In this document: positions 1-58,765 of the stretch, in pieces
Position numbering within the stretch: position 1 is the first letter of the stretch
Layout: each line of letters opens with the position of its first letter
Virus record (IMG/VR): IMGVR_UViG_3300031754_000005
Span: 1 to 58,765 of that record
Source: a virus
Taxonomy: Duplodnaviria > Caudoviricetes
Strand: one strand, 5' to 3'
DNA length: 58,765 nt
Position numbers and translations under genes: made by a program
The notes under the pieces: generated by a model
Told to the model about the DNA's origin: nothing
The model's database searches: none
Seen by the model: only the letters and a program-made list of their open reading frames with translations

Positions 1-139
1 CCGCCACCAAAACGCGGCGCGCGACGGTGCCGATCAACGGCGTACTGCTGGCCGAGCTGCGCCTCGGGCGGTATGCGGAAGTGGAGGACGGTAGAGGCGA
101 GGGGGTGCACGTCGTCGAATTCCGAGGACGCCCGGTGCG
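1..139. repeat. Terminal direct repeat copy 1 (circular assembly overlap)
   Basis: 1-139 matches 58627-58765 except positions 11 and 13 (AAC vs TAA). Confidence 0.95.
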
Positions 140-401
140 TTCGATCAAGACGGCGTTCGCCGCCGCCTGCCGGCGAGCCGGAATCGCGAACAGCTCGCCC
201 CACACGCTGCGCCACAGCGCGGCCACGCACATGGTCATGGCCGGGGTGCCGCTGGCGGAGATCGCGCGGATGCTCGGCGACAGCGAGGCGATGGTCGAGC
301 GTGTCTACGGAAAATGGGCGCCGGACTATCTGCGCCGCGCGGCCGAGGCGCTGGCCGGGGATACGCGACCGCGGCTGATTTCTGATAGGGAGGAGGGATG
401 A
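1..401 (+). CDS. int: Tyrosine integrase, C-terminal part (continues from 57963 across the junction)
   Basis: SPHTLRH box II, MLGD in place of LGH, catalytic Tyr in RVYG; frame continuous with the end of the contig. Confidence 0.93.
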   Translation, partial: ATKTRRATVPINGVLLAELRLGRYAEVEDGRGEGVHVVEFRGRPVRSIKTAFAAACRRAGIANSSPHTLRHSAATHMVMAGVPLAEIARMLGDSEAMVERVYGKWAPDYLRRAAEALAGDTRPRLISDREEG

Positions 402-481
402 GAGATGGGCCGGCCAAAATTAGCGGCCGCGCCGAACTCTCCGACCGCACCGAGCCGGAATTTCTCGGACCTGTGTAGGGA

Positions 482-510
482 TTCACGTACAAAGAGTTCT
501 ATGCCATATT
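482..510 (+). promoter_or_regulatory. Sigma70-like promoter
   Basis: TTCACG-N17-CATATT with extended -10 TG; points into a structured non-coding region. Confidence 0.5.
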
Positions 511-608
511 CCCCGCCGTGGCGGGGCCTAGACTAATCTCCGGGTCGCTTGCCACACGACGCACCTCCGTTCTGTTGTCCGTTGTCGGCGGAACTGGGTT
601 GCGAGAAC

Positions 609-678
609 GGGTGGACGTGGAGGGACTTGCACCCTCGGGGTATCCAGTTGACGGCCCGACCCCGCGCTTGCCACGCCC
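609..678 (-). ncRNA. Compact tRNA-like element with alanine identity (G3.U70, A73), no D-stem
   Basis: Acceptor GGGCGTG/CACGTCC+A, T-arm GAGGG-TGCAAGT-CCCTC, central stem GGGGT/ACCCC; ends CCC not CCA. Confidence 0.55.
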
Positions 679-717
679 ATAGAGCTAAAGGCTCAGCGGC
701 AACTCGCCGTTAGCCTT

Positions 718-754
718 CGGAGCGCCGAGCAGTTCACCGCTGCTCGGCGCTTCG
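718..754. terminator. Strong hairpin, possible terminator
   Basis: GCGCCGAGCAG-TTCACCG-CTGCTCGGCGC 11-bp perfect stem, extendable with G.U; no clear U-tract. Confidence 0.5.
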
Positions 755-938
755 TTCGTCACCCCTTCATTCTGGGCTAGCGACCAATTTCCTGCCCCAT
801 GCTTGACCAATAGCTGATTATGATCAGACAGGAAGGCGGCCAGCGTCCGGAGAAATGAGCGTCTTGCACACCGCAGAACGACGTTTTGGCGGTACTGCAC
901 GACCCTCCAGAATACTGTTCGATATGGGCAAGCGGTGT

Positions 939-984
939 CCTCCGAAGGCAGAGGTCGAAGGTTCGAATCCTTTCGGGTCCGCCA
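939..984 (+). other. attP: attP core: 3' half of tRNA-Arg(CCG)
   Basis: CT-CCG-AA anticodon loop, GAAGG-TTCGAAT-CCTTT T-arm and GCCA end with no 5' half; 540 bp downstream of int. Confidence 0.88.
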
Positions 985-1136
985 TTGTTTCCCGCCATTT
1001 TCTGGCGTAAAGCTGCCGCCGGCAGCGAGGGGTTTCTCCGACAGTGTAAGAGAAACCCGCCGGACGACACCCCCCACATGCTGCATCGGAGGGCGCCGCG
1101 GTTACCAGCGCGCCCACTAAGTGGGGAGAGGCTGCG

Positions 1137-1930
1137 ATAACCCGGCCGCTTGCGATCGACCTCTATTGTGGGCTTGGCGGCTGGTCCGAGGGCTTGCTTG
1201 CCGAGGGGTGGGATTGCGTCGGCTTCGACATCGAGCGGCACGAGTATGGCGGGTGCCGCTACCCGGCGCAGCTTGTGTTGCAGGACGTGCTGACGCTGCA
1301 CGGGTCGCAGTTTCGGGACGCGGCGTTGATCGTCGCCTCGCCGCCATGCCAGGAATACAGCTACATGGCGATGCCGTGGAAGCTGGCAAAGGCGAAGGCT
1401 GCGGCGATCCGTGCGGACACGACGGGGGAGATGCTGCGGATCTCAACCGGCTGTTCGATGCGTGCTTTCGCATCCAAGCGCAAGCCTCGCTCGCGGCGGG
1501 GCGGCACATTCCTATGGTGGTGGAGAACGTGCGGGGCGCGCAGCCGTGGGTCGGGCGCAGCCGCTGGGCGTTCGGGAGCTATCACCTGTGGGGCGACGTG
1601 CCGGCGCTGATGCCGCCTGTAGGTGTGCGCAAACTGTCGCCGGCTCTGCATCTTGGGGGCGGCAACAGCTTTATTGCGCATGGCCGCGAGGCGGCCCGCC
1701 ATGATGCTCGCCATGCTGAACGTCGCGAAGCCGAAATAACCTCTGACCGGTCGTTTCAAACCCAATCGGTCAAGATCAGCGGTGGCGGGGCGGACGGCTG
1801 GTTCGGCGACAACGACCATCCGCTGCGCCAGCACACGCGCGGGCACCCGGCCAGGAAGGCCGCGAGCGCGCTGATCGCCAAAATCCCACTGCAGCTCGCC
1901 CGGCATGTAGCGCGGGTGTATTGGTCATGA
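1137..1930 (+). pseudogene. C5-cytosine DNA methyltransferase-like gene, frameshifted near 1436, ATA at the expected start
   Basis: DLYCGLGG (motif I) and SPPCQ (IV) in one frame, VVENV (VI) in the -1 frame; RBS-like GGGGAGAGG before ATA 1137. Confidence 0.78.
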
Positions 1931-1944
1931 AAAAGGAGCGAGCC

Positions 1945-2349
1945 ATGCGCACCAGGATTTTCCCGGCGCTCGCCACCGGCGGCACCCTCTTTAACGCCGC
2001 CGCGGCCGGCCTCTTGCTGATGACCGCCGCCTGCAACCTCGCGCAGCAGACCGGGCTCGTGCTCTCGCCAGCCGATCTGGCGGCGCTGCGCGACACCTGC
2101 GCCGCCGCGGCGCCGGCGTTGAGGGTGGCGACAAATCCCGCGGCGCCCGCGCCGCTCAGCGCCACCGCCGTCTATCCCGCGGCATTCTGCCAGCAGCTGC
2201 TCGCCGGCGCCGTGCCGCCGACGACAAATTCATCCTCGCCCGCGTGGCTCGGCCAGACGCTCGCGATCACCCAGGACATTGCGACCGCCGCCGGCGTCAT
2301 CTTGCCGATCGCGCTAAAGGTGTTGCCGCTGGTGGCGGCGGTGCTGTAG
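1945..2349 (+). CDS. Putative lipoprotein with C-terminal hydrophobic segment
   Basis: AAGGAG RBS; basic N-terminus, hydrophobic stretch ending MTAAC; hydrophobic C-terminus. Confidence 0.65.
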   Translation: MRTRIFPALATGGTLFNAAAAGLLLMTAACNLAQQTGLVLSPADLAALRDTCAAAAPALRVATNPAAPAPLSATAVYPAAFCQQLLAGAVPPTTNSSSPAWLGQTLAITQDIATAAGVILPIALKVLPLVAAVL

Positions 2350-2359
2350 GGGGCGGGAA

Positions 2360-2794
2360 ATGCCGCTCGATGACACGACGTGGACGCCAATCGAAATCGA
2401 GGCGCGGTCCCAACAATTGGGTTGGCTGGACCCTATTGGCCGCGCGCTAACTCGCGCTCGCGACCTGGAAATGAAGTTCTGGGGCCGCGGTAGTTTGCGT
2501 ACGGGAACCGGCATTTGCGCCCTTCACGCCATCCAACGTTCCACGGGCAGCCCTCATCCCTACGGCCTGCCGAATGCCGATTTGATTTGGCGCTGGAACG
2601 ATCGACAGAAAGAGAACCGGGAGATTCTTGCCGCCTTTGACGCGGCGATCGCCGATCCCTGCCGCCGGCGTTGGCGATTTACTCGCGAGGGGATCGCCGA
2701 CGAATGCGCCATTGCGCTGGCAACGCAGATCGTCGAAGCCGATCGGCGGGCGCACAAAAAAAGCGCCGGCCGGGATGACCCGACCGGCGCATGA
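2360..2794 (+). CDS. Phage hypothetical protein (C-x-x-x-AI ... WND family)
   Basis: ICALHAI ... WRWNDR ... EILAAFDAAI pattern typical of small phage proteins. Confidence 0.55.
   Translation: MPLDDTTWTPIEIEARSQQLGWLDPIGRALTRARDLEMKFWGRGSLRTGTGICALHAIQRSTGSPHPYGLPNADLIWRWNDRQKENREILAAFDAAIADPCRRRWRFTREGIADECAIALATQIVEADRRAHKKSAGRDDPTGA
2756..2790 (-). terminator. Rho-independent terminator
   Basis: Minus strand GCGCCGGTCGGG-TCAT-CCCGGCCGGCGC followed by T7. Confidence 0.7.
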
Positions 2795-2836
2795 AGTGGG
2801 GGGTAGAAAAGCCGGAACTCAATCGGTCTTTCAACC

Positions 2837-3307
2837 ATGGAGAAGAGAATGCCCGAGATCAACGCGAATTTTATCGCCAAGGCCTACGAGCTGACCGCGA
2901 TCGCCTACAGTGACAACATCGAGTGCCCACCGCTTCAGGCGCTGAACGAGTGGGTGATGCGGCAGCGGGCCGGCACGACCCCCGCCACCGGCAATTTCGA
3001 TGACGCGGTGTTGGCCGCGGTGCAATCCTCGCCCGATGGCGTCGGGATCGAGGATCTGCGCTCGATCCTGGCGACCTACAAAAAGCCGGCAAACCAGATC
3101 GGCGCGGCGCTCGCCCGCCTCGTCAAAAAGGAACTCCTCGCGGTCGCCGGTAGCGAGGCGGCGCAGATCTGGACCTTCAAGACCGCGCCGGCAGCGGCCG
3201 GCACGACCCAGCCTCGGACGCGCACCGCTTCCGGCAACGGTGCCGGGCGGACGCGCGGCCGGCCACGCAATCAACCGGCAGCCGGGCAGGCCGCGGCGGC
3301 GGAGTGA
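2837..3307 (+). CDS. Hypothetical protein, possible winged-helix DNA-binding protein with basic tail
   Basis: Plausible protein composition; GIEDL...QIGAALARLVK helix pattern; RGRPR tail. Confidence 0.6.
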   Translation: MEKRMPEINANFIAKAYELTAIAYSDNIECPPLQALNEWVMRQRAGTTPATGNFDDAVLAAVQSSPDGVGIEDLRSILATYKKPANQIGAALARLVKKELLAVAGSEAAQIWTFKTAPAAAGTTQPRTRTASGNGAGRTRGRPRNQPAAGQAAAAE

Positions 3308-3310
3308 GCC

Positions 3311-3622
3311 ATGGCGGACGAAGCGGCTGTCGAAGCTGAAATCCAGGCGAAGGGGCTCAATGCCCCTCGCCTCAACCCCGCGCAGATCGATGCGCAGATC
3401 CTGGCCGAGCAATATCACGTCTTCCCCGGCACGACGCTGACCGTTTGCGCGCTGACCCTGCAGAACGGCTTTCAGGTCGTCGGCAAGAGCGCGTCGGCGA
3501 GCCCGGAGAATTTTGACGCCGAGCTCGGCCGGACAATCGCCCGCGAAGACGCCCGCCGGCAGATTTGGGTGTTGGAGGGCTACGCTTTGCGCTCGCGGCT
3601 CGCCGCGGGTTCGGCCGCATGA
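3311..3622 (+). CDS. N4 Gp49 / Sf6 gp66 family protein
   Basis: TLTVCALTLQNGFQVVG-SA-ASPENFDAELG-IA ... IW-LEGY signature. Confidence 0.85.
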   Translation: MADEAAVEAEIQAKGLNAPRLNPAQIDAQILAEQYHVFPGTTLTVCALTLQNGFQVVGKSASASPENFDAELGRTIAREDARRQIWVLEGYALRSRLAAGSAA

Positions 3623-3897
3623 CCGCGCCGGCCTGGACCGACCGGCTGCCGCGCTACCATGCGCTGCGGCCGGTGCGGGCGGCGCCGATCGCCGCCTTTG
3701 TCGACATCACGGCCGAGGGCGATGAAGTGCTGCGCCTCGCTCTCGGGCCAGAAAGGAGCGTCAAGGTGGTGGTGCCGGCTGCCGTCTTCGACGACGGCCG
3801 CGCCAAGATCGGCGACTATCTCATCGTCGACGATGAGGGTGAGGTGTCGTGGATGCCGGCCGGCGCGTTCGCGCTCGATCACCGGCGGGAGCCCTGA
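3619..3897 (+). CDS. Small phage protein (V-A-x-I ... GDYL ... S-x-x-P-x-x-x-F family)
   Basis: ATGA overlap with upstream gene; motif shared with 32553-32861. Confidence 0.7.
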   Translation: MTAPAWTDRLPRYHALRPVRAAPIAAFVDITAEGDEVLRLALGPERSVKVVVPAAVFDDGRAKIGDYLIVDDEGEVSWMPAGAFALDHRREP

Positions 3898-3907
3898 GGG
3901 ATGCGGC

Positions 3908-4069
3908 TCAGGCGGCCCTCGGCGACGGGCGGCTGCTGGTCGCCTCCAGCGCAGCAACGCACTCATCGCGGCATCGGCGCATTTGGGCGAGATTTTCGTC
4001 GGTGGGGTCGGCCTGGCAGCGCAAAATCGCCGCCCGAAAACGCTCCCAGGCCCGCTGCTCAGCCGTCAT
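3908..4069 (-). CDS. 53-aa hypothetical protein (not in ORF track)
   Basis: AAGGAG RBS then MTAEQRAWERFRAAILRCQADPTDENLAQ..., TGA at 3908. Confidence 0.55.
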   Translation of the reverse strand: MTAEQRAWERFRAAILRCQADPTDENLAQMRRCRDECVAALEATSSRPSPRAA

Positions 4070-4168
4070 TAAGGCTCCTTCCCCGCCGTTGACGATGCGC
4101 CGCAGATGGAGTCGGCGGCGCGATTATCAAGCTGACGGTCAAATGGCGGTCAAATGGCGGTCAGCCCC

Positions 4169-4396
4169 TCAGCCATCGGGCGGGTTTGGCTGGCCGAAGA
4201 AATGCACCAGCAGAAAGACGCAGCTGGCGCAGACGAGCGGCGCCAAAGGGCGCCACGACGCCCAGCGGCGGATTGTGTCGGATAGCGTGTAGGCGCCGCC
4301 GCCCTGGTCAAAGACAATCGAGGTCGCCTCCAGCGCGACGAACGACAGGGCGACCGCAAAGAGCCACCACCACCAGATCCGGCGCCAGCGTTGCAT
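4169..4396 (-). CDS. Small two-TM membrane protein (holin-like)
   Basis: MQRWRRIWWWWLFAVALSFVAL ... LAPLVCASCVFLLVHFF. Confidence 0.6.
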   Translation of the reverse strand: MQRWRRIWWWWLFAVALSFVALEATSIVFDQGGGAYTLSDTIRRWASWRPLAPLVCASCVFLLVHFFGQPNPPDG

Positions 4397-4529
4397 CGGC
4401 CGATCATCCTTCGAAGAGCCAAAAGCCGAGCCGCAGCAGCCGCAAGGACCAGAGCCGCGCCCGCAGGTGCCGCACCAGGTTGCGCCGCTGGACCCCGCGG
4501 ATTTTGCCGGCCAGCGGCACCCCTCCTCT

Positions 4530-5030
4530 TTACGAGATGATCGCCCGCGCCGGCACGGTTGCCGGCACCGGTTCGAGCGGCGCTGCGACCGCGGTTGTCG
4601 CATTGCCGCTGACCGCGAGGTTGGTGGCGATCGCCGCCAGCCCGATCTGCGCCTCGATCTTGTCGGCGACCGCCCCTGGCGTAATGCCGAAGCGATCGAG
4701 CGCTTCCGGCGCGTGGTCGGCGACGTACTGCACGCCGACCGCCAGCGCGGGCGGCAGGCTCGGGTGCAAGGCCGCCGCGTGGTCGAGCTGCGCGTCGGTC
4801 GCCTGCTGGATCTTGCCGAGGCTGTTCCTGACCGCGGCGTCGAGCAGATCGCGGGTTTCCTTGTTCTTGATCTTGGCCTGGAGCATCGCCAGCGCGAGCG
4901 CGCCAAAGACGCTGAAGGCGCCGCCCACCGCCGCCGTGGCGATGCCGGTCAGATCGACCGTGACGCCGGCGGCCAATGCCGGCCCGGCGGCGACCAGAAG
5001 CGGCAGCGCCGGCAATATTCGGGACCTCAT
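4530..5030 (-). CDS. Membrane protein, holin-like, with signal-like N-terminus
   Basis: MRSRILPALPLLVAAGPALA, a second hydrophobic helix, and YV-x-x-x-APEAL-x-x-FG pattern seen in phage lysis regions. Confidence 0.6.
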   Translation of the reverse strand: MRSRILPALPLLVAAGPALAAGVTVDLTGIATAAVGGAFSVFGALALAMLQAKIKNKETRDLLDAAVRNSLGKIQQATDAQLDHAAALHPSLPPALAVGVQYVADHAPEALDRFGITPGAVADKIEAQIGLAAIATNLAVSGNATTAVAAPLEPVPATVPARAIIS

Positions 5031-5284
5031 TGTTGCTTTCCCTCTTCCAAGCAGGCCCGCATCCGGCGCGCCAGCAATTCGGCGGCCCGGTGCATCTCCT
5101 GCGCGCCGAGCCCCCACAAGAGCCCGGCGTGCGGGTTGAGATCGTCCCGGCCGGTCATCGGATCGGCGGCCACCTCGCGGCATTGCCGCGCCAGGTCGGC
5201 GAGGAACGCCGCCAGCTCGTTCGGCTCGACCAGCGAAGCGAGCTCCACCCGCCCAGCCCAGCGGGGCCGGTTTTCGCGCATCAC
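5027..5284 (-). CDS. Hypothetical protein
   Basis: Start/stop overlaps with both neighbours. Confidence 0.55.
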   Translation of the reverse strand: MMRENRPRWAGRVELASLVEPNELAAFLADLARQCREVAADPMTGRDDLNPHAGLLWGLGAQEMHRAAELLARRMRACLEEGKQQ

Positions 5285-5718
5285 TTTTTTTCCGGTTCGA
5301 TAGTCGCCCGGGCTAGATCAGTTTCGGCGATGATGACCTTGCGTTCTGCCTGGGCGACCATTGCCTGAGCCTTCAGGGTCGCCGCCAGTTCGCCTTCCGC
5401 GCGCGCGGCTTCCTCCAGCCGGGTCTGATTGCTGTTGCCCTGGATCTCGATCTTGTGCATGTCGTCCGCCATGGCCTGCAATACTGCGGTGTGTTCGACC
5501 GCCTTTTCGATGATGATCTCAGCCGCGGCGCGCCCTGAATCGGCCGCCCTGATGCTCATCTGGGTGGCGATCGCCACCTCTTTGGTCGCCGCCGCCAGCG
5601 TCTTCGCGGTGCGCCGATCGCTGCGCCATTGCCGATAGATCCCAAACAAGACCCCGGCGGCGATGACCCCTTCCGGGCCGAACCAGGCGCGCGTCAGCTC
5701 GCCCATCTCAATCATCAT
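5281..5718 (-). CDS. Single-TM coiled-coil protein (holin-like); start uncertain
   Basis: GVIAAGVLFGIY helix then heptad-rich region; first gene after the ejection proteins. Confidence 0.55.
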   Translation of the reverse strand: MMIEMGELTRAWFGPEGVIAAGVLFGIYRQWRSDRRTAKTLAAATKEVAIATQMSIRAADSGRAAAEIIIEKAVEHTAVLQAMADDMHKIEIQGNSNQTRLEEAARAEGELAATLKAQAMVAQAERKVIIAETDLARATIEPEKK

Positions 5719-5793
5719 GCGATTCACTACCCGGACATGAAAAACGCGGCCCGCGGGCCGCCCTGTAGGCGTCAAAAAAGCGTCGTTGCTGCG

Positions 5794-8700
5794 TCAGTGG
5801 ACCGTCGAGCCGGCCGCCGGCTGCTCTTTCAGCATCTCGCGCACCTTCTGGGGCGAGGCGCCTTCGGCCTGCGCTTTCTTCGCCGCGACCGCGCTATCGA
5901 TGATGCCGTGGTTGTGCATCATGATGAGGGTGCGGCCATATTCGCGCGCCGTCGTGATGACCTTGCCGATGATCTCGCGCTGTGCCGCTTCCGGCATCTG
6001 GGCAAAGCCCGGTTTGCCGATGATCTGGTCGAGCTGCATCTTGGCGGTGCGCCCGGCGACCCGGGAATAATCGGCATATTGCTGGTCGGTCAGTTCGACG
6101 CCGCGGATGCGCCGCTCCGGCAGGCTGGGATAGATCCCGAGCGCGTCGAGCCGCTGCTCGACGGGATCGTCGCGGGCATGCTCGTAATAGGTCCCGGCCC
6201 AGCCGCGGTTCATGACCGGCTGGCCCCAGACATCAAAGCGCGGCTGCAATTCTTCCGAGATGACCGGCAGCTTTGCCAGGATCGCGTCCATCGTCGTGCG
6301 CGCCTGGCGGGAATAGGGGTCGACCTGCCGCGCGATCTGCCCGAGCCCGACCGAAAACGGCACGGCCGACGACAGAAATCCGCGCACCCAGCGCGCGCCG
6401 TAGCGGTCAGGGTCCTCGATCGCCTGCATCATCTCGGCGGGTCCGCGCGCAAAACTCTCATCGATGATGTTCTGCGCAAAGGCGTGCGCCAGCTCGCTCG
6501 CAATCTTGGTCGCATCGTCGCTGCCGATGTGCTCCGCCGCGTATGCGAGGTCGGCCGCGACGCTCATCTGCAAGCCCATATTGCCGAGCCGCAGCACGTC
6601 GAACGAAAGTTCGCCCACCCGCAGCCCGTGCGGCATGCCGTTGCGCCGGCGCCACGCCATCGCTTCCCTCGGGTCGCTCGGCCCCGAATGGTTCATGATG
6701 CCTTCGATCGCGAGCCCGCCCGCTGCGGCCATAAAGAGCGTCCCGGCGATCAGTTTGCCGGCGGTGCGGTCAAAGGCGACGCCGCCGTTTTTCATCGAGA
6801 GATCGTCGCGGATGCTTTGCGAGAAGAGCGCAAAGGGCGTGTTGCGGCCAAACGCCGCCTTCATCACGTTGGCCTGGATCTGCACAAAGGGGTCAATGAA
6901 CTTGACCGGGCGCAATGTCCCCATCGGGAAGCTGATGCCGCCGGGCAGCGGCACATCCGGCACCTTGACGCCCCAGTTGGTCAGGCGCGACAGCCGGCCC
7001 ATAAAGCTCTCGTAGCCGGGGCGCACCATCAAGGCGCCCATCCCGGCGTCAGTGCTGGCTTCCTTGATCATTTCTTCGGTCGGGTTGAGCGTCAGTTCGG
7101 CGACTCGGGCGGAAAACGCCGAACCTTCGAGTTGCTTGCTGACGGCGACGCGGAACGCCTGGCCCGAGATGCTCTGCGAATAAAAGGTCGTCCAGTTGAA
7201 GCTGTGCAGCGCTGCGACGACCCGCGACGGTGCCTCGATAACGCTGCCGACCGGCAGCGTGACAGGGCCGATCTGCGGATTGGGGATGATGCCGCCCTGC
7301 CCGACCGCCTGCCCGGCCAGCCCCGGCAAATTGGGCGAGCGCTCGACCTCGGCCGGCAATACCGTGCGATTTTCCTTCAGCGCCTGCCAGGCCGCCTTGA
7401 TGCCGCTGCGGGCGCCGCGATATTGCCCATAAAGCTGCGCCGGGACTTCGCCGATCCGCGCGCCCTCAGCCTCGCCCAGCCCGGCCACCCGGCGGATTGC
7501 CCCGACCATCGCTGCGGCGCTCGTCTCGCCGACGCCGCGGAAGAGACCGAACATCTCGCCCGCCGCGGTGTAGCCGAGATGGGTAAAGGGACCGCTGAGC
7601 AGCGCATTGAGAAAGAGGCTCTGCACCCAATCAAAGAGCCCCGGCCGCTGCGCGTCGCGGATGAACTTGCCGATCTGCCCCGGCTGGTCGAATTGCGCGA
7701 TCTTGCGCGCGAGCGATTGCATCTGGTTGAGCGTGCGCCCGGTCGAGTCGGTGACCGCCTGCTTCAGGATATCGGCCGTCGCCGCCGCCTCGCGCGACCA
7801 GTATTCCTGCGAGCGGCGGAAGGCGCGCAATGCCCGGCCCGCTTCGGCCGTCGCCTGCGAATAAAGCCCCTGGATCATGTCGTGGCGCAAAAAGGCTTCG
7901 GTCATCGCCACGATGTCGGCATCGGCCCCGCTTGCCGCCGCCTTGGTCGCTAGCTCGTGCACATGGCTGGCCGATTGCGCCAGCGTCTTTTCCAAGAGCT
8001 TGATTTCGGAGTCGGAAAAAGCTTCGCCGATCTCGCGCCCCAGCACCTTGTCGGGCGTCGTGCCGAGCACGGTTGCCAGCGCTTCCCGCTGCGCATCGCT
8101 GACGACACCGCGCCGGCGTTCGATAAACCCGCCCTGGCGTTCGGCTGCGGCGCGGATCGCATCCTTGAAATCGTCCGGCGTGTCGATGTTGTCGAGCCGG
8201 ATATTCCCGGCCTTGTCGACTAGTCGCTCGTCGGCGGGCGAGAGGAGGGCGGCGCCCCCTTCGGGAGCCGCACCAGCGCGCGCACCTGTTCGTCCTGGAG
8301 CCCCAGCGCCAGGTCCGCGTGGTCGTAGGCCCGTTTCGCCAGATCCCGGATCGGCTGCGGCAGGTCGGGGATTTCCAGCCATGCCTTGGCCTTCGCCCGC
8401 CCCAGCAGAAGCCGATGCCTCCTCGTGATAGCCACGTTCCAGATCCTCTTCGCTGCGCGGCACGCTAGCATAAACTTCGTCGGGCTCCCACGCTTCGCCG
8501 CGCGTTTCGAGCCATTCTTTGCCCCGCCGCTCAAGTTCATCGAGGGCGAATTCGTGGGCGGCATCCTGGCTGCCGATCTGCCGCGCCTGCTCTTCCAACG
8601 ACAGGTGCTCGCTCGCCAGCCGGAAGAAATCATCGCGGCTATACTGCCGCGGATCGATGCCGAGCGTCTGCCCGAGGCGGTCGATTTCGGCGTTGCGTTG

Positions 8701-11124
8701 GAGCGCTTCGCGGTAGGCCGCGACCGCGCCGTCGTCGTGCGCCGAATAGCGCTTATTGCCCTGCGCCTCGTCCTGGATCAATTGCACCAGGTCGCTCACC
8801 GTCGGGCGCTCGGTATGTTCGGGGAAATAGCCTTCTTCCCAGGCGCGCAACGCCGCATCGTCGAGCGACAACCCCTTGCCGTTGATGAGCCCAGGCCGGA
8901 ACCGCGTCCCGCCGATGACGTGGCTGACCTCGCCGCCCTGGTCCTGAACGCCGCCGAGACGGCGCAGGAATTCGGTCAGCGGCAAGGGCTCGCGCGGAAT
9001 TTTCTCAAAAGCCCCACCACGGCCGGCGTTGCGCGGCGCCTCGGTGACAAATTCGCGCGCCGGCGCCGCTTCGGGCGCGATGACGGCCGCCTCTTCGGGC
9101 GCCGCCAGCATGCGGTCGAAAACGCCGCGGATGTCGTCGGTGATCGGCGCCCGCAACCGGGCGACCGTCTGATAGATCGTCGTCAGCCACGCCTTGAACT
9201 TGGCAAAGACCCCGGCCAGCGCCGGCGAGGGTGCGTGGCCCTCCATCATGTAGCGCTCAAACCCGCGGGCGAATTTCTCGTGCGCCTTGCGCGGGATATC
9301 CGCTCCTTCCGCGACGTCGAGCCAGGCGCGCACCGTCGCGGCGTCGCCGGTCAGGTCAGGCGGCGCGCGCTCGTCCTTGGCATCGCGCATCAACTCTTCG
9401 AGCCACTGATGTCCGGTCTCGTGGATAAAGGTCGAGGCGTCTGCGTGGGCAAAGAGCCGGATCGTCGCCTGGCCGTCCCTGAGCGTGATCGCGCCGCGCC
9501 GCGCCTGCGCCAGTTCGAGTTCGCCGGCGCGGGCCGGTGCGCCGCGACCGGGCAGGATCGTCGCACCCTCGCGGCTGTAGAGTTCGGCGCCGGTGCCGAG
9601 CATCCCGCGGAACCGGGCGGCCCGCGCTTCGTAGTGCGCCTGGATCAGCGCTGCCGCGGCCTCGCTCTCCTCGGCCGGGCGTCCGGCGGCAACGAGTTGC
9701 CGGTCGACATCGGCGGCGATATCGGCGACGACGGGACGCGCCGGCGCCGGTTCGGGTGCGGATGGCGCCGCGACGGGCTGCGGAGCTGCAGGAGGCGCCG
9801 TCTCGGCTGCCGGTGCGACGATAGGGGCGGCCGGCGCTTCGGCCGCTGGCGCGGCTTCCGGCGGGATCGGGCGGGCGATTTCCGGCGTCGACGCGGGTGC
9901 GGCCGGCTCGCCGGCGGCCTCTAGCGGCGTCGGCGCCAAGGTCTGCGGCGGGGGCGCTGTCTGAGCCGGGGCGGTGGGGACGACAGTCGGGGCGCCCTCC
10001 GGCATGCCTTCCGACCCCACGCCCTGCGCCGCCTGCCGGTAGGCGGCCGACACCTCGGGCGCGAGATCGCGCATCTGGTAGTCGGTTTCCTGGACGCGCT
10101 GCTGCAACGCCTGCATTTCCGGCGTCGGCTCGGTGCCCTCCGGGATCGCCTTCGCGGCCCGGGCGCGCTCGCTCTTCAGCCGGTCGGTCGTGAGGCCGGC
10201 GCGTTCGGCCGCGGCGATCTGCGCGTCGATCGCCGCGACCTCGGGCGAAGAACCGGCCTGGCGCAACGCGCGCCAGTCATTGAGACGGCCCGACAGCGCA
10301 TCGCGCTGTGCCGACAAAGCGTCGTATTCGGCAAAGGTCTCCGGCGCGAGTTGCCGCGCGATCGCGTGCAGGTCGGGCGCGGCTTCGGCGGGCGGTCCCG
10401 CCGGCTGGGCTTCGGCGGGCGGCCCGAACGGCTCGGCCGATATCGGCCGGGCGACGCTCTCGCCGCTCGGCTCCAACGCGCGGATAACGGCGGCGGTGAC
10501 TTCGGGTGACACCGGTTCGACGGTGCCTTTCCAGCCGCCTTCACCCTCGCCGATCACGCTGAAGGCGCGCGCCTTGGCAAGCGAGGTCGGGATCGCGGCC
10601 CGGATCGCGCCGGGCGCGCCCATGCCGTGAAGGCCAAAGGGGAAGGCGCCGGCGACTTCCATCGCCGGCTCGACGCCGGGGATTTCCATCAACAATCGCA
10701 GCGGCCGGCGCAGTGCCAGATCGAGCGCCAGGGCGGCCGGCCGCATCGCCACTTCGTTGAGGGTCTTCCAGAAGCTGCGGTGCGCGTCCTGGTAGTCGTT
10801 CCAGAGCCCCGCTTGGCGCAACCCGGCCTCGGTCTCCGGCCCGATTCCGAGCGGGTCGGCGCCCCAACTGTTTTTGATCCCTTGCCCAAAGGCATTGAGC
10901 ACCTGCGCCGCCGGTGCCTCGCTGGCGTATTTGTCCCAGATGGGGCCGGTCATCGTGCCGCCCTCGGAAAGGGCGTACATCTGCGCCGCGTTCGGCTCAT
11001 AGGCGGCATCGAGGATTTCGCCTGCCGTTCGCTTGGCCGGCGCGGGTCCGAGAAGATCGCCGACTGTCGGCTTTGCTTGCCCCGCCCCGTTATCGACCGG
11101 GACGCCGAGCGGAATATCGGACAT
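5794..11124 (-). CDS. Large internal virion (ejection) protein, 1776 aa, with HExxH motif
   Basis: Size and position of podovirus gp16-like genes; ADASTFIHETGH and HEKFARGFE-Y motifs; Pro/Ala linkers. Confidence 0.85.
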   Translation of the reverse strand: MSDIPLGVPVDNGAGQAKPTVGDLLGPAPAKRTAGEILDAAYEPNAAQMYALSEGGTMTGPIWDKYASEAPAAQVLNAFGQGIKNSWGADPLGIGPETEAGLRQAGLWNDYQDAHRSFWKTLNEVAMRPAALALDLALRRPLRLLMEIPGVEPAMEVAGAFPFGLHGMGAPGAIRAAIPTSLAKARAFSVIGEGEGGWKGTVEPVSPEVTAAVIRALEPSGESVARPISAEPFGPPAEAQPAGPPAEAAPDLHAIARQLAPETFAEYDALSAQRDALSGRLNDWRALRQAGSSPEVAAIDAQIAAAERAGLTTDRLKSERARAAKAIPEGTEPTPEMQALQQRVQETDYQMRDLAPEVSAAYRQAAQGVGSEGMPEGAPTVVPTAPAQTAPPPQTLAPTPLEAAGEPAAPASTPEIARPIPPEAAPAAEAPAAPIVAPAAETAPPAAPQPVAAPSAPEPAPARPVVADIAADVDRQLVAAGRPAEESEAAAALIQAHYEARAARFRGMLGTGAELYSREGATILPGRGAPARAGELELAQARRGAITLRDGQATIRLFAHADASTFIHETGHQWLEELMRDAKDERAPPDLTGDAATVRAWLDVAEGADIPRKAHEKFARGFERYMMEGHAPSPALAGVFAKFKAWLTTIYQTVARLRAPITDDIRGVFDRMLAAPEEAAVIAPEAAPAREFVTEAPRNAGRGGAFEKIPREPLPLTEFLRRLGGVQDQGGEVSHVIGGTRFRPGLINGKGLSLDDAALRAWEEGYFPEHTERPTVSDLVQLIQDEAQGNKRYSAHDDGAVAAYREALQRNAEIDRLGQTLGIDPRQYSRDDFFRLASEHLSLEEQARQIGSQDAAHEFALDELERRGKEWLETRGEAWEPDEVYASVPRSEEDLERGYHEEASASAGAGEGQGMAGNPRPAAADPGSGETGLRPRGPGAGAPGRTGARAGAAPEGGAALLSPADERLVDKAGNIRLDNIDTPDDFKDAIRAAAERQGGFIERRRGVVSDAQREALATVLGTTPDKVLGREIGEAFSDSEIKLLEKTLAQSASHVHELATKAAASGADADIVAMTEAFLRHDMIQGLYSQATAEAGRALRAFRRSQEYWSREAAATADILKQAVTDSTGRTLNQMQSLARKIAQFDQPGQIGKFIRDAQRPGLFDWVQSLFLNALLSGPFTHLGYTAAGEMFGLFRGVGETSAAAMVGAIRRVAGLGEAEGARIGEVPAQLYGQYRGARSGIKAAWQALKENRTVLPAEVERSPNLPGLAGQAVGQGGIIPNPQIGPVTLPVGSVIEAPSRVVAALHSFNWTTFYSQSISGQAFRVAVSKQLEGSAFSARVAELTLNPTEEMIKEASTDAGMGALMVRPGYESFMGRLSRLTNWGVKVPDVPLPGGISFPMGTLRPVKFIDPFVQIQANVMKAAFGRNTPFALFSQSIRDDLSMKNGGVAFDRTAGKLIAGTLFMAAAGGLAIEGIMNHSGPSDPREAMAWRRRNGMPHGLRVGELSFDVLRLGNMGLQMSVAADLAYAAEHIGSDDATKIASELAHAFAQNIIDESFARGPAEMMQAIEDPDRYGARWVRGFLSSAVPFSVGLGQIARQVDPYSRQARTTMDAILAKLPVISEELQPRFDVWGQPVMNRGWAGTYYEHARDDPVEQRLDALGIYPSLPERRIRGVELTDQQYADYSRVAGRTAKMQLDQIIGKPGFAQMPEAAQREIIGKVITTAREYGRTLIMMHNHGIIDSAVAAKKAQAEGASPQKVREMLKEQPAAGSTVH

Positions 11125-14078
11125 CAGCGCAACGGGATTGGCGGGTGCAGCGCCGGGGCCGGCGGCGGCACGGGTGGCGCATCGGCCGCGGCAAACCCGC
11201 CGCGGATCAATGCTTCTTCCGCCTGCTGGCGGCTGAGCTTATTCGCCCGGTACGCCGCGACGATGCCGGCCTGCGTCGTCAAATCGGGCGCGGCGGCGCC
11301 GGCCGGCGATCCTGCGCCAGCTTCGACGCCGGCGGTCAATTGGTCGCGCGCGAGTTCGGCATCCGAGCGGCGGAACGGCTTGACGAGCGTCTCGAGCTTG
11401 TCCTGCGCGACGAGTTCGCCCGGCGATTTGCCGGCGGCGATCCCGGCTTCGTAATAGCGGTAAAACGCCGGCAGAAACCCGATGTTGAAGCGGTCCTCGC
11501 CTTTTGGATCGCGCAATTTGAAACTGCCGTAATCCATCTCGAACGACAATTGGTGCTTGGCGTAGGCCATCGCGCCCTTGCGGATTTCCGCATCGCCCAC
11601 GCCCTCCGGGGTGCGCCGCTGCGCCATCTCCTGGCGCAATTTTTCATAGCCCGCGGTCGTCAGATCCTGCGATCCGTCATCCTTGGGCAGGGTCAGCTGC
11701 AACAGTTGCGAGGGGTCGCGGATGCGGTCCGGGTCGGCGTCGGCCGCGGCGACGCGCCTCAGCACATCGAAATAGCGCGGCCCGTAGGTCGCGACATCAT
11801 GCTCGGCGGTCGACCGGGTGCGCGTCTCGATCAGCCGGTATAAATTTTCCCGGCTGGCGGCATCGAGTTTCGGATCGTTGGCGATTCGTTCAGGAAGCGC
11901 GGCATCAAGCGGAACACCCGGCCGCAACACCTTGACGTAATCGTCGAGCGCGGCGTTGCGCGCTTCCGTGATTGCCTGCTTTTGCGCGCTCAATGCCATC
12001 TGCCGCGAGCGGAAATCGATATCGGCCTTCTGCATCGCGTGCGCCGCCGCGGTCGGGTTTGCTTGACCGCGCGGATCGGCGCCGATCGCGGCAATCGTGG
12101 CGGCGTGGCGCTGCGCCAGCTCGGCTTCGGCATTCGCCAGATCCTGCATCCCGGGCGGCGGCAAGGCGGGCGGTGTCGAGAGGCTGCCGGGCGGCGCCGG
12201 GATCGGGATGGCGCTTGCGGCGGCCCGCAATCCAGCAGGCGACGTGGGCTGTCCCTCGATCTGATCTTGCGGCGCGGCAAGCGATGCTGCCGGCAGCAGC
12301 TTTGCAGCGCTCGCCGCGTAATCCTTGTAGCCCTGCGGCCCGGGGTGGACATCCTTCGTCGGCAGCGGCCCGGCGAACGGCACCTGATGCTGATCGGCGA
12401 TGCGCTTCAGATCGTCGTTGTAGACAGAGAATGTGCCCTGGTCGACGCCAGCCAGCACCGGCATCGCGCCGGCTTTTTTTAGCGCATCGAGCTGATCGCC
12501 GACCGTCGCAAATACCGCGGCCGGGTTCGCCGCAAGCGCGGCGCGCGCGTTCATCAGCCCCGATGACCAGAGGACGGATTTGCCCTGGAACCGCTCGGGA
12601 TGCGCGTTGATGAAATCGAGGCCCTGCTGCGGGTTGCGGCTGCCAGCCGCGTCGGCCAGCGCTGCCTCGGGCATCTTGACATCGTTGACCGCGACGCCGC
12701 CGAGCCCGGCAGCGCGGATATGCCCGACTCCGATGCTGTCGCCGGCCGCCATGTCGAATTTGCCGGGCGTCCCCGCGGCGGCTAATGTTTGCGCGCCGCC
12801 GCCAACACCTTCGCGCGGTGTGCCGGCGATGATCTTCTGGACGTAGCCGCGAGTTTCCGCGATCGGGATCTTGCCGGCGAAATCGGCGTCGGTGATGCCG
12901 CCCGTGCGCGGGTCGCCGATCGTGCCAAGCCAGCCGTCGACGCGATCCGGCCCGGCATTGTAGGCCGCCGCCGCCAGCGCCTCGTTGCCGTCGTACCGCG
13001 CCAGCATCTTGTCGAGATAGCCGCGGCCCAGCTGCTCGTTATAGGCCTGGTCGGTATGGAGGCGCCGTTCGTCGTAGGGCAGCCCGAGATCGCCGGCCAT
13101 TTCCTTTGCCGTCGACGGGATGATCTGCGAGACGCCGATGGCGCCCTTGGGGCTGACCAGCGCTTCGCCATTCGGGCCGATGCCGCCTTCGGCGCCCTTG
13201 ATCCGCGACCACAGATCGCCGGAAAGCGATGCCGGATTGCCGGCGGCTCTGCGCGCTGTCGCCAGAATATCGTCGCCGACCGCCCCGTCGCGGCCGCCGC
13301 GGATATGCGTCTCGTAAGCCGGCCGTACCTTGTCGTCGAGTAAGCCGCCATACTGTTTGAATATCTGGTCGGCCGCCGCAAGATCGTGTTGTGCCAGGGC
13401 GCCGTTGAGCCGCGCCGCGACCGAGCGGCTGTCAGCCTCGGCGATGGCGCCCGCCTTGTCGGCGCCCTGCAATTCGGCCTTCTTGCCGGCCGCGAGCCGC
13501 TGGTCCTCCATCGAGTGCTTGAAATGTTCATCGTCGTTGTAGTTGTTGGCGATCGTGCGGTCACCGTTCGCCAGCGCGCCGTCATTGACCGAGATGCCAT
13601 AGATTTTGGCCTGCTGCTCGGTGTGGGCGCCGACCTTGCTCATCAAGAGCGATTGATAGCGCCGCGTAAAATTCTCGAATTGAAGCTGCGATTGGCCGGT
13701 TAGGAGGCCGCCTGCGTATTTCTCTCGCAGCGCACCGATCTGTTGTTCAAATTGCGGGCGCGCGCGCAACGCATCTTCGCCCGTGAGGCCGATAAATCCA
13801 AGATCCGGCTTGCCGTCCGCGCCGATCTGGCCGGTGCCGTACAATAAATCGTCGGCTTCCTTCTGCCATTTGTTGCTTTGCTCGTCGGCCGCGATCTGGC
13901 CGAAGAATTGTCCGGTCTTCTCCAGCCCCTGCCCGACCGCTTCTTCCGCCTGGCCGACCTGCGCGCCAAACTGCCGCGGGCTGGTCTGGATGTTCTGCCG
14001 GTCCTCGGGCGGCGTTGGGCGCGGCTCGACCGATGGCACAACGCCGGTCGAGGGGGGAAAGCTGATTATGTGGGCCAT
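11124..14078 (-). CDS. Internal virion protein with lytic transglycosylase and SGNH-hydrolase domains
   Basis: SPKGAIGVSQ, AAYNAG, ETRGYV (SLT); AGDSIG, GLMN, DVHP (SGNH). Confidence 0.88.
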   Translation of the reverse strand: MAHIISFPPSTGVVPSVEPRPTPPEDRQNIQTSPRQFGAQVGQAEEAVGQGLEKTGQFFGQIAADEQSNKWQKEADDLLYGTGQIGADGKPDLGFIGLTGEDALRARPQFEQQIGALREKYAGGLLTGQSQLQFENFTRRYQSLLMSKVGAHTEQQAKIYGISVNDGALANGDRTIANNYNDDEHFKHSMEDQRLAAGKKAELQGADKAGAIAEADSRSVAARLNGALAQHDLAAADQIFKQYGGLLDDKVRPAYETHIRGGRDGAVGDDILATARRAAGNPASLSGDLWSRIKGAEGGIGPNGEALVSPKGAIGVSQIIPSTAKEMAGDLGLPYDERRLHTDQAYNEQLGRGYLDKMLARYDGNEALAAAAYNAGPDRVDGWLGTIGDPRTGGITDADFAGKIPIAETRGYVQKIIAGTPREGVGGGAQTLAAAGTPGKFDMAAGDSIGVGHIRAAGLGGVAVNDVKMPEAALADAAGSRNPQQGLDFINAHPERFQGKSVLWSSGLMNARAALAANPAAVFATVGDQLDALKKAGAMPVLAGVDQGTFSVYNDDLKRIADQHQVPFAGPLPTKDVHPGPQGYKDYAASAAKLLPAASLAAPQDQIEGQPTSPAGLRAAASAIPIPAPPGSLSTPPALPPPGMQDLANAEAELAQRHAATIAAIGADPRGQANPTAAAHAMQKADIDFRSRQMALSAQKQAITEARNAALDDYVKVLRPGVPLDAALPERIANDPKLDAASRENLYRLIETRTRSTAEHDVATYGPRYFDVLRRVAAADADPDRIRDPSQLLQLTLPKDDGSQDLTTAGYEKLRQEMAQRRTPEGVGDAEIRKGAMAYAKHQLSFEMDYGSFKLRDPKGEDRFNIGFLPAFYRYYEAGIAAGKSPGELVAQDKLETLVKPFRRSDAELARDQLTAGVEAGAGSPAGAAAPDLTTQAGIVAAYRANKLSRQQAEEALIRGGFAAADAPPVPPPAPALHPPIPLR

Positions 14079-14079
14079 T

Positions 14080-14646
14080 TTACAGGCCGCCCAGCGCGGT
14101 TCTGGTTCCTGCGCTGCCGGACGCGCTATCCCTTAAGCCAGCGAATTTCAGCCCGATGCTGCTGGCGCCGGATAGCAGATCGCCGCCGCCCTTCAAGTAT
14201 CCGGCCGTCGTGTCGTAGCCGGCCTCGGCGGTTTTTAGCTGCGCCTCTGCTGTCGCGTTCGAGGCCTGCGTGCGGTAGCCGTAGGCGGCAAGCTGCGTGT
14301 CGGCCAGGACGCGCTCGGTGTCGAGTTCGCCGACCGCGCGTTTGGATGCGCGCAGATCCACCGCGCTGCCGCTGTTGATGTCCGTCCCGCCCGCCGCCAG
14401 CGCTGTTGTCAGCGCCGCGAGCCCGGCGCGGTTCTTCATGCCCTGGTCGCCCGCTTTGGCTTCGCCGGCGGCAATCGCGTAATTCGCGTTCTGATTATTA
14501 ATAATCGCATTGTTCTTGGCGACCTGGGAGCTATACCGCGCCTCCGCGGCTTGCGCGTTGCCCTGGCCGATCGCGCCGATCGCCGAGATCCCGGTGCCGG
14601 CAACAGCGGCACCCGCGCCGATCGCGGCCAGAGTGATGACGCACAT
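14080..14646 (-). CDS. Small internal virion protein (T7 gp14-like)
   Basis: MC start, Gly/Ala-rich hydrophobic N-terminus, AAGG-DINSGS motif, synteny. Confidence 0.8.
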   Translation of the reverse strand: MCVITLAAIGAGAAVAGTGISAIGAIGQGNAQAAEARYSSQVAKNNAIINNQNANYAIAAGEAKAGDQGMKNRAGLAALTTALAAGGTDINSGSAVDLRASKRAVGELDTERVLADTQLAAYGYRTQASNATAEAQLKTAEAGYDTTAGYLKGGGDLLSGASSIGLKFAGLRDSASGSAGTRTALGGL

Positions 14647-15182
14647 CAGCCCGGGTCCTCATGGAAGCCCATCACGACGCCATAACTGTTGCCGATTGGC
14701 ACACGCAGGCTCGGCTCATCGCGAATAAAATCGGCAAGACCCACCCTCTCCCGCCTGCTGCCGGCGCGCCCGCCAGGACCGCCATGGCCGATATGGAAAC
14801 CGAGAAAGGCCGCCAGGCGCCGAGCGGGTGGATCGTCGCCAACCAGCACCGTCGCCAGCTCCCGATAGGTCGTCATGACTTCGGCAAGCTGCCGGCGCGC
14901 TTGCCTGGCGACGGCCACCGGATGCGCGGTGATATCCTCCGACAAGACCAGCCAGACCGCGCCATAGGGCGACAGCAGCGACCCGCAGATGCCGCCGAGC
15001 GCGGCAACCCTTCCGTCGATCAACCAAACTCGGCAGATCGCGGACTCCAGGTAGCGATCACGCAGAGTGCGGTGCGGATCAAACCCGGCCTCGATGATGA
15101 TCCGGCGCTGCTCTCGGCGCATGCGCCGCGCCATCTGTCCGCAATGCCATAGTCGCGCCGGGCGAATTTCGTACCCGCTCAC
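14646..15182 (-). CDS. GNAT-like virion assembly protein (T7 gp13-like)
   Basis: GTG start overlapping upstream TGA; WLV ... RRLAAFLGF motif; synteny. Confidence 0.72.
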   Translation of the reverse strand: MSGYEIRPARLWHCGQMARRMRREQRRIIIEAGFDPHRTLRDRYLESAICRVWLIDGRVAALGGICGSLLSPYGAVWLVLSEDITAHPVAVARQARRQLAEVMTTYRELATVLVGDDPPARRLAAFLGFHIGHGGPGGRAGSRRERVGLADFIRDEPSLRVPIGNSYGVVMGFHEDPG

Positions 15183-18100
15183 CGCCGGAAGCCGGCCTGC
15201 TGGGCCATCTCGGCCATCTCGAGGTCGTCCGGGCCGGCCCTTGCCGCCGGGCGCGCCGCGGGCTGTCCGCGGCCCCCGGCCGGCTGGCCCTGCGGCCGCT
15301 GGCCGTAGCCGACTTCCGGCACATCTCCGGGCAGGATCTGCGGGACAAACGCCAGGACATTGAGCGGCAGCGGCAATAGCTGCTGCACCGCGATCTGCCC
15401 CGGCTTCTGCCACGATGCCGGCACCCGGGCGATAACATCGCCGGTGAAGAGCGGAAAGACCGTGCCGCCCGAGGCGGTCGTGTAGCTGGGCGGCGCTTCC
15501 GCGGCGCGCACTGCCGGCGGCAACGCCCAGTTGGAAAAGAGCGGCGAGGGCAGCAAGGTCGAGCTGTCGGCCTGGTTGGCGCCGCATTGCAACGAAGCCG
15601 AAGCCTCGACCCTGACCGTCGCCGCGCTGATCGCCTTGCGCTGGCCCTGGATCGTCGGCATTCCGGTGTCGAGATAGACCGATTGGAGTTGTGCGGCAAA
15701 GCCGAGCCCGAGCCGGACATTGCTCGCCGCGCGGTCGAGCACGACGCTGCCGTCCGCCGCGACGGTGCGCAATCCGACCGGGATCCCGTCGGCAAGCCCC
15801 ACCACCTGCCGCCCGGCCAGGTGCGAGAGCCCGTAGACGGTCGTGATCGGCGCGGCGAGGCTCCATGCCCCGGCCGCTTGCACGATCGGCGTCCCGCTGG
15901 GATCGTTCGGTAATATCTGCCGGCAGGGAGTGAGCCAGTTGCCGGTGACCTGGCTCGGGCCAGTGTAGCCGGTGACCAGCGCGATCCCGCCGCCCATGCG
16001 GATGATCTGGCCGACTGCGGCGCTGCTGAAAATCCCGGGCGAGCTGATGAAATTGACCCCGCTGCCTGAAGCGGCGCTGGCGGCGAGCATCGCGTTGGGC
16101 AGGGGCAATGCCGTCCCGATCGCGCAATCGACGCACCACGAATCCTCGAGCCCCCGCCAGATCCGGTTATCCATCCGTTCGACAAAGAACCGGGTAAAGC
16201 CCGCCGCGACCGGCCGCTCGACCACCAAGTAGAGTGCATCGACGGGCGGCTCGACGACGGCGCAAACCGAGCGCACCTGGCCTTGCGTGTCGTGCCGCGC
16301 CCAGCCGGCGACTTCCTGCTCCTTGAGCCAGGTGAGGCTCAACAGGATGCCGTCGTCGCGCACCATCCATTGGACGCGGTAGGGCTCCTCGCACCATGCC
16401 CATTCCTGGATCTGGTGGCCGATCAGCAGATGCGAAGAGGGCCAGGAAATATCGACGCCGGAATAGATGTTGAGATACACCTGGTAAGTCAGCGAGCGGA
16501 CGGTAAATCCCTTCGCCGATACATAGAGCAGATCCCAGTTGATCTTCTGCGGCGGCACGCTGGCGCTGGCGCCGCTCGAACCCTGCCGCACCGCGATCAG
16601 GTTTGACGGCGTGATCGGGGACGGGCTGGAAATAAAGTTCTGGCTGGCCGTCACCTGCCAGACCTCGTCGCCCGTAAAGGTGACGAGCCCCAAGGGCATC
16701 GACTGCATCCACTGCACCCCGTCGACGCGCTGCGACCACGGCGTCGCGGTGATCGCATCGGTATCGACGACCGGCACGGCAGTATCGAAATCGAGAAATG
16801 CGTCGGGCTGCGAAAACCAGATCGTATCGGGATTGTTGATCGTCTGGGCGTAGGCCCGGCGCTCCTGAAAATAGCTGACGACGCCGGGATAGGTGCCGCT
16901 CTGCGGCCCGATCGTCGGCGTCGCGGTGACGCTGGTGCCGTTGCCGCTAAAGACGAGCGTGTCGCCCGGCTGATATTTCTTGCCGCCATTCAGGATGATG
17001 ACCGCGACGATGAGCCCGCCGTTCGACGGGCTGAAAACGACCTGGCCCTGAAACCCGGAGCCGGTCGCGCTCGACATCGCGACCGTTGCTACGGTCCAGT
17101 CGCCCGAGGTCGCATTGATCGTGACTGCGGTCACCTGGCCCGGGGCAAACGGGTCTTTGTGCAAGGGCGGCGTCTGGGTGAAATCGGCCGTCACATCGTT
17201 GGCATCGACAAACTGGTTGCCAAAGCTCGACCCGACAAACCCGAAGATCGTCCCGGCCGGGATCGGCAACGAATTCGTGTTGCTGCCGCCCGTATTGTAG
17301 CCGGGCGGCGAGCGATAGATGCGGTATTGCCCGGCCGCCGGGACATTCGTCCATTGCACGACGTTGGAGCCGGCGGTCACCGCCATGTCGACGCCGTTGG
17401 TGACCTGCGCAATGCCGCTCGCGACCGATTCCTGCCCGGTCTTCGGGTCGATCGAGGTCACACAATAGGCGTAGGCGCAGGGCAGCGTCGGCGGGGTCGC
17501 GGTCGCGTTTGGCTGGACCGTCGCGATGACGGTGACCGATCCCGGCGGCGATACCCTGGCGCCCAGCAAGAGGGGTGCCATCGACCAATTTGTCGGGCCA
17601 AGGCGCGAGAGTTCCTGCGGCGGATAGTTCGGGTGGGTAAAGCTCATCACGTCGGCCGACTGCACCCATTTGAGGAGCGGCAGGTCGGCTGCGGCATAGG
17701 GCGTCGGCAGCGTATAGAGCCGGCTCGCGGTGCCGCCCGAGGTGTAGGCGAGATACAAGGTCGTATCGAGCGGGCCGCCGTCGAGATTTTCGAGCGTAAA
17801 GGCGTTGGTGGTGGCGCTGCCGACGATAGCGACCTGGCCGTTCAATTGCAGCATGCCGCCCAAGCCGGCAAACGCCACCCAGTCGCCGTTCGAGAAACCG
17901 TGCGCCGTCGAGTTGACGACTCCGGGATTGGCCTGGGTGACGCCGCTGACCGCTACCGGCGCCTCGACGACGTAGCCGCCCGCCGAGAGGAAACGGCAAT
18001 AATTGTCGCCGAATTCGAGCGCCAGGCCCTGGCTGATCGAAAACTGAAACGGCACAAGGCGCGGCTTCGCCTGCCCCAAATCGGGCCGCTGCTTCGAGCG

Positions 18101-18268
18101 CCCGCAATAGGCCGTGCCGGCGCGGCTATAGGCGCCGCCGCGGTAGCCGACGAACAGGTTCCGGCAGGTCCCGGCGGCCGAGCCCCACAGCGGAAGATCG
18201 ACGTGGCCAAACAGGCTCGGCGCGATCTCACCGTGCGCGAAGCTGGTTTTGATGAAGGGCGCAGCCAA
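15179..18268 (-). CDS. Tail tubular protein B / nozzle
   Basis: SF-x-GEIAP N-terminus, YP-x-VSYFQER, EQEVAGWARHDT; TTG start. Confidence 0.9.
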   Translation of the reverse strand: MAAPFIKTSFAHGEIAPSLFGHVDLPLWGSAAGTCRNLFVGYRGGAYSRAGTAYCGRSKQRPDLGQAKPRLVPFQFSISQGLALEFGDNYCRFLSAGGYVVEAPVAVSGVTQANPGVVNSTAHGFSNGDWVAFAGLGGMLQLNGQVAIVGSATTNAFTLENLDGGPLDTTLYLAYTSGGTASRLYTLPTPYAAADLPLLKWVQSADVMSFTHPNYPPQELSRLGPTNWSMAPLLLGARVSPPGSVTVIATVQPNATATPPTLPCAYAYCVTSIDPKTGQESVASGIAQVTNGVDMAVTAGSNVVQWTNVPAAGQYRIYRSPPGYNTGGSNTNSLPIPAGTIFGFVGSSFGNQFVDANDVTADFTQTPPLHKDPFAPGQVTAVTINATSGDWTVATVAMSSATGSGFQGQVVFSPSNGGLIVAVIILNGGKKYQPGDTLVFSGNGTSVTATPTIGPQSGTYPGVVSYFQERRAYAQTINNPDTIWFSQPDAFLDFDTAVPVVDTDAITATPWSQRVDGVQWMQSMPLGLVTFTGDEVWQVTASQNFISSPSPITPSNLIAVRQGSSGASASVPPQKINWDLLYVSAKGFTVRSLTYQVYLNIYSGVDISWPSSHLLIGHQIQEWAWCEEPYRVQWMVRDDGILLSLTWLKEQEVAGWARHDTQGQVRSVCAVVEPPVDALYLVVERPVAAGFTRFFVERMDNRIWRGLEDSWCVDCAIGTALPLPNAMLAASAASGSGVNFISSPGIFSSAAVGQIIRMGGGIALVTGYTGPSQVTGNWLTPCRQILPNDPSGTPIVQAAGAWSLAAPITTVYGLSHLAGRQVVGLADGIPVGLRTVAADGSVVLDRAASNVRLGLGFAAQLQSVYLDTGMPTIQGQRKAISAATVRVEASASLQCGANQADSSTLLPSPLFSNWALPPAVRAAEAPPSYTTASGGTVFPLFTGDVIARVPASWQKPGQIAVQQLLPLPLNVLAFVPQILPGDVPEVGYGQRPQGQPAGGRGQPAARPAARAGPDDLEMAEMAQQAGFRR

Positions 18269-18293
18269 GGCGGTGTGCTATCCTCGTAACGGG

Positions 18294-18315
18294 AAAGCCC
18301 CGCACGAGGCGGGGC
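18294..18315 (-). terminator. Hairpin with short T-run just upstream of the nozzle gene
   Basis: Minus strand GCCCCGC-CTCGT-GCGGGGC-TTTC. Confidence 0.45.
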
Positions 18316-18574
18316 GGAGGCGGCGGTTGAAACCTCGAAAGTACGGCCCGCGTGGCGTCGTTCTTGCCGTCATGCGATTGCCCGGGCCGACGCCCATGCT
18401 GCGAAGCGGGTCGGTTGCCGAAATCGCGCCGCTAAAGCGACGGGGCCGGGACTATGGTGACCCCCGGCCGCGCGAGCCGAGCGAGATCAGGGTCGAGCTT
18501 CGTGTGCTGAAGCGACTGGCAGGCCGGCGCCATCGAGCCAACAAGCGAGCCGCCCGGAATACGAAGGTGTTCGA

Positions 18575-18769
18575 ATGACGCGCAGCTACACGATCGGCCC
18601 GGATTTCAGCACGATCACCTGCCGCTGGTGCGGGCTCACCAGCCACAATCTGCGCGATGTTGCCGAGCGCTATTGCGGGCGCTGCAACACTTTCCACGAC
18701 GATCTGCCGCCTCAAAACACCGCGCCGCCATCGCCCCCGAACGCAAACCCCTCCCAGCCGAGGGAATAA
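18575..18769 (+). CDS. Mini zinc-finger protein, antisense to the late operon
   Basis: ITCRWCGLTSHN ... YCGRCNTFH. Confidence 0.7.
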   Translation: MTRSYTIGPDFSTITCRWCGLTSHNLRDVAERYCGRCNTFHDDLPPQNTAPPSPPNANPSQPRE

Positions 18770-19596
18770 TATCCGGGCAGCCCGACCCCGCTGCGACCAA
18801 AGCCGCCCCAGCCCCCGCCGCCGCTGCGAGCGCGCAGCCAGTCGGGCGTGTGATCGATCGTCTGCGGAAACCCGCTGTCGTTGGCGTTGGCGACCCGCGC
18901 CTCGCTGATCGCGGATTTCGCGATGGCGATCTGCTGGTTGCGCACCGTGATGGCGAGCTTTTTGTCGAGGATCAGCGGCATCGCGAGGCGCGCGCCGCAG
19001 ACCGCGGCCATCGCCTCCTCGAAAAGCGCGTCCCATTCCTCGGGCGCCAGCACGAGCCGGGTGTAGACAAGGCTCGCGGTCGGGACATCGGTCAATATGA
19101 CCCGCCGGCCGATCGGCCCCTGGCCTTCCGGCAGGTCAGGCAGGTTGTCCCAATCGGCCTGTCCGGCGATGGCCGGGAAGTCGTTGGACGAGGACACCAG
19201 AAACCGCCCCGGGATCAAGCTCGAACCGAGCGGGGTCGCCGCCAGCCCGGTCATGATCGGCACTGCGGTCGGCTGCGCCTGCTGCGCCCACGGCAGCCAG
19301 CGCGCCTTGACGCCATCCGAGGGCCACGCATAGGCATAGGTCCACGGTGGCTCGACCGTCCTTGCATAGGGCTGGCCGTTGGGCGCCAGCGTCTGCCCGG
19401 TGGCATCGCCCAGCAACAGGAGCGGCGCCTGTCTTCGGGCAAATCCCCAGTGTGCGGTGCGCAATAGTTGCCGGAGGGTCGGGCCGTAGATCCGCCGCGC
19501 CGCTTCACTAGCCGGGGTGCCGTCGGCGAAGCTGGCGATCAGCGTGCCGGCGCCGATCGCGTCGAGGCTGCGATTGATGATGTCTTCGGCCTGCAT
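18712..19596 (-). CDS. Tail tubular protein A / adaptor ring paralogue 4
   Basis: DIINRSL-IG, LLR-x-x-W-FARR, W-YAY-x-P-D, WDALF motifs. Confidence 0.85.
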   Translation of the reverse strand: MQAEDIINRSLDAIGAGTLIASFADGTPASEAARRIYGPTLRQLLRTAHWGFARRQAPLLLLGDATGQTLAPNGQPYARTVEPPWTYAYAWPSDGVKARWLPWAQQAQPTAVPIMTGLAATPLGSSLIPGRFLVSSSNDFPAIAGQADWDNLPDLPEGQGPIGRRVILTDVPTASLVYTRLVLAPEEWDALFEEAMAAVCGARLAMPLILDKKLAITVRNQQIAIAKSAISEARVANANDSGFPQTIDHTPDWLRARSGGGGWGGFGRSGVGLPGYYSLGWEGFAFGGDGGAVF

Positions 19597-19597
19597 C

Positions 19598-20233
19598 TCA
19601 GCCTCGGTTCGCTTCGGCGGCGCCGGTTAATGCGGCCTCTTCCGCCCGTTCGATCTTCTCGACCGCCTCGCCCTCCCTGAGCGCACGCACCAGTTTTTCA
19701 CCGAGGCGCTTCACCACGAGCGAGACAAACGAGGCATCCCACAGGTTCGGGTCGGTGACCCGGCCGGTGTAGACCGCCAGCGCGCCCTTGAGGTTGGAGA
19801 GGATGACTTTCTGCTGCGCCGTCGCCGCGCCGTTGCGATCAATCAGCGAATTGTCGTTGTCGACGCGGAAGACCGCGGGCTTGGGATCGAGGTCGAACAT
19901 CGCCCCGGGCGGCGGGACGATCGCCTTCAGTTCGAGGCAATCGGCCGGGTAGCCGTACTGGTAGAGAAACCCCGGAGGGGGATATTGCGCCGACCACGGC
20001 TGTCCAGGGTTGTACCCGCCAGGCGGCGGCGGCCCCTTCAGGAGGGCGAGCGGGATATTGGCCCGCCGCGCCAGCGGAAAACCGCCGGCACGCAAGAGTT
20101 CGTCGCGCACCTGGCGGTAGACTTCCAGCGCCGCATCGGCCGCGCGCGTCCCCTCTTCGAGCGAGGCGATGCGCTCGGAATAGCCGATCTCGACAAGAGC
20201 CTGATTCACCAAATCTTCGGGCGCGACGGTCAT
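19598..20233 (-). CDS. Tail tubular protein A / adaptor ring paralogue 3
   Basis: DLVNQAL-IG, YQYGYPADC, VILSN, VTDPNLWDASF. Confidence 0.85.
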   Translation of the reverse strand: MTVAPEDLVNQALVEIGYSERIASLEEGTRAADAALEVYRQVRDELLRAGGFPLARRANIPLALLKGPPPPGGYNPGQPWSAQYPPPGFLYQYGYPADCLELKAIVPPPGAMFDLDPKPAVFRVDNDNSLIDRNGAATAQQKVILSNLKGALAVYTGRVTDPNLWDASFVSLVVKRLGEKLVRALREGEAVEKIERAEEAALTGAAEANRG

Positions 20234-20234
20234 C

Positions 20235-20870
20235 TTACTGCCGCTGCGCCGCGGCTGCCGCGCGTGCCATCAATTCCGGCATCATCGGCCCGGTCATATC
20301 GCCGACATCGGCTGCTTCGCCGATCATCTGCTCGGCCATTCCGGCACGGGTGCGCGCGAGGTTGATGTCGTCGCGCAGGGCAAACGAGAAGAGCTTTGCC
20401 AGGAGCGCGACAAAGGCCTGGGTAAAAGCCGCGTTCCACGTCAGGGGGTCGGTGATCTGCGCATAGTAGCCGCAGACTGCGGCGGCCTGGTTGGTCGCGA
20501 TGACCTTGGCCGGGGTGCCGAGCGTCGAGTCGTTATAGGTCTTGAACCGCACCGGCTGCGGGTCGTTGTTCGGGTTCGGGATCGTGCCGTGGACATAGGC
20601 GATGCGCAGCGCGTCGGCCGGGTAGTTGTATTCCTGGCTGAACCCGAGAATTTTCGCGCCGCCGGCGGTCGGGGTCAGCGCCACCTCGCGAAACGAAAAA
20701 TCCCAGTCCTGCGATTGCAGGAGACCGTCGCGCGCCGGGCCGTAGACCTCGACCGCGACGCGCGAGGCGCGCGAGCCTTCGTAAATTTCAGCAATTGCGC
20801 GCGGGTAACCGCAGGCGCGCAATGCCGCATTGATGCAATCCTCGGGACTGGCATAACCGACCGCCATCAC
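20235..20870 (-). CDS. Tail tubular protein A / adaptor ring paralogue 2
   Basis: DCINAAL-x-CG, WDFSFR, EYNYPADALR, VIATN, ITDPLTWNAAF. Confidence 0.85.
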   Translation of the reverse strand: MMAVGYASPEDCINAALRACGYPRAIAEIYEGSRASRVAVEVYGPARDGLLQSQDWDFSFREVALTPTAGGAKILGFSQEYNYPADALRIAYVHGTIPNPNNDPQPVRFKTYNDSTLGTPAKVIATNQAAAVCGYYAQITDPLTWNAAFTQAFVALLAKLFSFALRDDINLARTRAGMAEQMIGEAADVGDMTGPMMPELMARAAAAAQRQ

Positions 20871-20890
20871 GTTACCTCAAATCGGTAAAA

Positions 20891-21448
20891 TCAGTTTTCG
20901 TCGACCAGTTCGGCGGTGTTGGCGTATTGCTCGGCCTCCGCCAGGAGCTCGCGGGCGAAGTCGGGCCGCCCAGCCAAGGCCATCGCGAGCGGATTGCTGA
21001 TCAGCCGCGCGACCGCCTCGATAAAGGCCGAGTCCCATTGGTTTTCGTTCGGCGTCGAGCTGGTGTAGACCGCGCTCGCATTTGCCTGGTTACTGACGAT
21101 GACCTTGGCCGCGAGCCCGTTGTCAAAGGCGAGCGCGCCGCGCACCGGCTGCGGATCGTTGACGTTGTAGCTGCCGGCCTGCGGGCGCAGCTGGCGCAGC
21201 CGCAGACAATCGGCCGGGTAGGTATATTCATGCGTCCACGGCGGGGGGATCGTGCCGCCCGCCGCGCTCAGCACATCGGTGCGCCGGGCAAAGGCCGGGT
21301 CGAGCCGGCGCAGCAGCAGGTTGACCGCCGGCGCGTAGATGACCTGGGCGGCGTTGCCGGCGACCGAGCCGTCGTTCAGTGCGGTGATCTGGACCTGGAC
21401 GCCCAGGAGCTCCAATGCTCTGTTTACGACGTCGGTCGAGGTTGGCAT
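20891..21448 (-). CDS. Tail tubular protein A / adaptor ring paralogue 1
   Basis: DVVNRAL-LLG, FARR, WTHEYTYPADCLR, VIVSN, WDSAF. Confidence 0.85.
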   Translation of the reverse strand: MPTSTDVVNRALELLGVQVQITALNDGSVAGNAAQVIYAPAVNLLLRRLDPAFARRTDVLSAAGGTIPPPWTHEYTYPADCLRLRQLRPQAGSYNVNDPQPVRGALAFDNGLAAKVIVSNQANASAVYTSSTPNENQWDSAFIEAVARLISNPLAMALAGRPDFARELLAEAEQYANTAELVDEN

Positions 21449-21458
21449 GGGAGGGGCC

Positions 21459-23363
21459 TCAGCAGTGGGTCACAATCCCATTCGTCACAGCATAGGAGCC
21501 GCCTGGCGCTCCTGCACACGTCACCCCCGCGATCCCGTTGGCGTAGTAAATTCCGGCTGCGTTGATCGTGCCGAGGCCCTTGTCGCCACCGGGCGGTGCG
21601 CCAAGCTGCAGCCCGGGGCCAAGAGCGGCAAGGGTCGTCGCGGCCGAGGCGCCGGTCTTTTGCAGCCAGCTAAAGCTCGGGGCGGCCAGGGTATCCGCAT
21701 TCCAGAAATTGACCGCGTGGTCGCCCGCAAAATGCTGCGTGATGGCGCTATGGAGCGTGCCCGAGGCGGGATAGATGCCAAAGTAGTTGCTTACTTCGAC
21801 AATGCCGTCTCCGCCGATACCGGCGCCGACCAGCAGAGCGTTGCTGAGCGTCGTCAGGCCGCTGGTGCTGAAGGACGCGATATTGGAGGCACCGCTGCCC
21901 AGTGTCTGAATCTGCAATGCGTTATCGATTGCAACCAATCTTGTACCATGGGCTTGATCGGTCACATCGCTGCGAATAGCAAACCCGGGAATATCGGAGC
22001 CGTCGTAAGTCCAACCGATTTCATATTGCCGCGGTATGTCGAGCACCATCGGTTCGGCCTGCGCGGTAAGAGAACCGGCGCCAAACACAATGCCGCGATT
22101 GGCGGTAGACCCGGTGCCGAAAGTCACATCGAACTTGGCGCCGGTGCCAGCACCACTCGACGACAACTGCGCAACCGGGCTGGAGGGATTGACGGTATAG
22201 GTCCCGGCGGTAGAGATCACCGCGCTGGTAACTATGCCGTTTGCGCCAACCGAAGTTACCCTCAGCACCCCGGCAACCGATGAAACGCCGCCCGCCAGAG
22301 TGATCGTGTCGTTCACCGCATAGCCGGTGCCGGCAGCGTTGACATCGCTGACGGATTGGAGTCCGGCGCCCTGCCCCTGATTGGTGATCCCGATAAAAGT
22401 CGTCAGCGAGTTCGGCGAGGAACCGCCGGCGCTCGTAACCAATTCGCCGCCCGCCCCAAGCCACAAGGCTGCGGTTGTTCCTGCATCGCCCAAATTATAA
22501 GGGCTGACGGTTATCGCATTGCCAAAGTTGGCGACCTCGATTTCAACACCGAGGACAGCGCCGGCCGAGGGATAGCGGGCGGCGGCATGATAGGCGCCTT
22601 CCGCCCCTAAACTGCTGTTGGCAATCCCGATCGTTGCAATGGGGAGACACGCAGCCTGGCTGAAACTTCCCCTCGCATCGCTTGAACGGCAGGCAAAGGC
22701 GCCGCCGATGCCGCCGATCGTGCTGTAGGATTCAAACTGGCTGTAGTCGTCGTAATAGAGGTATCCGCCGTTGGCGAATTTACCCAGCCAGGTCAGATCG
22801 TTCGGCAAATTGGTTGCGCTTTGTGCGCCGCCGACCAGGAGGCGGTCCCGTATGCTCCAGACATTTGCCGGTGGGATATTGGTCCAAAAACCGGCCGGTA
22901 CAGCGGGTGCATTTCTTGCAATGCTGTTCGACAGCAGCGTATTGGTGCACGCCGAGAGTGTGCCGTTGATCAGAAAATTGCAGGTCGGTGCCGCCCCGCC
23001 GCCGATGCTGTCGAGCGTGATGAGGCCGTTGCCGTTGCCGTCAAAGCCGAATTTGAATTCGCTGAAGGGGCCCGTCGCATACCCGCTGTAGAGCGCCAGC
23101 GACTGCCCGCTGTTAACCAGCGGCATCCCGGTCGGCAGCGTCCCGGGCTGATTGTTGTTGGCTGGCGCGCCGCCGGCCAGCGTCGGCCCGCCGGCATCCA
23201 GCACGCAGTTGCTGCCGGCATACATCAGGAGATGACCCGCCGTCAGCGCGCCGCAGTCGCGCAACGCGCCCTGCGCCCTTGCCGGGGCAAGCGGGAGCAG
23301 CATTGCGGGCGTTACCAGGACAAGAAAAAAGGCCGCCACGAGGGCGGCCCGAAAGCGGCGCAT
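21459..23363 (-). CDS. Fibre/receptor-binding-like protein with signal peptide
   Basis: MRRFRAALVAAFFLVLV...PARA-Q; Gly/Ser/Thr-rich; GGDKGLGTINA motif; 8 Cys in 4 close pairs. Confidence 0.75.
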   Translation of the reverse strand: MRRFRAALVAAFFLVLVTPAMLLPLAPARAQGALRDCGALTAGHLLMYAGSNCVLDAGGPTLAGGAPANNNQPGTLPTGMPLVNSGQSLALYSGYATGPFSEFKFGFDGNGNGLITLDSIGGGAAPTCNFLINGTLSACTNTLLSNSIARNAPAVPAGFWTNIPPANVWSIRDRLLVGGAQSATNLPNDLTWLGKFANGGYLYYDDYSQFESYSTIGGIGGAFACRSSDARGSFSQAACLPIATIGIANSSLGAEGAYHAAARYPSAGAVLGVEIEVANFGNAITVSPYNLGDAGTTAALWLGAGGELVTSAGGSSPNSLTTFIGITNQGQGAGLQSVSDVNAAGTGYAVNDTITLAGGVSSVAGVLRVTSVGANGIVTSAVISTAGTYTVNPSSPVAQLSSSGAGTGAKFDVTFGTGSTANRGIVFGAGSLTAQAEPMVLDIPRQYEIGWTYDGSDIPGFAIRSDVTDQAHGTRLVAIDNALQIQTLGSGASNIASFSTSGLTTLSNALLVGAGIGGDGIVEVSNYFGIYPASGTLHSAITQHFAGDHAVNFWNADTLAAPSFSWLQKTGASAATTLAALGPGLQLGAPPGGDKGLGTINAAGIYYANGIAGVTCAGAPGGSYAVTNGIVTHC

Positions 23364-23530
23364 CAGCGCCTCCGGTTTATTGCGTGATTGCGGGTGAGGG
23401 GAGTGTGGGGCGGCCGATCGACAAAGCGCCGATCAAGCCACGGCGATCAGCAGGAGCAGCAGGAAGAGGCCGGCATCGGCGAGCGAGACGACGATAAACA
23501 TCGCCCGCCTCCGGTGTTGCTCCGGCGCGA

Positions 23531-23911
23531 TTATTTCGGCGCCGGCTCGGCTGCCGGCGGCTCCGGCGTCGGCGACACCGCGGCCGGTGCCGGCGTGGGG
23601 AGCCCGCAGGCCACTCGATCGCCACACCAGGCGGCAAAGCTCGCCTGCCACTCAGCCTCGCGCCTGGCGCGGGCCGCTCGCGCGTCCTGGTCAAAGGCGC
23701 GCAATTCGCTTTCGCGCAACGCGATCAGCGCTGCCTGCGCGGCGATTGTCTTGGCCGATACCTCGGGATGCGGGTCGCTCGGCACCTGCGGCACCTGCGC
23801 CGCGGGCGGCACCGCCTGGCTCCAGGCCGCCGGACCCAAGGTAACCAGGCCGAAAAGCAGCGCGGCGCTGAGCACAGCGAAGATCACGCCCTCTGAAATA
23901 ATCCTGCGCAT
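23531..23911 (-). CDS. Exported or membrane-anchored coiled-coil protein
   Basis: Hydrophobic N-terminus ending AAWS-Q, coiled coil, WCGDRVAC. Confidence 0.65.
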   Translation of the reverse strand: MRRIISEGVIFAVLSAALLFGLVTLGPAAWSQAVPPAAQVPQVPSDPHPEVSAKTIAAQAALIALRESELRAFDQDARAARARREAEWQASFAAWCGDRVACGLPTPAPAAVSPTPEPPAAEPAPK

Positions 23912-24006
23912 CGGTCTTTCCTCTCGCTGTTGCGCCATGGAATGGATCGTCAGTGCTGTAGCCGAACGCCATCCAGAAGAGGCGGCGCCGGCGAGTATTG
24001 CCGCCG

Positions 24007-26898
24007 CTAAAACGCCGACCCGAAGGCAAAGCGCGGATAGGTGTTCCAATCTGGCGTCCCTACCGAGTTCATCCGCGTGTTGGCATCGGTGATCAGTGCG
24101 TCGACCGCTGTCCCGTCGAGCGCGGTGATGCCCTGCGCCTTGAGGCGGTTCCACAGGGCGCGCCCGTTGGCGATGTAGGCGTTTGCGTTGTTGGCGCTGA
24201 CGACGCCCGTCGAGGTCACGCTGGTCGGTTGCGGCAGCACGTAGGCCGGCTGGAAGGCGGTGTTGAACGTGCCGCTGGTGTGGCAGCCGCTCGGCGTCGC
24301 CCCACTCGGTGGCGGCAGCGCAGCACCACCGACGGTCGCCGACAGGTCGAACGTGTAATTGCTGCCCCCGGTGTTGACCGTGTTCTTCAGGTAATACGGC
24401 GTGTCCGCCAGGTAGCCGCAGATCACGCCCTGGAAATTACCGTAGAGGAACTTGTCGCCATCGGTCGGCGTCCACCCGGTCGAGCTGGCGTTGGAGAGGC
24501 TGATCATCGGTGAGGATGCCGCCCAGGTAACCGGGCCGGGCACGGACGGCCCCCACTGCGCGTCGGACGAGATCATCGCATTGGCGTTCGACGCGCCCGT
24601 ATCGCTGCCGTTGACGTTGTGCTCGGTGTAGCCGTTGAGCGCCCAGCCGGAGAAGGTGGTCTGGTAATAGAGCCCCTTGGTCGCGAAGTTCTTCGCCCAG
24701 GTCTTGCAGTCGGCGTTGTTGTAAAGGTCCGCCGCCCAGGCGGCGATATGAGCGTTGTAGAAGAACTGCCAGCTTTCGCCCAGCAGCACGTCCTTGATGC
24801 TGTTGTCGCTGTTGAATTCCCCCATCGTCCAGTAGCCTTTGGCGATGGCGTAGGTGCCGAGGTTCGGCAGCGCCTGGTTGACCGGCCAACTGCAATTGGC
24901 CGCCGTCAGATCGTCGTACAGCTTGCCGATGTGCGACCCGTCGAAATAGGGATCTGGCGCCACCCGGCCGGCCAGCATCTCGCGGCGGAACGACCAGGCG
25001 GCATCGCGGTTCTCGGCGTCGCGCGCGGTAGCGATGCCGTAGGCGGCGACCGGATAGAGCGGGTTGCGGTGATTGGTCCCGCCGCCGACGTGCATCTGTC
25101 CGCCGAGTGCCGCCTCGATCCCGAGGTCGAGCACGAAGGCTTCGCCCGTCAGGAGATAGGCGTAGATAAAATTCTCGGAGCAGTGCGAGCAGTCGGCGTC
25201 GTCGAAGACGTACTGATAGGTGCTGGAGGGCGGCGGGGTCCACGAACCGTTTGGCCCCGGCCCAAAGCCGCTCCAGCGAAACTGTTGCTGGGCCGAGGAC
25301 GGCGCGGGCACCGGGTCGGTGCCGCCGGAATAGGTCGTGTTGGTCAGATTGGGATACTGCCGGGTCGCGTGGTCCCGGAAATTCATCCCGTCATGCACCT
25401 GCGACAGCGCGACCTGCCGCACCATCACGTCGTCAATCTGGTCCTGAATGTAGAAGTGACGCATCGCACCCGGCCAGAGCGGGCCGACATCGGCGTCGCC
25501 CGTGGTGTGGCGATCCGACGGCTGCGGGCCGATCGATGCCGAGTTCCACGCATAGGGCGCGCCGCCGTTGCAGGAACTGGCCTGCGCCACACACTCGTTG
25601 CTCGTCACGGTGCCGATCTGCGCAAGGTCGATCGGCCCCAGGACGTGCGACTTCTCCCAATAGGTCTGGTTGAACTTCGGCCTCAGGCGCGGGTCGGCGG
25701 CAATGCTGCCGGCGCCCTGGAAGAAGCGGCTGCGCACCGTCGTCGGGTCGGCGTCGACGATCGAGCCGAAATGCACGACGGCAAAAGCCGGGTTGAAGGT
25801 GTGCGTCCCGGTCCCGGCATCGCTCGGCGTCACCACGCCGCCGCCGATGCCATTGGTTCCGAAGGTCGCATTATGACTGGTGCTGCTGGAGACCGAGGCG
25901 AAGTAAAGCGTGTTTGCATCGAGCCCGGTCGGCAACGTGCCGGTGGTCGTCACGTAACCGGCGAGAATCTGATTGCCGGCCCCCACCTCGACGCCGAAAT
26001 AAAACGGATTGGTCGCGCCGGCCAGGACGAAGTTCGGTGATCCGCCCGTTGCGGTGAAAGTCGTCGCGGTCGGCAGCGTTGCGAAGTTTACCGTCGCCGT
26101 GCCGCTGCCGCCGGGGCCGACCGTCGTGTAGGAGATGGCGGAAAAGGCCCGGACGTTCTTGGCCGGCGTGTCGTAGTTGTACCACGGCTGGGTGATCCGG
26201 CCCCACTTCAGGAAGCCACCAAGAGCGCCCCCGGAGGCGGTCAATGCCGTGACGTACTCGTAATCCTCGAGCTGGCCGTGGGCCGTGCCGTCCTTGGTCG
26301 GCGACAGGTGGACGAGGTAGCGATCCTCGCGTCCGCACCCGCCGTCGAGCGTGTTGAACTGTTCGGCGTTGTTCGACCCCGATATTGTCGGGTCGTCGAG
26401 CCAGGCCCCCTCGTTGACGATGTTGGCGCCGGTGATCGGCGCGGCCGTCGCGTTGACGACGTAGTTCTGCGAATAGACCTCGGATCGTGCACGCGAGCCC
26501 GCCGCGGGCCACGAGCCGCCGGCCTGGATGTGAATTGTCGCGGAGGCGTTGTTGGCGGTGCTGGGAACCTTGCAAACCAGAAACATCGCCGTCATCAGGC
26601 TGCCGTCCTGCCCGGTCTCGTCCCAAGCGCGCTTTGCGCCCCAGGAATATGGCAGCACGTTGCCGCTGTCGTCCTTGAACACCGGCGCCTGACCGGACGG
26701 GATGTCGCCCTGCTTGAACGGGTGGGCGAAACGAACAAAGCCGTTGCCGATCGTGCTGCCGCTCTCGTTGACGACGGTCATCGTCGTCAGGTCACTGGGT
26801 GGGGTGCCATTGCTCCCACCACCACGAAGCAAGAAGGCATTGCCCGACCAGGGGGCAACAACAGCAGCAATAAAGACCAGTGCAGCGAGGGTGCGCAT
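24007..26898 (-). CDS. Large signal-peptide protein, possible polysaccharide depolymerase / spike
   Basis: MRTLAALVFIAAVVA; FAHPFKQGDIP ... W ... DGSL N-terminal pattern recalling rhamnogalacturonan-lyase-like proteins; aromatic-rich helical core. Confidence 0.65.
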   Translation of the reverse strand: MRTLAALVFIAAVVAPWSGNAFLLRGGGSNGTPPSDLTTMTVVNESGSTIGNGFVRFAHPFKQGDIPSGQAPVFKDDSGNVLPYSWGAKRAWDETGQDGSLMTAMFLVCKVPSTANNASATIHIQAGGSWPAAGSRARSEVYSQNYVVNATAAPITGANIVNEGAWLDDPTISGSNNAEQFNTLDGGCGREDRYLVHLSPTKDGTAHGQLEDYEYVTALTASGGALGGFLKWGRITQPWYNYDTPAKNVRAFSAISYTTVGPGGSGTATVNFATLPTATTFTATGGSPNFVLAGATNPFYFGVEVGAGNQILAGYVTTTGTLPTGLDANTLYFASVSSSTSHNATFGTNGIGGGVVTPSDAGTGTHTFNPAFAVVHFGSIVDADPTTVRSRFFQGAGSIAADPRLRPKFNQTYWEKSHVLGPIDLAQIGTVTSNECVAQASSCNGGAPYAWNSASIGPQPSDRHTTGDADVGPLWPGAMRHFYIQDQIDDVMVRQVALSQVHDGMNFRDHATRQYPNLTNTTYSGGTDPVPAPSSAQQQFRWSGFGPGPNGSWTPPPSSTYQYVFDDADCSHCSENFIYAYLLTGEAFVLDLGIEAALGGQMHVGGGTNHRNPLYPVAAYGIATARDAENRDAAWSFRREMLAGRVAPDPYFDGSHIGKLYDDLTAANCSWPVNQALPNLGTYAIAKGYWTMGEFNSDNSIKDVLLGESWQFFYNAHIAAWAADLYNNADCKTWAKNFATKGLYYQTTFSGWALNGYTEHNVNGSDTGASNANAMISSDAQWGPSVPGPVTWAASSPMISLSNASSTGWTPTDGDKFLYGNFQGVICGYLADTPYYLKNTVNTGGSNYTFDLSATVGGAALPPPSGATPSGCHTSGTFNTAFQPAYVLPQPTSVTSTGVVSANNANAYIANGRALWNRLKAQGITALDGTAVDALITDANTRMNSVGTPDWNTYPRFAFGSAF

Positions 26899-29640
26899 TT
26901 ATGACGTTTTTACCGAATAGAGCGAGCATGATCCGGTGTTGATGTTGCCGCTACTGGAATGGACGCGAAGACCCGTCACCGCATTGGTGTCGCCGGTATA
27001 GGTCCCGCCGATAGCAAGCATCTGGTAGATCGAGCCCTGGGTAAACCCATCGCTTATTCCAACAACATCATGATACACGGCCCCTACCAAATTAAAGAGA
27101 TCCCATCTTCCTGAAGTTCCTCTCGTAGTCGCCATCTGGCCAACGCGAGCCAGCGGGATACCGCTGTCGCTATTCGAGCCGAGATCGACGGCGGTGCCGC
27201 CGTTCTGCATCCCCGGCCCGTTCCACGCGTAATTCGCGGTCTGATAGGTAGGTGTCCCGCCGGTGCCGAATTGCAGGTAGAGCGTGACGGCGCTCGTCGC
27301 CGTGATCAGATTGCGACAGCGCAACTCGTAATCGGTCCCGGTAAGTGCCCCCGAGGTCGAGCTATCGAATATCAAGTCCGTCGCGGTATTGCTGGCGGTT
27401 TGCGTCGAGATGAAGGTTGTCGCACCCCCGCCGCTAGCGGTCTGATATGTCGGGTCAGCGGCCGCGCCATTGCTGGTCAAAACCTGCCCAGCCGTGCCCG
27501 CCGCCGTGGCATTGATCCCCGAGCCGGTGCCGAGAAGGATGCCGTGGTTGGTATAGGTGCCGGTGGTGATGCCGTAATATTCGTCGACGACGATGACGCC
27601 GGCATTGCCGGCAAGCCCCGCCGTTGCGCCCGCGCCAGCCGTGCCGGCTGCACCGACCGTATAGGTGTACGTCGCCCCGGGCGTGACGATGATCTGCTGC
27701 AAACACTCGCCGCCGCCGCCGCCGCCCGAGCCGCCAGTCAACACCGAGGCGCTGTTGACGCCGTTTGCGCCCGCGCCATTGTTGCTCGCCGTCGCGGCCT
27801 GGAAGGCGCCGAGAAAGCTGTCGCCGCCGACGCCGCCCGCCACTTGGGCGATCGCACCGACCACATTGCCGCCATCGCCAGCATCCCCGCCGGTGATGCG
27901 GAACCCGCCGGTGCCGAGCGCGCCGGTGCCGCCCTGACCGCCGACCCCGCCGGTGCCGCCGGTGGTCGAGGTGGTGCCGGTGCCGCCGGTGCCGCCGATC
28001 GCGGTGACGCTATTGAAGGTCGTCGTACCGCCGGTGCCGCCGGTGCCAGCGCCGGCCCCGAGGCCGCCCGAGCCAGCACCCGCGCCGCATTGCGTGACGA
28101 TCAGCTTATTAGCGTTGGCGGGCGTCGTATAGGTCGCCGCTGATCCGGTCGTGAAGCGCTGCCGGGTCAGCGCCTGCGAGGTTCCTCCGCCCCCCGATGA
28201 ACCACAAGAAAATGCGTCGCTCGACTGCGTGTAGTTGAGATGGCTGCCGCCGGTATCGGTGCAGTCCGGCACGACCTTGTAGGTGCTGGCACCGGCAACG
28301 TCGACCGGGATGGCGTGGCTCGCAGCACCGGTGCCGAGCTGGGCCACCGAGGCTGCGCCGGACAGATCGGTGAACGCCGGCTGCGAGGCGTGCGGCACCC
28401 CGGCGACGATGCTGTCGAGAAAATTGTGCGATACGGCCGCCAGCGACAGCCCGACGCCGTACACCGTCGTTGAGGAAACCACCGACCCGGGTTGCCAGTC
28501 GAGCGTGGAACCATTGGAGAGCAAACAGCCGCCCAAACCCGGCAGGATAGACAGGCTGGTTCCCGTCACCCCGCCGGGGAAGTTGATCGTCGGCGTGCTC
28601 GACAGGGTGATTGTCCCGGTGCCCTGGTTCTGGTAGCAGGCGAACATCCCATTGGCGAAGATCGTCGCGCTGATCGCCGGGGCGGTGAGCGTCCACCCGG
28701 TGCCGGTCAGATTGACCGTGCCGCCCATGTCCCCCGCCGCGAAGGGATAGTTGGCCGACTTCGTGCTGTCGGGAACGCCGGGGAGATCGGCAGCAGCAAG
28801 CGCACGGAAGGTCGGATTAGCGGCGCTGCCCGAGGACGGCCCGGATAATACGGTGTTGGCCGTCTGGGTCCCGAGCGCGGTCCCGAGGTTTGTCGCCGTC
28901 GGCGTGCCGAGGAATGTCGCGACGCTCGTGCCGAGGCCGCTTACATCGCTCCCGATCCGCACCGTGCAGGTGTTGTTCGCACAGACGATCGTCTTGTTGG
29001 TCAGCGTCTCGGTGCCGGCCAGGGTTGAAAGCGTCTTGTTTGTGCCATCGGACGGTGGGCCGGTGATGACTGTCGTGCCGCTCGGCGCCGGATACTTCCA
29101 ACTGGTGATCGCGGCGCCGGCCTGGATATCGCACTGAAAACCGCCGGCATTGGGAACAAAGCAGCCGATACCGTGATCTGCTGTGGTGCCCGAGGTCGTG
29201 TTGAACCCAGCCCAAAGGTACGGGCTCGCGTTCGCTGCGATCAGCGGCAGCAGAACAGCGGTGCTGTTGAGATAGCTGCCCGTGCCGGTGCTGTTCAGTG
29301 TCAGCGAACCGAAAGCGAGATTGTCGGTTACCGCGCCGATCGTATAGGTCGAACCAAGCGACATCGCGCCCGGCGCGCTCAGCCCGACCCCCGCTCCGGC
29401 ATTGAGGGTGATGCTGCTGCTGCCGCCGCCGACAGCCGGAATCCATTTTGTCAGCGCGGCATTATAGGTCAGCACCAGGCCGTCGGTCGGCGCGTGGACG
29501 CCCGTCACCGCGACATCGCTGAGGGTTGAGAGACTGCCGGCGCCGCCCTGGAGTTGCGCGCGGGCGGCATTGGGCGCGAGCAGCAGAAATACCGCCAGCG
29601 CCGCGACAGCCAGAATTTGCCGCGTGGGGCTAGCTCGCAT
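26899..29640 (-). CDS. Glycine-rich tail-fibre-like protein with signal peptide
   Basis: MRASPTRQILAVAALAVFLLLAPNAARA-Q; LSDV, TLTNKT, poly-Gly, GQVLTSNG fibre motifs; 12 Cys. Confidence 0.8.
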   Translation of the reverse strand: MRASPTRQILAVAALAVFLLLAPNAARAQLQGGAGSLSTLSDVAVTGVHAPTDGLVLTYNAALTKWIPAVGGGSSSITLNAGAGVGLSAPGAMSLGSTYTIGAVTDNLAFGSLTLNSTGTGSYLNSTAVLLPLIAANASPYLWAGFNTTSGTTADHGIGCFVPNAGGFQCDIQAGAAITSWKYPAPSGTTVITGPPSDGTNKTLSTLAGTETLTNKTIVCANNTCTVRIGSDVSGLGTSVATFLGTPTATNLGTALGTQTANTVLSGPSSGSAANPTFRALAAADLPGVPDSTKSANYPFAAGDMGGTVNLTGTGWTLTAPAISATIFANGMFACYQNQGTGTITLSSTPTINFPGGVTGTSLSILPGLGGCLLSNGSTLDWQPGSVVSSTTVYGVGLSLAAVSHNFLDSIVAGVPHASQPAFTDLSGAASVAQLGTGAASHAIPVDVAGASTYKVVPDCTDTGGSHLNYTQSSDAFSCGSSGGGGTSQALTRQRFTTGSAATYTTPANANKLIVTQCGAGAGSGGLGAGAGTGGTGGTTTFNSVTAIGGTGGTGTTSTTGGTGGVGGQGGTGALGTGGFRITGGDAGDGGNVVGAIAQVAGGVGGDSFLGAFQAATASNNGAGANGVNSASVLTGGSGGGGGGECLQQIIVTPGATYTYTVGAAGTAGAGATAGLAGNAGVIVVDEYYGITTGTYTNHGILLGTGSGINATAAGTAGQVLTSNGAAADPTYQTASGGGATTFISTQTASNTATDLIFDSSTSGALTGTDYELRCRNLITATSAVTLYLQFGTGGTPTYQTANYAWNGPGMQNGGTAVDLGSNSDSGIPLARVGQMATTRGTSGRWDLFNLVGAVYHDVVGISDGFTQGSIYQMLAIGGTYTGDTNAVTGLRVHSSSGNINTGSCSLYSVKTS

Positions 29641-30298
29641 CTTCCTCGGCCTCGATTTCGATATCGAAAACCGCGCCGGTCGGGAGCGCCGCGCCATTCA
29701 TGTTGAGATAAAGAAAATCGAGGGCGCCGCGCAGGACGCAGGCGTTGCGGTCGAAGAGCCAGACCAGATCGGTGGCCGCGACGCCCGAGCCGGCGGCGGC
29801 GAGCTGCACCCGCCCGGCTCCCGCCAAGCCGCCGACCTGCGCCCCGAGCGACCCCGGATTGGCGGTGCCGATCGTCGAGACGACCGCCGTTGCCGCGGCG
29901 TAACTGGTGTCGGCTTTGAAGGCGGTGAGGGCGGTGCGCACGAGGCTTGTCGTGTCGGCGACCGAGCGGCGAACGAGCTGCGCCGGCATGTTGCCCGCGG
30001 CGGTCGCGACCCCGCCCACCTTGATGCGGCGGATCCGGATCGTCTTTGTGGCGCTGCCCTGGATCTCGAGGACATCGGTCGGCGTCGCGACCGCCGCAAA
30101 TCCGAGGACCGCATAACGGTAGCCGGGTTTCAACCCCTCCGAAGAGACCGGCAGCGCGACAAGGCCGGGTGCGAGCGTGAATTTGTTGCCGAGCTGGTCG
30201 GCTGGAACGACAGAGGGCGCCCAGTTGCCGCCGACGGCGTTGATGTCCATCGAATAGGGGGCGCCGTTCTTGTCGGTGACGAGAAACGGGCTGCTCAT
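29630..30298 (-). CDS. Putative virion structural protein (beta-rich)
   Basis: Position in late operon; alternating hydrophobic strands; no signal peptide. Confidence 0.7.
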   Translation of the reverse strand: MSSPFLVTDKNGAPYSMDINAVGGNWAPSVVPADQLGNKFTLAPGLVALPVSSEGLKPGYRYAVLGFAAVATPTDVLEIQGSATKTIRIRRIKVGGVATAAGNMPAQLVRRSVADTTSLVRTALTAFKADTSYAAATAVVSTIGTANPGSLGAQVGGLAGAGRVQLAAAGSGVAATDLVWLFDRNACVLRGALDFLYLNMNGAALPTGAVFDIEIEAEEDAS

Positions 30299-30547
30299 CG
30301 GCTCAGAACCCCAGGATCAGCGGATAAAAGGGATTGCTCGGCGGGGCGGGAAAAACCTGTGCGCCGATCGGCGTTCGCGGGAGGCAGAAGAGGCAGTAAA
30401 TCGCGCCGGCGCTCGTCTGGTCCGGCACTCCGGCCAGCCCCTGTTGGGTCACGCCAGCGGCGGCGGAGATGCCGGGCGATTGCTGCGGCTGCGGGGTAAC
30501 CCTGCCGCGGTTCATCGGCGCCCCCGCAATTCGCTCCGGCAGAATCG

Positions 30548-30577
30548 AAAGCGCCCGCCCCGACCGGCGGGCGCTTT
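30548..30577. terminator. Bidirectional hairpin terminator
   Basis: AAAGCGCCCGCC-CCGACC-GGCGGGCGCTTT. Confidence 0.7.
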
Positions 30578-30617
30578 GATCGGGCGCCCTATCTAGGGCG
30601 TAAATAGGGCCTGGTTT

Positions 30618-30977
30618 TTAGGGGCCGGGAGCGGTCGGCGCCGGCTGCTGGGTGAGGCTGGCGGGGCCGAGAGTGATGTCGCCCGGGGCGGCCGGCACCG
30701 GATAGTCCACGGTGAGATCGACCGCCACATCGCCCGTGGAGTCGGTCACTTCGACCTTGATCCCGAGCGTGTTGGCATCGGGGAGCGTCGCGGCCTTGAC
30801 GACGAGTTCAGGGCTGCCATCGGCGGCGGCGTTGACCGTAGCCAAGACGGCCGGGCTGGTGGATGTGGCGGTGAACACTTCCCCAGCGGGGAGCGGTTCG
30901 GTTTGGCCGGTGGCCGGATCGACGATGGAGAGAGGCCACGTGTAGACATCGGTCGGCTTCAAGGTGATCGTGATCAT
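30618..30977 (-). CDS. Ig-like / beta-sandwich small protein
   Basis: Thr/Val/Pro-rich with TSTSPAV motif; AGGAG RBS. Confidence 0.65.
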   Translation of the reverse strand: MITITLKPTDVYTWPLSIVDPATGQTEPLPAGEVFTATSTSPAVLATVNAAADGSPELVVKAATLPDANTLGIKVEVTDSTGDVAVDLTVDYPVPAAPGDITLGPASLTQQPAPTAPGP

Positions 30978-31390
30978 GGGCCGGCTCCTCTTGGTGCGGG
31001 TTGCGTGCTGACGACCATATGGTCGACATCGAGGACTATCGCACGGCGGCGCGGCCGGTCGAGAGTCGCGTCAATCACCTCTTCGACCACCTCCTCGATC
31101 ACGGCTTCGATCTTTGCGTGGTGCGCGCCGACCTGGTGGAGGAGGAGCCATACCGTCTCGCCGGCCCGGCGGAAGACGCCATCGTGAAACGCGGCGGCGA
31201 GGAGGTGATAGGGCAGCGGCTCTTCATCGGGGTCGCCCGACGGCGGCGGTGCGCCGGGAGCGCCGATCGTGCCGGTGCCGTCCGCCGGGTTGCCGGTGCC
31301 GTTCAAACGCTCGATGTGGGTTTGCTTCCCGTATTCGCTCTTATCGCGCAGCGCATTCGGCACGGTGGATCCCGGCCTCGCATCACTCAT
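30974..31390 (-). CDS. Hypothetical protein
   Basis: Overlapping start/stop with neighbours. Confidence 0.6.
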   Translation of the reverse strand: MSDARPGSTVPNALRDKSEYGKQTHIERLNGTGNPADGTGTIGAPGAPPPSGDPDEEPLPYHLLAAAFHDGVFRRAGETVWLLLHQVGAHHAKIEAVIEEVVEEVIDATLDRPRRRAIVLDVDHMVVSTQPAPRGAGP

Positions 31391-31676
31391 CGTCGTCGTC
31401 CTCGTCGTTTTCGAGGCGCAGCTTCTCGATCTGAATTTCGACGCGCTGCCCGCTGCCGTCGTCCGAGACGCTGGTGACGCAGCCAAAGCAGCGCAGATCG
31501 ATCTCGTCGCCGACCTTTGGCAGCGGCAGTTGCGCCTTTTCGAGTTCGCGGCCGGTCAGGCAAATGCGCGTGCCGTAGGGATACTGGGGCTTCTCAGCGA
31601 TGGCTGGGCTCGCCTGGTCCGCCATCTCCTCATCATCGTATTCGAGGTTGATCAGCGGCCCCCATTTCGCCATCAC
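31383..31676 (-). CDS. Capsid staple protein (epsilon15 gp10-like)
   Basis: YPYG-x-x-I-L ... ELEK ... P-VG ... VTSVS ... VEIQI signature. Confidence 0.78.
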   Translation of the reverse strand: MMAKWGPLINLEYDDEEMADQASPAIAEKPQYPYGTRICLTGRELEKAQLPLPKVGDEIDLRCFGCVTSVSDDGSGQRVEIQIEKLRLENDEDDDDE

Positions 31677-32203
31677 GCGCCTCCCGCGGCGGCCATCGCC
31701 GGCGCCGGCGGTTCGGGTGCCGGCGCACCGGCCGCGCCGGCTGGGCCCGCGCCCGCGCCTGCGGCGCCGAGCAACTCCGCCTCATGCTTCATATTGAGGG
31801 TGTGGCGCTCGTGGTGGTGGCGCTCGGCCATGTCCTTGTGGCGCTTCTCATGGTCGCCGACGAGGCCGTGCTTTTCGTGCTCGTGGGTGCGGTGCAACCC
31901 GACGGTCGCGGCATGGTCGGTCATGCCCGCGTGTTCGCTCTCGTGCCGCGCATCCATCGAGCGGTGTTCGTCGCGCTGGCGGTTGTGCTCGTTGCGCCGC
32001 TGACCCTCGTGCTCGACGCGCAACCCCTCGCGCTCGCCGGCGTGCCGCTTCAGCATCTCGCCGCCGCTGGAAGGCGTGTCGCCGCCCGCCTTGTGTGCCG
32101 CGGGCTTGCCGGCGGTGCGCTTCTCGCGGGCGCTCGTCATCTCCGGCGAATCGTAGAGGTCCTCGCCGCGCGACTTCTTCGCCGGCTTTTTTTCGTCGGC
32201 CAT
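31673..32203 (-). CDS. Histidine-rich helical protein
   Basis: 19 His in 176 aa, repeating H-x-x-E pattern; GGAGG RBS. Confidence 0.75.
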   Translation of the reverse strand: MADEKKPAKKSRGEDLYDSPEMTSAREKRTAGKPAAHKAGGDTPSSGGEMLKRHAGEREGLRVEHEGQRRNEHNRQRDEHRSMDARHESEHAGMTDHAATVGLHRTHEHEKHGLVGDHEKRHKDMAERHHHERHTLNMKHEAELLGAAGAGAGPAGAAGAPAPEPPAPAMAAAGGA

Positions 32204-32439
32204 CAAGGCCCTCCGTGTGCTAAGGGAATGCCGCTGCGGCGGCGCGTGAGCGTAGGGAAACCAGCGGTCGTAAAGTTTACCGGCAGCCGTTTTTACCGCG
32301 ATCGAGCCGGCATCGGTTGCGGGAGGCAAGCCGCGGGAACAGCCGAGTGCGCATCAAGGCTGGCGACCAAGCCCGGTAGGACCCTCCCCGTGTGGTGCTG
32401 GCTGTAATCGGGAACGTCGCAGCAAATTGGTCAGGCGGA

Positions 32440-32448
32440 TGCTATGCT
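32440..32448 (+). promoter_or_regulatory. Extended -10 promoter for the tRNA
   Basis: TG-C-TATGCT 11 nt before the tRNA 5' end. Confidence 0.45.
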
Positions 32449-32459
32449 GGCTCTCGAGT

Positions 32460-32549
32460 GCCCGTGTGGCGAAACTGGTAGACGCGGAGGGCTTTAAACC
32501 CCGCCTGCCCCGCAAGGGCTTGTCGGTTCGAATCCGACCACGGGCACCA
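32460..32549 (+). tRNA. Type II Leu-like tRNA with anomalous anticodon loop (TTA suppressor reading or 8-nt loop)
   Basis: Acceptor GCCCGTG/CACGGGC-A-CCA, D arm GCG-AAACTGGTAGA-CGC, variable arm GCCC/GGGC, T-arm GTCGG-TTCGAAT-CCGAC; loop CTTTAAA(C). Confidence 0.9.
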
Positions 32550-32552
32550 ATT

Positions 32553-32861
32553 TTAAGCGCAGCGCCCGTAGCCCTCTTCAAAGGCGCGGCGCGGGCTGAT
32601 CGAGCGGTAGCCGTCGCGATAAAATAAGAGGAAATCGCCGGCGATCGGCATGTAGCGCCGCACCAGAATGCTCTCGACCAGCATCGGGGCAAATCCGCTG
32701 TCCTCAGCGAACGACAGAACCACGCCGCCATCGGCGCGCGGCTCAATCTTGGCAATCCTCAACGCCCAGACTTCCTTGTGCGACTTGTAGCGCGGCGGTG
32801 TCGAGGTGCCCCCCGCGGTCGTCGGCAGATCCGGGCCGGCGTCAATCACAGCAGCCTCCAT
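32553..32861 (-). CDS. Small phage protein (YKSHK-V-AL-I ... GD ... Y-DGY-S-SP-x-x-x-FEEGY family)
   Basis: Characteristic motif; paralogous to 3619-3897. Confidence 0.75.
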   Translation of the reverse strand: MEAAVIDAGPDLPTTAGGTSTPPRYKSHKEVWALRIAKIEPRADGGVVLSFAEDSGFAPMLVESILVRRYMPIAGDFLLFYRDGYRSISPRRAFEEGYGRCA

Positions 32862-33129
32862 CGCACTCGCCCTGGCCGCCGAGGCATTTGCAGCGCCGGG
32901 CGAACTCCTCGGCGACTTCGCGGGCGGCCGAGCCGGCCCGCGGCGGGCGCAGCGGCAATATGCCGGAGAGGCCCGGCCCGACATTGCCGAGGCGGCGTTT
33001 TGCTGCGGCATCGATATTGCCCGCCCCGCCGCAGGTGCCGCAGATTTCAGCCCCGAGCCGCACCAGCGTGTCGACCGCCCTGTCGCGCGGCACGAGGCCG
33101 CCCTTGCACGCCGGGTTTGGGCATTTCAT
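32842..33129 (-). CDS. Small Cys-rich zinc-finger-like protein
   Basis: CPNPACKG and CGTCGGAG; ATGA coupling. Confidence 0.6.
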   Translation of the reverse strand: MKCPNPACKGGLVPRDRAVDTLVRLGAEICGTCGGAGNIDAAAKRRLGNVGPGLSGILPLRPPRAGSAAREVAEEFARRCKCLGGQGECDGGCCD

Positions 33130-33368
33130 CGGGATGCTTTCGAAGACGGATGGTCGTAAAACCCGCCGTGGTGCCAGCTTGCCATCGTCTTGGCGCGAGC
33201 CGCATCGCGGCGAATCGCGGGATTGCTCGATCCCGCCGCCGCGGCGAGCCGGCTCTGTGGGATTTTCTGCCCCTCGGGCACGCCGAGCTCGCGGTGCAAT
33301 TTTCCCTTGGAGCCGCCCGGGTGGAATTCGGCTTTTGGTATCCAGCCCTTTGGCTTTTTCTCCGCCAT
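33126..33368 (-). CDS. Small basic protein ending HGGFYDHPSS
   Basis: GKLHRELGVPEGQKIP motif; Lys/Arg-rich. Confidence 0.72.
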   Translation of the reverse strand: MAEKKPKGWIPKAEFHPGGSKGKLHRELGVPEGQKIPQSRLAAAAGSSNPAIRRDAARAKTMASWHHGGFYDHPSSKASR

Positions 33369-33409
33369 CCCGGTGCTCCGTGACGCGAGGTCGAGCAAAT
33401 TGGGCGAGG

Positions 33410-33604
33410 TCAACGCTTTGCGCTCGATGGATGGTCGTAGAAACCGCCGTGCTTCGTGCGCTGCGGTTTGCCGTCCTTGACCCGCTCGGGCAATTTGCCG
33501 CCCGGATCGGCGTCCGCGAATTCCTTCGCGGCGCGGCCTTCCTTGGTCGGCTTGTCCTTGTTGGCAAAGGCCCAGCGCCGCTGCGCCTGCGAGACGTCCG
33601 GCAT
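33410..33604 (-). CDS. Small basic protein ending HGGFYDHPSS
   Basis: MP-x-x-SQAQRRW ... AKEF ... KLPERV motif. Confidence 0.75.
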   Translation of the reverse strand: MPDVSQAQRRWAFANKDKPTKEGRAAKEFADADPGGKLPERVKDGKPQRTKHGGFYDHPSSAKR

Positions 33605-33607
33605 CGA

Positions 33608-34930
33608 CTACAGCTCGGCCGATGCCTGGATATTGGCCCCGCCGCCGGCGCCGACCAGCTGGCAGGCAAATCCTGCGGTCGTCGAAGCCGTCGTTGCCTG
33701 CAATGCGATCGTGTCGATGGTGTTGCCGATGACCGCATCCTGAATGAGGTAGGTCGAGGCCAGCACAACGGGCGTCACGGTCTTCGACAGGACGGCCCAG
33801 GTCGAGGTCGACTCGGCGGTGCCGCCGATGGTGATCGTCGGCGCGACCCGCATCGTCACCGGCAATTTGATCGCAACATCGCAGATCGTCGCGGTCATGT
33901 AGGCGCCGCCCTGGCTGACGATCTTGGAAGCGGCCGGCTCGACGATCTCGTAGAAATAGCGCTGCTGGAGGATCGTCTCGATCGCCTGGCTGCGCCGCTC
34001 GAAGGCGCTGCAGTTGACCTGACTGTTCGATTGGTTGTCGCAGGAATAGCCGGCCGTGGCGTTCGCCGTCAGCGCCGGGTTGCGCACCAGCGCGATGTTG
34101 CTGAAGGCGATGTAATCGTTGGTGCCGGCGGTGCCGACCGGCGTCCAGCACAAGGCAACGGCGATTTCGGTGGCGCCGGCGGGGATCTTGCCGACCGCCG
34201 CATAGCGGCCCAGCGAGGAGACGCCGCCAAGATTGATGACGGCCGCGGTCGCGTTGGCCTGGCCGGTCCAGCCACCCGAGCCGCCGCCGCCGGCATTAAG
34301 CCCGAACGCCACCGAGGCAGAGCCGGCGACACCCTCATCGGTGCCGGTCCCGGTGATGATGTAGGCCGTCATGTTGGCACCGGCGCCGGAGAAATTCGCC
34401 CCGGTCGCGGCGTGGAAATCGAGTTCGGCGTTCTGCCCCTGGAACTGATAGGCCTGTGCGCTTTCGACTTCCTGCAGCATGCACACCTGCACGACGCCGG
34501 TCTGGCCCGAGGTCCGGGCCATCTTGAAGGCGTATTTCGCGCCGGTCGGCAAGTCGCCCGCGGTCGAGTCGCGGCTGAGCGTCATCGCCGTCGAAGCGCC
34601 CGACCAATAGGCCCAGCGGTCGGGGCCGCCATAGGCGACGGTCGTCGTCTGGCTGGCCCCGGTCGTCGCGCGCTGGAAAAGGTTGGTCGTGGCATCGCCG
34701 CCGATCAGCGCATTCGACTTCCACGGCTGGCCGCCGACATAGCCGGCGAATTTCTGTGCCGTGGCGTAGTAGTTGCCGACGCCGATCGCGCCGTTCGGCA
34801 GATCCTGGATCAGGTCCGCGTCATTGAGCATCGATACCTGTGGCGGCGGATAGGTCTGCGCCAGCGCCGCCGCGGCGACAGCGAGCGCGGCGCAGACAAT
34901 CGTCGCGGCAAGCGGAATAAAACGCTTCAT
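33608..34930 (-). CDS. Signal-peptide beta-rich protein (carbohydrate-binding / fibre-head-like)
   Basis: MKRFIPLAATIVCAALAVAAAALA-Q; N-LIGG, DRW, FERRS...QRYF, MRVAPT, SAEL fibre-domain motifs; 6 Cys in mature part. Confidence 0.78.
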   Translation of the reverse strand: MKRFIPLAATIVCAALAVAAAALAQTYPPPQVSMLNDADLIQDLPNGAIGVGNYYATAQKFAGYVGGQPWKSNALIGGDATTNLFQRATTGASQTTTVAYGGPDRWAYWSGASTAMTLSRDSTAGDLPTGAKYAFKMARTSGQTGVVQVCMLQEVESAQAYQFQGQNAELDFHAATGANFSGAGANMTAYIITGTGTDEGVAGSASVAFGLNAGGGGSGGWTGQANATAAVINLGGVSSLGRYAAVGKIPAGATEIAVALCWTPVGTAGTNDYIAFSNIALVRNPALTANATAGYSCDNQSNSQVNCSAFERRSQAIETILQQRYFYEIVEPAASKIVSQGGAYMTATICDVAIKLPVTMRVAPTITIGGTAESTSTWAVLSKTVTPVVLASTYLIQDAVIGNTIDTIALQATTASTTAGFACQLVGAGGGANIQASAEL

Positions 34931-34994
34931 CGATGAAGCTCCTGAAAAAGGGGCGAAAAGGATCGCGGGCGAGCCCGGGCGGCGCGGCGGCGGC

Positions 34995-35552
34995 CTAGTA
35001 AAGCGGTCGGCAGAACGCGCGGATATCCGCGGTGGCGGCGGCGCCCTGCGCGGTCGTGAGATTGAAGTAAATCACCGGCAGATCGAGCGCGTTGGTTGCG
35101 CCCGCCGTGGCGATTGTCGCGCTCATCGCGCTGCCGGCCGCATCGTTGGCCGCCGAGGTCAATGTGGAATAGGCCTGCGTCGCCGCCACGAGCGCGACGC
35201 CGCCCTGGGCCGCTGCGGTATAGAACCCGCCCGCCGCTGTGGTCAGCGAGAGGCTGGCGTTGTTGATCGTGATCGCGTCCAGCATGTAGAGCGCGGAAGG
35301 CGCCGAAATCGGGATCGCCTGGTCGGCGCTCGCCGAATTGAAATTGGCGCCGGCGAGCTTGCCGCACTGGACACGCGCCGGGGCGTAGGATTGCCAAGGC
35401 GTCGTCGGGAATTGAAAGCCGGGCGAGACGCCGGGCGCCGCCTGCGCGCCATCGAGCATTGCGGCCAGCATGACCGGCAAACCCGCCAGCGCCAGGCCGA
35501 GAGCGAAGGAGAGGGCGGCCGGCAGCAGCCGCCGCCGCAAGGTATGTTTCAC
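34995..35552 (-). CDS. Signal-peptide beta-sandwich protein
   Basis: MKHTLRRRLLPAALSFALGLAL...AQA-A; ANFNS-x-x-DQAI, YF-LTTAQGAAATAD; 2 Cys. Confidence 0.75.
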   Translation of the reverse strand: MKHTLRRRLLPAALSFALGLALAGLPVMLAAMLDGAQAAPGVSPGFQFPTTPWQSYAPARVQCGKLAGANFNSASADQAIPISAPSALYMLDAITINNASLSLTTAAGGFYTAAAQGGVALVAATQAYSTLTSAANDAAGSAMSATIATAGATNALDLPVIYFNLTTAQGAAATADIRAFCRPLY

Positions 35553-35586
35553 GTGGAAACCTCCAGAATTTCGGTCGGGGGAGCGG

Positions 35587-36018
35587 TCAGATCACCGCCG
35601 CCAGCGAGAGCGACATTGCCGCTGCGCCGTTGGTCGAAAACCGCCAATTGATCGTGCCCGAGGTCCAGGCGGTGCAGTTGAGGCGGTAGAGGACGCCCTT
35701 TTCCGGCTCGCCGATAACGGCCGAGATGTCCGTCCCGGTATTCCAGATCGCCTGCTGCCCGGCGCCGCCGATGCCGCAGACAATCCAGGTCGTGCCGCCA
35801 TCAAAGCTGCGTTCGAGGCGCACCGTTCCGACCCAGGCGCCGTTGGGGCCGCCGCTGGCATAGATCAGGAGGTTGCACGGGCCGAAAATCTGGATGGCGT
35901 CCGTCTGTCCGGTGCCGGTGATCGGCGCATTGCCGGCCTGCGCCGACGAATAGACAAAATTCGCCTTGTCGCCTGCCGGCGGGGTCGGGATGTTGGGCGC
36001 GGCGGCCGGGATCCCCAT
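35587..36018 (-). CDS. Putative capsid decoration protein
   Basis: GTV-LERSFDGGTTW ... YRLNCT motif. Confidence 0.7.
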   Translation of the reverse strand: MGIPAAAPNIPTPPAGDKANFVYSSAQAGNAPITGTGQTDAIQIFGPCNLLIYASGGPNGAWVGTVRLERSFDGGTTWIVCGIGGAGQQAIWNTGTDISAVIGEPEKGVLYRLNCTAWTSGTINWRFSTNGAAAMSLSLAAVI

Positions 36019-36027
36019 CGGCGGCGC

Positions 36028-36849
36028 CTATTGCACCGGCGGGCGGGCCGGCTCGGCGATCGTGCCGAGGATGTGCACCGGCTCGCGGTTGATGACCCGC
36101 AGCTCGCCATCGGCCGGTCGCCCGTTGCCGAGTTGCGGCGGTCCCACCGGATCGCCCGTCGGCCCGCGCAGGACGCGGAAGCCCTCGACGAGCGGGTCGG
36201 AGGGTGCCGGCAACGGCACATGGCCGATCGAATCGAGAAAGTGCCGGTGAATTTCGGCCGCGGCCTGGTTCATCGGCACCATCGCCTCGTTTGGCACGCC
36301 GGGCCACGAAAAGCGGGTGGCGTAAGTCTTTTTGTCGCTGCCGATAAAAGTCGGGTGGACCCGCTCTTCCGAGAGGTAGCAGACCTGGCGCGTCTCATAT
36401 TCGGGCGATAGGCGCTCTGCGCGGCACCTGAGGATTGCATCGGTCATCGCCTCGCGCGATCGCGAGCGCTGCGCGAGGACGGCCGGCGCCACCGCGCGGC
36501 GCGAACCCGGCCGGCCCTGGTCGATCAGTTCGCCGATCGTCAGCGCCAGCTTTTCGGCAAAGGCCCGGTCGGTATGACCATCGGCGACAGCTTCGGAGAG
36601 CCCGGCAATCTCGCGCTTGGCGGCGAGATCGGCCATGATCTTTGCCACCGCCTCGGCGACGGCGCCGGTGATCGCGGCTTTGACCTGCGGATTTTCCATC
36701 AGCCGCGACAGATCGAGTGGCGCGCCGGCCGGCGCTGCGGCTGCGTCTTCCGCGGCGGGTTGCTGGCCGATCGGCGTCTGGCCCTGGGCCAGCAATGCCG
36801 CTTCGCGCTCGGCCAATTCGGATTGGGCGCGGTCTGGGGTGCTGCGCAT
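36028..36849 (-). CDS. Hypothetical protein in head module
   Basis: ORF co-oriented with neighbours; W-GVPN-AM-P-N motif. Confidence 0.7.
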   Translation of the reverse strand: MRSTPDRAQSELAEREAALLAQGQTPIGQQPAAEDAAAAPAGAPLDLSRLMENPQVKAAITGAVAEAVAKIMADLAAKREIAGLSEAVADGHTDRAFAEKLALTIGELIDQGRPGSRRAVAPAVLAQRSRSREAMTDAILRCRAERLSPEYETRQVCYLSEERVHPTFIGSDKKTYATRFSWPGVPNEAMVPMNQAAAEIHRHFLDSIGHVPLPAPSDPLVEGFRVLRGPTGDPVGPPQLGNGRPADGELRVINREPVHILGTIAEPARPPVQ

Positions 36850-36883
36850 GGTGTGATGCCGTAAATTGTGGAGGAGGGGTCGA

Positions 36884-37153
36884 ATGGACGAGAAACCGGC
36901 AGACCTGATCGAGCAGGCGGTTGCGCGGTTTATCGGCAGTGCGGCGCTGGTCAATGACGACGCCGCGGAATGCGCCGGCGCGGTGCTCGAAGCGCTCGCC
37001 GCTGCCGGCTATGTCATCGTGCCGCGCGAGCCGACCGAGGCGATGCTTGAGGCTGGCGCGTTAACGGAAGACCTTGACATCGGCTTCGCTGAACAGGGCG
37101 CGAACCTGTGGCGCGCGATGATCGCTGCCGCGCCGGGTCAGGCGATCGTATAG
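36884..37153 (+). CDS. Small phage protein, antisense to the late operon
   Basis: GGAGG RBS; VPREPTEAMLEAG ... WRAMIAAAP motif. Confidence 0.72.
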   Translation: MDEKPADLIEQAVARFIGSAALVNDDAAECAGAVLEALAAAGYVIVPREPTEAMLEAGALTEDLDIGFAEQGANLWRAMIAAAPGQAIV

Positions 37154-37695
37154 TTGCGTGCCGCTTGCCGATTGCTCTGATCGTCGCGATCGGTCGTGAC
37201 CAGCGCATAGGCGATCGTCCCGGCGCTGAGATTGGTGCCGGCCGGGAACTGCATCAGGAGCCGGGCAAACCGCGGCCGGAGCGTCACGGGAAATACCGGC
37301 GGCCAGTCAAACCGGCCGATGACGGTGTTGGCGGCAGCATCGCCCACCGCGCGCGCGCCCGTCTCGACAACGGTCGACCAGGCGCCCGGCTGATAAAGGC
37401 CGGCAGCGCCGGTATCCGGGGCGAGCTGAAAAGCCAGGTTCCAGGTCGCGGCGTTGCCGGTCGTAAACGCGGTGCCTGTGGCGATCGCCAAAAGCGCGCG
37501 CTTGACGCCGATGCCGAAATCGGTGCCGAAAAGCGCCGCGGTGCCGATGATCCCGGTCGGCGCGACACCAACGCCGTTACCGAGCAGATCGAGCGCGACA
37601 CCGCCCGGCGCCATCACGATCGGCTGGCCGGCAGCGCCAACCATGCTCTGATTTTGGCCAATTCCTACAAAAGCGAGGAGGGCATCGACATACAT
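37138..37695 (-). CDS. Capsid cement protein (Bbp16-like)
   Basis: M-x-x-DALL-F start, RF-RL, GTI-x-x-LV; directly after MCP. Confidence 0.78.
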   Translation of the reverse strand: MYVDALLAFVGIGQNQSMVGAAGQPIVMAPGGVALDLLGNGVGVAPTGIIGTAALFGTDFGIGVKRALLAIATGTAFTTGNAATWNLAFQLAPDTGAAGLYQPGAWSTVVETGARAVGDAAANTVIGRFDWPPVFPVTLRPRFARLLMQFPAGTNLSAGTIAYALVTTDRDDQSNRQAARNYTIA

Positions 37696-37720
37696 TGGGC
37701 TATCCCTTTTTCGGGCAGGT

Positions 37721-37742
37721 AAAACCGCCCGAAGGCGGCTTT
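37721..37742 (-). terminator. Terminator after major capsid gene
   Basis: Minus strand CCGCC-TTCG-GGCGG-TTTT. Confidence 0.75.
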
Positions 37743-37775
37743 ATGGGTTGATGGATCGCGATTCGCCGCGCTCGC

Positions 37776-38825
37776 TCAGACGACCTGCGCTTCCGTTGTG
37801 AGCAGCTGGTCGACGACCCTGAGCGGGATGCCGCGGATGTAGTCGGTGACGATGCCGGCGGCGTCGGTCAGGGACAGCAGCACGTTCCTGTCGCGCATCC
37901 CCTGCGTATCAAACCACAAGCGTCCGGTGCGGTTGGTGTAGAGGGCCGGACGGATGCCGATCGCCGCCTCGTCCGGGGCGTCGGTTTCGGTGATCCCGCT
38001 GGCCATCTGGGAGAGCGTCGGCGGGTACATAAAGGCCCGCGCGAGCGTGGCGTAGAGGTCGAGCGCACTTGGCCCGGCGAGCCCGGCCGCGGTCACATCA
38101 ACGTTCGCGATGCGCACGCCATAGCGCCAGTCCTCCGGCACGATCCCCGCCTCCTGGCGGAAATGCGTCGTATAGACCTTGAAGGGGTTGCCCAGCGCGT
38201 CCGAGCCGGGCCAGGTGGTGCCCAGATCCTCCTGGTGGAGACCGGCTTTTGAGCCGCGCGGGTAGAGCGCCTTGATTGTGCGCTCGCCCCAGCAGATCAG
38301 CCAGATCGACAGGTTGGAAGAGCCGGTGCCGCCGCCGTCGATGACATTGGCGCCGTTGAGCGCGTTTGCCGTGTTCTTCGTGTTGTAGAAGGGCGAGAGC
38401 CCCATGAACTCGGCCGGGGTGACGACCGAATTGCCGTACAGCACGACGCTCGCCAGGTTCTGCGACATGCCTTCGAGAAAGCCGATGTCCTCGAGGTAGC
38501 GTGCGCGCTCGATATCGCCCGACCGCTCGGCGATAACGACGTCCATCTGGCTCCAGGCTTCGAGCATGCCGAGCCCGACCCGCGCCTTGGCGGTGGTCGA
38601 CTTGGCGTAGGGCACCCCGGCGTTGATCTGTCGCCAAGCGCCCTGCGGCACCGAAGTGCGGTAGCCGAATTCATGCCCGGTCATCTCCGAGCTTTCGACC
38701 CACGGCATGTCGGTCAGGATCGCGTTGAACTGCGACATCAGCTCCGCCATGCGGAGCTGCTTTCCCATCCCGTCGGTGCGGGAGGTCAGGTCGAGTAGAG
38801 TGAGCCACTGCCCAGTACCGGCCAT
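37776..38825 (-). CDS. Major capsid protein (BPP-1 Bbp17-like)
   Basis: N-IL-D-PW, WR-IN-GV, YP-GS-AGL, DWRY-VRIAN, GIP-R-VD-L-x-TE. Confidence 0.92.
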   Translation of the reverse strand: MAGTGQWLTLLDLTSRTDGMGKQLRMAELMSQFNAILTDMPWVESSEMTGHEFGYRTSVPQGAWRQINAGVPYAKSTTAKARVGLGMLEAWSQMDVVIAERSGDIERARYLEDIGFLEGMSQNLASVVLYGNSVVTPAEFMGLSPFYNTKNTANALNGANVIDGGGTGSSNLSIWLICWGERTIKALYPRGSKAGLHQEDLGTTWPGSDALGNPFKVYTTHFRQEAGIVPEDWRYGVRIANVDVTAAGLAGPSALDLYATLARAFMYPPTLSQMASGITETDAPDEAAIGIRPALYTNRTGRLWFDTQGMRDRNVLLSLTDAAGIVTDYIRGIPLRVVDQLLTTEAQVV

Positions 38826-38952
38826 CGTAAAGGCACTCCTGTTGCGGAATGCCGAGCCTCACCCCCGCCGCTCTCTCTCGCCTGCGGCGGGCTTCTGATG
38901 CTGTTCGGAATTCAGAGAATTAAGGGGTCCCGCCTTGCGGGAAATTGCGAAA

Positions 38953-39819
38953 TCAGCCTGGCGGCTTGTCGTGGTCGTACCACTGGCCGCGGTCGAAGCG
39001 GCCCTGCGCCGGCCGCTTGCCGATATCGGGCGGCGGGTTGTGCGGCGGCGGCGCGGGTGAGGGTTCGGCAAACCGCCGTCCCGCGCGATAGAGCAGTCGC
39101 AGCATCGCCGGGTGGTTGCCGACACCCGAAATCCGCAGCATGTCGGCAAAGTCGGCGCGGTCGGCTTCGGCGACGAGCTCGTCGCGCGCCTGCGCCACAA
39201 ATTTCATCGCGGTCTGGTGTCCGGCGCCGCCGAGTTCCGGATCGGCCAGGACGCGCTGCTGCCAGGCCTGCTGGGTCTCGCCAAAGACCCGCCATTGGTC
39301 GGCGGCGACGCCTTCGGCGTAGCGCTGCATCTCGGCGATGTGCAACTCGGCCAGTTGCTGGCGCGCTTCGCCCGGCAGCCGGTGCGGCGCGATAACCGCA
39401 TCAAAGGCCTCAATTCGTTCCGGCGTCAATTCGACGCCATCGGGCAAATTCAGCGGCTCGTATTTGATCGGCTCGGCGGCTGCGGCTGCGGCAGCGGCAT
39501 CGGCCGCCGCCGCGTCGCCGTCCGCGGGCTTTGCCGGCTCGGTCGGCAGCTCGGCCGGCTTTTCCGGCGCCCCGGCGGCTTCCAGCAGCGAAGCGGCTTC
39601 GGTGATCGCCGGTCTGGCCGGTGCAGCGGGGGCAGCGGGCTCGGCAGCGGGTATTTCCGGGGCCGGCGGGGCTCCAGAGGGCGCCTCGGGAACAACAGGT
39701 GCGCCGGGGCTCCCGCCGGTCCCAGAAATGACGGCGCCCGCTACGGGGGCGGGCGCGGCGGGTTCGATGATCGTTGCGGGGGCCGGTAGCGGCGTCCCGC
39801 CTGTGCTATCGTCTGGCAA
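38953..39819 (-). CDS. Capsid scaffolding protein
   Basis: Pro/Ala-rich N-terminus, DPELGG, G-GNHP motif; directly upstream of MCP. Confidence 0.85.
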   Translation of the reverse strand: MPDDSTGGTPLPAPATIIEPAAPAPVAGAVISGTGGSPGAPVVPEAPSGAPPAPEIPAAEPAAPAAPARPAITEAASLLEAAGAPEKPAELPTEPAKPADGDAAAADAAAAAAAAEPIKYEPLNLPDGVELTPERIEAFDAVIAPHRLPGEARQQLAELHIAEMQRYAEGVAADQWRVFGETQQAWQQRVLADPELGGAGHQTAMKFVAQARDELVAEADRADFADMLRISGVGNHPAMLRLLYRAGRRFAEPSPAPPPHNPPPDIGKRPAQGRFDRGQWYDHDKPPG

Positions 39820-39891
39820 TGGAAAGCCCTTCTAACCTGCCTACCGGCGCTGATTTTGCGCTGGGCTCCTTGAGAGAACTGCGACACGCGA

Positions 39892-40323
39892 TCACCGAGT
39901 TGACTGCGCGCGTGACGGCGATTGAGCGCGCACTGGCGTTGCCAGCGCCGGATCGTTCTCGCGCATCATCAGCTGGACCCCCTCGGGCTCAAACCTGAGC
40001 CAGGAGCGGTAAAGCCGGAACGCCAACCGCTGCTCGCCGGCTTCGCACCAGGTCGCCGCCTCTTGCGGAAATCCGTTCGGCCCGCAGGCAAAGCGCTCTT
40101 CGAAAGCATGGCCGGCCTGCAGGATGCCCCACATTTCGCGCCGGCCGATCGCAGTGGCGAACACCGCGCGCCAGAAGAGCCGCGCTTCTTCCTCGCGCTG
40201 CTTCTGGTTGGCCCGCGCCCGGCGGTGCGACTTCCGGTCGGCGGCGTTCGGGATCTCGTCAAGCGGATGCGGCGCTGCGGCCGGCTCGTCTTCCTCCGGC
40301 AGCCCGTCGTCGTCTTCCGCCAT
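39892..40323 (-). CDS. Bbp19-like head module protein
   Basis: VF-T-x-GRR-x-W-IL ... EAGEQR motif; synteny. Confidence 0.75.
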   Translation of the reverse strand: MAEDDDGLPEEDEPAAAPHPLDEIPNAADRKSHRRARANQKQREEEARLFWRAVFATAIGRREMWGILQAGHAFEERFACGPNGFPQEAATWCEAGEQRLAFRLYRSWLRFEPEGVQLMMRENDPALATPVRAQSPSRAQSTR

Positions 40324-40572
40324 CTAGCTCGCGCTGCGGTGCCGCTGCCCGCTGTACCACAGCATGAAATCGGGATGCCGGCCGTAGCTGTCGCTCGGCA
40401 ATACCGGCGGGAAAAACGATGCGGGCACCGCCTCCTTGCCGGCTATGCCCTGGCGCAGCCCGACGATAAACATCGTTGGCGGTGCTTCGCGGCAATGTCC
40501 GATCGCCGCGCCCTCGCCAAAGAAATGGATGCACGTCGCGCAGGTCGGCCGGCCCGCCGGCTCGTCGTTCAT
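40324..40572 (-). CDS. Small Cys-rich protein
   Basis: CATCIHF ... CREAPP ... FPPV motif; final Cys replaced by Tyr. Confidence 0.65.
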   Translation of the reverse strand: MNDEPAGRPTCATCIHFFGEGAAIGHCREAPPTMFIVGLRQGIAGKEAVPASFFPPVLPSDSYGRHPDFMLWYSGQRHRSAS

Positions 40573-41003
40573 TCGGTCAGCGCCCGGTATGCAGCGAGCG
40601 GAAACGGCGCGATCTCGCGCGGCTCAGGCTCGCGCGGCGGAAGGGGGACAAGACCGGCGGCATTGTCAATGGCCCGTAACGACAGCCACCCGGACGCGAC
40701 AAGCAGGTGCGGGGGGATCATATACGAGCGATAGATGCGCGCTGCGGCGGCCTCGATGTCGGCGAGCGTCAACGCCGGCCGCGCAGGCGGCTCGTTTATG
40801 GCCGCGAGCTCGTGCTGGCGTTGGATGATCTTCCGCTCCACGTACCGCGCCGCACCGGCTGCACGTTCTTCTTCCGGTAACGCATTCAGCGCGCGCAAAT
40901 CCTGAAGCGCGTCCATCCCGGGACCGCGACCGTAATTCTCGACTGCGCCGATCCGCGCTAGAGCGCGCGGGATGATTTCATGGTTGGTGACGCTCATGCT
41001 CAT
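40569..41003 (-). CDS. Hypothetical protein
   Basis: ATGA overlaps on both sides. Confidence 0.55.
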   Translation of the reverse strand: MSMSVTNHEIIPRALARIGAVENYGRGPGMDALQDLRALNALPEEERAAGAARYVERKIIQRQHELAAINEPPARPALTLADIEAAAARIYRSYMIPPHLLVASGWLSLRAIDNAAGLVPLPPREPEPREIAPFPLAAYRALTE

Positions 41004-41551
41004 GCCGCCCTCTTATCCTTGAACCCCGGCGGCAGCACGATAGCACCGGGCGCCTTTACCTGCACCGGGCGGCTCTCTCTATGCGGGCCAGGCCGCATCG
41101 GCGGCATCAGCGCGCCCTGGGTCATGGGCGAGCGTCCGAGCGGTCGGTCGTGCCGGCGCTGCATCTGCCGGTGGATCTCGCGCAGTACCGTCGCGGCCTT
41201 CAGGAAGAGTGGCCCGCGGTAGTGCGAGCGCAACCAGTCGCCGATCTTCTGGTGCAGGGTGCCCATCATGTGCGAGACCTCAAGCCATCCGGCCGAGTCG
41301 TTCTCGCCCATTTGCACGGCTTCAAGCCCGTGCGTGCCACTGAAGCCAACGGGGGCGCCCACTCCGCCGGCGTCGTCGCGACACCACGCCAAGGCGCGGC
41401 AGGCGCCGGTGATCAGCTTTAATTCTTCCAGGAGCCGCAGATAGGTCGGGCCACGGATCGGCAGCCGCGCCAGCTTTTCGCAGTCCTCCGCCGCAAGGCG
41501 CATATTTTCCGACAGGCATGCCCAGATTTCGGCCTCGGTCGGGATGCTCAC
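41000..41551 (-). CDS. Hypothetical protein
   Basis: GTGA overlap with portal stop. Confidence 0.6.
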   Translation of the reverse strand: MSIPTEAEIWACLSENMRLAAEDCEKLARLPIRGPTYLRLLEELKLITGACRALAWCRDDAGGVGAPVGFSGTHGLEAVQMGENDSAGWLEVSHMMGTLHQKIGDWLRSHYRGPLFLKAATVLREIHRQMQRRHDRPLGRSPMTQGALMPPMRPGPHRESRPVQVKAPGAIVLPPGFKDKRAA

Positions 41552-43389
41552 GCCTGCCCTCCCGCCGGCTGTCCGCCGCCCGGCTGGGTTCCCATCATAG
41601 CCTGCACCGCCGATTGTCCGCCGCCGACATCGATGTGGCTCAGCCCCTCGGCTGCCTGCACCGCCGGCAGGGCCGCCGCCATCATCTGCCGCTGCTGCGC
41701 CGCCTTGGCGCGCTCGGCATCCGACGCGGTGACTTCAGCCTCGCTGTAGATGCCGCGCGCCGGGTAGCCGAGCCGGTCGGCATAGATCCGCGCGCCTTCG
41801 TCGAGGTTGAAGATCCGCAGCGGGTTCGGCAGTCCGGCCGCCATGGCGCCCTCGCTGAGCTTTGCCACGGTGCCCAGCGTCCGCTCGATCCCGGCGGTTT
41901 CGGCCGCTCGCTGCGCCAGTTTCATCATGCTGATGTATTCGATGGCGATCGGAACGCCGCGCAGCGACGGCGGCGGCGGCTTCAGGAGCCCGCGGCGTTG
42001 CATGATCGCGACGACACGCTGGATGGCGGGCGAGGCGAATTCGGTCTCAAACAATTCGATGACCGGCCCCAGCAACTGGATCTTCTCGCCCTTCCTCTCG
42101 GCGATCTCCAGTTCGTTCCGGGGCTGCACCCCCTCCATCTGGCTGATCATCAGGAAGACATCGACAAAGAATGCGCGGTCGATGCGCTTCTGCACGCCCT
42201 CGATATCGGCCGAGAGCGCCGGCATGCCGTGTCCGTCCACCTCGTAGAGCGGCCAGAACCCCTTTTTGCCGCCCTCGGTGTTGATGTAGGTGACCTCGCC
42301 CGGCAATATCGAAGTCGGCTCCATCTTCAGGGCCGGGTCGGCGCCCATCGGCGGGCGCACCATCTTGTCGATGTATTCGCCCTTCCTGCGCTGCTCGTGC
42401 TGCAGCTGCGTCGTGCCGCCCAATGCCACCATCCCGGGGCCGCGGCCATAGGCATCGTTCGATGTCTTCGACCAGCGCGCGACGACAAACGGGCGCTCGC
42501 GAAACCCGCGGCGCGACAATTCCGCCTCGGTCTTCTGCCCGCGCAGCCAATAGACTTCGCGATAGATAAAATCGCCGCCGACCACCGCGATCTTGTTGTC
42601 GGCCTTGCCGCGCGCCGCCAGCGGGAAATTGGGCTCGATCGCGTGCCCGACGACAAACTCGCGCTCGAGGCTCGCCCCGCCCTGCAGCCAATGCTGGCGC
42701 ACCTGCTGCGGGCAGTGGTCGAGCCTGAACCAATCGACGATCTGCGCCACGGTGTAGGTGTATTCGCGGTAAAAGCTGTCGACACTGAGGCGGCCGCCGA
42801 CACTGAGAAAATATTCCCCGGCGCACGGCACATAGCAGCGGATTACGTCTTCGAAATCCTCGTAGATCAGCATCGGCGCGGTGCCGAAGGTAACGAGGTC
42901 CTGAAAGACCTGCGCGCCCTCGGTGTAGAAGTTGCTGCCGCCCAGCACCGCATAGATCCGCTCGGTTGTGTCGTCGAGCCAGGCGGCGGCGGCGGCGTCC
43001 GGCTCAAAATTCGGCAATGCCGTCCCGAGCTTGAACCACGGCCGCGACGACGACATGACGCCCGCCTGCAAGCCGGCCGAGCAGACGCCCATCGCATAGG
43101 TCGCCGTCTCGTCGATGATCGCATCGTTGACCGAGTTGCCCCGGTTCAGGTTGTTGGCGGTGATGACCCAGTGGTAGCGGTAGGGCAGGATCAGCCGCGC
43201 CAGGCGCGCCCAGTGGCCCCACCAGCTGTAGCGCCACACCCGCAGGCTCGCGAGCCGGGCTTCGAGATGAACGTAAAGGTCCTGCCAATCAGCCTCGGCG
43301 CGCGGTTCCGGCGCGCTGAGCGGCTGCTCGGCAAGAAAGCTCGGCCCCGCCCGCTCGTAGGGCGCCACCGCCTCGGCTGCTGCTGCCAT
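41548..43389 (-). CDS. Portal (head-tail connector) protein
   Basis: RPWF-L, SNFY, FGTA, YGRGPG, E-x-ER-x-EK-x-x-LGPV. Confidence 0.93.
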   Translation of the reverse strand: MAAAAEAVAPYERAGPSFLAEQPLSAPEPRAEADWQDLYVHLEARLASLRVWRYSWWGHWARLARLILPYRYHWVITANNLNRGNSVNDAIIDETATYAMGVCSAGLQAGVMSSSRPWFKLGTALPNFEPDAAAAAWLDDTTERIYAVLGGSNFYTEGAQVFQDLVTFGTAPMLIYEDFEDVIRCYVPCAGEYFLSVGGRLSVDSFYREYTYTVAQIVDWFRLDHCPQQVRQHWLQGGASLEREFVVGHAIEPNFPLAARGKADNKIAVVGGDFIYREVYWLRGQKTEAELSRRGFRERPFVVARWSKTSNDAYGRGPGMVALGGTTQLQHEQRRKGEYIDKMVRPPMGADPALKMEPTSILPGEVTYINTEGGKKGFWPLYEVDGHGMPALSADIEGVQKRIDRAFFVDVFLMISQMEGVQPRNELEIAERKGEKIQLLGPVIELFETEFASPAIQRVVAIMQRRGLLKPPPPSLRGVPIAIEYISMMKLAQRAAETAGIERTLGTVAKLSEGAMAAGLPNPLRIFNLDEGARIYADRLGYPARGIYSEAEVTASDAERAKAAQQRQMMAAALPAVQAAEGLSHIDVGGGQSAVQAMMGTQPGGGQPAGGQA

Positions 43390-43396
43390 GCCCGGC

Positions 43397-43621
43397 TCAG
43401 GTGCCGACCAGCGCTTTGGTCGCCGTCGCCGGCGATTGGGTGCCCTGGCCCCCGGTCAGGAGCGTATTGTCGAACCCCGCGCCGCCCGCCGTTGCCGCGG
43501 CGGCCCGCGCCGCATCGGCCGCGGCCATGACGCCGCTCGACGCCATCGTCGGCGGATTGGGCGGCGGCGGGGGCGGCGGGGGCGGCGCCGGGATCTTTGG
43601 CCCGCCGAACTGCATCCCCAT
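43397..43621 (-). CDS. Small Pro-rich virion-associated protein
   Basis: GGPKIPAPPPP ... TLLTG ... LVG, typical of the gene before the portal. Confidence 0.75.
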   Translation of the reverse strand: MGMQFGGPKIPAPPPPPPPPPNPPTMASSGVMAAADAARAAAATAGGAGFDNTLLTGGQGTQSPATATKALVGT

Positions 43622-43755
43622 CAGGCGAGGGCTTTCTTGCGCCGCTCAAAAGCCGCGCGATCGGCCTCTTCCTCGAAATTGCGCTTCTGGCGCAGCGGCG
43701 CCATCTGCTTCCCGTGCGCCGATTGGGTCAGGACCGCGACCGAGAATGCCCTCAT
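43621..43755 (-). CDS. 44-aa hypothetical protein (not in ORF track)
   Basis: ATG overlaps terL stop and TGA overlaps next ATG. Confidence 0.5.
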   Translation of the reverse strand: MRAFSVAVLTQSAHGKQMAPLRQKRNFEEEADRAAFERRKKALA

Positions 43756-45173
43756 CGGCCAATCTCCCCGTAGGGGTCATATTCCTTGCGGTGCGCGGTT
43801 GCGCCCAGCGGATGCGTCCCGCGCGGCAATACCGGCTGCGCAAAGGTCAGCACGAAAGCGTCGGCGTGGTCCGGCGAATAGCCGAGCCGCTCCTTGATCA
43901 GCGCCTTGTCCTCAAGCAACAGCCGGTCGCCGCGGAAGCTGTAGGTGGTTTGCGTCAACGCGGCGCCGAGCTCCGGGCACGGCGGCAATTGGCCGCCGCC
44001 CTTGATCCACTTCGCCGCCTCGAAATACATTTCGGCCCGCTTGTTGTAATAGCGCCGGTCATGCGGCTCTCCGGCAAACGGCACGCCGATCGGCGAGCGC
44101 CCCAGCTGCCGCAGCGCATCGATCCAGCCCGTCGCCCATCCGCCGCTGTCGTCGATAAAGCAGCCGTCGGCTTGCCAGTCGCCCCATTTCCGCGCAACGG
44201 CGCCGGCGCCCTGAAAGGAGTCGAGGTTGCGGTATTGCAGCGGCGTGAAGGCAACCAAACCCTGACGCGGAAAGATCACCGAGCTGTCGTCGCCAAATCG
44301 CGCCACATCGACACCGAGGATTTTTGCCCTGTGCGCGAAGTCGCCCTCGCGATAGCTGCGCCGCTCGGCGGCGGCGATCTCCTCCGGCCCGATCAGCGTG
44401 TTGATCGAGGATGGCGGGAACCGGCCAAAGATGTTGACCAGCACCCAGGGATTATCGGCGCCGTATTGCTCGATCTGCTCCCGCGCATGCGCGATCGGGA
44501 TGCGCGGACTGCGCTTTGGGTCATCCGGGTCGCCGGTGATCTCGACCACGACCCAGAGCCGCCGCGCTACCGTGCAGGCCCGGTAGAGCGGCCCCGAGAG
44601 GAGGAGCGGGTTGCCGGCCTGAACGATATGCGCCTCGACCGGATCGCCGGCAAAGATGCCCTCGGCGGTCGGCATGATCGCGTCGGGATAGGCGCCCGAC
44701 TCGTCCATCAGCCATAGCACGTAGCGGCTGTGGAGCCCGGCCAGCGCGTGGCCGATCTGCTCGCGCGTTGCGTCCTTTGCCCAGGTGCGGGCCTCAAGTT
44801 TCCAGGTCTGCGGATGGTCGCGGGCGAAAATTTCGGTCTTTGTCTGCTCGAACGCGGCCTTCAAGAGCGGCGATTTCTCGCGCCACACCGCGAGTTCAGT
44901 CCACAAATTGGCCCGCAGATTGTCGCCGGTGATCGACATCGCGCCGCACCTCGGATGCGGCCGCGTCACCATGAAGTTCCACCCGAGCCACGCGAGGACG
45001 GCGGTCTTCCCGGGCCCTTTGCAGGCCTTCATCGCGAGCCGCGGCGAGGACGGGAAAGCGCTCAGCGCCTCGTCCTGCCAAAGATCGGGCTCGGTGTTAA
45101 AGACCTCGCGGACAAATTGGCTGGGATCCTCACGCCAGCAGCGGAGCGCTGCCGGTGCCACCTCCATCGCCAT
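43752..45173 (-). CDS. terL: Terminase large subunit
   Basis: KGPGKT Walker A, LMDES Walker B, GNP, GVDVARFGDD, SPD-ADA nuclease motifs. Confidence 0.95.
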   Translation of the reverse strand: MAMEVAPAALRCWREDPSQFVREVFNTEPDLWQDEALSAFPSSPRLAMKACKGPGKTAVLAWLGWNFMVTRPHPRCGAMSITGDNLRANLWTELAVWREKSPLLKAAFEQTKTEIFARDHPQTWKLEARTWAKDATREQIGHALAGLHSRYVLWLMDESGAYPDAIMPTAEGIFAGDPVEAHIVQAGNPLLLSGPLYRACTVARRLWVVVEITGDPDDPKRSPRIPIAHAREQIEQYGADNPWVLVNIFGRFPPSSINTLIGPEEIAAAERRSYREGDFAHRAKILGVDVARFGDDSSVIFPRQGLVAFTPLQYRNLDSFQGAGAVARKWGDWQADGCFIDDSGGWATGWIDALRQLGRSPIGVPFAGEPHDRRYYNKRAEMYFEAAKWIKGGGQLPPCPELGAALTQTTYSFRGDRLLLEDKALIKERLGYSPDHADAFVLTFAQPVLPRGTHPLGATAHRKEYDPYGEIGR

Positions 45174-45444
45174 CGGGTTTGAGACTCGCTTCGACCAGTT
45201 GTTCGAGCGTCAGCTTGCCGGTCACGTCGAATTCCTGGCGCGGTTTGCCGTGGCCGCGATCCAGGAGGATCTTGACCGCCTCAAGCCGGTCGGCGTGCCG
45301 CGCGTTCCCGTCCGCCATGATCTCGGCTGCCACCTTGACGCAGCGCGCGGTGTAGCGGTCGGCCAGGTCTTTCAGATCGCGCGTGCGATGGTTCAGCTTG
45401 CCCGGCGGACGCCCGGCGCCGGCGCGTTTACCGCCGTTTTTCAT
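45130..45444 (-). CDS. terS: Terminase small subunit
   Basis: GGKR-GAGRP-G, LLDRG-GKP-Q; directly upstream of terL. Confidence 0.75.
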   Translation of the reverse strand: MKNGGKRAGAGRPPGKLNHRTRDLKDLADRYTARCVKVAAEIMADGNARHADRLEAVKILLDRGHGKPRQEFDVTGKLTLEQLVEASLKPDGDGGGTGSAPLLA

Positions 45445-45446
45445 CG

Positions 45447-45469
45447 AAAACTGATATTTTTTCAGTTTT
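45447..45469. promoter_or_regulatory. AT-rich palindrome at the terS start
   Basis: AAAACTGA-N7-TCAGTTTT. Confidence 0.45.
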
Positions 45470-45516
45470 TGGGCTTAATCGCGGGGAAAATGCCCGGGAA
45501 ATGCCCCGAACTGCGC

Positions 45517-45882
45517 TCAGGCGTGCGATTGCAGCGCGCGCAGGACGGCTTCGGCGTGGGAGAGCGCGTCGTGCAGCTCCAAGGCGCCCCGGTGCAGCGC
45601 GTGCGTCACCGAATTAACCGGCGACTGCGGCTCGGCGGCTTCCTCGGGCGGCTGCTCGACCAGATGGCCAACCCCGACCCGATGCGCAAACGCTTCGAGG
45701 CCGCCGGCGAGGGCGCGCGCCCGCTCCAAGGCAGACACCACCTTGTCGTGAAGCTCGCCGAGCTGGGTCGGCTCCAGCGGTTTTCCTGCCGCGATCATCG
45801 GTGCTGACTGCGGCGGCATACTGCGTGATTGCATTTCTTTCTCTCCCTCAAAGCCAAACCCCGACCCGCGCCGGGAAATCAC
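45517..45882 (-). CDS. Hypothetical helical protein; start uncertain
   Basis: ORF co-oriented; amphipathic helices. Confidence 0.55.
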   Translation of the reverse strand: MISRRGSGFGFEGEKEMQSRSMPPQSAPMIAAGKPLEPTQLGELHDKVVSALERARALAGGLEAFAHRVGVGHLVEQPPEEAAEPQSPVNSVTHALHRGALELHDALSHAEAVLRALQSHA

Positions 45883-46215
45883 CTAGGCCGCCTTTCGCGC
45901 CGGCCGGGCGTAGCAATTCAGCCTCCAGTTTTCGCCGACCGCGGTCTTCGAGAAATGCTCGACAAACGCCTCGCCGAACACCGCCTTCAGCATTCCGCCA
46001 TCGAGCCGCCGCGAATCCGCCGGCGGGCTCAGCGTGCAGTGAAAAATCTCGCTGTCGAACTCGGTGAGTTCGCGCCGCACGCCCTCGGCCTTGACCAGGC
46101 CGAGCTGCTCATCCGCAGCGGCGATCGCCGCCTTCAGCGTGCCGACCTCATCGGCCAGTTGCGCCAGGCTCATGCCGCGCAGGCGCTTTTCCGCCGCGTC
46201 GAGCGGTTTGGTCAT
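45883..46215 (-). CDS. Hypothetical phage protein
   Basis: LADE-G-LKA-I coiled coil; RKAA C-terminus. Confidence 0.65.
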   Translation of the reverse strand: MTKPLDAAEKRLRGMSLAQLADEVGTLKAAIAAADEQLGLVKAEGVRRELTEFDSEIFHCTLSPPADSRRLDGGMLKAVFGEAFVEHFSKTAVGENWRLNCYARPARKAA

Positions 46216-46223
46216 CCAGTCCC

Positions 46224-46943
46224 TCAGCTAGATCTGGCGATAACTCTGCGCACTTGCTCGCGCGACCACTGCGTACCGCCGCGAGGCGTTTCGATGCCGC
46301 GAGCCATAAGCGCGGCGGCGATCTCGCCAAGCGTAGAGCAGCCGGCATTCCGAGCCGCAACGACGTAGTGCATCACATCTTCGGCCCGCTTATCCGCCCT
46401 GATGATCCGCGCTTTGCGCGCCTCGCGCGCGAGCCCGAACCGATCGCCCGGCCGCAAATGCGGGTTCCCCAGTCTCACGCCGCGAGCCTTTGCCGCCGCG
46501 AGAGCCTCCTTCGTCCGCCGAGAGATCGCCTCAGCTTCATATTCGGCGAAGGCGGCCATTATGTGGATCAGCACGGGCGTCGCGTGTGGATTATCGCAGG
46601 CTACGAAGTCCACACAGGACTCCATTAACCCACTCACGAAATGGACGTTCCGCGCGAGGCGGTCCAGCTTGGCTATGACCAGCGTCGCCCGCTTCAGCCG
46701 GCACGCCGCAAGCGCCGCTGCCATTTGTGGCCGATATCGTTTCTTCGTGCCGGTCTCGATTTCGGTAAACTCGGCGATGACGATACCGCCGGCGCCAGCT
46801 ACATGCCGAGAGACAGCCTCGCGTTGAGCCTCAAGCCCGAGCCCCGAGGAACCCTGTCTGTCGGTGCTGACCCTGAAATAACTGACAAAGCGACCGCCGG
46901 AATTCGGCGTGCCAGCGCTCTGCGCCGGACCTCGCCGAGCCAT
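46224..46943 (-). CDS. Serine recombinase (resolvase/invertase family)
   Basis: YFRVST-x-x-Q, SGLGLEAQ, AKLDRLARN, ISRRTK-AL, C-terminal W-x-x-x-QV-R. Confidence 0.92.
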   Translation of the reverse strand: MARRGPAQSAGTPNSGGRFVSYFRVSTDRQGSSGLGLEAQREAVSRHVAGAGGIVIAEFTEIETGTKKRYRPQMAAALAACRLKRATLVIAKLDRLARNVHFVSGLMESCVDFVACDNPHATPVLIHIMAAFAEYEAEAISRRTKEALAAAKARGVRLGNPHLRPGDRFGLAREARKARIIRADKRAEDVMHYVVAARNAGCSTLGEIAAALMARGIETPRGGTQWSREQVRRVIARSS

Positions 46944-47004
46944 TCTGAGGCCGTCCCATTATGAAACGTCGGTTTGTCGGTGGCGTGACGGAATCGCGCG
47001 GCCG

Positions 47005-47571
47005 CTACGCCGCCTTGCGCTCGATCCTCCAAAGCGTGGCGAGCCGGCCGGTGGCCTCTTTCAGCGCATCGAGATCGCGCTGGTCCGCCGCCCAGGCCGA
47101 GGCGGAGCGGGCGCGCGCGCAATCCATAAACCGCATCGGGCGCTCATAGACCGCGAGGTTGACGAGGATCTCAAAGGGCCGCCGCGTCGACAGTGCGAGC
47201 AGCACCGCCGTTGCTTCGCCGAGATCGCCGGCGAGCCCAAATAAAATCTCTTCGCGTTTTTTGTCGTCGAGCAGTTCCCACTCCGCCCCGCGCAATTCGG
47301 GCATCATCGCCGCGAAATGCGACGGCATCGGGCCTCTGCCCCAAATCGCGATGTAGAGCCCGCCGTATCGCATCCCGGCGGAATGATCGGCACGCTGAAG
47401 GAGCCCCTTCAGCGCAAGGATGCCGAGCGGATACCCGGCACGCTGGTCGCGTTCGTTCGCTTCGCCGACCATTCGCGCGCGCTGCTCCAAGACTTCGGCG
47501 GGTGGCGCGATGTTCTGACAGAGCCGGCCGCCCGGATGGCGCGGCCCAGCCTTTTTCGGGCGACCCGCCAT
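47005..47571 (-). CDS. Putative late-gene regulator
   Basis: GGAGG RBS; GRPKK-G-R-P-GRL N-terminus; position between replication and packaging genes. Confidence 0.55.
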   Translation of the reverse strand: MAGRPKKAGPRHPGGRLCQNIAPPAEVLEQRARMVGEANERDQRAGYPLGILALKGLLQRADHSAGMRYGGLYIAIWGRGPMPSHFAAMMPELRGAEWELLDDKKREEILFGLAGDLGEATAVLLALSTRRPFEILVNLAVYERPMRFMDCARARSASAWAADQRDLDALKEATGRLATLWRIERKAA

Positions 47572-47722
47572 CTGTCCTCCGCGCCGCGGAAAACGAAAGA
47601 CCGCCGCGGCCTGGCCGGGCGGTCGGACGAATTCGAGATTGCTATTTTGCAAGGCTGCGCCCAATCCGCTTCCCGCGTCAAGCCAGCCAGCGCCGCAGCG
47701 CCGCGCCGCACTTCAGCTTAGC

Positions 47723-48061
47723 CTAACGCGACGGCGGATTGGCAGTCGGCAAATCGATCTCCTGGTGCCCATTTTTCAACACTTTGATGATGGTTTCCGC
47801 CACTTTCGCCGCGGCGATCGGAGCGATCGGCACCGCCGTCAGCTCCGCCAGGCGCTCCAGCGCCTCGGTCAGATTAAGCAACAGATGCGCGCTGAAAACC
47901 TCATAATAGGCGCACAGCAATTCGGTCTGCCGCGGGATCGAGGCCCGCCCGGTGCGCTTCTGCCGGTAGCTGCTGACCCCCATCCCGAGCGCGCGCGCCG
48001 CCTCGGCGTCGGTTCTGAGCCCGCATCGTTTCTGCCAGGCGGCAAGCTCTTCCGGGGCCAT
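47723..48061 (-). CDS. XRE-like HTH protein
   Basis: EL-AW ... TDAEAARALG ... G-x-x-IP. Confidence 0.75.
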   Translation of the reverse strand: MAPEELAAWQKRCGLRTDAEAARALGMGVSSYRQKRTGRASIPRQTELLCAYYEVFSAHLLLNLTEALERLAELTAVPIAPIAAAKVAETIIKVLKNGHQEIDLPTANPPSR

Positions 48062-48094
48062 CGGCCGATCTCGATGTGATTTTCTCCTCTCCGC

Positions 48095-48320
48095 TCAGCG
48101 CCCGATCTTGTAGCGTCGCCAGTCGTCGAGGAAGACAGCCTGCGCCTCCTTCAGGCTCATCCAACGATCGCGGCAGACGGCGATGCATGCCGCGCGCTCC
48201 AGCCGGTCCTTCTCAAGCGCTTCCGCGATGGGCTGCCACTGCAGGTTCGCGTCGTTGTCGGCGCCGCCAAGGCACAGCGGCACGATATGGTCCGCGCAAG
48301 CGGCGGGCGGCGAAGGCACG
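48095..48320 (-). pseudogene. HNH endonuclease-like C-terminal remnant
   Basis: DHIVPLCLGGAD-x-x-x-NLQWQ ... KDRLE; upstream part is unrelated low-GC sequence. Confidence 0.6.
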
Positions 48321-48332
48321 TAAGGCTCCATA

Positions 48333-48425
48333 ATGGAAACCATGGTCATAGTGTTCTTTAGCGTCGTGATTATCGGGCTGATAATCGCGGGGATTTTCAT
48401 GTTCATCGGCAGGATTTCTGGGTGA
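48333..48425 (+). CDS. 30-aa single-TM peptide (not in ORF track)
   Basis: METMVIVFFSVVIIGLIIAGIFMFIGRISG; low GC. Confidence 0.55.
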   Translation: METMVIVFFSVVIIGLIIAGIFMFIGRISG

Positions 48426-49119
48426 CTGTCGGGCGCACGTCGCGGATCAAATCGCCTTGGCGCTGCGCTGCGGCAATCCGGCGGCACGCGATCTCAAAAT
48501 AGCGTGGTTCAATCTCCACCCCGACGAACCGCATCCCTAAGCGGACGCAAGCGACGCCAGTCGTGCCGCTGCCCATAAAGGGATCGAGGATGACAAACTC
48601 GTGTGGCAGCTTCTGCATCAGCGCCTCGCACAAAGAGATCGGCTTTTGATGCGGATGACTGCGCGCCTCGCGGTCGCCTAGGCCTTTGTGCTGCGTTTCC
48701 CAGGAAACCTGGACGTGTCCCCTTAGCACCCCCTCATCCCGCCTCCCGCGCCACGCGCGACCCCGCACGTAAATCAATTCAAACGACGGTTTCCATGGAA
48801 ACGAAAGATTGCCCATGCCGAAGGCAGGGCCTTTATCGAACACGAGGCACCCCGCCACGTCCGCAATGGGCGGCGTTTTCCACGTGCCGAACGCAGCGAC
48901 GTTATCGAAACCGGTCAGCACTTCGTCCCGCAGCGCCGTGTCATTGTCGCCAGCGATCCGCGTATCCTGCCAGGAAGCACCAAACGAGGATGAATGATTG
49001 ATGCCATACGGCGGGTCGGTCACCACAGCATCGGCGCGAGCAAGCGTCGGAAGCATCTCGCGGCAATCGCCGAGGATCAGCCGGCAGCCGCCGATGATTT
49101 CCTCACGAACGGGAGTCAT
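48403..49119 (-). CDS. N4-C/N6-A DNA methyltransferase (beta class)
   Basis: VTDPPY, HP-QKP, DPFMGSGTTG. Confidence 0.92.
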   Translation of the reverse strand: MTPVREEIIGGCRLILGDCREMLPTLARADAVVTDPPYGINHSSSFGASWQDTRIAGDNDTALRDEVLTGFDNVAAFGTWKTPPIADVAGCLVFDKGPAFGMGNLSFPWKPSFELIYVRGRAWRGRRDEGVLRGHVQVSWETQHKGLGDREARSHPHQKPISLCEALMQKLPHEFVILDPFMGSGTTGVACVRLGMRFVGVEIEPRYFEIACRRIAAAQRQGDLIRDVRPTVTQKSCR

Positions 49120-49420
49120 CTATATAATTCCCTTTTGTATCAGTAGTCTGGCGGATCTGCGCTTCACGCTCTGCGTCGGTCATTGTGGTAATTCCTCCCG
49201 CCAACGGTGAGCCCGGTAACGATCCCGGCCCAGCCGTCACGCGACATCTGGGCCATCCTCGTCTTTGGCGGCTGCACCCCAGCTGTCGCCGCCTGTGTGG
49301 GTTCCTGGTGCTACGCTCTTCACGCCCTCAGCGCGCAAGGCATGCCGGCGTTCCAGCTCTGCCCGCGCCGCGGCGATCGCCTCGCCCCGTTGGGCCAGGG
49401 CGCGCTGGTACGCCGCCGTC

Positions 49421-50443
49421 TCAAGCCACCTCAGCATCCGGCTCATCGTCCGCGACCTCCCGCTCCGGGTGAGTTGCCGCGCCGCCCGCCAGCGGCATCA
49501 CCAGTTCCGGCTGTTCGCGCAATCGGCGCGCCCGCTCGGCGATTGCTGCCGCGACCAGCTCGCGCTCGAGACCGCATTGCGGATCGTCGGGCGGCCTGCC
49601 CCAGGACGTGCGCCAGTGGCCGTCGACCCAGGCCGCGGCATGAAGGCGCCCGGCCACAGCAAATTGTTGCCACCAATCCGCATCTCGGCCCCACAATTCA
49701 TCTCGCCGCCGCGGATTTGACGCCACCTGGGCCGGCTCGGACGCAACGGCGCCGTTACCCGGCGCGGCCCGGGCATTGAGCGCCCAGTTGAGCCAGCGGC
49801 GGCGCCAGACATCGAGACGACGCCGCGTCTCGCCCTGGTGAATCTTAAATTTCGCCCACTCCGCGGCGAGATTGACCTCCGGTAATCGGGCGACCTGGCG
49901 TGTTGCGGCGGCTTCCTCCCGCCAATCATCCGGCAAATCGAAATTCAGAGAGAGAGCCGCGCCTCCTGGCGCGGTCGCGCGCGCGCCCCTCTCTCTCTTC
50001 TTCCCTTCTTTACCATTCAAGTAAGAGTCAGAGTGAGGGCTCACTGAGTTTTTCGTTGGGTCCCGGCTTTCGCCGGGGTCAGATTCAGTGAGGCCTCCAG
50101 AGGGTTCGGGAGTTCTCCCGTAATCATCCACCGGCGGCTGTGGGTAACGGTAGCTCGGATGCTGCGGCTGCTGGTGCCATGACCGGCATATTCCGTAGCG
50201 CTGGCCGCCCGCCTCGTAGCTGGCGATCAGCCCGCGCGCGGCCAGCTCGCCCAGCAGCTCGTCGACATCGACATCATCGAGCGGCAGCACCCGCAATTTC
50301 AGCGTCAGCGCCTGCCACTCAAAAATCCCGTGGTCGTCAGCCTCGTTACGCAGCCCGAGCAGCAGCAGTCTTGCGAGCGGTGAGCATTGCGCGAATTCGC
50401 CTTCGGTCCACTGCGAGGGATGGACTGACCTGATCCGGCTCAT
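49421..50443 (-). CDS. Replication initiator protein (ORF open in frame up to 50734)
   Basis: MSRIRS-x-P ... ARLL-x-GL-x-x-ADD-G N-terminus, low-complexity linker, W-x-x-x-W-NW C-terminal domain. Confidence 0.8.
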   Translation of the reverse strand: MSRIRSVHPSQWTEGEFAQCSPLARLLLLGLRNEADDHGIFEWQALTLKLRVLPLDDVDVDELLGELAARGLIASYEAGGQRYGICRSWHQQPQHPSYRYPQPPVDDYGRTPEPSGGLTESDPGESRDPTKNSVSPHSDSYLNGKEGKKRERGARATAPGGAALSLNFDLPDDWREEAAATRQVARLPEVNLAAEWAKFKIHQGETRRRLDVWRRRWLNWALNARAAPGNGAVASEPAQVASNPRRRDELWGRDADWWQQFAVAGRLHAAAWVDGHWRTSWGRPPDDPQCGLERELVAAAIAERARRLREQPELVMPLAGGAATHPEREVADDEPDAEVA

Positions 50444-50785
50444 CGGCCTTCCCCTTCCGATGTTTGATTGCCGCCCTCGGGCGCGGCTTATTTTTTTCTG
50501 CAATTCGAGCCACGTCGCGGCGAGGTACCAGAGCGCGTGATCCCACCCTGGATCAGAGGGGATGCGCCAGCCGACCGTGCTGTAAAGCTGCAGCATGATC
50601 TCTAAGGGCGAGAGGTCCTGCGCCTCGGCCCACAGGCAATGCTCGACCGCGACGCCGATCGCTTCGTCGAATATCGAGGAGCCGGGAATCAGCCCCGATG
50701 CCGCGCCGACCGAGAGAAAGTCGGGGGCGGCCATTTGTTATTTCCTATCCGCCCACAAGGAGCTTAACGAGGCGGCGATCATCCA

Positions 50786-51016
50786 TCACGCCGCCCGCTC
50801 GGGCTGGGTGCGCCGCGGGGCAATCGGCTCAAAGAAATCAGCGGGCTTGAGCGGCGGGTCGAGCGCGTGGCCTTGCTCCAGCACATCGCGCTGGCGGGTT
50901 GCCGGGATGCGCCCGACGTCGCGCCAAGTGCGCACCGTGCTTTCGCGCAGGCCCAAGAGTTGGGCCAGTTTCGTCGGGCCGCCGAAGCGGGCGATGATCT
51001 GTTCCGCCGCATTCAT
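50786..51016 (-). CDS. Cro-like HTH regulator
   Basis: II-x-FGG-x-x-LA-x-LG-x-x-x-STV-x-W-x-x-x-G-IP ... DFF. Confidence 0.85.
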   Translation of the reverse strand: MNAAEQIIARFGGPTKLAQLLGLRESTVRTWRDVGRIPATRQRDVLEQGHALDPPLKPADFFEPIAPRRTQPERAA

Positions 51017-51020
51017 GCGC

Positions 51021-51103
51021 CGAACGATATAACCGCGATTTTTTCGCGTCAAGACTATTGACGGCGGCCGATCCGGCGGATTATCGTTCGCGGGAATTTC
51101 GCG
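51021..51103. promoter_or_regulatory. Back-to-back promoters with two 15-bp operators
   Basis: TTGACG-N17/18-TATCGT on both strands; CGCGA-N5-TCGCG (51034-48) and CGCGG-N5-TCGCG (51089-103). Confidence 0.8.
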
Positions 51104-51118
51104 CAGGGGGAGGCTACG

Positions 51119-51466
51119 ATGACCACAACCGACCGAACCACCGCACAACCTGAGACGATAGCGCCGGGCGTCACCTTCACGCCGGGGCCGTGGGCGGTAA
51201 TCGAGCCTGTCGCGCTCGATTATCGTGCCCCATTGATCTATGGGGCCGACAAAGTGTCGCTGGTTGCGATCGCCGAAGGTGGCGGTCCACGTAGAGCCAT
51301 AACCGCGCCGGAGGCCCGCGCGAATGCGTTTCTGATCGCCGCCGCACCTGATCTGTACGCGGCGCTGCAAGCTATCGCCTCTTACGCGGAGGCTCAGCCG
51401 CCAAACGCGTTCGCGCAAATCGATAGGCTCGCAAGAGCCGCGCTCGCCAAGGCGGAGGGCCGGTGA
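51119..51466 (+). CDS. Early phage protein (TPGPW ... ANA-LIAAAP family)
   Basis: GGAGG RBS; motif. Confidence 0.8.
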   Translation: MTTTDRTTAQPETIAPGVTFTPGPWAVIEPVALDYRAPLIYGADKVSLVAIAEGGGPRRAITAPEARANAFLIAAAPDLYAALQAIASYAEAQPPNAFAQIDRLARAALAKAEGR

Positions 51467-51677
51467 TGCCCGCGCGGCCGCCCTTTACTCCCTCGCCGCG
51501 GCCCGAGCCGGGGATCGCCGTCGCGCTCGCCAGCGCTAACCGCAACCTCGGCATGCTGGTCGGCTGCACCCGCCGCTTGGCCGCTGCGCCCTCGCTGTTG
51601 TCGCGCGATGTCGACTGGCGGCGCTGGCGCTGGCTCTGCCTGCCGGCCGGCTATCCGTTTTGCCGGGAGAATGCGTG

Positions 51678-51884
51678 ATGCCGAACGGATTGCCGCAACA
51701 GGATGCCGAAATCTATCTCGGTGACGGGCTTTACGCCCGCTTCGACGGCTTCCAGGTCATCTTGCGGGCGCCGCGCGAGCTGGGCGACCATTACGTCGGA
51801 CTGGAGCCCGACACCTACCGCTCGCTGCAAGCGTGGATCGAGCGGCACCCGCGCCTCAAAGCGCACCTGGTGCGGCCCCGATGA
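51678..51884 (+). CDS. Early hypothetical protein
   Basis: YLGDG-YA-FDG motif; chained overlaps. Confidence 0.7.
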   Translation: MPNGLPQQDAEIYLGDGLYARFDGFQVILRAPRELGDHYVGLEPDTYRSLQAWIERHPRLKAHLVRPR

Positions 51885-53324
51885 GCGCCGCGATATTGCG
51901 CCGCGCCGCCGACCAGAGCCGCCTCGCCGAGGCCACGAGCTGCCTCGGCCGCGCGCTCGAATGTGAGCGGCTCGGGCCGGTGCGCAACTGGTTTCTGATC
52001 CGCGCCAGCCTCTTGTTGCACGATTGCGGCCTCGGCGAATTGGCCGGGCGCATTTCGGCCGACTCGGTCGATCGCGAACTCACCCGCCTCCACGACGAGC
52101 TGCGCGCCCTCGCCGGAGCCGGGCGATGGTAACCAGCCCGCCCAACGCCGGCAAACTGTTGGACGGCATGTGGCAGAGCCGCGACCGGCTGCATCGGCTG
52201 CCTGCCGGCTATCTTGCGCGGCTTTATGAGCGCGGCTGGGTCAGGCGCGCGGTCAAACGGCAGTGTAAATACCGTCGCGAGACGCCGGTCGCGAGCGCGG
52301 TGGTGCAATCGCAGTACGTCATCACCCGCGCCGGCCGCCAAGCCCTGCGCGAGGCGGGGCTGTTGCCATGACCGACGCGCCCCGCTTTGACCGCCACGGC
52401 GAGATCCGCTGTCTCGGCCGGGTCGCCGACAAGGGCGCCCGCAAGGTCTGGGTCATCATCCGGCGCAAAGGCGGCGCGCAGGCTTACGCGATCACCGAGA
52501 CCGAATGGAATTTGTTCGCCGAAACGCCGCTCGCGGCAGGCGCCACGCTGGCGCCGCGGCTTGATCATTTCGGGGGCGTCCGATGACCGTCTTTCACGGT
52601 GCCAGCGACCACGATCTGTTGCAGGCCACGGGCACGCTCGTCGAAATGCCGCGCCCCCGCAAAAAATCGCGCGCTCTCTGCCCTTACGACCGCCGCCCCT
52701 GCCGCTACCCGCGCTGCGCGCTGTGCCGCCACGGCCGGTTGCGCTGGCTTGACCACGCGGTCGGCGTCGGCGCGGCACTCCTCGCCGGGCTCGGCGGCGC
52801 CGTGGTCATCCTCGCGATCGGCCTCGCGCTGGTTGTTCTCATAAGGGACCTCGGATGAAAGCGCAAAATTCGCCGCAACTCGACGAGCCCCCGCGCGAGC
52901 GGGCCGAAGCCGCGCTCGACAAGGCGCTGAACGCGCTCGTCGAATTGCTCGCCGTCGCCGAGTTGGTCGACGAGAAAGAGCCGCTCGGCGCCCGCGCGCT
53001 GCGGCAATACGCGGGCCTCCCCGAAGCCCGCCACGCCAGCGCCAAACGGCAGGCGCGCCAGACAATCCAGGATATCTGGACCCTGCGAGGCAAACCCGGC
53101 CGGCGCCAAGCCGACACGCTGGCGTGCGGAAGCGGGAGAGCCGGATGATTCCCATCCTCGGGCGCACCCCGCCCGCTTGGTTTAGGGGATGGCACGCCGG
53201 CCTCGACGACGCGATCCGCATCATCGACATGGGCATCAACGCCTGCGCGCCGGACGACGAAGCCGGCCGCGCCGCACTGCAATCCGCGCGCGAGAATATC
53301 GCGCTGCTGAAGGGGAGGGGATAA
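51881..53324 (+). CDS. Chain of six small coupled early ORFs (51881-52132, 52126-52371, 52368-52586, 52583-52858, 52855-53148, 53145-53324)
   Basis: Successive start/stop overlaps; no recognisable function. Confidence 0.55.
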
Positions 53325-54292
53325 TGGTCCCGCGCGACTGGCCGACCCGGCTTCAGCCAAACCTGCCGGCACCCGATTATCACGCGCTGCGGGCGCTGTC
53401 GGCTTCAGGTGCGTGGACCTTGGCCGAGGACTGCCCGGCGAAATTTCTCTGGCAGAGCCCCTGGAACCCGCTATGGACAGCCGAGGCGAAGACCGAATTC
53501 GATATCGGCTCGGCGGCGCACCTGGCGGTATTGGAGCCGGCCGAATTCGAGGCGCGCACGCTTATCATCGACGCCGCCGACTACCGCACCGGCAAGGCGC
53601 AGGAGCAGCGCAACGCCGCGCGCGACTCGGATCGAGTCCCGCTGCTCGCCCGCCAGCTCGACATCGTGCAGGCGATCGCCGGATCGATCCGCGCGCACCC
53701 GATCGCCAGCGAAGCCTTTGCCGGCGGCATGCCGGAAGCGAGCCTGACCTGGCGCGATGCCGGCACCGATGTGCCGTGCAAGGCGCGCATCGACTGGCTG
53801 CCGCGGCACGGCCGCTGGCTGGTCGACCTGAAGACTGCGGCCTCGGCCAACCCGCGCACCTGGAAGGACCAGGCCACCCGGCTCGGCTACCATGCCCGCG
53901 CTGCCTGGTATCTAGAGGGCGCCGAGGCGGTGACCGGCCGGCGGCCCGAGGAATACTGGTTTGTCGTCGTCGAAAAGGAGCCGCCCTACCTCGTCAGCGT
54001 CGTCGCCTTTGACGAGGCCGCGCTCGAGTGGGGCCGGATCGTCAACCGCCGCGCCTGCGAATTGTTCGCCCGCTGTGCGGGCTCGGGCGACTGGCCGGGC
54101 TACCGCGAGCCTGGCGCCAAGCGCGACCGCGCCTTTCGCGTCTCGCTGCCGCCCTGGGCCATCTACCAATTGCAGGACAGGAGCGAGGCCGGCGAGTTCG
54201 CGACGCACCAGATCCGCCGCACCGCAGCGATCGACCCCGCGCTGTTGCGCACCGCCAAGGCGCTCTTTGCGCCAAACCCAGGAGAACAGTGA
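53324..54292 (+). CDS. RecE/exonuclease VIII-like PD-(D/E)XK nuclease
   Basis: YH ... LSAS, G-A-H-x-VLEP, CKARID, DLKT, Y-x-x-AAWY, VEK-PPY. Confidence 0.9.
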   Translation: MVPRDWPTRLQPNLPAPDYHALRALSASGAWTLAEDCPAKFLWQSPWNPLWTAEAKTEFDIGSAAHLAVLEPAEFEARTLIIDAADYRTGKAQEQRNAARDSDRVPLLARQLDIVQAIAGSIRAHPIASEAFAGGMPEASLTWRDAGTDVPCKARIDWLPRHGRWLVDLKTAASANPRTWKDQATRLGYHARAAWYLEGAEAVTGRRPEEYWFVVVEKEPPYLVSVVAFDEAALEWGRIVNRRACELFARCAGSGDWPGYREPGAKRDRAFRVSLPPWAIYQLQDRSEAGEFATHQIRRTAAIDPALLRTAKALFAPNPGEQ

Positions 54293-55329
54293 TGGCATCG
54301 AACATCCTCAACATCGCGCCAGCGACGCGCGCCGGGGCGCATCTCCTGATCCAATTCTTTGGGCCGCCGCGCAGCGGCAAAACCTACACGGCATTGCGCG
54401 TCGCTCGCGGCATCGTCGGGCCGCAGGGCAAGATCGGCGGTCTCGATACCGAAGCCGGCCGCATGCGCCTTTACAGCGACAAGGTGCCGGGCGGGTTTGT
54501 CGTCGGGGAGTTGACCCCGCCCTACACTCCATCGCGCTATCTGGAGGCAATCGAGGAATTTGTCCGCTTTGGCGTCGACACCCTGATTATCGACTCGTTC
54601 TCACATTGCTGGGAAGGGACGGGCGGCGTCCTGGAAATGGCCGACCTCGCCGAAGCCAACGGCAAAAGGGGCTTGCTGAAATGGCTGGAGCCAAAGCGCG
54701 ACTATAAGCGGCTGGTCAATTTCCTGTTGTCGACGCGGATGCACCTCATCCTGTGCACCCGCGCCAAGCAGCCGATCGTCGAAGCCTATATCGAGGAGAA
54801 CGGCAAGCCGAAAAAGACGCTTCTGACGCTGCCGTGGGAGCCGATCCAGGACAAGCGGCTCAAATACGAAATGACGATCGTCGTGCCGATGACGCTGGAT
54901 GGCGGCTACGAGGTTGACCCGGAGCGCCTCAAGGTGCCGGGCGACCTGGCCGAATTCTTCCGCGGCGAGCGCCTGACCGAAGCCACCGGGGCGGCGATTG
55001 CCGAATGGGTCAAGGGCGGCAAGCCGGTCGACCACGCGCTCGAACTCTTGCGCAAGGAAGCCTTCGAGTGCGCTGGCGCCGGCACCGGATTTTTCACGAA
55101 ATGGTGGAATTCGGCCGCCATCAAACCGCGCCGGAACGCCTTGCGCCCCGACATGGGCAACCTTGAATCGATCGCCTGCGCCGCCGATGCGGAGATCGAG
55201 CGCGAGCGCCAGGCGCAGGAGGAGGCGCGCCGAGGCGCCGCCGATGCAGAGACGCTCGATGACCCGTTTGGCGGCCGGTTGCCGCTGGAGACGGTTGGCG
55301 CCGGTGCCACGGCGCCAAAGGCGGCGTGA
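54292..55329 (+). CDS. Sak4-like AAA recombination ATPase
   Basis: GPPRSGKT, DTE, IIDS-SH-W, T-RAK, YE; paired with exonuclease. Confidence 0.85.
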   Translation: MASNILNIAPATRAGAHLLIQFFGPPRSGKTYTALRVARGIVGPQGKIGGLDTEAGRMRLYSDKVPGGFVVGELTPPYTPSRYLEAIEEFVRFGVDTLIIDSFSHCWEGTGGVLEMADLAEANGKRGLLKWLEPKRDYKRLVNFLLSTRMHLILCTRAKQPIVEAYIEENGKPKKTLLTLPWEPIQDKRLKYEMTIVVPMTLDGGYEVDPERLKVPGDLAEFFRGERLTEATGAAIAEWVKGGKPVDHALELLRKEAFECAGAGTGFFTKWWNSAAIKPRRNALRPDMGNLESIACAADAEIERERQAQEEARRGAADAETLDDPFGGRLPLETVGAGATAPKAA

Positions 55330-55700
55330 TGCTCGGGCGGTTTGATCCGCGCGCCGCATGGGCAGCGTTCTCGGCCGAAGAACAGCGGGCCTTCGGCGAG
55401 ACCGCGCTATTGCTCGTCGTTGCGAGCGATGCGAATACCGATTGCGACAGCCCGAGCCATGTCCGCTGGGAACATGCCGAGCAGCAGGCGTGGCTTCAGC
55501 TTGGGTGCCTTGTCCCGGATTTCCGCGATTACCCGGGCGGCCCGGACCTGTCCGCGATCGGCGTCCGCGCATGCCGCGAATGCGGTTGCACCAACGAGAG
55601 CAGCTGCCCGGAAGGCTGCTGGTGGGTTTGGGACGATTTGTGTAGCTCGTGCTGGGACGATTTGTGTAGCTCGTGCGCGACACCAGAAAAAGGTGAATGA
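55326..55700 (+). CDS. Zinc-finger protein with duplicated C-terminal motif
   Basis: CRECGCT ... C-x-x-GCWWV-x-x-DLCSSC, repeated. Confidence 0.7.
   Translation: MMLGRFDPRAAWAAFSAEEQRAFGETALLLVVASDANTDCDSPSHVRWEHAEQQAWLQLGCLVPDFRDYPGGPDLSAIGVRACRECGCTNESSCPEGCWWVWDDLCSSCWDDLCSSCATPEKGE
55629..55676 (+). repeat. Perfect 24-bp tandem duplication
   Basis: TGGGACGATTTGTGTAGCTCGTGC x2. Confidence 0.9.
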
Positions 55701-56281
55701 TGGACTCAAATCGCATTTTCCTGACGGTCAATAGCGAGCGCCGCTCGCTGGCGTGGTTGATCGAAAATTCAAGCGCCGCGACCCATGTCCGGGTCGGCAA
55801 CTGCCCGGGCCTCGTGGCGCTGCCCGAGCTGCCCGCCGCGACCTATGTCGGGGTCTACAACTGCCCGGGCCTCGTGGCGCTGCCCGAGCTGGCCGCCGCG
55901 ACCCATGTCCGGGTCGGCAGCTGCCCGGGCCTCGTGGCGCTGCCCGAGCTGCCCGCCGCGACCTATGTCGAGGTCTACAACTGCCCGGGCCTCGTGGCGC
56001 TGCCCGAGCTGCCCGCCGCGACCCATGTCTGGGTCGACAACTGCCCGGGCCTGATGATGTTGAATGCCGGCGCCGATAAGCGCGGCTACCAGTTTGTCGC
56101 GGTTCGCGTCCGTGGCGCTTGGCGCATCATCGCTGGCTGCCGAAACTTTTCCATCGCCGACGCGCGCAACCACTGGGGCAAGGGCGGCTCGAGCGACCGG
56201 CCTGATTGCTTGGCGCTGGTCGAGCGATTGGCCGCCGAGATAGAGGCGCGCGCCCAATACGCGCCGGCGGTCGAAAGCTGA
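55697..56281 (+). CDS. LRR-like repeat protein with C-terminal AGCR-F ... HW domain
   Basis: 20-aa repeats V-x-V-x-NCPGLVALPELPAAT. Confidence 0.8.
   Translation: MMDSNRIFLTVNSERRSLAWLIENSSAATHVRVGNCPGLVALPELPAATYVGVYNCPGLVALPELAAATHVRVGSCPGLVALPELPAATYVEVYNCPGLVALPELPAATHVWVDNCPGLMMLNAGADKRGYQFVAVRVRGAWRIIAGCRNFSIADARNHWGKGGSSDRPDCLALVERLAAEIEARAQYAPAVES
55775..56053 (+). repeat. 60-bp coding tandem repeat, about 4.6 copies
   Basis: Near-identical units visible line over line. Confidence 0.93.
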
Positions 56282-56285
56282 ACGC

Positions 56286-56735
56286 ATGCAGGCGTTGACG
56301 GATCTCGAAGCCCTGACCTGCCCGACTTGCGGCATCCTCTATGCGGTGCCGCGCCGCTTTATCCAAAACCGACGCGAATCCCCGCGCGCGTCCCCGGGTT
56401 GGTATTGCCCGAACGGGCATGCGCTGCATTTCACCGAAACCGAGCTCGATCGCGTGCGTCGCGAGCGCGACAGCCTCAAGCAGGAAAACGCCCGGCTTGA
56501 TGAAGAGCGCGCCGCCGCCGATAGACGCGCCGCCGAAGAGCGCCGTCAGCGTGAGCGCATCGAAAAGCGCGCCGGCGCCGGCGTCTGCCCGTGCTGCAAC
56601 CGCACGGTATCACAGCTTGCCCGGCACATGCAGTCCAGGCATCCCGATGCGCCCTTTGTGCCGACCGCGAAGCCGGCACCGAAGTTAATGGGCGCCGCCG
56701 CCAAGCGAGCCGCAGCCAACCTCGGAGCGCCCTAA
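56286..56735 (+). CDS. Zinc-ribbon / coiled-coil / C2H2 protein
   Basis: CPTCG, YCPNGH, CPCCNR ... RHM-x-x-x-H. Confidence 0.75.
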   Translation: MQALTDLEALTCPTCGILYAVPRRFIQNRRESPRASPGWYCPNGHALHFTETELDRVRRERDSLKQENARLDEERAAADRRAAEERRQRERIEKRAGAGVCPCCNRTVSQLARHMQSRHPDAPFVPTAKPAPKLMGAAAKRAAANLGAP

Positions 56736-56736
56736 C

Positions 56737-57153
56737 ATGACGATCGAAGCGCGGCCTGGCTTTGACGACGGCTTCCCCGTGGTCGACCCCGGCACCTTTC
56801 TGGTGATCCGCGCCGACGGCACGGAAAAAGTCACCCGCGCCGAGAAGCCGGTCGTTCGCGCGATCGCCCGCGCGATCGGCGCCGAGACGCTCGACTTCGT
56901 GACGCTGACCTGGAACGCGGTCGGGCAGCCGGATTTGATGATGGCAGTGGACGATCAGGGATGGGAATACGAGGTCATCGAGCATTCGCCGACGCATTAC
57001 GAGCATCGCCCGACGCGGGCGCGCAAGCCGATCAATCCGCGCGCCACCGAGTTTTACCTGCGCATCTGTAAGCCGGGCACGACTCACCAGATCGTCGGTG
57101 ATGTCGCGCTCTGCCGCGACGGCGAGGGAAGCGGATGGGGCGGCAGAGAATGA
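56737..57153 (+). CDS. Hypothetical protein
   Basis: M-VDD-G ... KPIN-x-AT-x-Y ... IVGDV motif. Confidence 0.7.
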   Translation: MTIEARPGFDDGFPVVDPGTFLVIRADGTEKVTRAEKPVVRAIARAIGAETLDFVTLTWNAVGQPDLMMAVDDQGWEYEVIEHSPTHYEHRPTRARKPINPRATEFYLRICKPGTTHQIVGDVALCRDGEGSGWGGRE

Positions 57154-57252
57154 AAGATCACGATCGAAAACACCGACCGGCTGGTCACGCTGGAAATCGA
57201 CGGCAAGCGCGTGCCGGCGCGGATCTGGGAAGGCTCCGCCGAGAGCGCGGCG

Positions 57253-57510
57253 ATGGCTGAGCCCTTCTATTGGCGGTACGAAACGAGCGGAGCGCTGCGC
57301 CCCGCCGTCGAGGCGTATCTGGCCGGCGCCGAGCTCTCGGCCGCGCAGATCGCGGTGCTCCGGAACTATCTCCGGCAATGGATCATGGCGCCGGTCTGGC
57401 GTGGCGACGCGGTTGTCGCGCTGCGCGAGAGTATCGAGCTGATCGAGACGCGCGAAGCGATCGACGCCTGGCTCGCGGTCGCGCAGGGCGCGGGGATCGA
57501 TCCACTATGA
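57253..57510 (+). CDS. Hypothetical protein preceded by a gene remnant
   Basis: YW-x-ETSG-LRPAVEAYL ... GIDPL. Confidence 0.65.
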   Translation: MAEPFYWRYETSGALRPAVEAYLAGAELSAAQIAVLRNYLRQWIMAPVWRGDAVVALRESIELIETREAIDAWLAVAQGAGIDPL

Positions 57511-57768
57511 AGGCGCCGACGTCTGCGATGCCTGACGCCGATGATCCGCCGGGCATCGGTCACAATCGGCCGCCACCGCCTCGCTTCGAGTTGCGCCGCT
57601 CGCGCGGCATCTCGTGCGACTGGACCCACCCAAAGAAGGGGGCGTCAAGGCCGCTGCGCTTCGAACGCTATTGGCGGATCACGCGCGACGGCAAAATCGT
57701 CGATAGCTTTCTCAGGAAGGCGAACGCCGTGCAGATGATCGAGCGACTGAGGGCGCGGGCAAACCGGG

Positions 57769-58122
57769 ATGCCTGAGCGCGCGCCGGTCCTCGAACACAC
57801 GCTGAAGGTCGCCGAGATCGCCGCGCAATATAAGGTGACGCCGCGCATCGTCTATGGCTGGATAGATGATGGCAGGTTGCTCGCGCTGCGCCTGCCGGGA
57901 GGGCGACGCGGTGTTGGCATCCTGCGGGTACGGCGCAAGGATCTCGCCGATTTCGAGCGGCAATGGCTAGGCCAAGGCTCACCGAGCCCCACTACATCCT
58001 CCGACCCCGAGGGCGATACTGGACCCTCAGCTGGACCGACCCCGACACGCGGAAAACTGTTGCCGTTTCAACAGGGCAGACAGAGCGCGCCAAAGCGCAG
58101 ATATGGGCCGACCAGTTCATAG
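57769..58122 (+). CDS. xis: Excisionase-like HTH protein
   Basis: L-V-EIA-x-Y-V-x-x-x-VY-WI-x-G-L ... RV-x-x-x-DL; directly upstream of and overlapping int. Confidence 0.78.
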   Translation: MPERAPVLEHTLKVAEIAAQYKVTPRIVYGWIDDGRLLALRLPGGRRGVGILRVRRKDLADFERQWLGQGSPSPTTSSDPEGDTGPSAGPTPTRGKLLPFQQGRQSAPKRRYGPTSS

Positions 58123-58765
58123 CCGGATGGCAACAGCCCGAGCCGCCGGCGCAACCGATCCTCGCGCAAATCCTCGACGGCTATCTCGCGGCCCGCAAGT
58201 CCTACGTCGCCGCCTACGCCCGGCTGGAATATGCCAGCGCGGTCCTGCGCCGGCATGTCGGAAATCTGGAGCCTCACATGCTGGGGCGGCGCACCTACCG
58301 CGAGCGGCGCGAACAGGAAGGCGTCGCCGATGGGACGATCCGCCGGGAAGTGGGGGTGCTGCGCGCCGCGCTGACCTGGGCGGTGCGGGAGCGCTGGATC
58401 GACCGCGCGCCATTTATCGAGTCGCCGCCCTCGGCGCCGCCGCGCGAGCGGTGGCTGACGCGCAGCGAAGTCGAGGCCCTGATCGCGGCCTGCGCTTCCT
58501 CGCATGCCCGCCGCTTCGTGCTGCTCGCCTACCACACCGCAGCGCGGGCCGGCGCGATCTTCGATCTGACCTGGGACCGGGTAGACCTGGAACACCGTCG
58601 CATCGACTATCGCCGGCCAGGACGCGCCGCCACCAATAAGCGGCGCGCGACGGTGCCGATCAACGGCGTACTGCTGGCCGAGCTGCGCCTCGGGCGGTAT
58701 GCGGAAGTGGAGGACGGTAGAGGCGAGGGGGTGCACGTCGTCGAATTCCGAGGACGCCCGGTGCG
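57963..58765 (+). CDS. int: Tyrosine integrase, N-terminal part (continues to 401)
   Basis: MARPRL..., TIRREVGVLRAAL, RERWLT, HTAAR box I, LTWDRVDL, NKRR-TVPI. Confidence 0.93.
   Translation, partial: MARPRLTEPHYILRPRGRYWTLSWTDPDTRKTVAVSTGQTERAKAQIWADQFIAGWQQPEPPAQPILAQILDGYLAARKSYVAAYARLEYASAVLRRHVGNLEPHMLGRRTYRERREQEGVADGTIRREVGVLRAALTWAVRERWIDRAPFIESPPSAPPRERWLTRSEVEALIAACASSHARRFVLLAYHTAARAGAIFDLTWDRVDLEHRRIDYRRPGRAATNKRRATVPINGVLLAELRLGRYAEVEDGRGEGVHVVEFRGRPV
58627..58765. repeat. Terminal direct repeat copy 2
   Basis: Matches 1-139. Confidence 0.95.

Follow-up and report, generated by a model that had tools for sequence, protein, structure and literature searches.

The closest described relatives of the locus reported here are the adaptor of T7 (gp11), the connector of Carin-1, and the ring proteins of crAss001. 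T7 has a single adaptor gene and a single ring, and its adaptor is reported to oligomerize only on the portal. The C-terminal extension of adaptors is reported to vary, being a helix in T7 and a flexible stretch in others, and is not strictly defining. In Carin-1, the connector (gp37 in record PQ119497.1, chain E of PDB 8CK1, and gp46 in PMC13730344) is followed by the nozzle, gp36. In crAss001, four paralogous ring proteins (R1–R4, which are gp43, gp40, gp35, and gp34; PDB 7QOJ and 7QOG) form five stacked dodecameric rings, described as homo-oligomeric, in a 23 nm tail barrel. Many crassviruses carry three ring genes, with the fourth reported as a recent duplicate. The crAss001 report assigns one ring to other podoviruses, in line with the initial annotation of our locus, which set single-ring podoviruses of the T7, BPP-1, and P22 types apart from crAss-like phages with several paralogous rings. 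In the literature we searched, from which subscription journals were mostly absent, we found no account of multiple adaptor paralogs in a non-crass podophage.

The DNA analyzed here (the window, a stretch of 58,765 bases) comes from an uncultured short-tailed phage whose hosts are soil alphaproteobacteria. It carries four tandem adaptor genes on the minus strand, at coordinates that match those initially annotated. These genes lie in a structural module, with the portal and capsid genes upstream of them and the nozzle gene directly downstream. From upstream to downstream, the features are as follows.

41548..43389, minus strand: portal protein, 613 aa (PF12236 Head-tail_con, E 6.3e-120; PHROG 332)
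21459..23363, minus strand: fiber/spike-like protein, 634 aa, encoded just before copy 1; its N terminus has a Sec-like leader
20891..21448, minus strand: copy 1 (group C1), 185 aa
20235..20870, minus strand: copy 2 (group C2′), 211 aa
19598..20233, minus strand: copy 3 (group C2), 211 aa
18712..19596, minus strand: copy 4 (group C3), 294 aa
18269..18711: spacer of 443 bp from copy 4 to the nozzle gene, with no minus-strand gene
15179..18268, minus strand: tail nozzle, 1029 aa (PHROG 376 “tail protein,” E 3.5e-140)

The gap between the upstream gene and copy 1 is 10 nt, copies 1 and 2 are ~20 nt apart, and the two remaining gaps are 1 nt each (TAA-g-ATG between copies 2 and 3; TGA-g-ATG between copies 3 and 4, with GAGG within the last codons of copy 3). 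Copy 2 may start at the ATG at 20867 instead of the GTG at 20870. GC3 is 0.81–0.86 in all four copies, as for real genes of the same 66% GC genome, and a search across all 58,765 bases of the record recovered the same four places and no fifth copy. The spacer region also holds a small plus-strand ORF (18575–18769) with two CxxC pairs and no Pfam match.

All four products match PHROG 394 (“tail protein”) over nearly their full length and far beyond chance (E 1.6e-29, 7.5e-23, 1.5e-24, and 1.9e-25 for copies 1–4, respectively), while none of the four matches a Pfam family. PHROG 394 includes the adaptors of Carin-1, epsilon15, phiV10, and BPP-1, which belong to the same sequence family (profile E 4.4e-24). 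Against the solved Carin-1 connector (8ck1_E), the profiles of our orthologous groups score E 1e-22 (C1, 30 orthologs), 4.2e-23 (C2, 40 orthologs), and 2e-20 (C3), and the sequence of copy 2 alone scores 3e-11. These matches bear out the original reading of the four tandem genes as paralogs of the adaptor, or “tail tubular protein A.” When the four copies are aligned, copies 2–4 are 34–36% identical to copy 1, and 28 columns are invariant. Three of the motifs first proposed to unite them do recur in all four copies: D-x-x-N-x-[AS]-L-x-x-x-G, V-I-x-[ST]-[ND], and W-[DN]-x-x-F. The remaining one, Y-x-Y-x-x-P-x-D, holds for copies 3 and 4 but not for copies 1 and 2, and the core common to the four is Y-x-x-P-x-D (Y75, P78, and D80 of copy 1).

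We folded copies 1 and 4 with AF2, while copies 2 and 3 were assigned from sequence. The top Foldseek match of the copy 1 model (pLDDT 86.8) is 8ck1_E (E 3.9e-12), with a VIA Z of 14.9 and rmsd of 4.4 over 167 residues; VIA also aligns it with T7 gp11 (6r21_M; Z 7.5) and the crAss001 ring 7qoj_F (Z 8.0 over 159 residues). The copy 4 model (pLDDT 75.1, with residues 241–294 disordered) likewise matches 8ck1_E best (2.3e-11), and also T7 gp11 (7box_N; 1.2e-3). The models thus match solved adaptors, as a Foldseek check of the proposed adaptor fold would require: 8ck1_E, LME-1 9efk, T7 gp11, and KP32 TTPA, together with the crAss001 rings. P22 gp4 and Sf6 gp7 are absent among the Foldseek and VIA matches listed, from which a difference in fold does not follow. 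The fold is the same as that of Carin-1, and the helix bundle and beta “fiber dock” are shared with T7 gp11 and KP32 tail tubular protein A (6R21, 7EY7, 7BOX, 5MU4). The C-terminal extension of copy 4 lies at the place of T7's portal-embracing helix; however, identity to these two adaptors is 11–15%, with Foldseek E of 1e-3 to 4e-2, and there are four genes here rather than one. Altogether, sequence and fold identify the four genes as predicted functional paralogs of the podovirus head-to-tail adaptor, of the T7 gp11/Carin-1 connector type.

The portal (PF12236), capsid (PF20911), and nozzle (PHROG 376) place the phage with the epsilon15/BPP-1/Carin-1 type, as had been suggested. The nozzle is the next gene downstream of the array, as in single-copy relatives, and a nozzle homolog follows the last adaptor copy in multi- and single-copy loci that reach that far. 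The array therefore occupies the place of the single connector of Carin-1. Nozzle length shows no clear difference between multi-copy and single-copy loci. What sets the window apart from Carin-1-type phages, which have one adaptor gene, is that it has four, three of them shorter and without the C-terminal arm. Deposited relatives do have one adaptor, as initially assumed: a single adaptor place was found in 82 of 82 and in 7 of 7 matching INPHARED records.

We collected 95 related loci by a pattern-seeded search (not dereplicated, and with the window itself counted apart). Three copies in the same order were found in 54 of the 95 (30 with room on both sides and 24 at a contig edge), and four copies in two, with the window extra. 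There was no complete two-copy array among the 95 loci; all four two-copy loci are cut by the contig end. The four-copy array initially annotated thus stands for the window but not as the basic state, since the lineage as a rule has three orthologous groups. The array is a property of the lineage, and this three-group norm is newly described here. One member, L083, is a prophage in a cultured Rhizobium isolate and has three copies. Gaps between copies in L004, L008, L017, L042, and L044 were considered as hidden paralogs and rejected: they hold Endonuclease_7 or HNH_3 genes instead, and a cutoff as loose as E 100 gave no adaptor match in them. In L086, a 1625-aa ORF seems to fuse the last copy to the nozzle, but this was also discarded, as the ORF crosses a run of 100 N. 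No protein of 383–2000 aa scored against the C2 profile, which is weak evidence against fused multi-adaptor proteins. Along with the lack of a clear nozzle-length difference, this blank counts against the stacked-ring reading proposed below.

In the adaptor tree, copies cluster by position and not by genome. The orthologous groups have SH-aLRT support of 94–100 (C1 clade 99, C2 97, C3 100), and copy 3 falls among the second copies from three-copy loci. C3 and the single-copy adaptors are joined (SH-aLRT 90), while C1 and C2 are mutually closest and lie on the far side of the tree from the single-copy adaptors. Copy 2 and the second copies of L095 and L082 form one clade, C2′ (SH-aLRT 96), inside C2, and copy 2 is 71% identical to the L095 second copy. 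The gene at 20235–20870 is thus an extra, lineage-restricted duplicate of the middle type, common to two other contigs. L004, to which the window is closest by copy 1, has a three-copy array.

Comparison with crAss001 shows both parallels and differences. As in the crAss type, at least three paralogous adaptor-fold genes are conserved across the lineage, they are diverged, and the common number is three, with a fourth by recent duplication. Unlike the crAss001 rings, our copies are non-orthologous, with a likeness at the level of fold (Z 8.0 and 5.5) and 9–12% identity. We found no descent from crassvirus R1–R4 genes; in the tree, our copies fall with the single-copy adaptors of PHROG 394, and the duplications arose inside this family, beside single-copy relatives. 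The genes are also adjacent, and the hosts are alphaproteobacteria rather than Bacteroidota. Stacking has been solved in crAss001, whereas here it is inferred.

The four copies are not equivalent, as the initial description of tandem paralogs might imply, since only the last has the ancestral full architecture. Copy 4 (C3) contains the beta-dock insertion and the C-terminal arm, as in single-copy adaptors, and has a Gly/aromatic tail after the arm. The arm motif of copy 4 and the single-copy adaptors is of the type A-R-x-x-[DN]-[GA]-N-[ED]...P-D-W-[IL]-x-x-R. Copy 1 (C1) ends right after helix alpha4 and has neither the arm nor the insertion. Copy 3 (C2) also ends after alpha4 without an arm and has a proline-rich loop (PPPGGYNP type); the final residue is Gly in 35 of 38 C2 orthologs, and the copy 3 terminus is -RG. 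Copy 2 has a short C-terminal tail unrelated to the canonical arm. By these features and the tree, copy 4 is the canonical adaptor, orthologous to the single adaptor of sister phages, and the first and middle types are derived, shortened forms that lack the arm. Each orthologous group has its own conserved features, and the three groups keep their order across loci in which orthologs are only 35–69% identical. Compared with L095, dN/dS is 0.22–0.25 over the four copies (0.25 for copy 2), values that are rough because dS is near saturation (0.95–1.7). This points to purifying selection on all four copies.

These results indicate that one ancestral adaptor of about 250–290 aa multiplied once, in a Hyphomicrobiales-linked podophage clade with contigs of about 51–68 kb. 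The fixed order in this clade is C1, C2, and C3, of about 190, 205, and 295 aa, respectively, with the nozzle gene after them. C3 is the conservative descendant that kept the insertion and arm, while C1 and C2 lost both and diverged. In a sub-lineage that includes the window, a second duplication of C2 gave C2′. Each paralog may form its own 12-mer ring, in a coaxial stack from portal to nozzle that would lengthen the DNA channel into a crAss001-like “tail barrel” by independent duplication. If each ring adds about 4.6 nm, going by the 23 nm of the five crAss001 rings, three or four would make a neck of about 14–18 nm, versus about 5 nm. The tight, partly coupled gene spacing would favor near-equimolar synthesis. 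The crAss001 stack is a precedent that favors this reading, and the assembly of the T7 adaptor on the portal suggests that one ring can template the next. We regard a longer tail of stacked adaptor paralogs as the best reading for these phages, and as about an even question; until now, such tails have been observed only in crAss-like phages of the gut.

The topmost ring would be expected to dock on the portal. The C3 arm argues that C3 remains at the portal and that C1 and C2 were added beneath it, while the gene order argues for portal-C1-C2′-C2-C3-nozzle. Segment charge, compared between groups to order the rings, gave small, non-diagnostic differences. Complex prediction of copy 1, copy 4, and copy 3 together, with ortholog alignments, gave scores of 0.00, 0.36, and 0.10 (mark 0.32), a result that does not weigh on either side of the binding question.

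C3 seems to retain the ancestral state at its portal-facing and nozzle-facing ends alike, which fits equally well with C3 alone bridging portal and nozzle. C1, C2, and C2′ would then have another role off the channel, either as an assembly factor or decoy or, for the leader-bearing spikes, as a peripheral collar or fiber-docking piece. We consider this unlikely, yet the likeliest of the alternatives. C3 alone keeps the single-copy architecture (insertion, arm motif, and acidic alpha1-alpha2 loop), C1 and C2 fall together far from the single-copy adaptors, and accessory rings around adaptors are described for A1002, DEV, and GP4. The leader-bearing fiber gene also travels with the array. The leader and motif in the fiber-like gene occur in 21 of 34 multi-copy loci versus 0 of 29 single-copy loci in the copy-number survey. 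Only the N-terminal ~135 aa of the fiber-like protein are conserved, at 41–46% identity, in L095, L004, L030, and L053, where the homologs are likewise encoded by the gene upstream of the array. The initial annotation raised the possibility of separate docking collars for the exported fibers; however, a protein that truly leaves the cytoplasm would be unable to dock on a tail that assembles there. The known accessory collars are jelly-roll proteins, not adaptor paralogs, whereas C1 has the whole helix bundle and beta-dock fold seen in its alignment with the Carin-1 adaptor, and C1 and C2 both keep the residues that are invariant in all copies. In addition, the sole solved case of adaptor paralogs, crAss001, is reported as a coaxial stack.

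An improbable arrangement is that paralogs are mixed within rings, either with C1 and C2 alternating 6+6 and C3 forming a second ring, or with all types in one ring. A 12-mer meeting a 6-fold nozzle needs two conformers, and the 6+6 scheme would give each its own gene; T7 gp11 subunits are reported to adopt two alternating conformations at the nozzle. Moreover, C1 and C2 are the closest groups, and coupled translation suggests equal amounts. A fourth copy upsets this scheme, though, and if three types shared one 12-mer equally, the ring would be 4-fold symmetric, a misfit with the 6-fold nozzle. The lack of any complete two-copy state among the 95 loci and the reported homo-oligomeric rings of crAss001 also argue against mixing.

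The rarity of four copies (the two fetched loci plus the window) and the three copies in L004 might suggest that a given virion uses only one copy, as with redundant adaptors, alternative ones, or duplicates in decay. This is highly improbable given that all copies are intact, with conserved group order despite ortholog divergence, dN/dS of about 0.2–0.3, and group-specific conserved features.

Returning to the stacked-ring reading, its fullest form is a tentative one that we hold as possible: a second, independent multi-ring barrel in temperate podophages of soil Hyphomicrobiales, with the armed ancestral adaptor on the portal and two (here three) arm-less rings before the nozzle, so that the tail lengthened from the middle, gained along with Sec-leader tailspike-like proteins that may dock on the new rings. 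The prophage in the cultured Rhizobium isolate makes this prediction directly testable. Annotations should name the short C1 and C2 genes as adaptor paralogs rather than hypothetical proteins. The natural series from one copy in sister phages to three and then four may show how ring-ring interfaces evolve from portal- and nozzle-binding surfaces. If the stack is real, adaptors would have multiplied independently a second time, and ring addition would count as a general and repeatable route to longer tails in short-tailed phages; a longer tail might serve in crossing thick capsules or exopolysaccharide, or in storing ejection proteins.

The window looks complete (58,765 bases; 91% by CheckV estimate), has a G+C content of 64-70%, and carries four adaptor genes in tandem, numbered here in transcription order. 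The adaptor is the head-to-tail ring protein between portal and nozzle.

Features of the adaptor array and its flanks
21459-23363, just upstream of the array: fibre-like protein of 634 aa with a Sec-like leader at its start
20891-21448, minus strand: copy 1, ORF of 185 aa
20235-20870, minus strand: copy 2, ORF of 211 aa
19598-20233, minus strand: copy 3, ORF of 211 aa
18712-19596, minus strand: copy 4, ORF of 294 aa
18575-18769, plus strand: ORF of 64 aa with two CxxC pairs and a gene-like GC3 of 0.80, overlapping the end of copy 4
18249-18578, plus strand: very basic ORF of 109 aa

Copy 1 lies 10 nt from its upstream gene and about 20 nt from copy 2, which could begin equally well at the GTG at 20870 or at an ATG at 20867. 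The next two junctions are single bases: TAA-g-ATG between copies 2 and 3, and TGA-g-ATG between copies 3 and 4, with GAGG inside the final codons of copy 3. Third-position G+C is high in all four copies, as in real genes of the same genome. Copies 2-4 share 34-36% identity with copy 1, and 28 columns of the alignment are identical throughout. The ORFs, spacing and similarity confirm the four tightly spaced tandem paralogues of the initial annotation; of the four motifs described there as shared, three occur in all copies and the fourth only in the shorter form Y-x-x-P-x-D. The structural genes around the array comprise terminase, portal (PF12236) and capsid (PF20911), then a block of large fibre-like genes; after the four adaptors come the nozzle (PHROG 376, E 3.5e-140) and internal virion proteins, one with an SLT domain. 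This neighborhood fits a podophage of the epsilon15/BPP-1/Carin-1 type. The gene order in Carin-1 is the same, one connector standing directly before its nozzle.

Assignment of all four copies to the tail adaptor family, also proposed initially, held up, and both their identity and their paralogy are secure. Pfam gave nothing for any copy, and the match to PHROG 394 ("tail protein") covers almost the whole of each of the four (E 1.6e-29 to 7.5e-23). Against solved structures, the four-copy profile had one strong match, the "connector protein" of Cobetia phage Carin-1 (8ck1_E, E 4.4e-24), which was also matched by orthologue profiles of the first, middle and last array genes (C1, 1e-22; C2, 4.2e-23; C3, 2.4e-20; window copies 1, 3 and 4) and by copy 2 as sole query (E 3e-11). 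A recent paper describes the Carin-1 protein as an ordinary adaptor comprising a helix bundle, a beta-dock and a C-terminal domain (PMC13730344). AF2 models built from orthologue alignments for copy 1 (pLDDT 86.8) and copy 4 (pLDDT 75.1, last 54 residues disordered) share one layout: a pair of helices at the N-terminus, a beta domain, and a second helix pair at the C-terminus. For both, the first Foldseek match is 8ck1_E (E 3.9e-12 and 2.3e-11, respectively), followed by the LME-1 phage tail (9efk) and the adaptors of PhiM1, P-SCSP1u and A4, and further by T7 gp11, KP32 tail tubular protein A and crAss001 ring proteins. VIA-align of copy 1 gave Z scores of 14.9 with 8ck1_E, 10.9 with the LME-1 adaptor, 8.0 with a crAss001 ring (7qoj_F) and 7.5 with T7 gp11 (6r21_M).

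The multi-copy array is a lineage trait. By tblastn against 50,697 deposited phage records, copy 1 matched 82 records and copy 4 matched seven, at one place each. An HMM built from the window's four copies then served to count copies in 95 related loci that were not dereplicated: 80 kept from 225 confirmed in a pattern-seeded IMG/VR scan, 14 from species-representative genomes and one from a scan with copy 2. Of the loci with over 700 bp to each side, 30 have three copies, two have four and 28 have one; at contig edges, 24 have three and seven have one. The four two-copy loci are always cut by a contig end, so that no complete two-copy array was seen among the 95. In three-copy arrays the encoded proteins invariably measure about 190, then 205, then 295 aa, and the nozzle gene comes next. 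Multi-copy contigs of at least 40 kb (n = 11, window included) span 51-68 kb, whereas 12 of 13 single-copy contigs of that size span 41-49 kb and one spans 63 kb; these are contigs as assembled, and genome sizes may differ. Named carriers include the chromosome of a Rhizobium isolate (L083), a contig from a Bradyrhizobium MAG with four copies (L082), and MAGs of Hyphomicrobiales and Rhizobiales. In a sample of 401 genomes belonging to the Rhizobium isolate's order, 51 have a PHROG 394 match, and adjacent matches occur only in that isolate, itself picked for its array; in each of the 11 genomes with two matches, these are on separate contigs or separated by 445 kb or more. One 3714-base contig with a three-copy array (L081) is binned into a MAG labelled Patescibacteria, probably a binning error because every other named multi-copy record is from Hyphomicrobiales.

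Trees of 139 distinct copies (FastTree) and of 61 copies (IQ-TREE; 14-15 random rows per class plus the window's four, leaving out the long-branch row L071) both cluster the copies according to array position instead of source genome. In the latter, SH-aLRT is 99 for C1, 94 for C2 and 100 for C3, and the deepest split (90) separates C3 plus single-copy adaptors from C1 plus C2. The alignment draws the same line: C3 and single-copy adaptors share a beta-dock insertion and a C-terminal arm with a conserved motif, then an aromatic or glycine-rich tail, whereas C1 and C2 end directly after the last bundle helix. The last gene is thus the descendant that kept the original adaptor's form, and the first two are reduced derivatives. 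Copy 2 groups with the second copy of each of the two other four-copy contigs, and this clade (SH-aLRT 96, 59-row tree) is nested within C2 (97); a single later duplication of C2 therefore produced the fourth copy. The evolutionary series from one to three to four copies, with the last gene of the array ancestral, is well supported. Against the related locus L095, dN/dS is 0.22-0.25 in all four copies, a rough value because dS (0.95-1.7) is close to saturation.

Several relatives have same-strand endonuclease genes inserted between adaptor paralogues, which look like homing endonucleases landing at array junctions.

Endonuclease genes between paralogues
L004:7065-7835 and L017:1485-2198: Endonuclease_7 (PF02945, E about 2e-20)
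L042:1358-1918: HNH_3 (PF13392)
L008:7344-7805 and L044:1064-1519: CxxC...DHDH look-alike ORFs

C2 proteins end in Gly in 35 of 38 loci, mostly as -RG or -QG, followed by a 1-nt gap and the next ATG. Since the terminal C2 codons in the window (19598-19603) contain GAGG preceding the copy 4 start, selection on the ribosome-binding site, not on the protein, may account for this conserved Gly. Between copy 4 and the nozzle gene is a 443-bp gap (18269-18711) without a minus-strand gene; the two plus-strand ORFs there have no Pfam match. The nozzle (15179-18268) has 1029 residues against 712 positions in the PHROG 376 profile, and a small inserted beta domain at residues ~101-182 matches PF16190 (E1_FCCH, 30 bits, barely over the cut-off) and PHROG 584 ("major tail protein"). 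A 1625-aa fusion of last adaptor and nozzle (L086:1085-5959) was rejected as an artefact, its frame crossing 100 N in a MAG contig.

Conservation between the 634-aa protein and its counterparts in close relatives is confined to the first ~135 residues, a pattern typical of fibres whose anchor is constant and whose tip varies; the homologue in L083 has a pectate-lyase-like match below threshold (24.5 bits, cut-off 27). Large fibre- or spike-like structural-module proteins (window 21459-23363 and 24007-26898; L083:1883-4399; in other multi-copy loci, genes preceding the array) start with an apparent cleavable Sec signal, in which a basic stretch leads into a hydrophobic core and then A-x-A and Q. 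In many relatives the signal is followed by a conserved LQ-G-G-P-x-T-P-G-H-x-P-x-Y-type motif. Such a signal would be odd on a putative virion fibre. By a strict, self-made regular expression applied to non-dereplicated loci with at least 2.5 kb upstream, leader and motif precede the array in 21 of 34 multi-copy versus 0 of 29 single-copy loci; because the multi-copy loci form one clade, this shows co-inheritance, not co-evolution.

For the adaptors, we favor, at about even probability, an arrangement in which each gene would form one homododecameric ring, with the rings stacked between portal and nozzle. In T7, the adaptor subunits come together as a 12-mer only on the portal, gripping its stem with their C-terminal helices, and contact the nozzle through alpha1-alpha2 loops that alternate between two conformations (PMC6702177). 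The crAss001 tail barrel consists of five stacked dodecameric rings made from four paralogous ring proteins, where other podoviruses, according to its authors, have only one such ring (PMC10172136). The C-terminal arm of C3 suggests that its ring stays on the portal, but gene order, with C3 adjoining the nozzle gene, suggests the opposite. A serious rival, rather unlikely in our judgment, is that C3 alone bridges portal and nozzle and the short copies are located elsewhere. A single mixed ring of paralogues is disfavored, since three types in a 12-mer would reduce it to 4-fold symmetry and our sample contains no two-copy intermediate. Many crassviruses have three ring genes, the fourth being a recent duplicate (PMC10172136); the window's lineage shows the same pattern, which there arose independently inside PHROG 394.

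Follow-up and report, generated by a model that had tools for sequence, protein, structure and literature searches.

Six minus-strand late-operon genes of a soil-type, temperate podovirus begin with predicted signal peptides, and sequence comparison lends good support to the export and oxidative folding of their products. Our preferred explanation as a whole, that this phage secretes its host-recognition proteins and joins them to the particle at lysis, is one to which we give an even chance. In textbook accounts, the morphogenesis of tailed phages is wholly cytoplasmic.

The window, by which we mean the entire stretch of 58,765 nucleotides analysed here, is the near-complete 58.8-kb genome of an epsilon15/Carin-1-like podovirus, and it looks like the whole genome because an integrase gene is divided between its two ends. 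The host is probably diderm, since the phage encodes T7-like internal virion proteins and an SLT domain. In the genome collection, g2 (one of the six genes; Table 1) occurred on two contigs, both from metagenome bins, and among 301 genomes of the family to which one of these bins belongs, 4 had a capsid match, at 37-44% identity or weaker.

Table 1 Late-region features discussed in the text, with positions in the window
Feature	Position	Strand	Basis or remark
Capsid	37776-38825		Upstream border of the leader-gene stretch; the adaptors (18712-21448) form the other border
g1, small putative exported protein, 185 aa, 2 mature Cys	34995..35552	-	Leader; no PHROG or Pfam match
g2, putative exported fibre-like protein, 440 aa, 6 mature Cys	33608..34930	-	phrog_4492 tail fibre, E 9.5e-12
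tRNA, class II, anticodon UUA (reads the UAA stop)	32460..32546	+	ARAGORN; Rfam RF00005, 46.2 bits
p222, 222 aa, signal-less	29630..30298	-	No PHROG or Pfam family match
g3, putative exported fibre-like protein, 913 aa from M20, Gly-rich tract, 12 Cys	26899..29640	-	
g4, putative exported enzyme-like protein, 963 aa, 10 Cys, short leader	24007..26898	-	Atlas structure match
g5, 126 aa, 2 Cys, hydrophobic leader or anchor, helical middle, Pro-rich end	23531..23911	-	
g6, putative core fibre of the clade, 8 Cys	21459..23363	-	Conserved leader and N-domain; place beside the adaptors
Four tandem head-to-tail adaptor paralogues, without leaders	18712..21448	-	phrog_394, E 1e-23 to 1e-29
Nozzle / tail tube B-type protein, 1029 aa, 11 Cys, without leader	15179..18268	-	phrog_376, E 3.5e-140

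Predicted leaders between the capsid and adaptor genes

Inspection of the sequence bore out the six late-operon reading frames with signal-like N-termini described in the first-pass annotation, in both their coordinates and their leaders. All leaders are predicted ones, called with our own heuristic for n-, h- and c-regions and by eye. Specifically, all six proteins open with a basic n-region followed by an h-region that is hydrophobic and uncharged, and all six were flagged, versus 0 of the 28 other late-operon reading frames (one of which, 14646-15175, was read out of frame). The signal-peptidase-I-type ends claimed for most of them are likewise present (AQA in g1, ALA-Q in g2, ARA-Q in g3 and g6 and AWS-Q in g5), and the g4 leader ends in GNA-F. 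Shine-Dalgarno-like sequences lie upstream of the starts of g1 (GTG after GGAGG, with a leader of 38 residues), g2 (ATG after AGGAG, with the leader ending before Q25) and g6 (ATG after GGAGG, with the leader ending before Q31); g4 has none, and its first 30 codons have a GC3 of 0.53. The listed starts of g3 and g5 are wrong, yet the revised starts keep the leaders. The first ATG of g3 (29697) overlaps the upstream gene, making M20 at 29640 the likely start. For g5, the listed reading frame of 207 aa is too long and M82 at 23911 is the likely start, because GC3 climbs only near codon 90; the resulting leader has a hydrophobic stretch of 19 residues and an acidic residue in its n-region.

Retention of the leader in homologues, a check named beforehand, was found throughout the g2 family (120 of 120) and in most relatives of the g6 N-terminal domain (N-domain). 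The heuristic flagged 119 of the 120 g2 homologues, the sole miss being a hydrophobic leader without K or R; at -1, 96 of the 120 have A, 8 have S and 6 have G, and 86 have Q at +1. Among 63 representatives of the g6 N-domain, drawn from 1.84 billion proteins, 50 were flagged as leader-bearing by the same heuristic, and by eye the other 13 comprise 3 leaders without K/R, 7 N-terminally cut sequences and 3 weak matches. In the g6 family Q31 is invariant, and conservation of A28 and A30 reaches at least 90%. Homologues of g1 in three related loci (L002, L086 and L022) all bear leaders. The Tat consensus is S/T-R-R-x-F-L-K in a long leader; g1 has RRRLL, its L002 homologue has RRAL and its L086 homologue lacks the twin arginine. 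Export of g1 would be by Sec or possibly Tat.

The same pattern extends over the neighbourhood: from the capsid to the adaptor genes of 14 loci (two of which, L027 and L082, are one phage), 33 of 42 reading frames of at least 300 aa are leader-bearing, and the nine leaderless ones are mostly homologues of the signal-less p308, p185 and p143 or gene-call problems. The late operon is tightly packed, its gene spacing running from -11 nt (an overlap) up to 167 nt. We found 0 sigma-70-like promoter sites versus 2.4 expected, in a scan that may not suit the host, and 20 terminator-like sites versus 13.4 expected (sd 4.2), which is not clearly above chance. The adaptor paralogues stand directly after g6, with a match to the structure 8ck1_E (E 2.2e-13), which PMC13730344 names as the Carin-1 gp46 adaptor. 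The signal-less p222 has homologues in L002 and, at 61-64% identity, in L085, L086 and L087, and it directly precedes the g6-type fibre gene in close relatives. The tRNA, with the anticodon loop CUUUAAA, lies within the late region on the strand opposite to the late genes.

Cysteine parity and pairing

The mature cysteine counts of g1 to g6 are 2, 6, 12, 10, 2 and 8, just as had been counted by hand, and all are even, with a chance probability of 0.016 for six of six. Signal-less proteins of the same phages, taken as a control, divide into 111 with even and 116 with odd counts. Even mature counts recur in 120 of 120 members of the g2 family (4 in 34, 6 in 41, 8 in 39 and 10 in 6) and in 35 of the 37 members of the g6 family with a placeable leader (p = 1e-8), although counts across homologues come from related sequences and are thus non-independent events. 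Within the g2 family, cysteine columns come in pairs with a Jaccard index of 1.00 for 150/261 (119, 119), 297/307 (60, 60), 341/352 (69, 69) and 350/423 (47, 47), and of 0.94 for 387/412 (70, 66). Paired gain and loss of columns, together with the even counts, indicates that these cysteines behave as structural disulfides, and we consider it highly probable that the proteins are exported and fold oxidatively.

Architecture of the predicted exported proteins

The claim that all six are exported, oxidatively folded appendages stood in part: the leaders and disulfide-like cysteines hold, and g2, g3 and g6 are fibre-like, but g4 and g5 are not fibres. Of the fibre-like proteins, the g6-type one is the candidate tail fibre of the clade, with a conserved N-domain behind a leader, a distal part that varies and a gene next to the adaptors. 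In g6 the N-domain runs from Q31 to roughly residue 140, and Hoc-like repeats occupy about 325-425. In most relatives the N-domain match begins at residue 19-33, just behind the leader, and the 63 relatives, 138-1097 aa long, have the N-domain alone in common. The reading frame directly before the adaptor t394_d is leader-bearing in 13 of 16 relatives, and in 11 of the 16 its first 130-200 residues are homologous clade-wide and the remainder is not. L088 and L089 have their g6-type fibre gene one or two genes further upstream, and in L089 its product is the only large leader protein in the stretch examined. A correspondence between the number of adaptor paralogues and that of leader proteins was considered and rejected (three adaptors and one fibre in L089, four adaptors and four leader proteins in L088). 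At equal capsid divergence (54-59% identity), t394_d is 55-68% identical among phages sharing the g6 N-domain subtype versus 36-40% in the others, a co-variation that may reflect only the inheritance of neighbours as one block. The N-domain model (pLDDT 70.9) matched nothing in BFVD at E <=0.001, and the best hit of a wide PDB fold search (Z 4.3 over 51 residues) yielded no nameable or particle-binding fold. Prediction of a complex between t394_d and the N-domain (31-165) scored 0.00, which is uninformative either way.

None of the six proteins has a Pfam match, and similarity to cultured phages in tblastn is confined to the Hoc-like repeats of g6 and a single match (6%) of g3, with no match for g2. 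The AF2 model of g2 (pLDDT 68.6) has two jelly-roll domains of the carbohydrate-binding type, and its fold retrieved tail fibres in BFVD (E 1e-24 to 1e-13, TMq 0.5-0.6) and CBM4/CBM16 and CBA120 TSP4 in the PDB; the protein also has the QRYF motif and SAEL end ascribed to the group. The other annotated fibre motifs, TLTNKT and GQVLTSNG, fall in g3 together with the Gly-rich tract. This protein lacks a PHROG match as well, and its Atlas neighbours, every one of them viral, carry Gly_rich_2, DUF5907 and Mtd_N, which at a score of 0.84 counts as a lead only. As had been stated, a PHROGs and Pfam scan of the window detected no fibre-like gene without a signal elsewhere.

The g4 protein looks like an exported polysaccharide lyase and not a fibre. 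It matches PcRGLX-type Atlas clusters (TM 0.57/0.73 over 635 residues) and has no N-terminal anchor domain, only about 18 residues separating leader and body. PF19501 and PF21345, the Pfam families of PcRGLX/PL26-type lyases, sought at E 0.01, were not matched by g4 itself, and PF19501 is present in two of its homologues, P0208 and P0214. Twelve g4 homologues inspected by eye include four with a twin-arginine leader and one with a Sec-type leader, about half being leaderless; the use of both Tat and Sec routes on one protein body suggests that export itself is under selection. The remaining gene, g5, has no PHROG match and no homologue in related loci, and encodes a small membrane-tethered or periplasmic helical, proline-rich protein that is not a fibre. 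A two-component i-spanin was considered for g5, given its anchor and helix, and rejected in that the overlapping frames hold no lipobox reading frame.

Virion assembly, other roles and known systems

In our preferred explanation, Sec very probably carries g1, g2, g3, g4 and g6 over the inner membrane (with Tat as a possible route for g1), signal peptidase I cleaves them at A-x-A, mostly ahead of glutamine, and structural disulfides form as they fold in the oxidising periplasm. Capsid, portal, adaptors and nozzle, all leaderless, would meanwhile form a DNA-filled, fibreless particle in the cytoplasm, out of reach of the exported parts until the inner membrane is opened at lysis. Docking of the fibre by way of its N-domain would follow, and g5 would serve as a small membrane-tethered helper or spanin-like lysis protein. 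Fibreless or spikeless particles can accept fibres outside the intact cell, as in the in vitro complementation of T4 and P22. The assignment of roles, with the g6-type protein as the clade fibre, g2 and g3 as further fibres, g4 as a polysaccharide-cleaving module and docking after the inner membrane opens, stands for us midway between acceptance and doubt; the proposed placement of exported proteins on the virion draws on comparative anatomy. An ordinary signal-less fibre in a cultured distant relative, Caulobacter phage SR18, counts against the preferred explanation, as do the likeness of the anchorless g4 to enzymes that bacteria secrete and the absence of a recognisable particle-binding fold from the g6 N-domain. 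A fuller version, with a cytoplasmic particle and all recognition parts secreted, Dsb-oxidised and joined at lysis, adds two elements and falls slightly short of an even chance: the conserved +1 glutamine might give the exported parts an N-terminal pyroglutamate cap, and the UAA-reading phage tRNA might read through the TAA stop of g3, which abuts the in-frame ATG of g4, to yield a fusion of fibre and enzyme.

The export of these proteins can also be read in a way that leaves them off the virion, which we consider possible but rather unlikely. Like the host-surface adhesins that the first-pass annotation offered as an alternative, they would act at the envelope, either within the periplasm or at the surface of a cell that is infected or lysogenic, binding or cutting envelope polysaccharide so that the receptor is masked or destroyed, superinfection is excluded and progeny are kept off debris, with the host recognised through the nozzle or some unrecognised signal-less protein. 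The textbook topology problem would then vanish, and lambda Lom, which is exported and whose gene lies among those of the tail, favours such a role. So do the PcRGLX-like g4, with its short link between leader and body and its four homologues carrying Tat leaders like bacterial periplasmic enzymes, and the carbohydrate-binding-type g2, which is 50-73% identical over two phage lineages (in the separate lineage L006-L008 the gene adjoins terminase), a conservation unusual for a fast-evolving receptor binder. Leader-bearing proteins of Porphyromonas gingivalis phages are interpreted likewise in PMC10367356. By contrast, PHROGs and Pfam point to no further fibre or spike candidate in this near-complete genome, the anatomy of the g6-type gene is that of a modular receptor binder at a fixed site beside the adaptors clade-wide, and in L089 its product is the only large accessory protein. 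The tight packing of the genes in the late operon, with no promoter-like site and terminator-like sites near chance, also speaks against a role off the virion, as does Cellulophaga phage phi18:3, whose leader-bearing proteins show that virion parts can have leaders.

Two further readings concern the leaders themselves. It is improbable that they are uncleaved anchors tethering fibres at the outer face of the inner membrane, to be collected by particles or to act there. The length of the g1 leader, the hydrophobic stretch and acidic n-region of g5 and the single long helix that AF2 gives for the g6 leader would suit anchors, but the small residues at -3/-1 are nearly invariant in the g6 family, with the conserved domain starting exactly at +1, and 110 of the 120 g2 proteins have A, S or G at -1. 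That wrong starts or chance hydrophobic N-termini have been mistaken for leaders on cytoplasmic fibres is largely refuted and very improbable: the errors in g3 and g5 were real and the g4 leader has weak coding statistics and lacks a Shine-Dalgarno sequence, yet downstream starts would truncate conserved mature sequence in g2 (from Q25) and g6 (from Q31), leaders recur in all g2 homologues and most g6 N-domain relatives, and the cysteine pairing is far from chance.

Among known systems, T7 gp17 and P22 gp9 are modular podovirus fibre or tailspike proteins with an N-terminal particle-binding domain, leaderless and folded in the cytoplasm. They resemble the g6-type proteins in their conserved N-domain, exchangeable distal parts, tail-gene neighbour and several binders per phage, and differ in being leaderless and in that the g6 N-domain matches no solved fold. 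Filamentous phages export their virion proteins pIII and pVIII by Sec, with the disulfides of pIII formed by DsbA, and are assembled at the membrane and extruded, unlike the DNA-packaged icosahedral particle built in the cytoplasm here. Lambda Lom and Bor are small, exported prophage morons among tail genes that are read as modifiers of the host surface and are not fibre-like. For the leader-bearing proteins of the P. gingivalis phages, PMC10367356 gives no known function and a predicted cleavage before Gln; these and the morons have Sec leaders, with some of the genes lying in late regions, and are small and non-fibre, whereas the proteins described here are 440-963 aa long, fibre-like, modular and encoded in an operon without promoter-like sites of their own. 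Exported lysis proteins, listed in part in PMC8951688 (signal-bearing or SAR endolysins, T4 antiholin RI and spanins), are likewise Sec-routed late before lysis but have lysis functions and not receptor-binding architectures.

Phage phi18:3 (NC_021794) is tailed and also has fibre-region proteins with Sec-type leaders: gp085, gp086 and gp087 start with leaders ending before Q and are labelled virion or tail proteins on MS/MS evidence in the annotation of the record, and nine other MS-supported virion proteins have no leader. Leader-bearing proteins can thus be virion parts, although the host of phi18:3 belongs to the Bacteroidota, its proteins are unrelated in sequence to those described here, and their cysteine counts of 0, 1 and 3 give no disulfide signature. 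Our search of the open literature found no description of exported tailed-phage fibres; supplement tables such as PMC10367356 Supplementary Data 4 and the phi18:3 proteomics may list leader-bearing fibre genes.

Relatives of g2 number 445 proteins, and 304 viral contigs carry g2 relatives; these family sizes suggest a widespread habit and not an oddity. If periplasmic maturation of receptor-binding proteins is routine, fibre folding, fibre stability and host-range engineering in such phages would hinge on Sec, signal peptidase and Dsb, recombinant versions of their fibres would require periplasmic expression, and the final assembly step would be coupled to the timing of lysis. Pipelines that drop leader-bearing genes as 'host-like' would then overlook receptor binders.

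Leaders and cysteines of six late-operon proteins

The six leader-bearing late-operon proteins (g1 to g6), for which the first-pass annotation had proposed periplasmic assembly as phage fibres, are probably exported and oxidatively folded, a well-supported reading. All six ORFs are present in the window as first read. Four starts were kept, and two were corrected downstream: that of g3 is most likely M20 (29640), because the first ATG runs into the upstream gene, and that of g5 M82 (23911), because codon-position G+C climbs only from there. So corrected, all six still start in a basic n-region that leads into an uncharged hydrophobic stretch and then a small-x-small site; in four of them Gln comes next. 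Mature cysteine counts were as originally counted, all even (2, 6, 12, 10, 2 and 8 for g1 to g6), and the fibre motifs first quoted were recovered in g3 and g2. Our leader heuristic flagged all six proteins and passed over the 28 further late ORFs to which it was applied (one of the 28 read out of frame).

Homologues of g2 keep the signal, with 119 leader-flagged among the best 120 of 445 in the database; the lone exception has a hydrophobic leader without K or R. Mature cysteines are even in all 120 aligned homologues (4 in 34, 6 in 41, 8 in 39 and 10 in 6), versus 111 even and 116 odd counts among control, signal-less proteins of the same phages, and columns 150/261, 297/307, 341/352 and 350/423 are gained or lost as exact pairs (Jaccard 1.00 each). 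Cysteines that come and go in pairs are the mark of structural disulfides, bonds made in the periplasm or extracellularly rather than in the reducing cytoplasm. The mature protein begins with Gln in 86 of the 120 homologues; this residue is invariant in the g6 N-domain family and may form an N-terminal pyroglutamate cap; it recalls the Bacteroidetes 'Q-rule', yet phage G+C is 67% and the host hints are two metagenome-bin records only.

Late operon and families of g2 to g5

The IMG/VR record (58,765 bp, completeness rating 91%, G+C ~67%) carries a (-) strand late operon running from ~45.2 kb down to 5.8 kb. The portals of epsilon15, Cobetia phage Carin1 and Caulobacter Rauchvirus phages share 34-36% identity with the one encoded here. 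One adaptor is usual in a podovirus; relatives have three or four, and the window has four tandem Carin-1 gp46-like paralogues, with a match to PDB chain 8ck1_E (E 2.2e-13). That chain is named Carin-1 gp46 adaptor in PMC13730344.

Features of the window
Feature	Position	Strand	Remarks
Large terminase	43752-45173	(-)	first in late operon order
Portal	41548-43389	(-)	phrog_332, E 1.8e-119
Protease		(-)	between portal and major capsid protein in late operon order
Major capsid protein	37776-38825	(-)	upstream of leader-protein region
g1	34995-35552	(-)	leader protein
g2	33608-34930	(-)	leader protein
Class-II tRNA, anticodon UUA (would read UAA stop)	32460-32546	(+)	ARAGORN; Rfam 46.2 bits
g3	26899-29640	(-)	leader protein
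g4	24007-26898	(-)	leader protein
g5	23531-23911	(-)	leader protein
g6	21459-23363	(-)	leader protein
Four tandem head-to-tail adaptor paralogues	18712-21448	(-)	phrog_394; after leader-protein region
Nozzle protein	15179-18268	(-)	phrog_376, E 3.5e-140
T7-like internal virion proteins		(-)	after nozzle in late operon; one with SLT domain

The tyrosine integrase gene is divided between opposite window ends (N-terminal part 57963-58763 (+), C-terminal part 3-401 (+)), so the record, though classed linear, probably represents a complete genome that is circularly permuted. A 497-aa ORF (14646-16139 (-)) overlaps the nozzle gene and matches phrog_308, an internal virion protein family, only in its last part (~14646-15175), so the real gene is short. 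Beyond the internal virion proteins lie candidate lysis or membrane genes (4530-5775 (-) and 1921-2349 (+)), one encoding a single membrane helix and a long coiled coil, one a leader and a second hydrophobic helix; the opposite strand carries a possible lipoprotein. Apart from an SLT domain within the 984-aa internal virion protein, nothing in the window was recognised as an endolysin.

The protein g2 matches PHROG tail fibre 4492, and its AF2 model (pLDDT 68.6) matches phage tail fibres among predicted structures (E 1e-24 to 1e-13) and CBM4/CBM16-type sugar-binding modules among solved ones. With its leader it also occurs in another phage lineage adjoining the terminase: in loci L006, L007 and L008 (about 1-11,200) it lies directly before that gene, with upstream leader proteins of 700-1030 aa and 8-26 cysteines. 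The nearest Atlas clusters of g3 are all viral, with Gly_rich_2, DUF5907 and Mtd_N; at a score of 0.84, this fibre likeness serves as a lead only. The Atlas model of g4 aligns with PcRGLX-type lyase clusters (TM 0.57/0.73, 635 residues), PF19501 occurs in two homologues, and g4 itself contains no anchor domain. By eye, 12 homologues of g4 comprise four with a twin-arginine leader on the same enzyme-like body (P0204, P0207, P0209 and P0210, one on a 59-kb, phage-sized contig), one with a Sec-type leader, three with a long N-terminal extension that lacks a leader, and four with nothing clear. The small, helical, proline-rich g5 has a hydrophobic N-terminus; we did not class it as a spanin because a lipoprotein partner gene was not found.

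At the g3/g4 junction (26896-26901), the g4 ATG follows the g3 TAA immediately and in frame, so read-through would yield a fusion of ~1,877 aa. In the UUA tRNA, two pairs of the anticodon stem are non-standard, and the minimum-energy fold favours an 8-base loop; TAA ends 7 of 36 listed genes.

The g6 N-domain and its gene neighbourhood

Residues 29-165 of g6, a protein with an N-domain and Hoc-like repeats, gave 63 matches among 1.84 billion representatives, most starting at residue 19-33, directly behind the leader, with A-x-A and then an invariant Gln conserved; no full-length N-domain protein without a leader was seen among them. These relatives span 138-1097 aa and have the N-domain alone in common, and mature cysteines are even in 35 of the 37 in which a leader could be placed (of 45 matches at E 1e-10 or better).

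In related phages (14 loci), leaders occur on 33 of the 42 ORFs of at least 300 aa that lie between the capsid gene and the adaptor genes, the other nine being mostly homologues of the signal-less p308, p185 and p143, or gene-call problems. The ORF immediately preceding the adaptor paralogue t394_d encodes a leader in 13 of the 16 loci compared, and in 11 of those 13 its first 130-200 residues form one homologous family of two subtypes, while the remainder differs. Closer relatives share a block of the signal-less p222, g6-type fibre, adaptors and nozzle, and in one locus (L089) the g6-type fibre is the sole large leader protein within the stretch examined. At equal capsid divergence, the adaptors are much more alike in phages that share the g6 N-domain subtype (t394_d identity 55-68%, against 36-40% in the others). 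Such a pattern would be expected of a docking domain and its partner site, but inheritance of adjacent genes as one block could produce it too.

Fate of the exported proteins

That the exported proteins join the particle, the most important step, is inferred and about as likely as not. Joining is suggested by the lack of any other fibre candidate in the genome, as the first-pass annotation had held, by the g6-type gene having the anatomy and place of a podovirus fibre, and by the cultured Cellulophaga phage phi18:3, in which MS/MS evidence underlies the annotation of three leader proteins as virion or tail proteins and nine other virion proteins have no leader. In T4 and P22, finished particles classically acquire fibres or spikes outside intact cells, and docking would most naturally occur once the inner membrane is breached.

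The main alternative, in which the proteins would target the host envelope without becoming part of the virion, is less likely and best fits g4 and the unusually conserved g2. Retention as uncleaved membrane anchors is less likely still, and an artefact would be the least expected of all.

In PMC10367356, leader-bearing P. gingivalis phage genes of unknown function are interpreted as host-surface modifiers, and no description of exported fibres of tailed phages was found in the literature searched.
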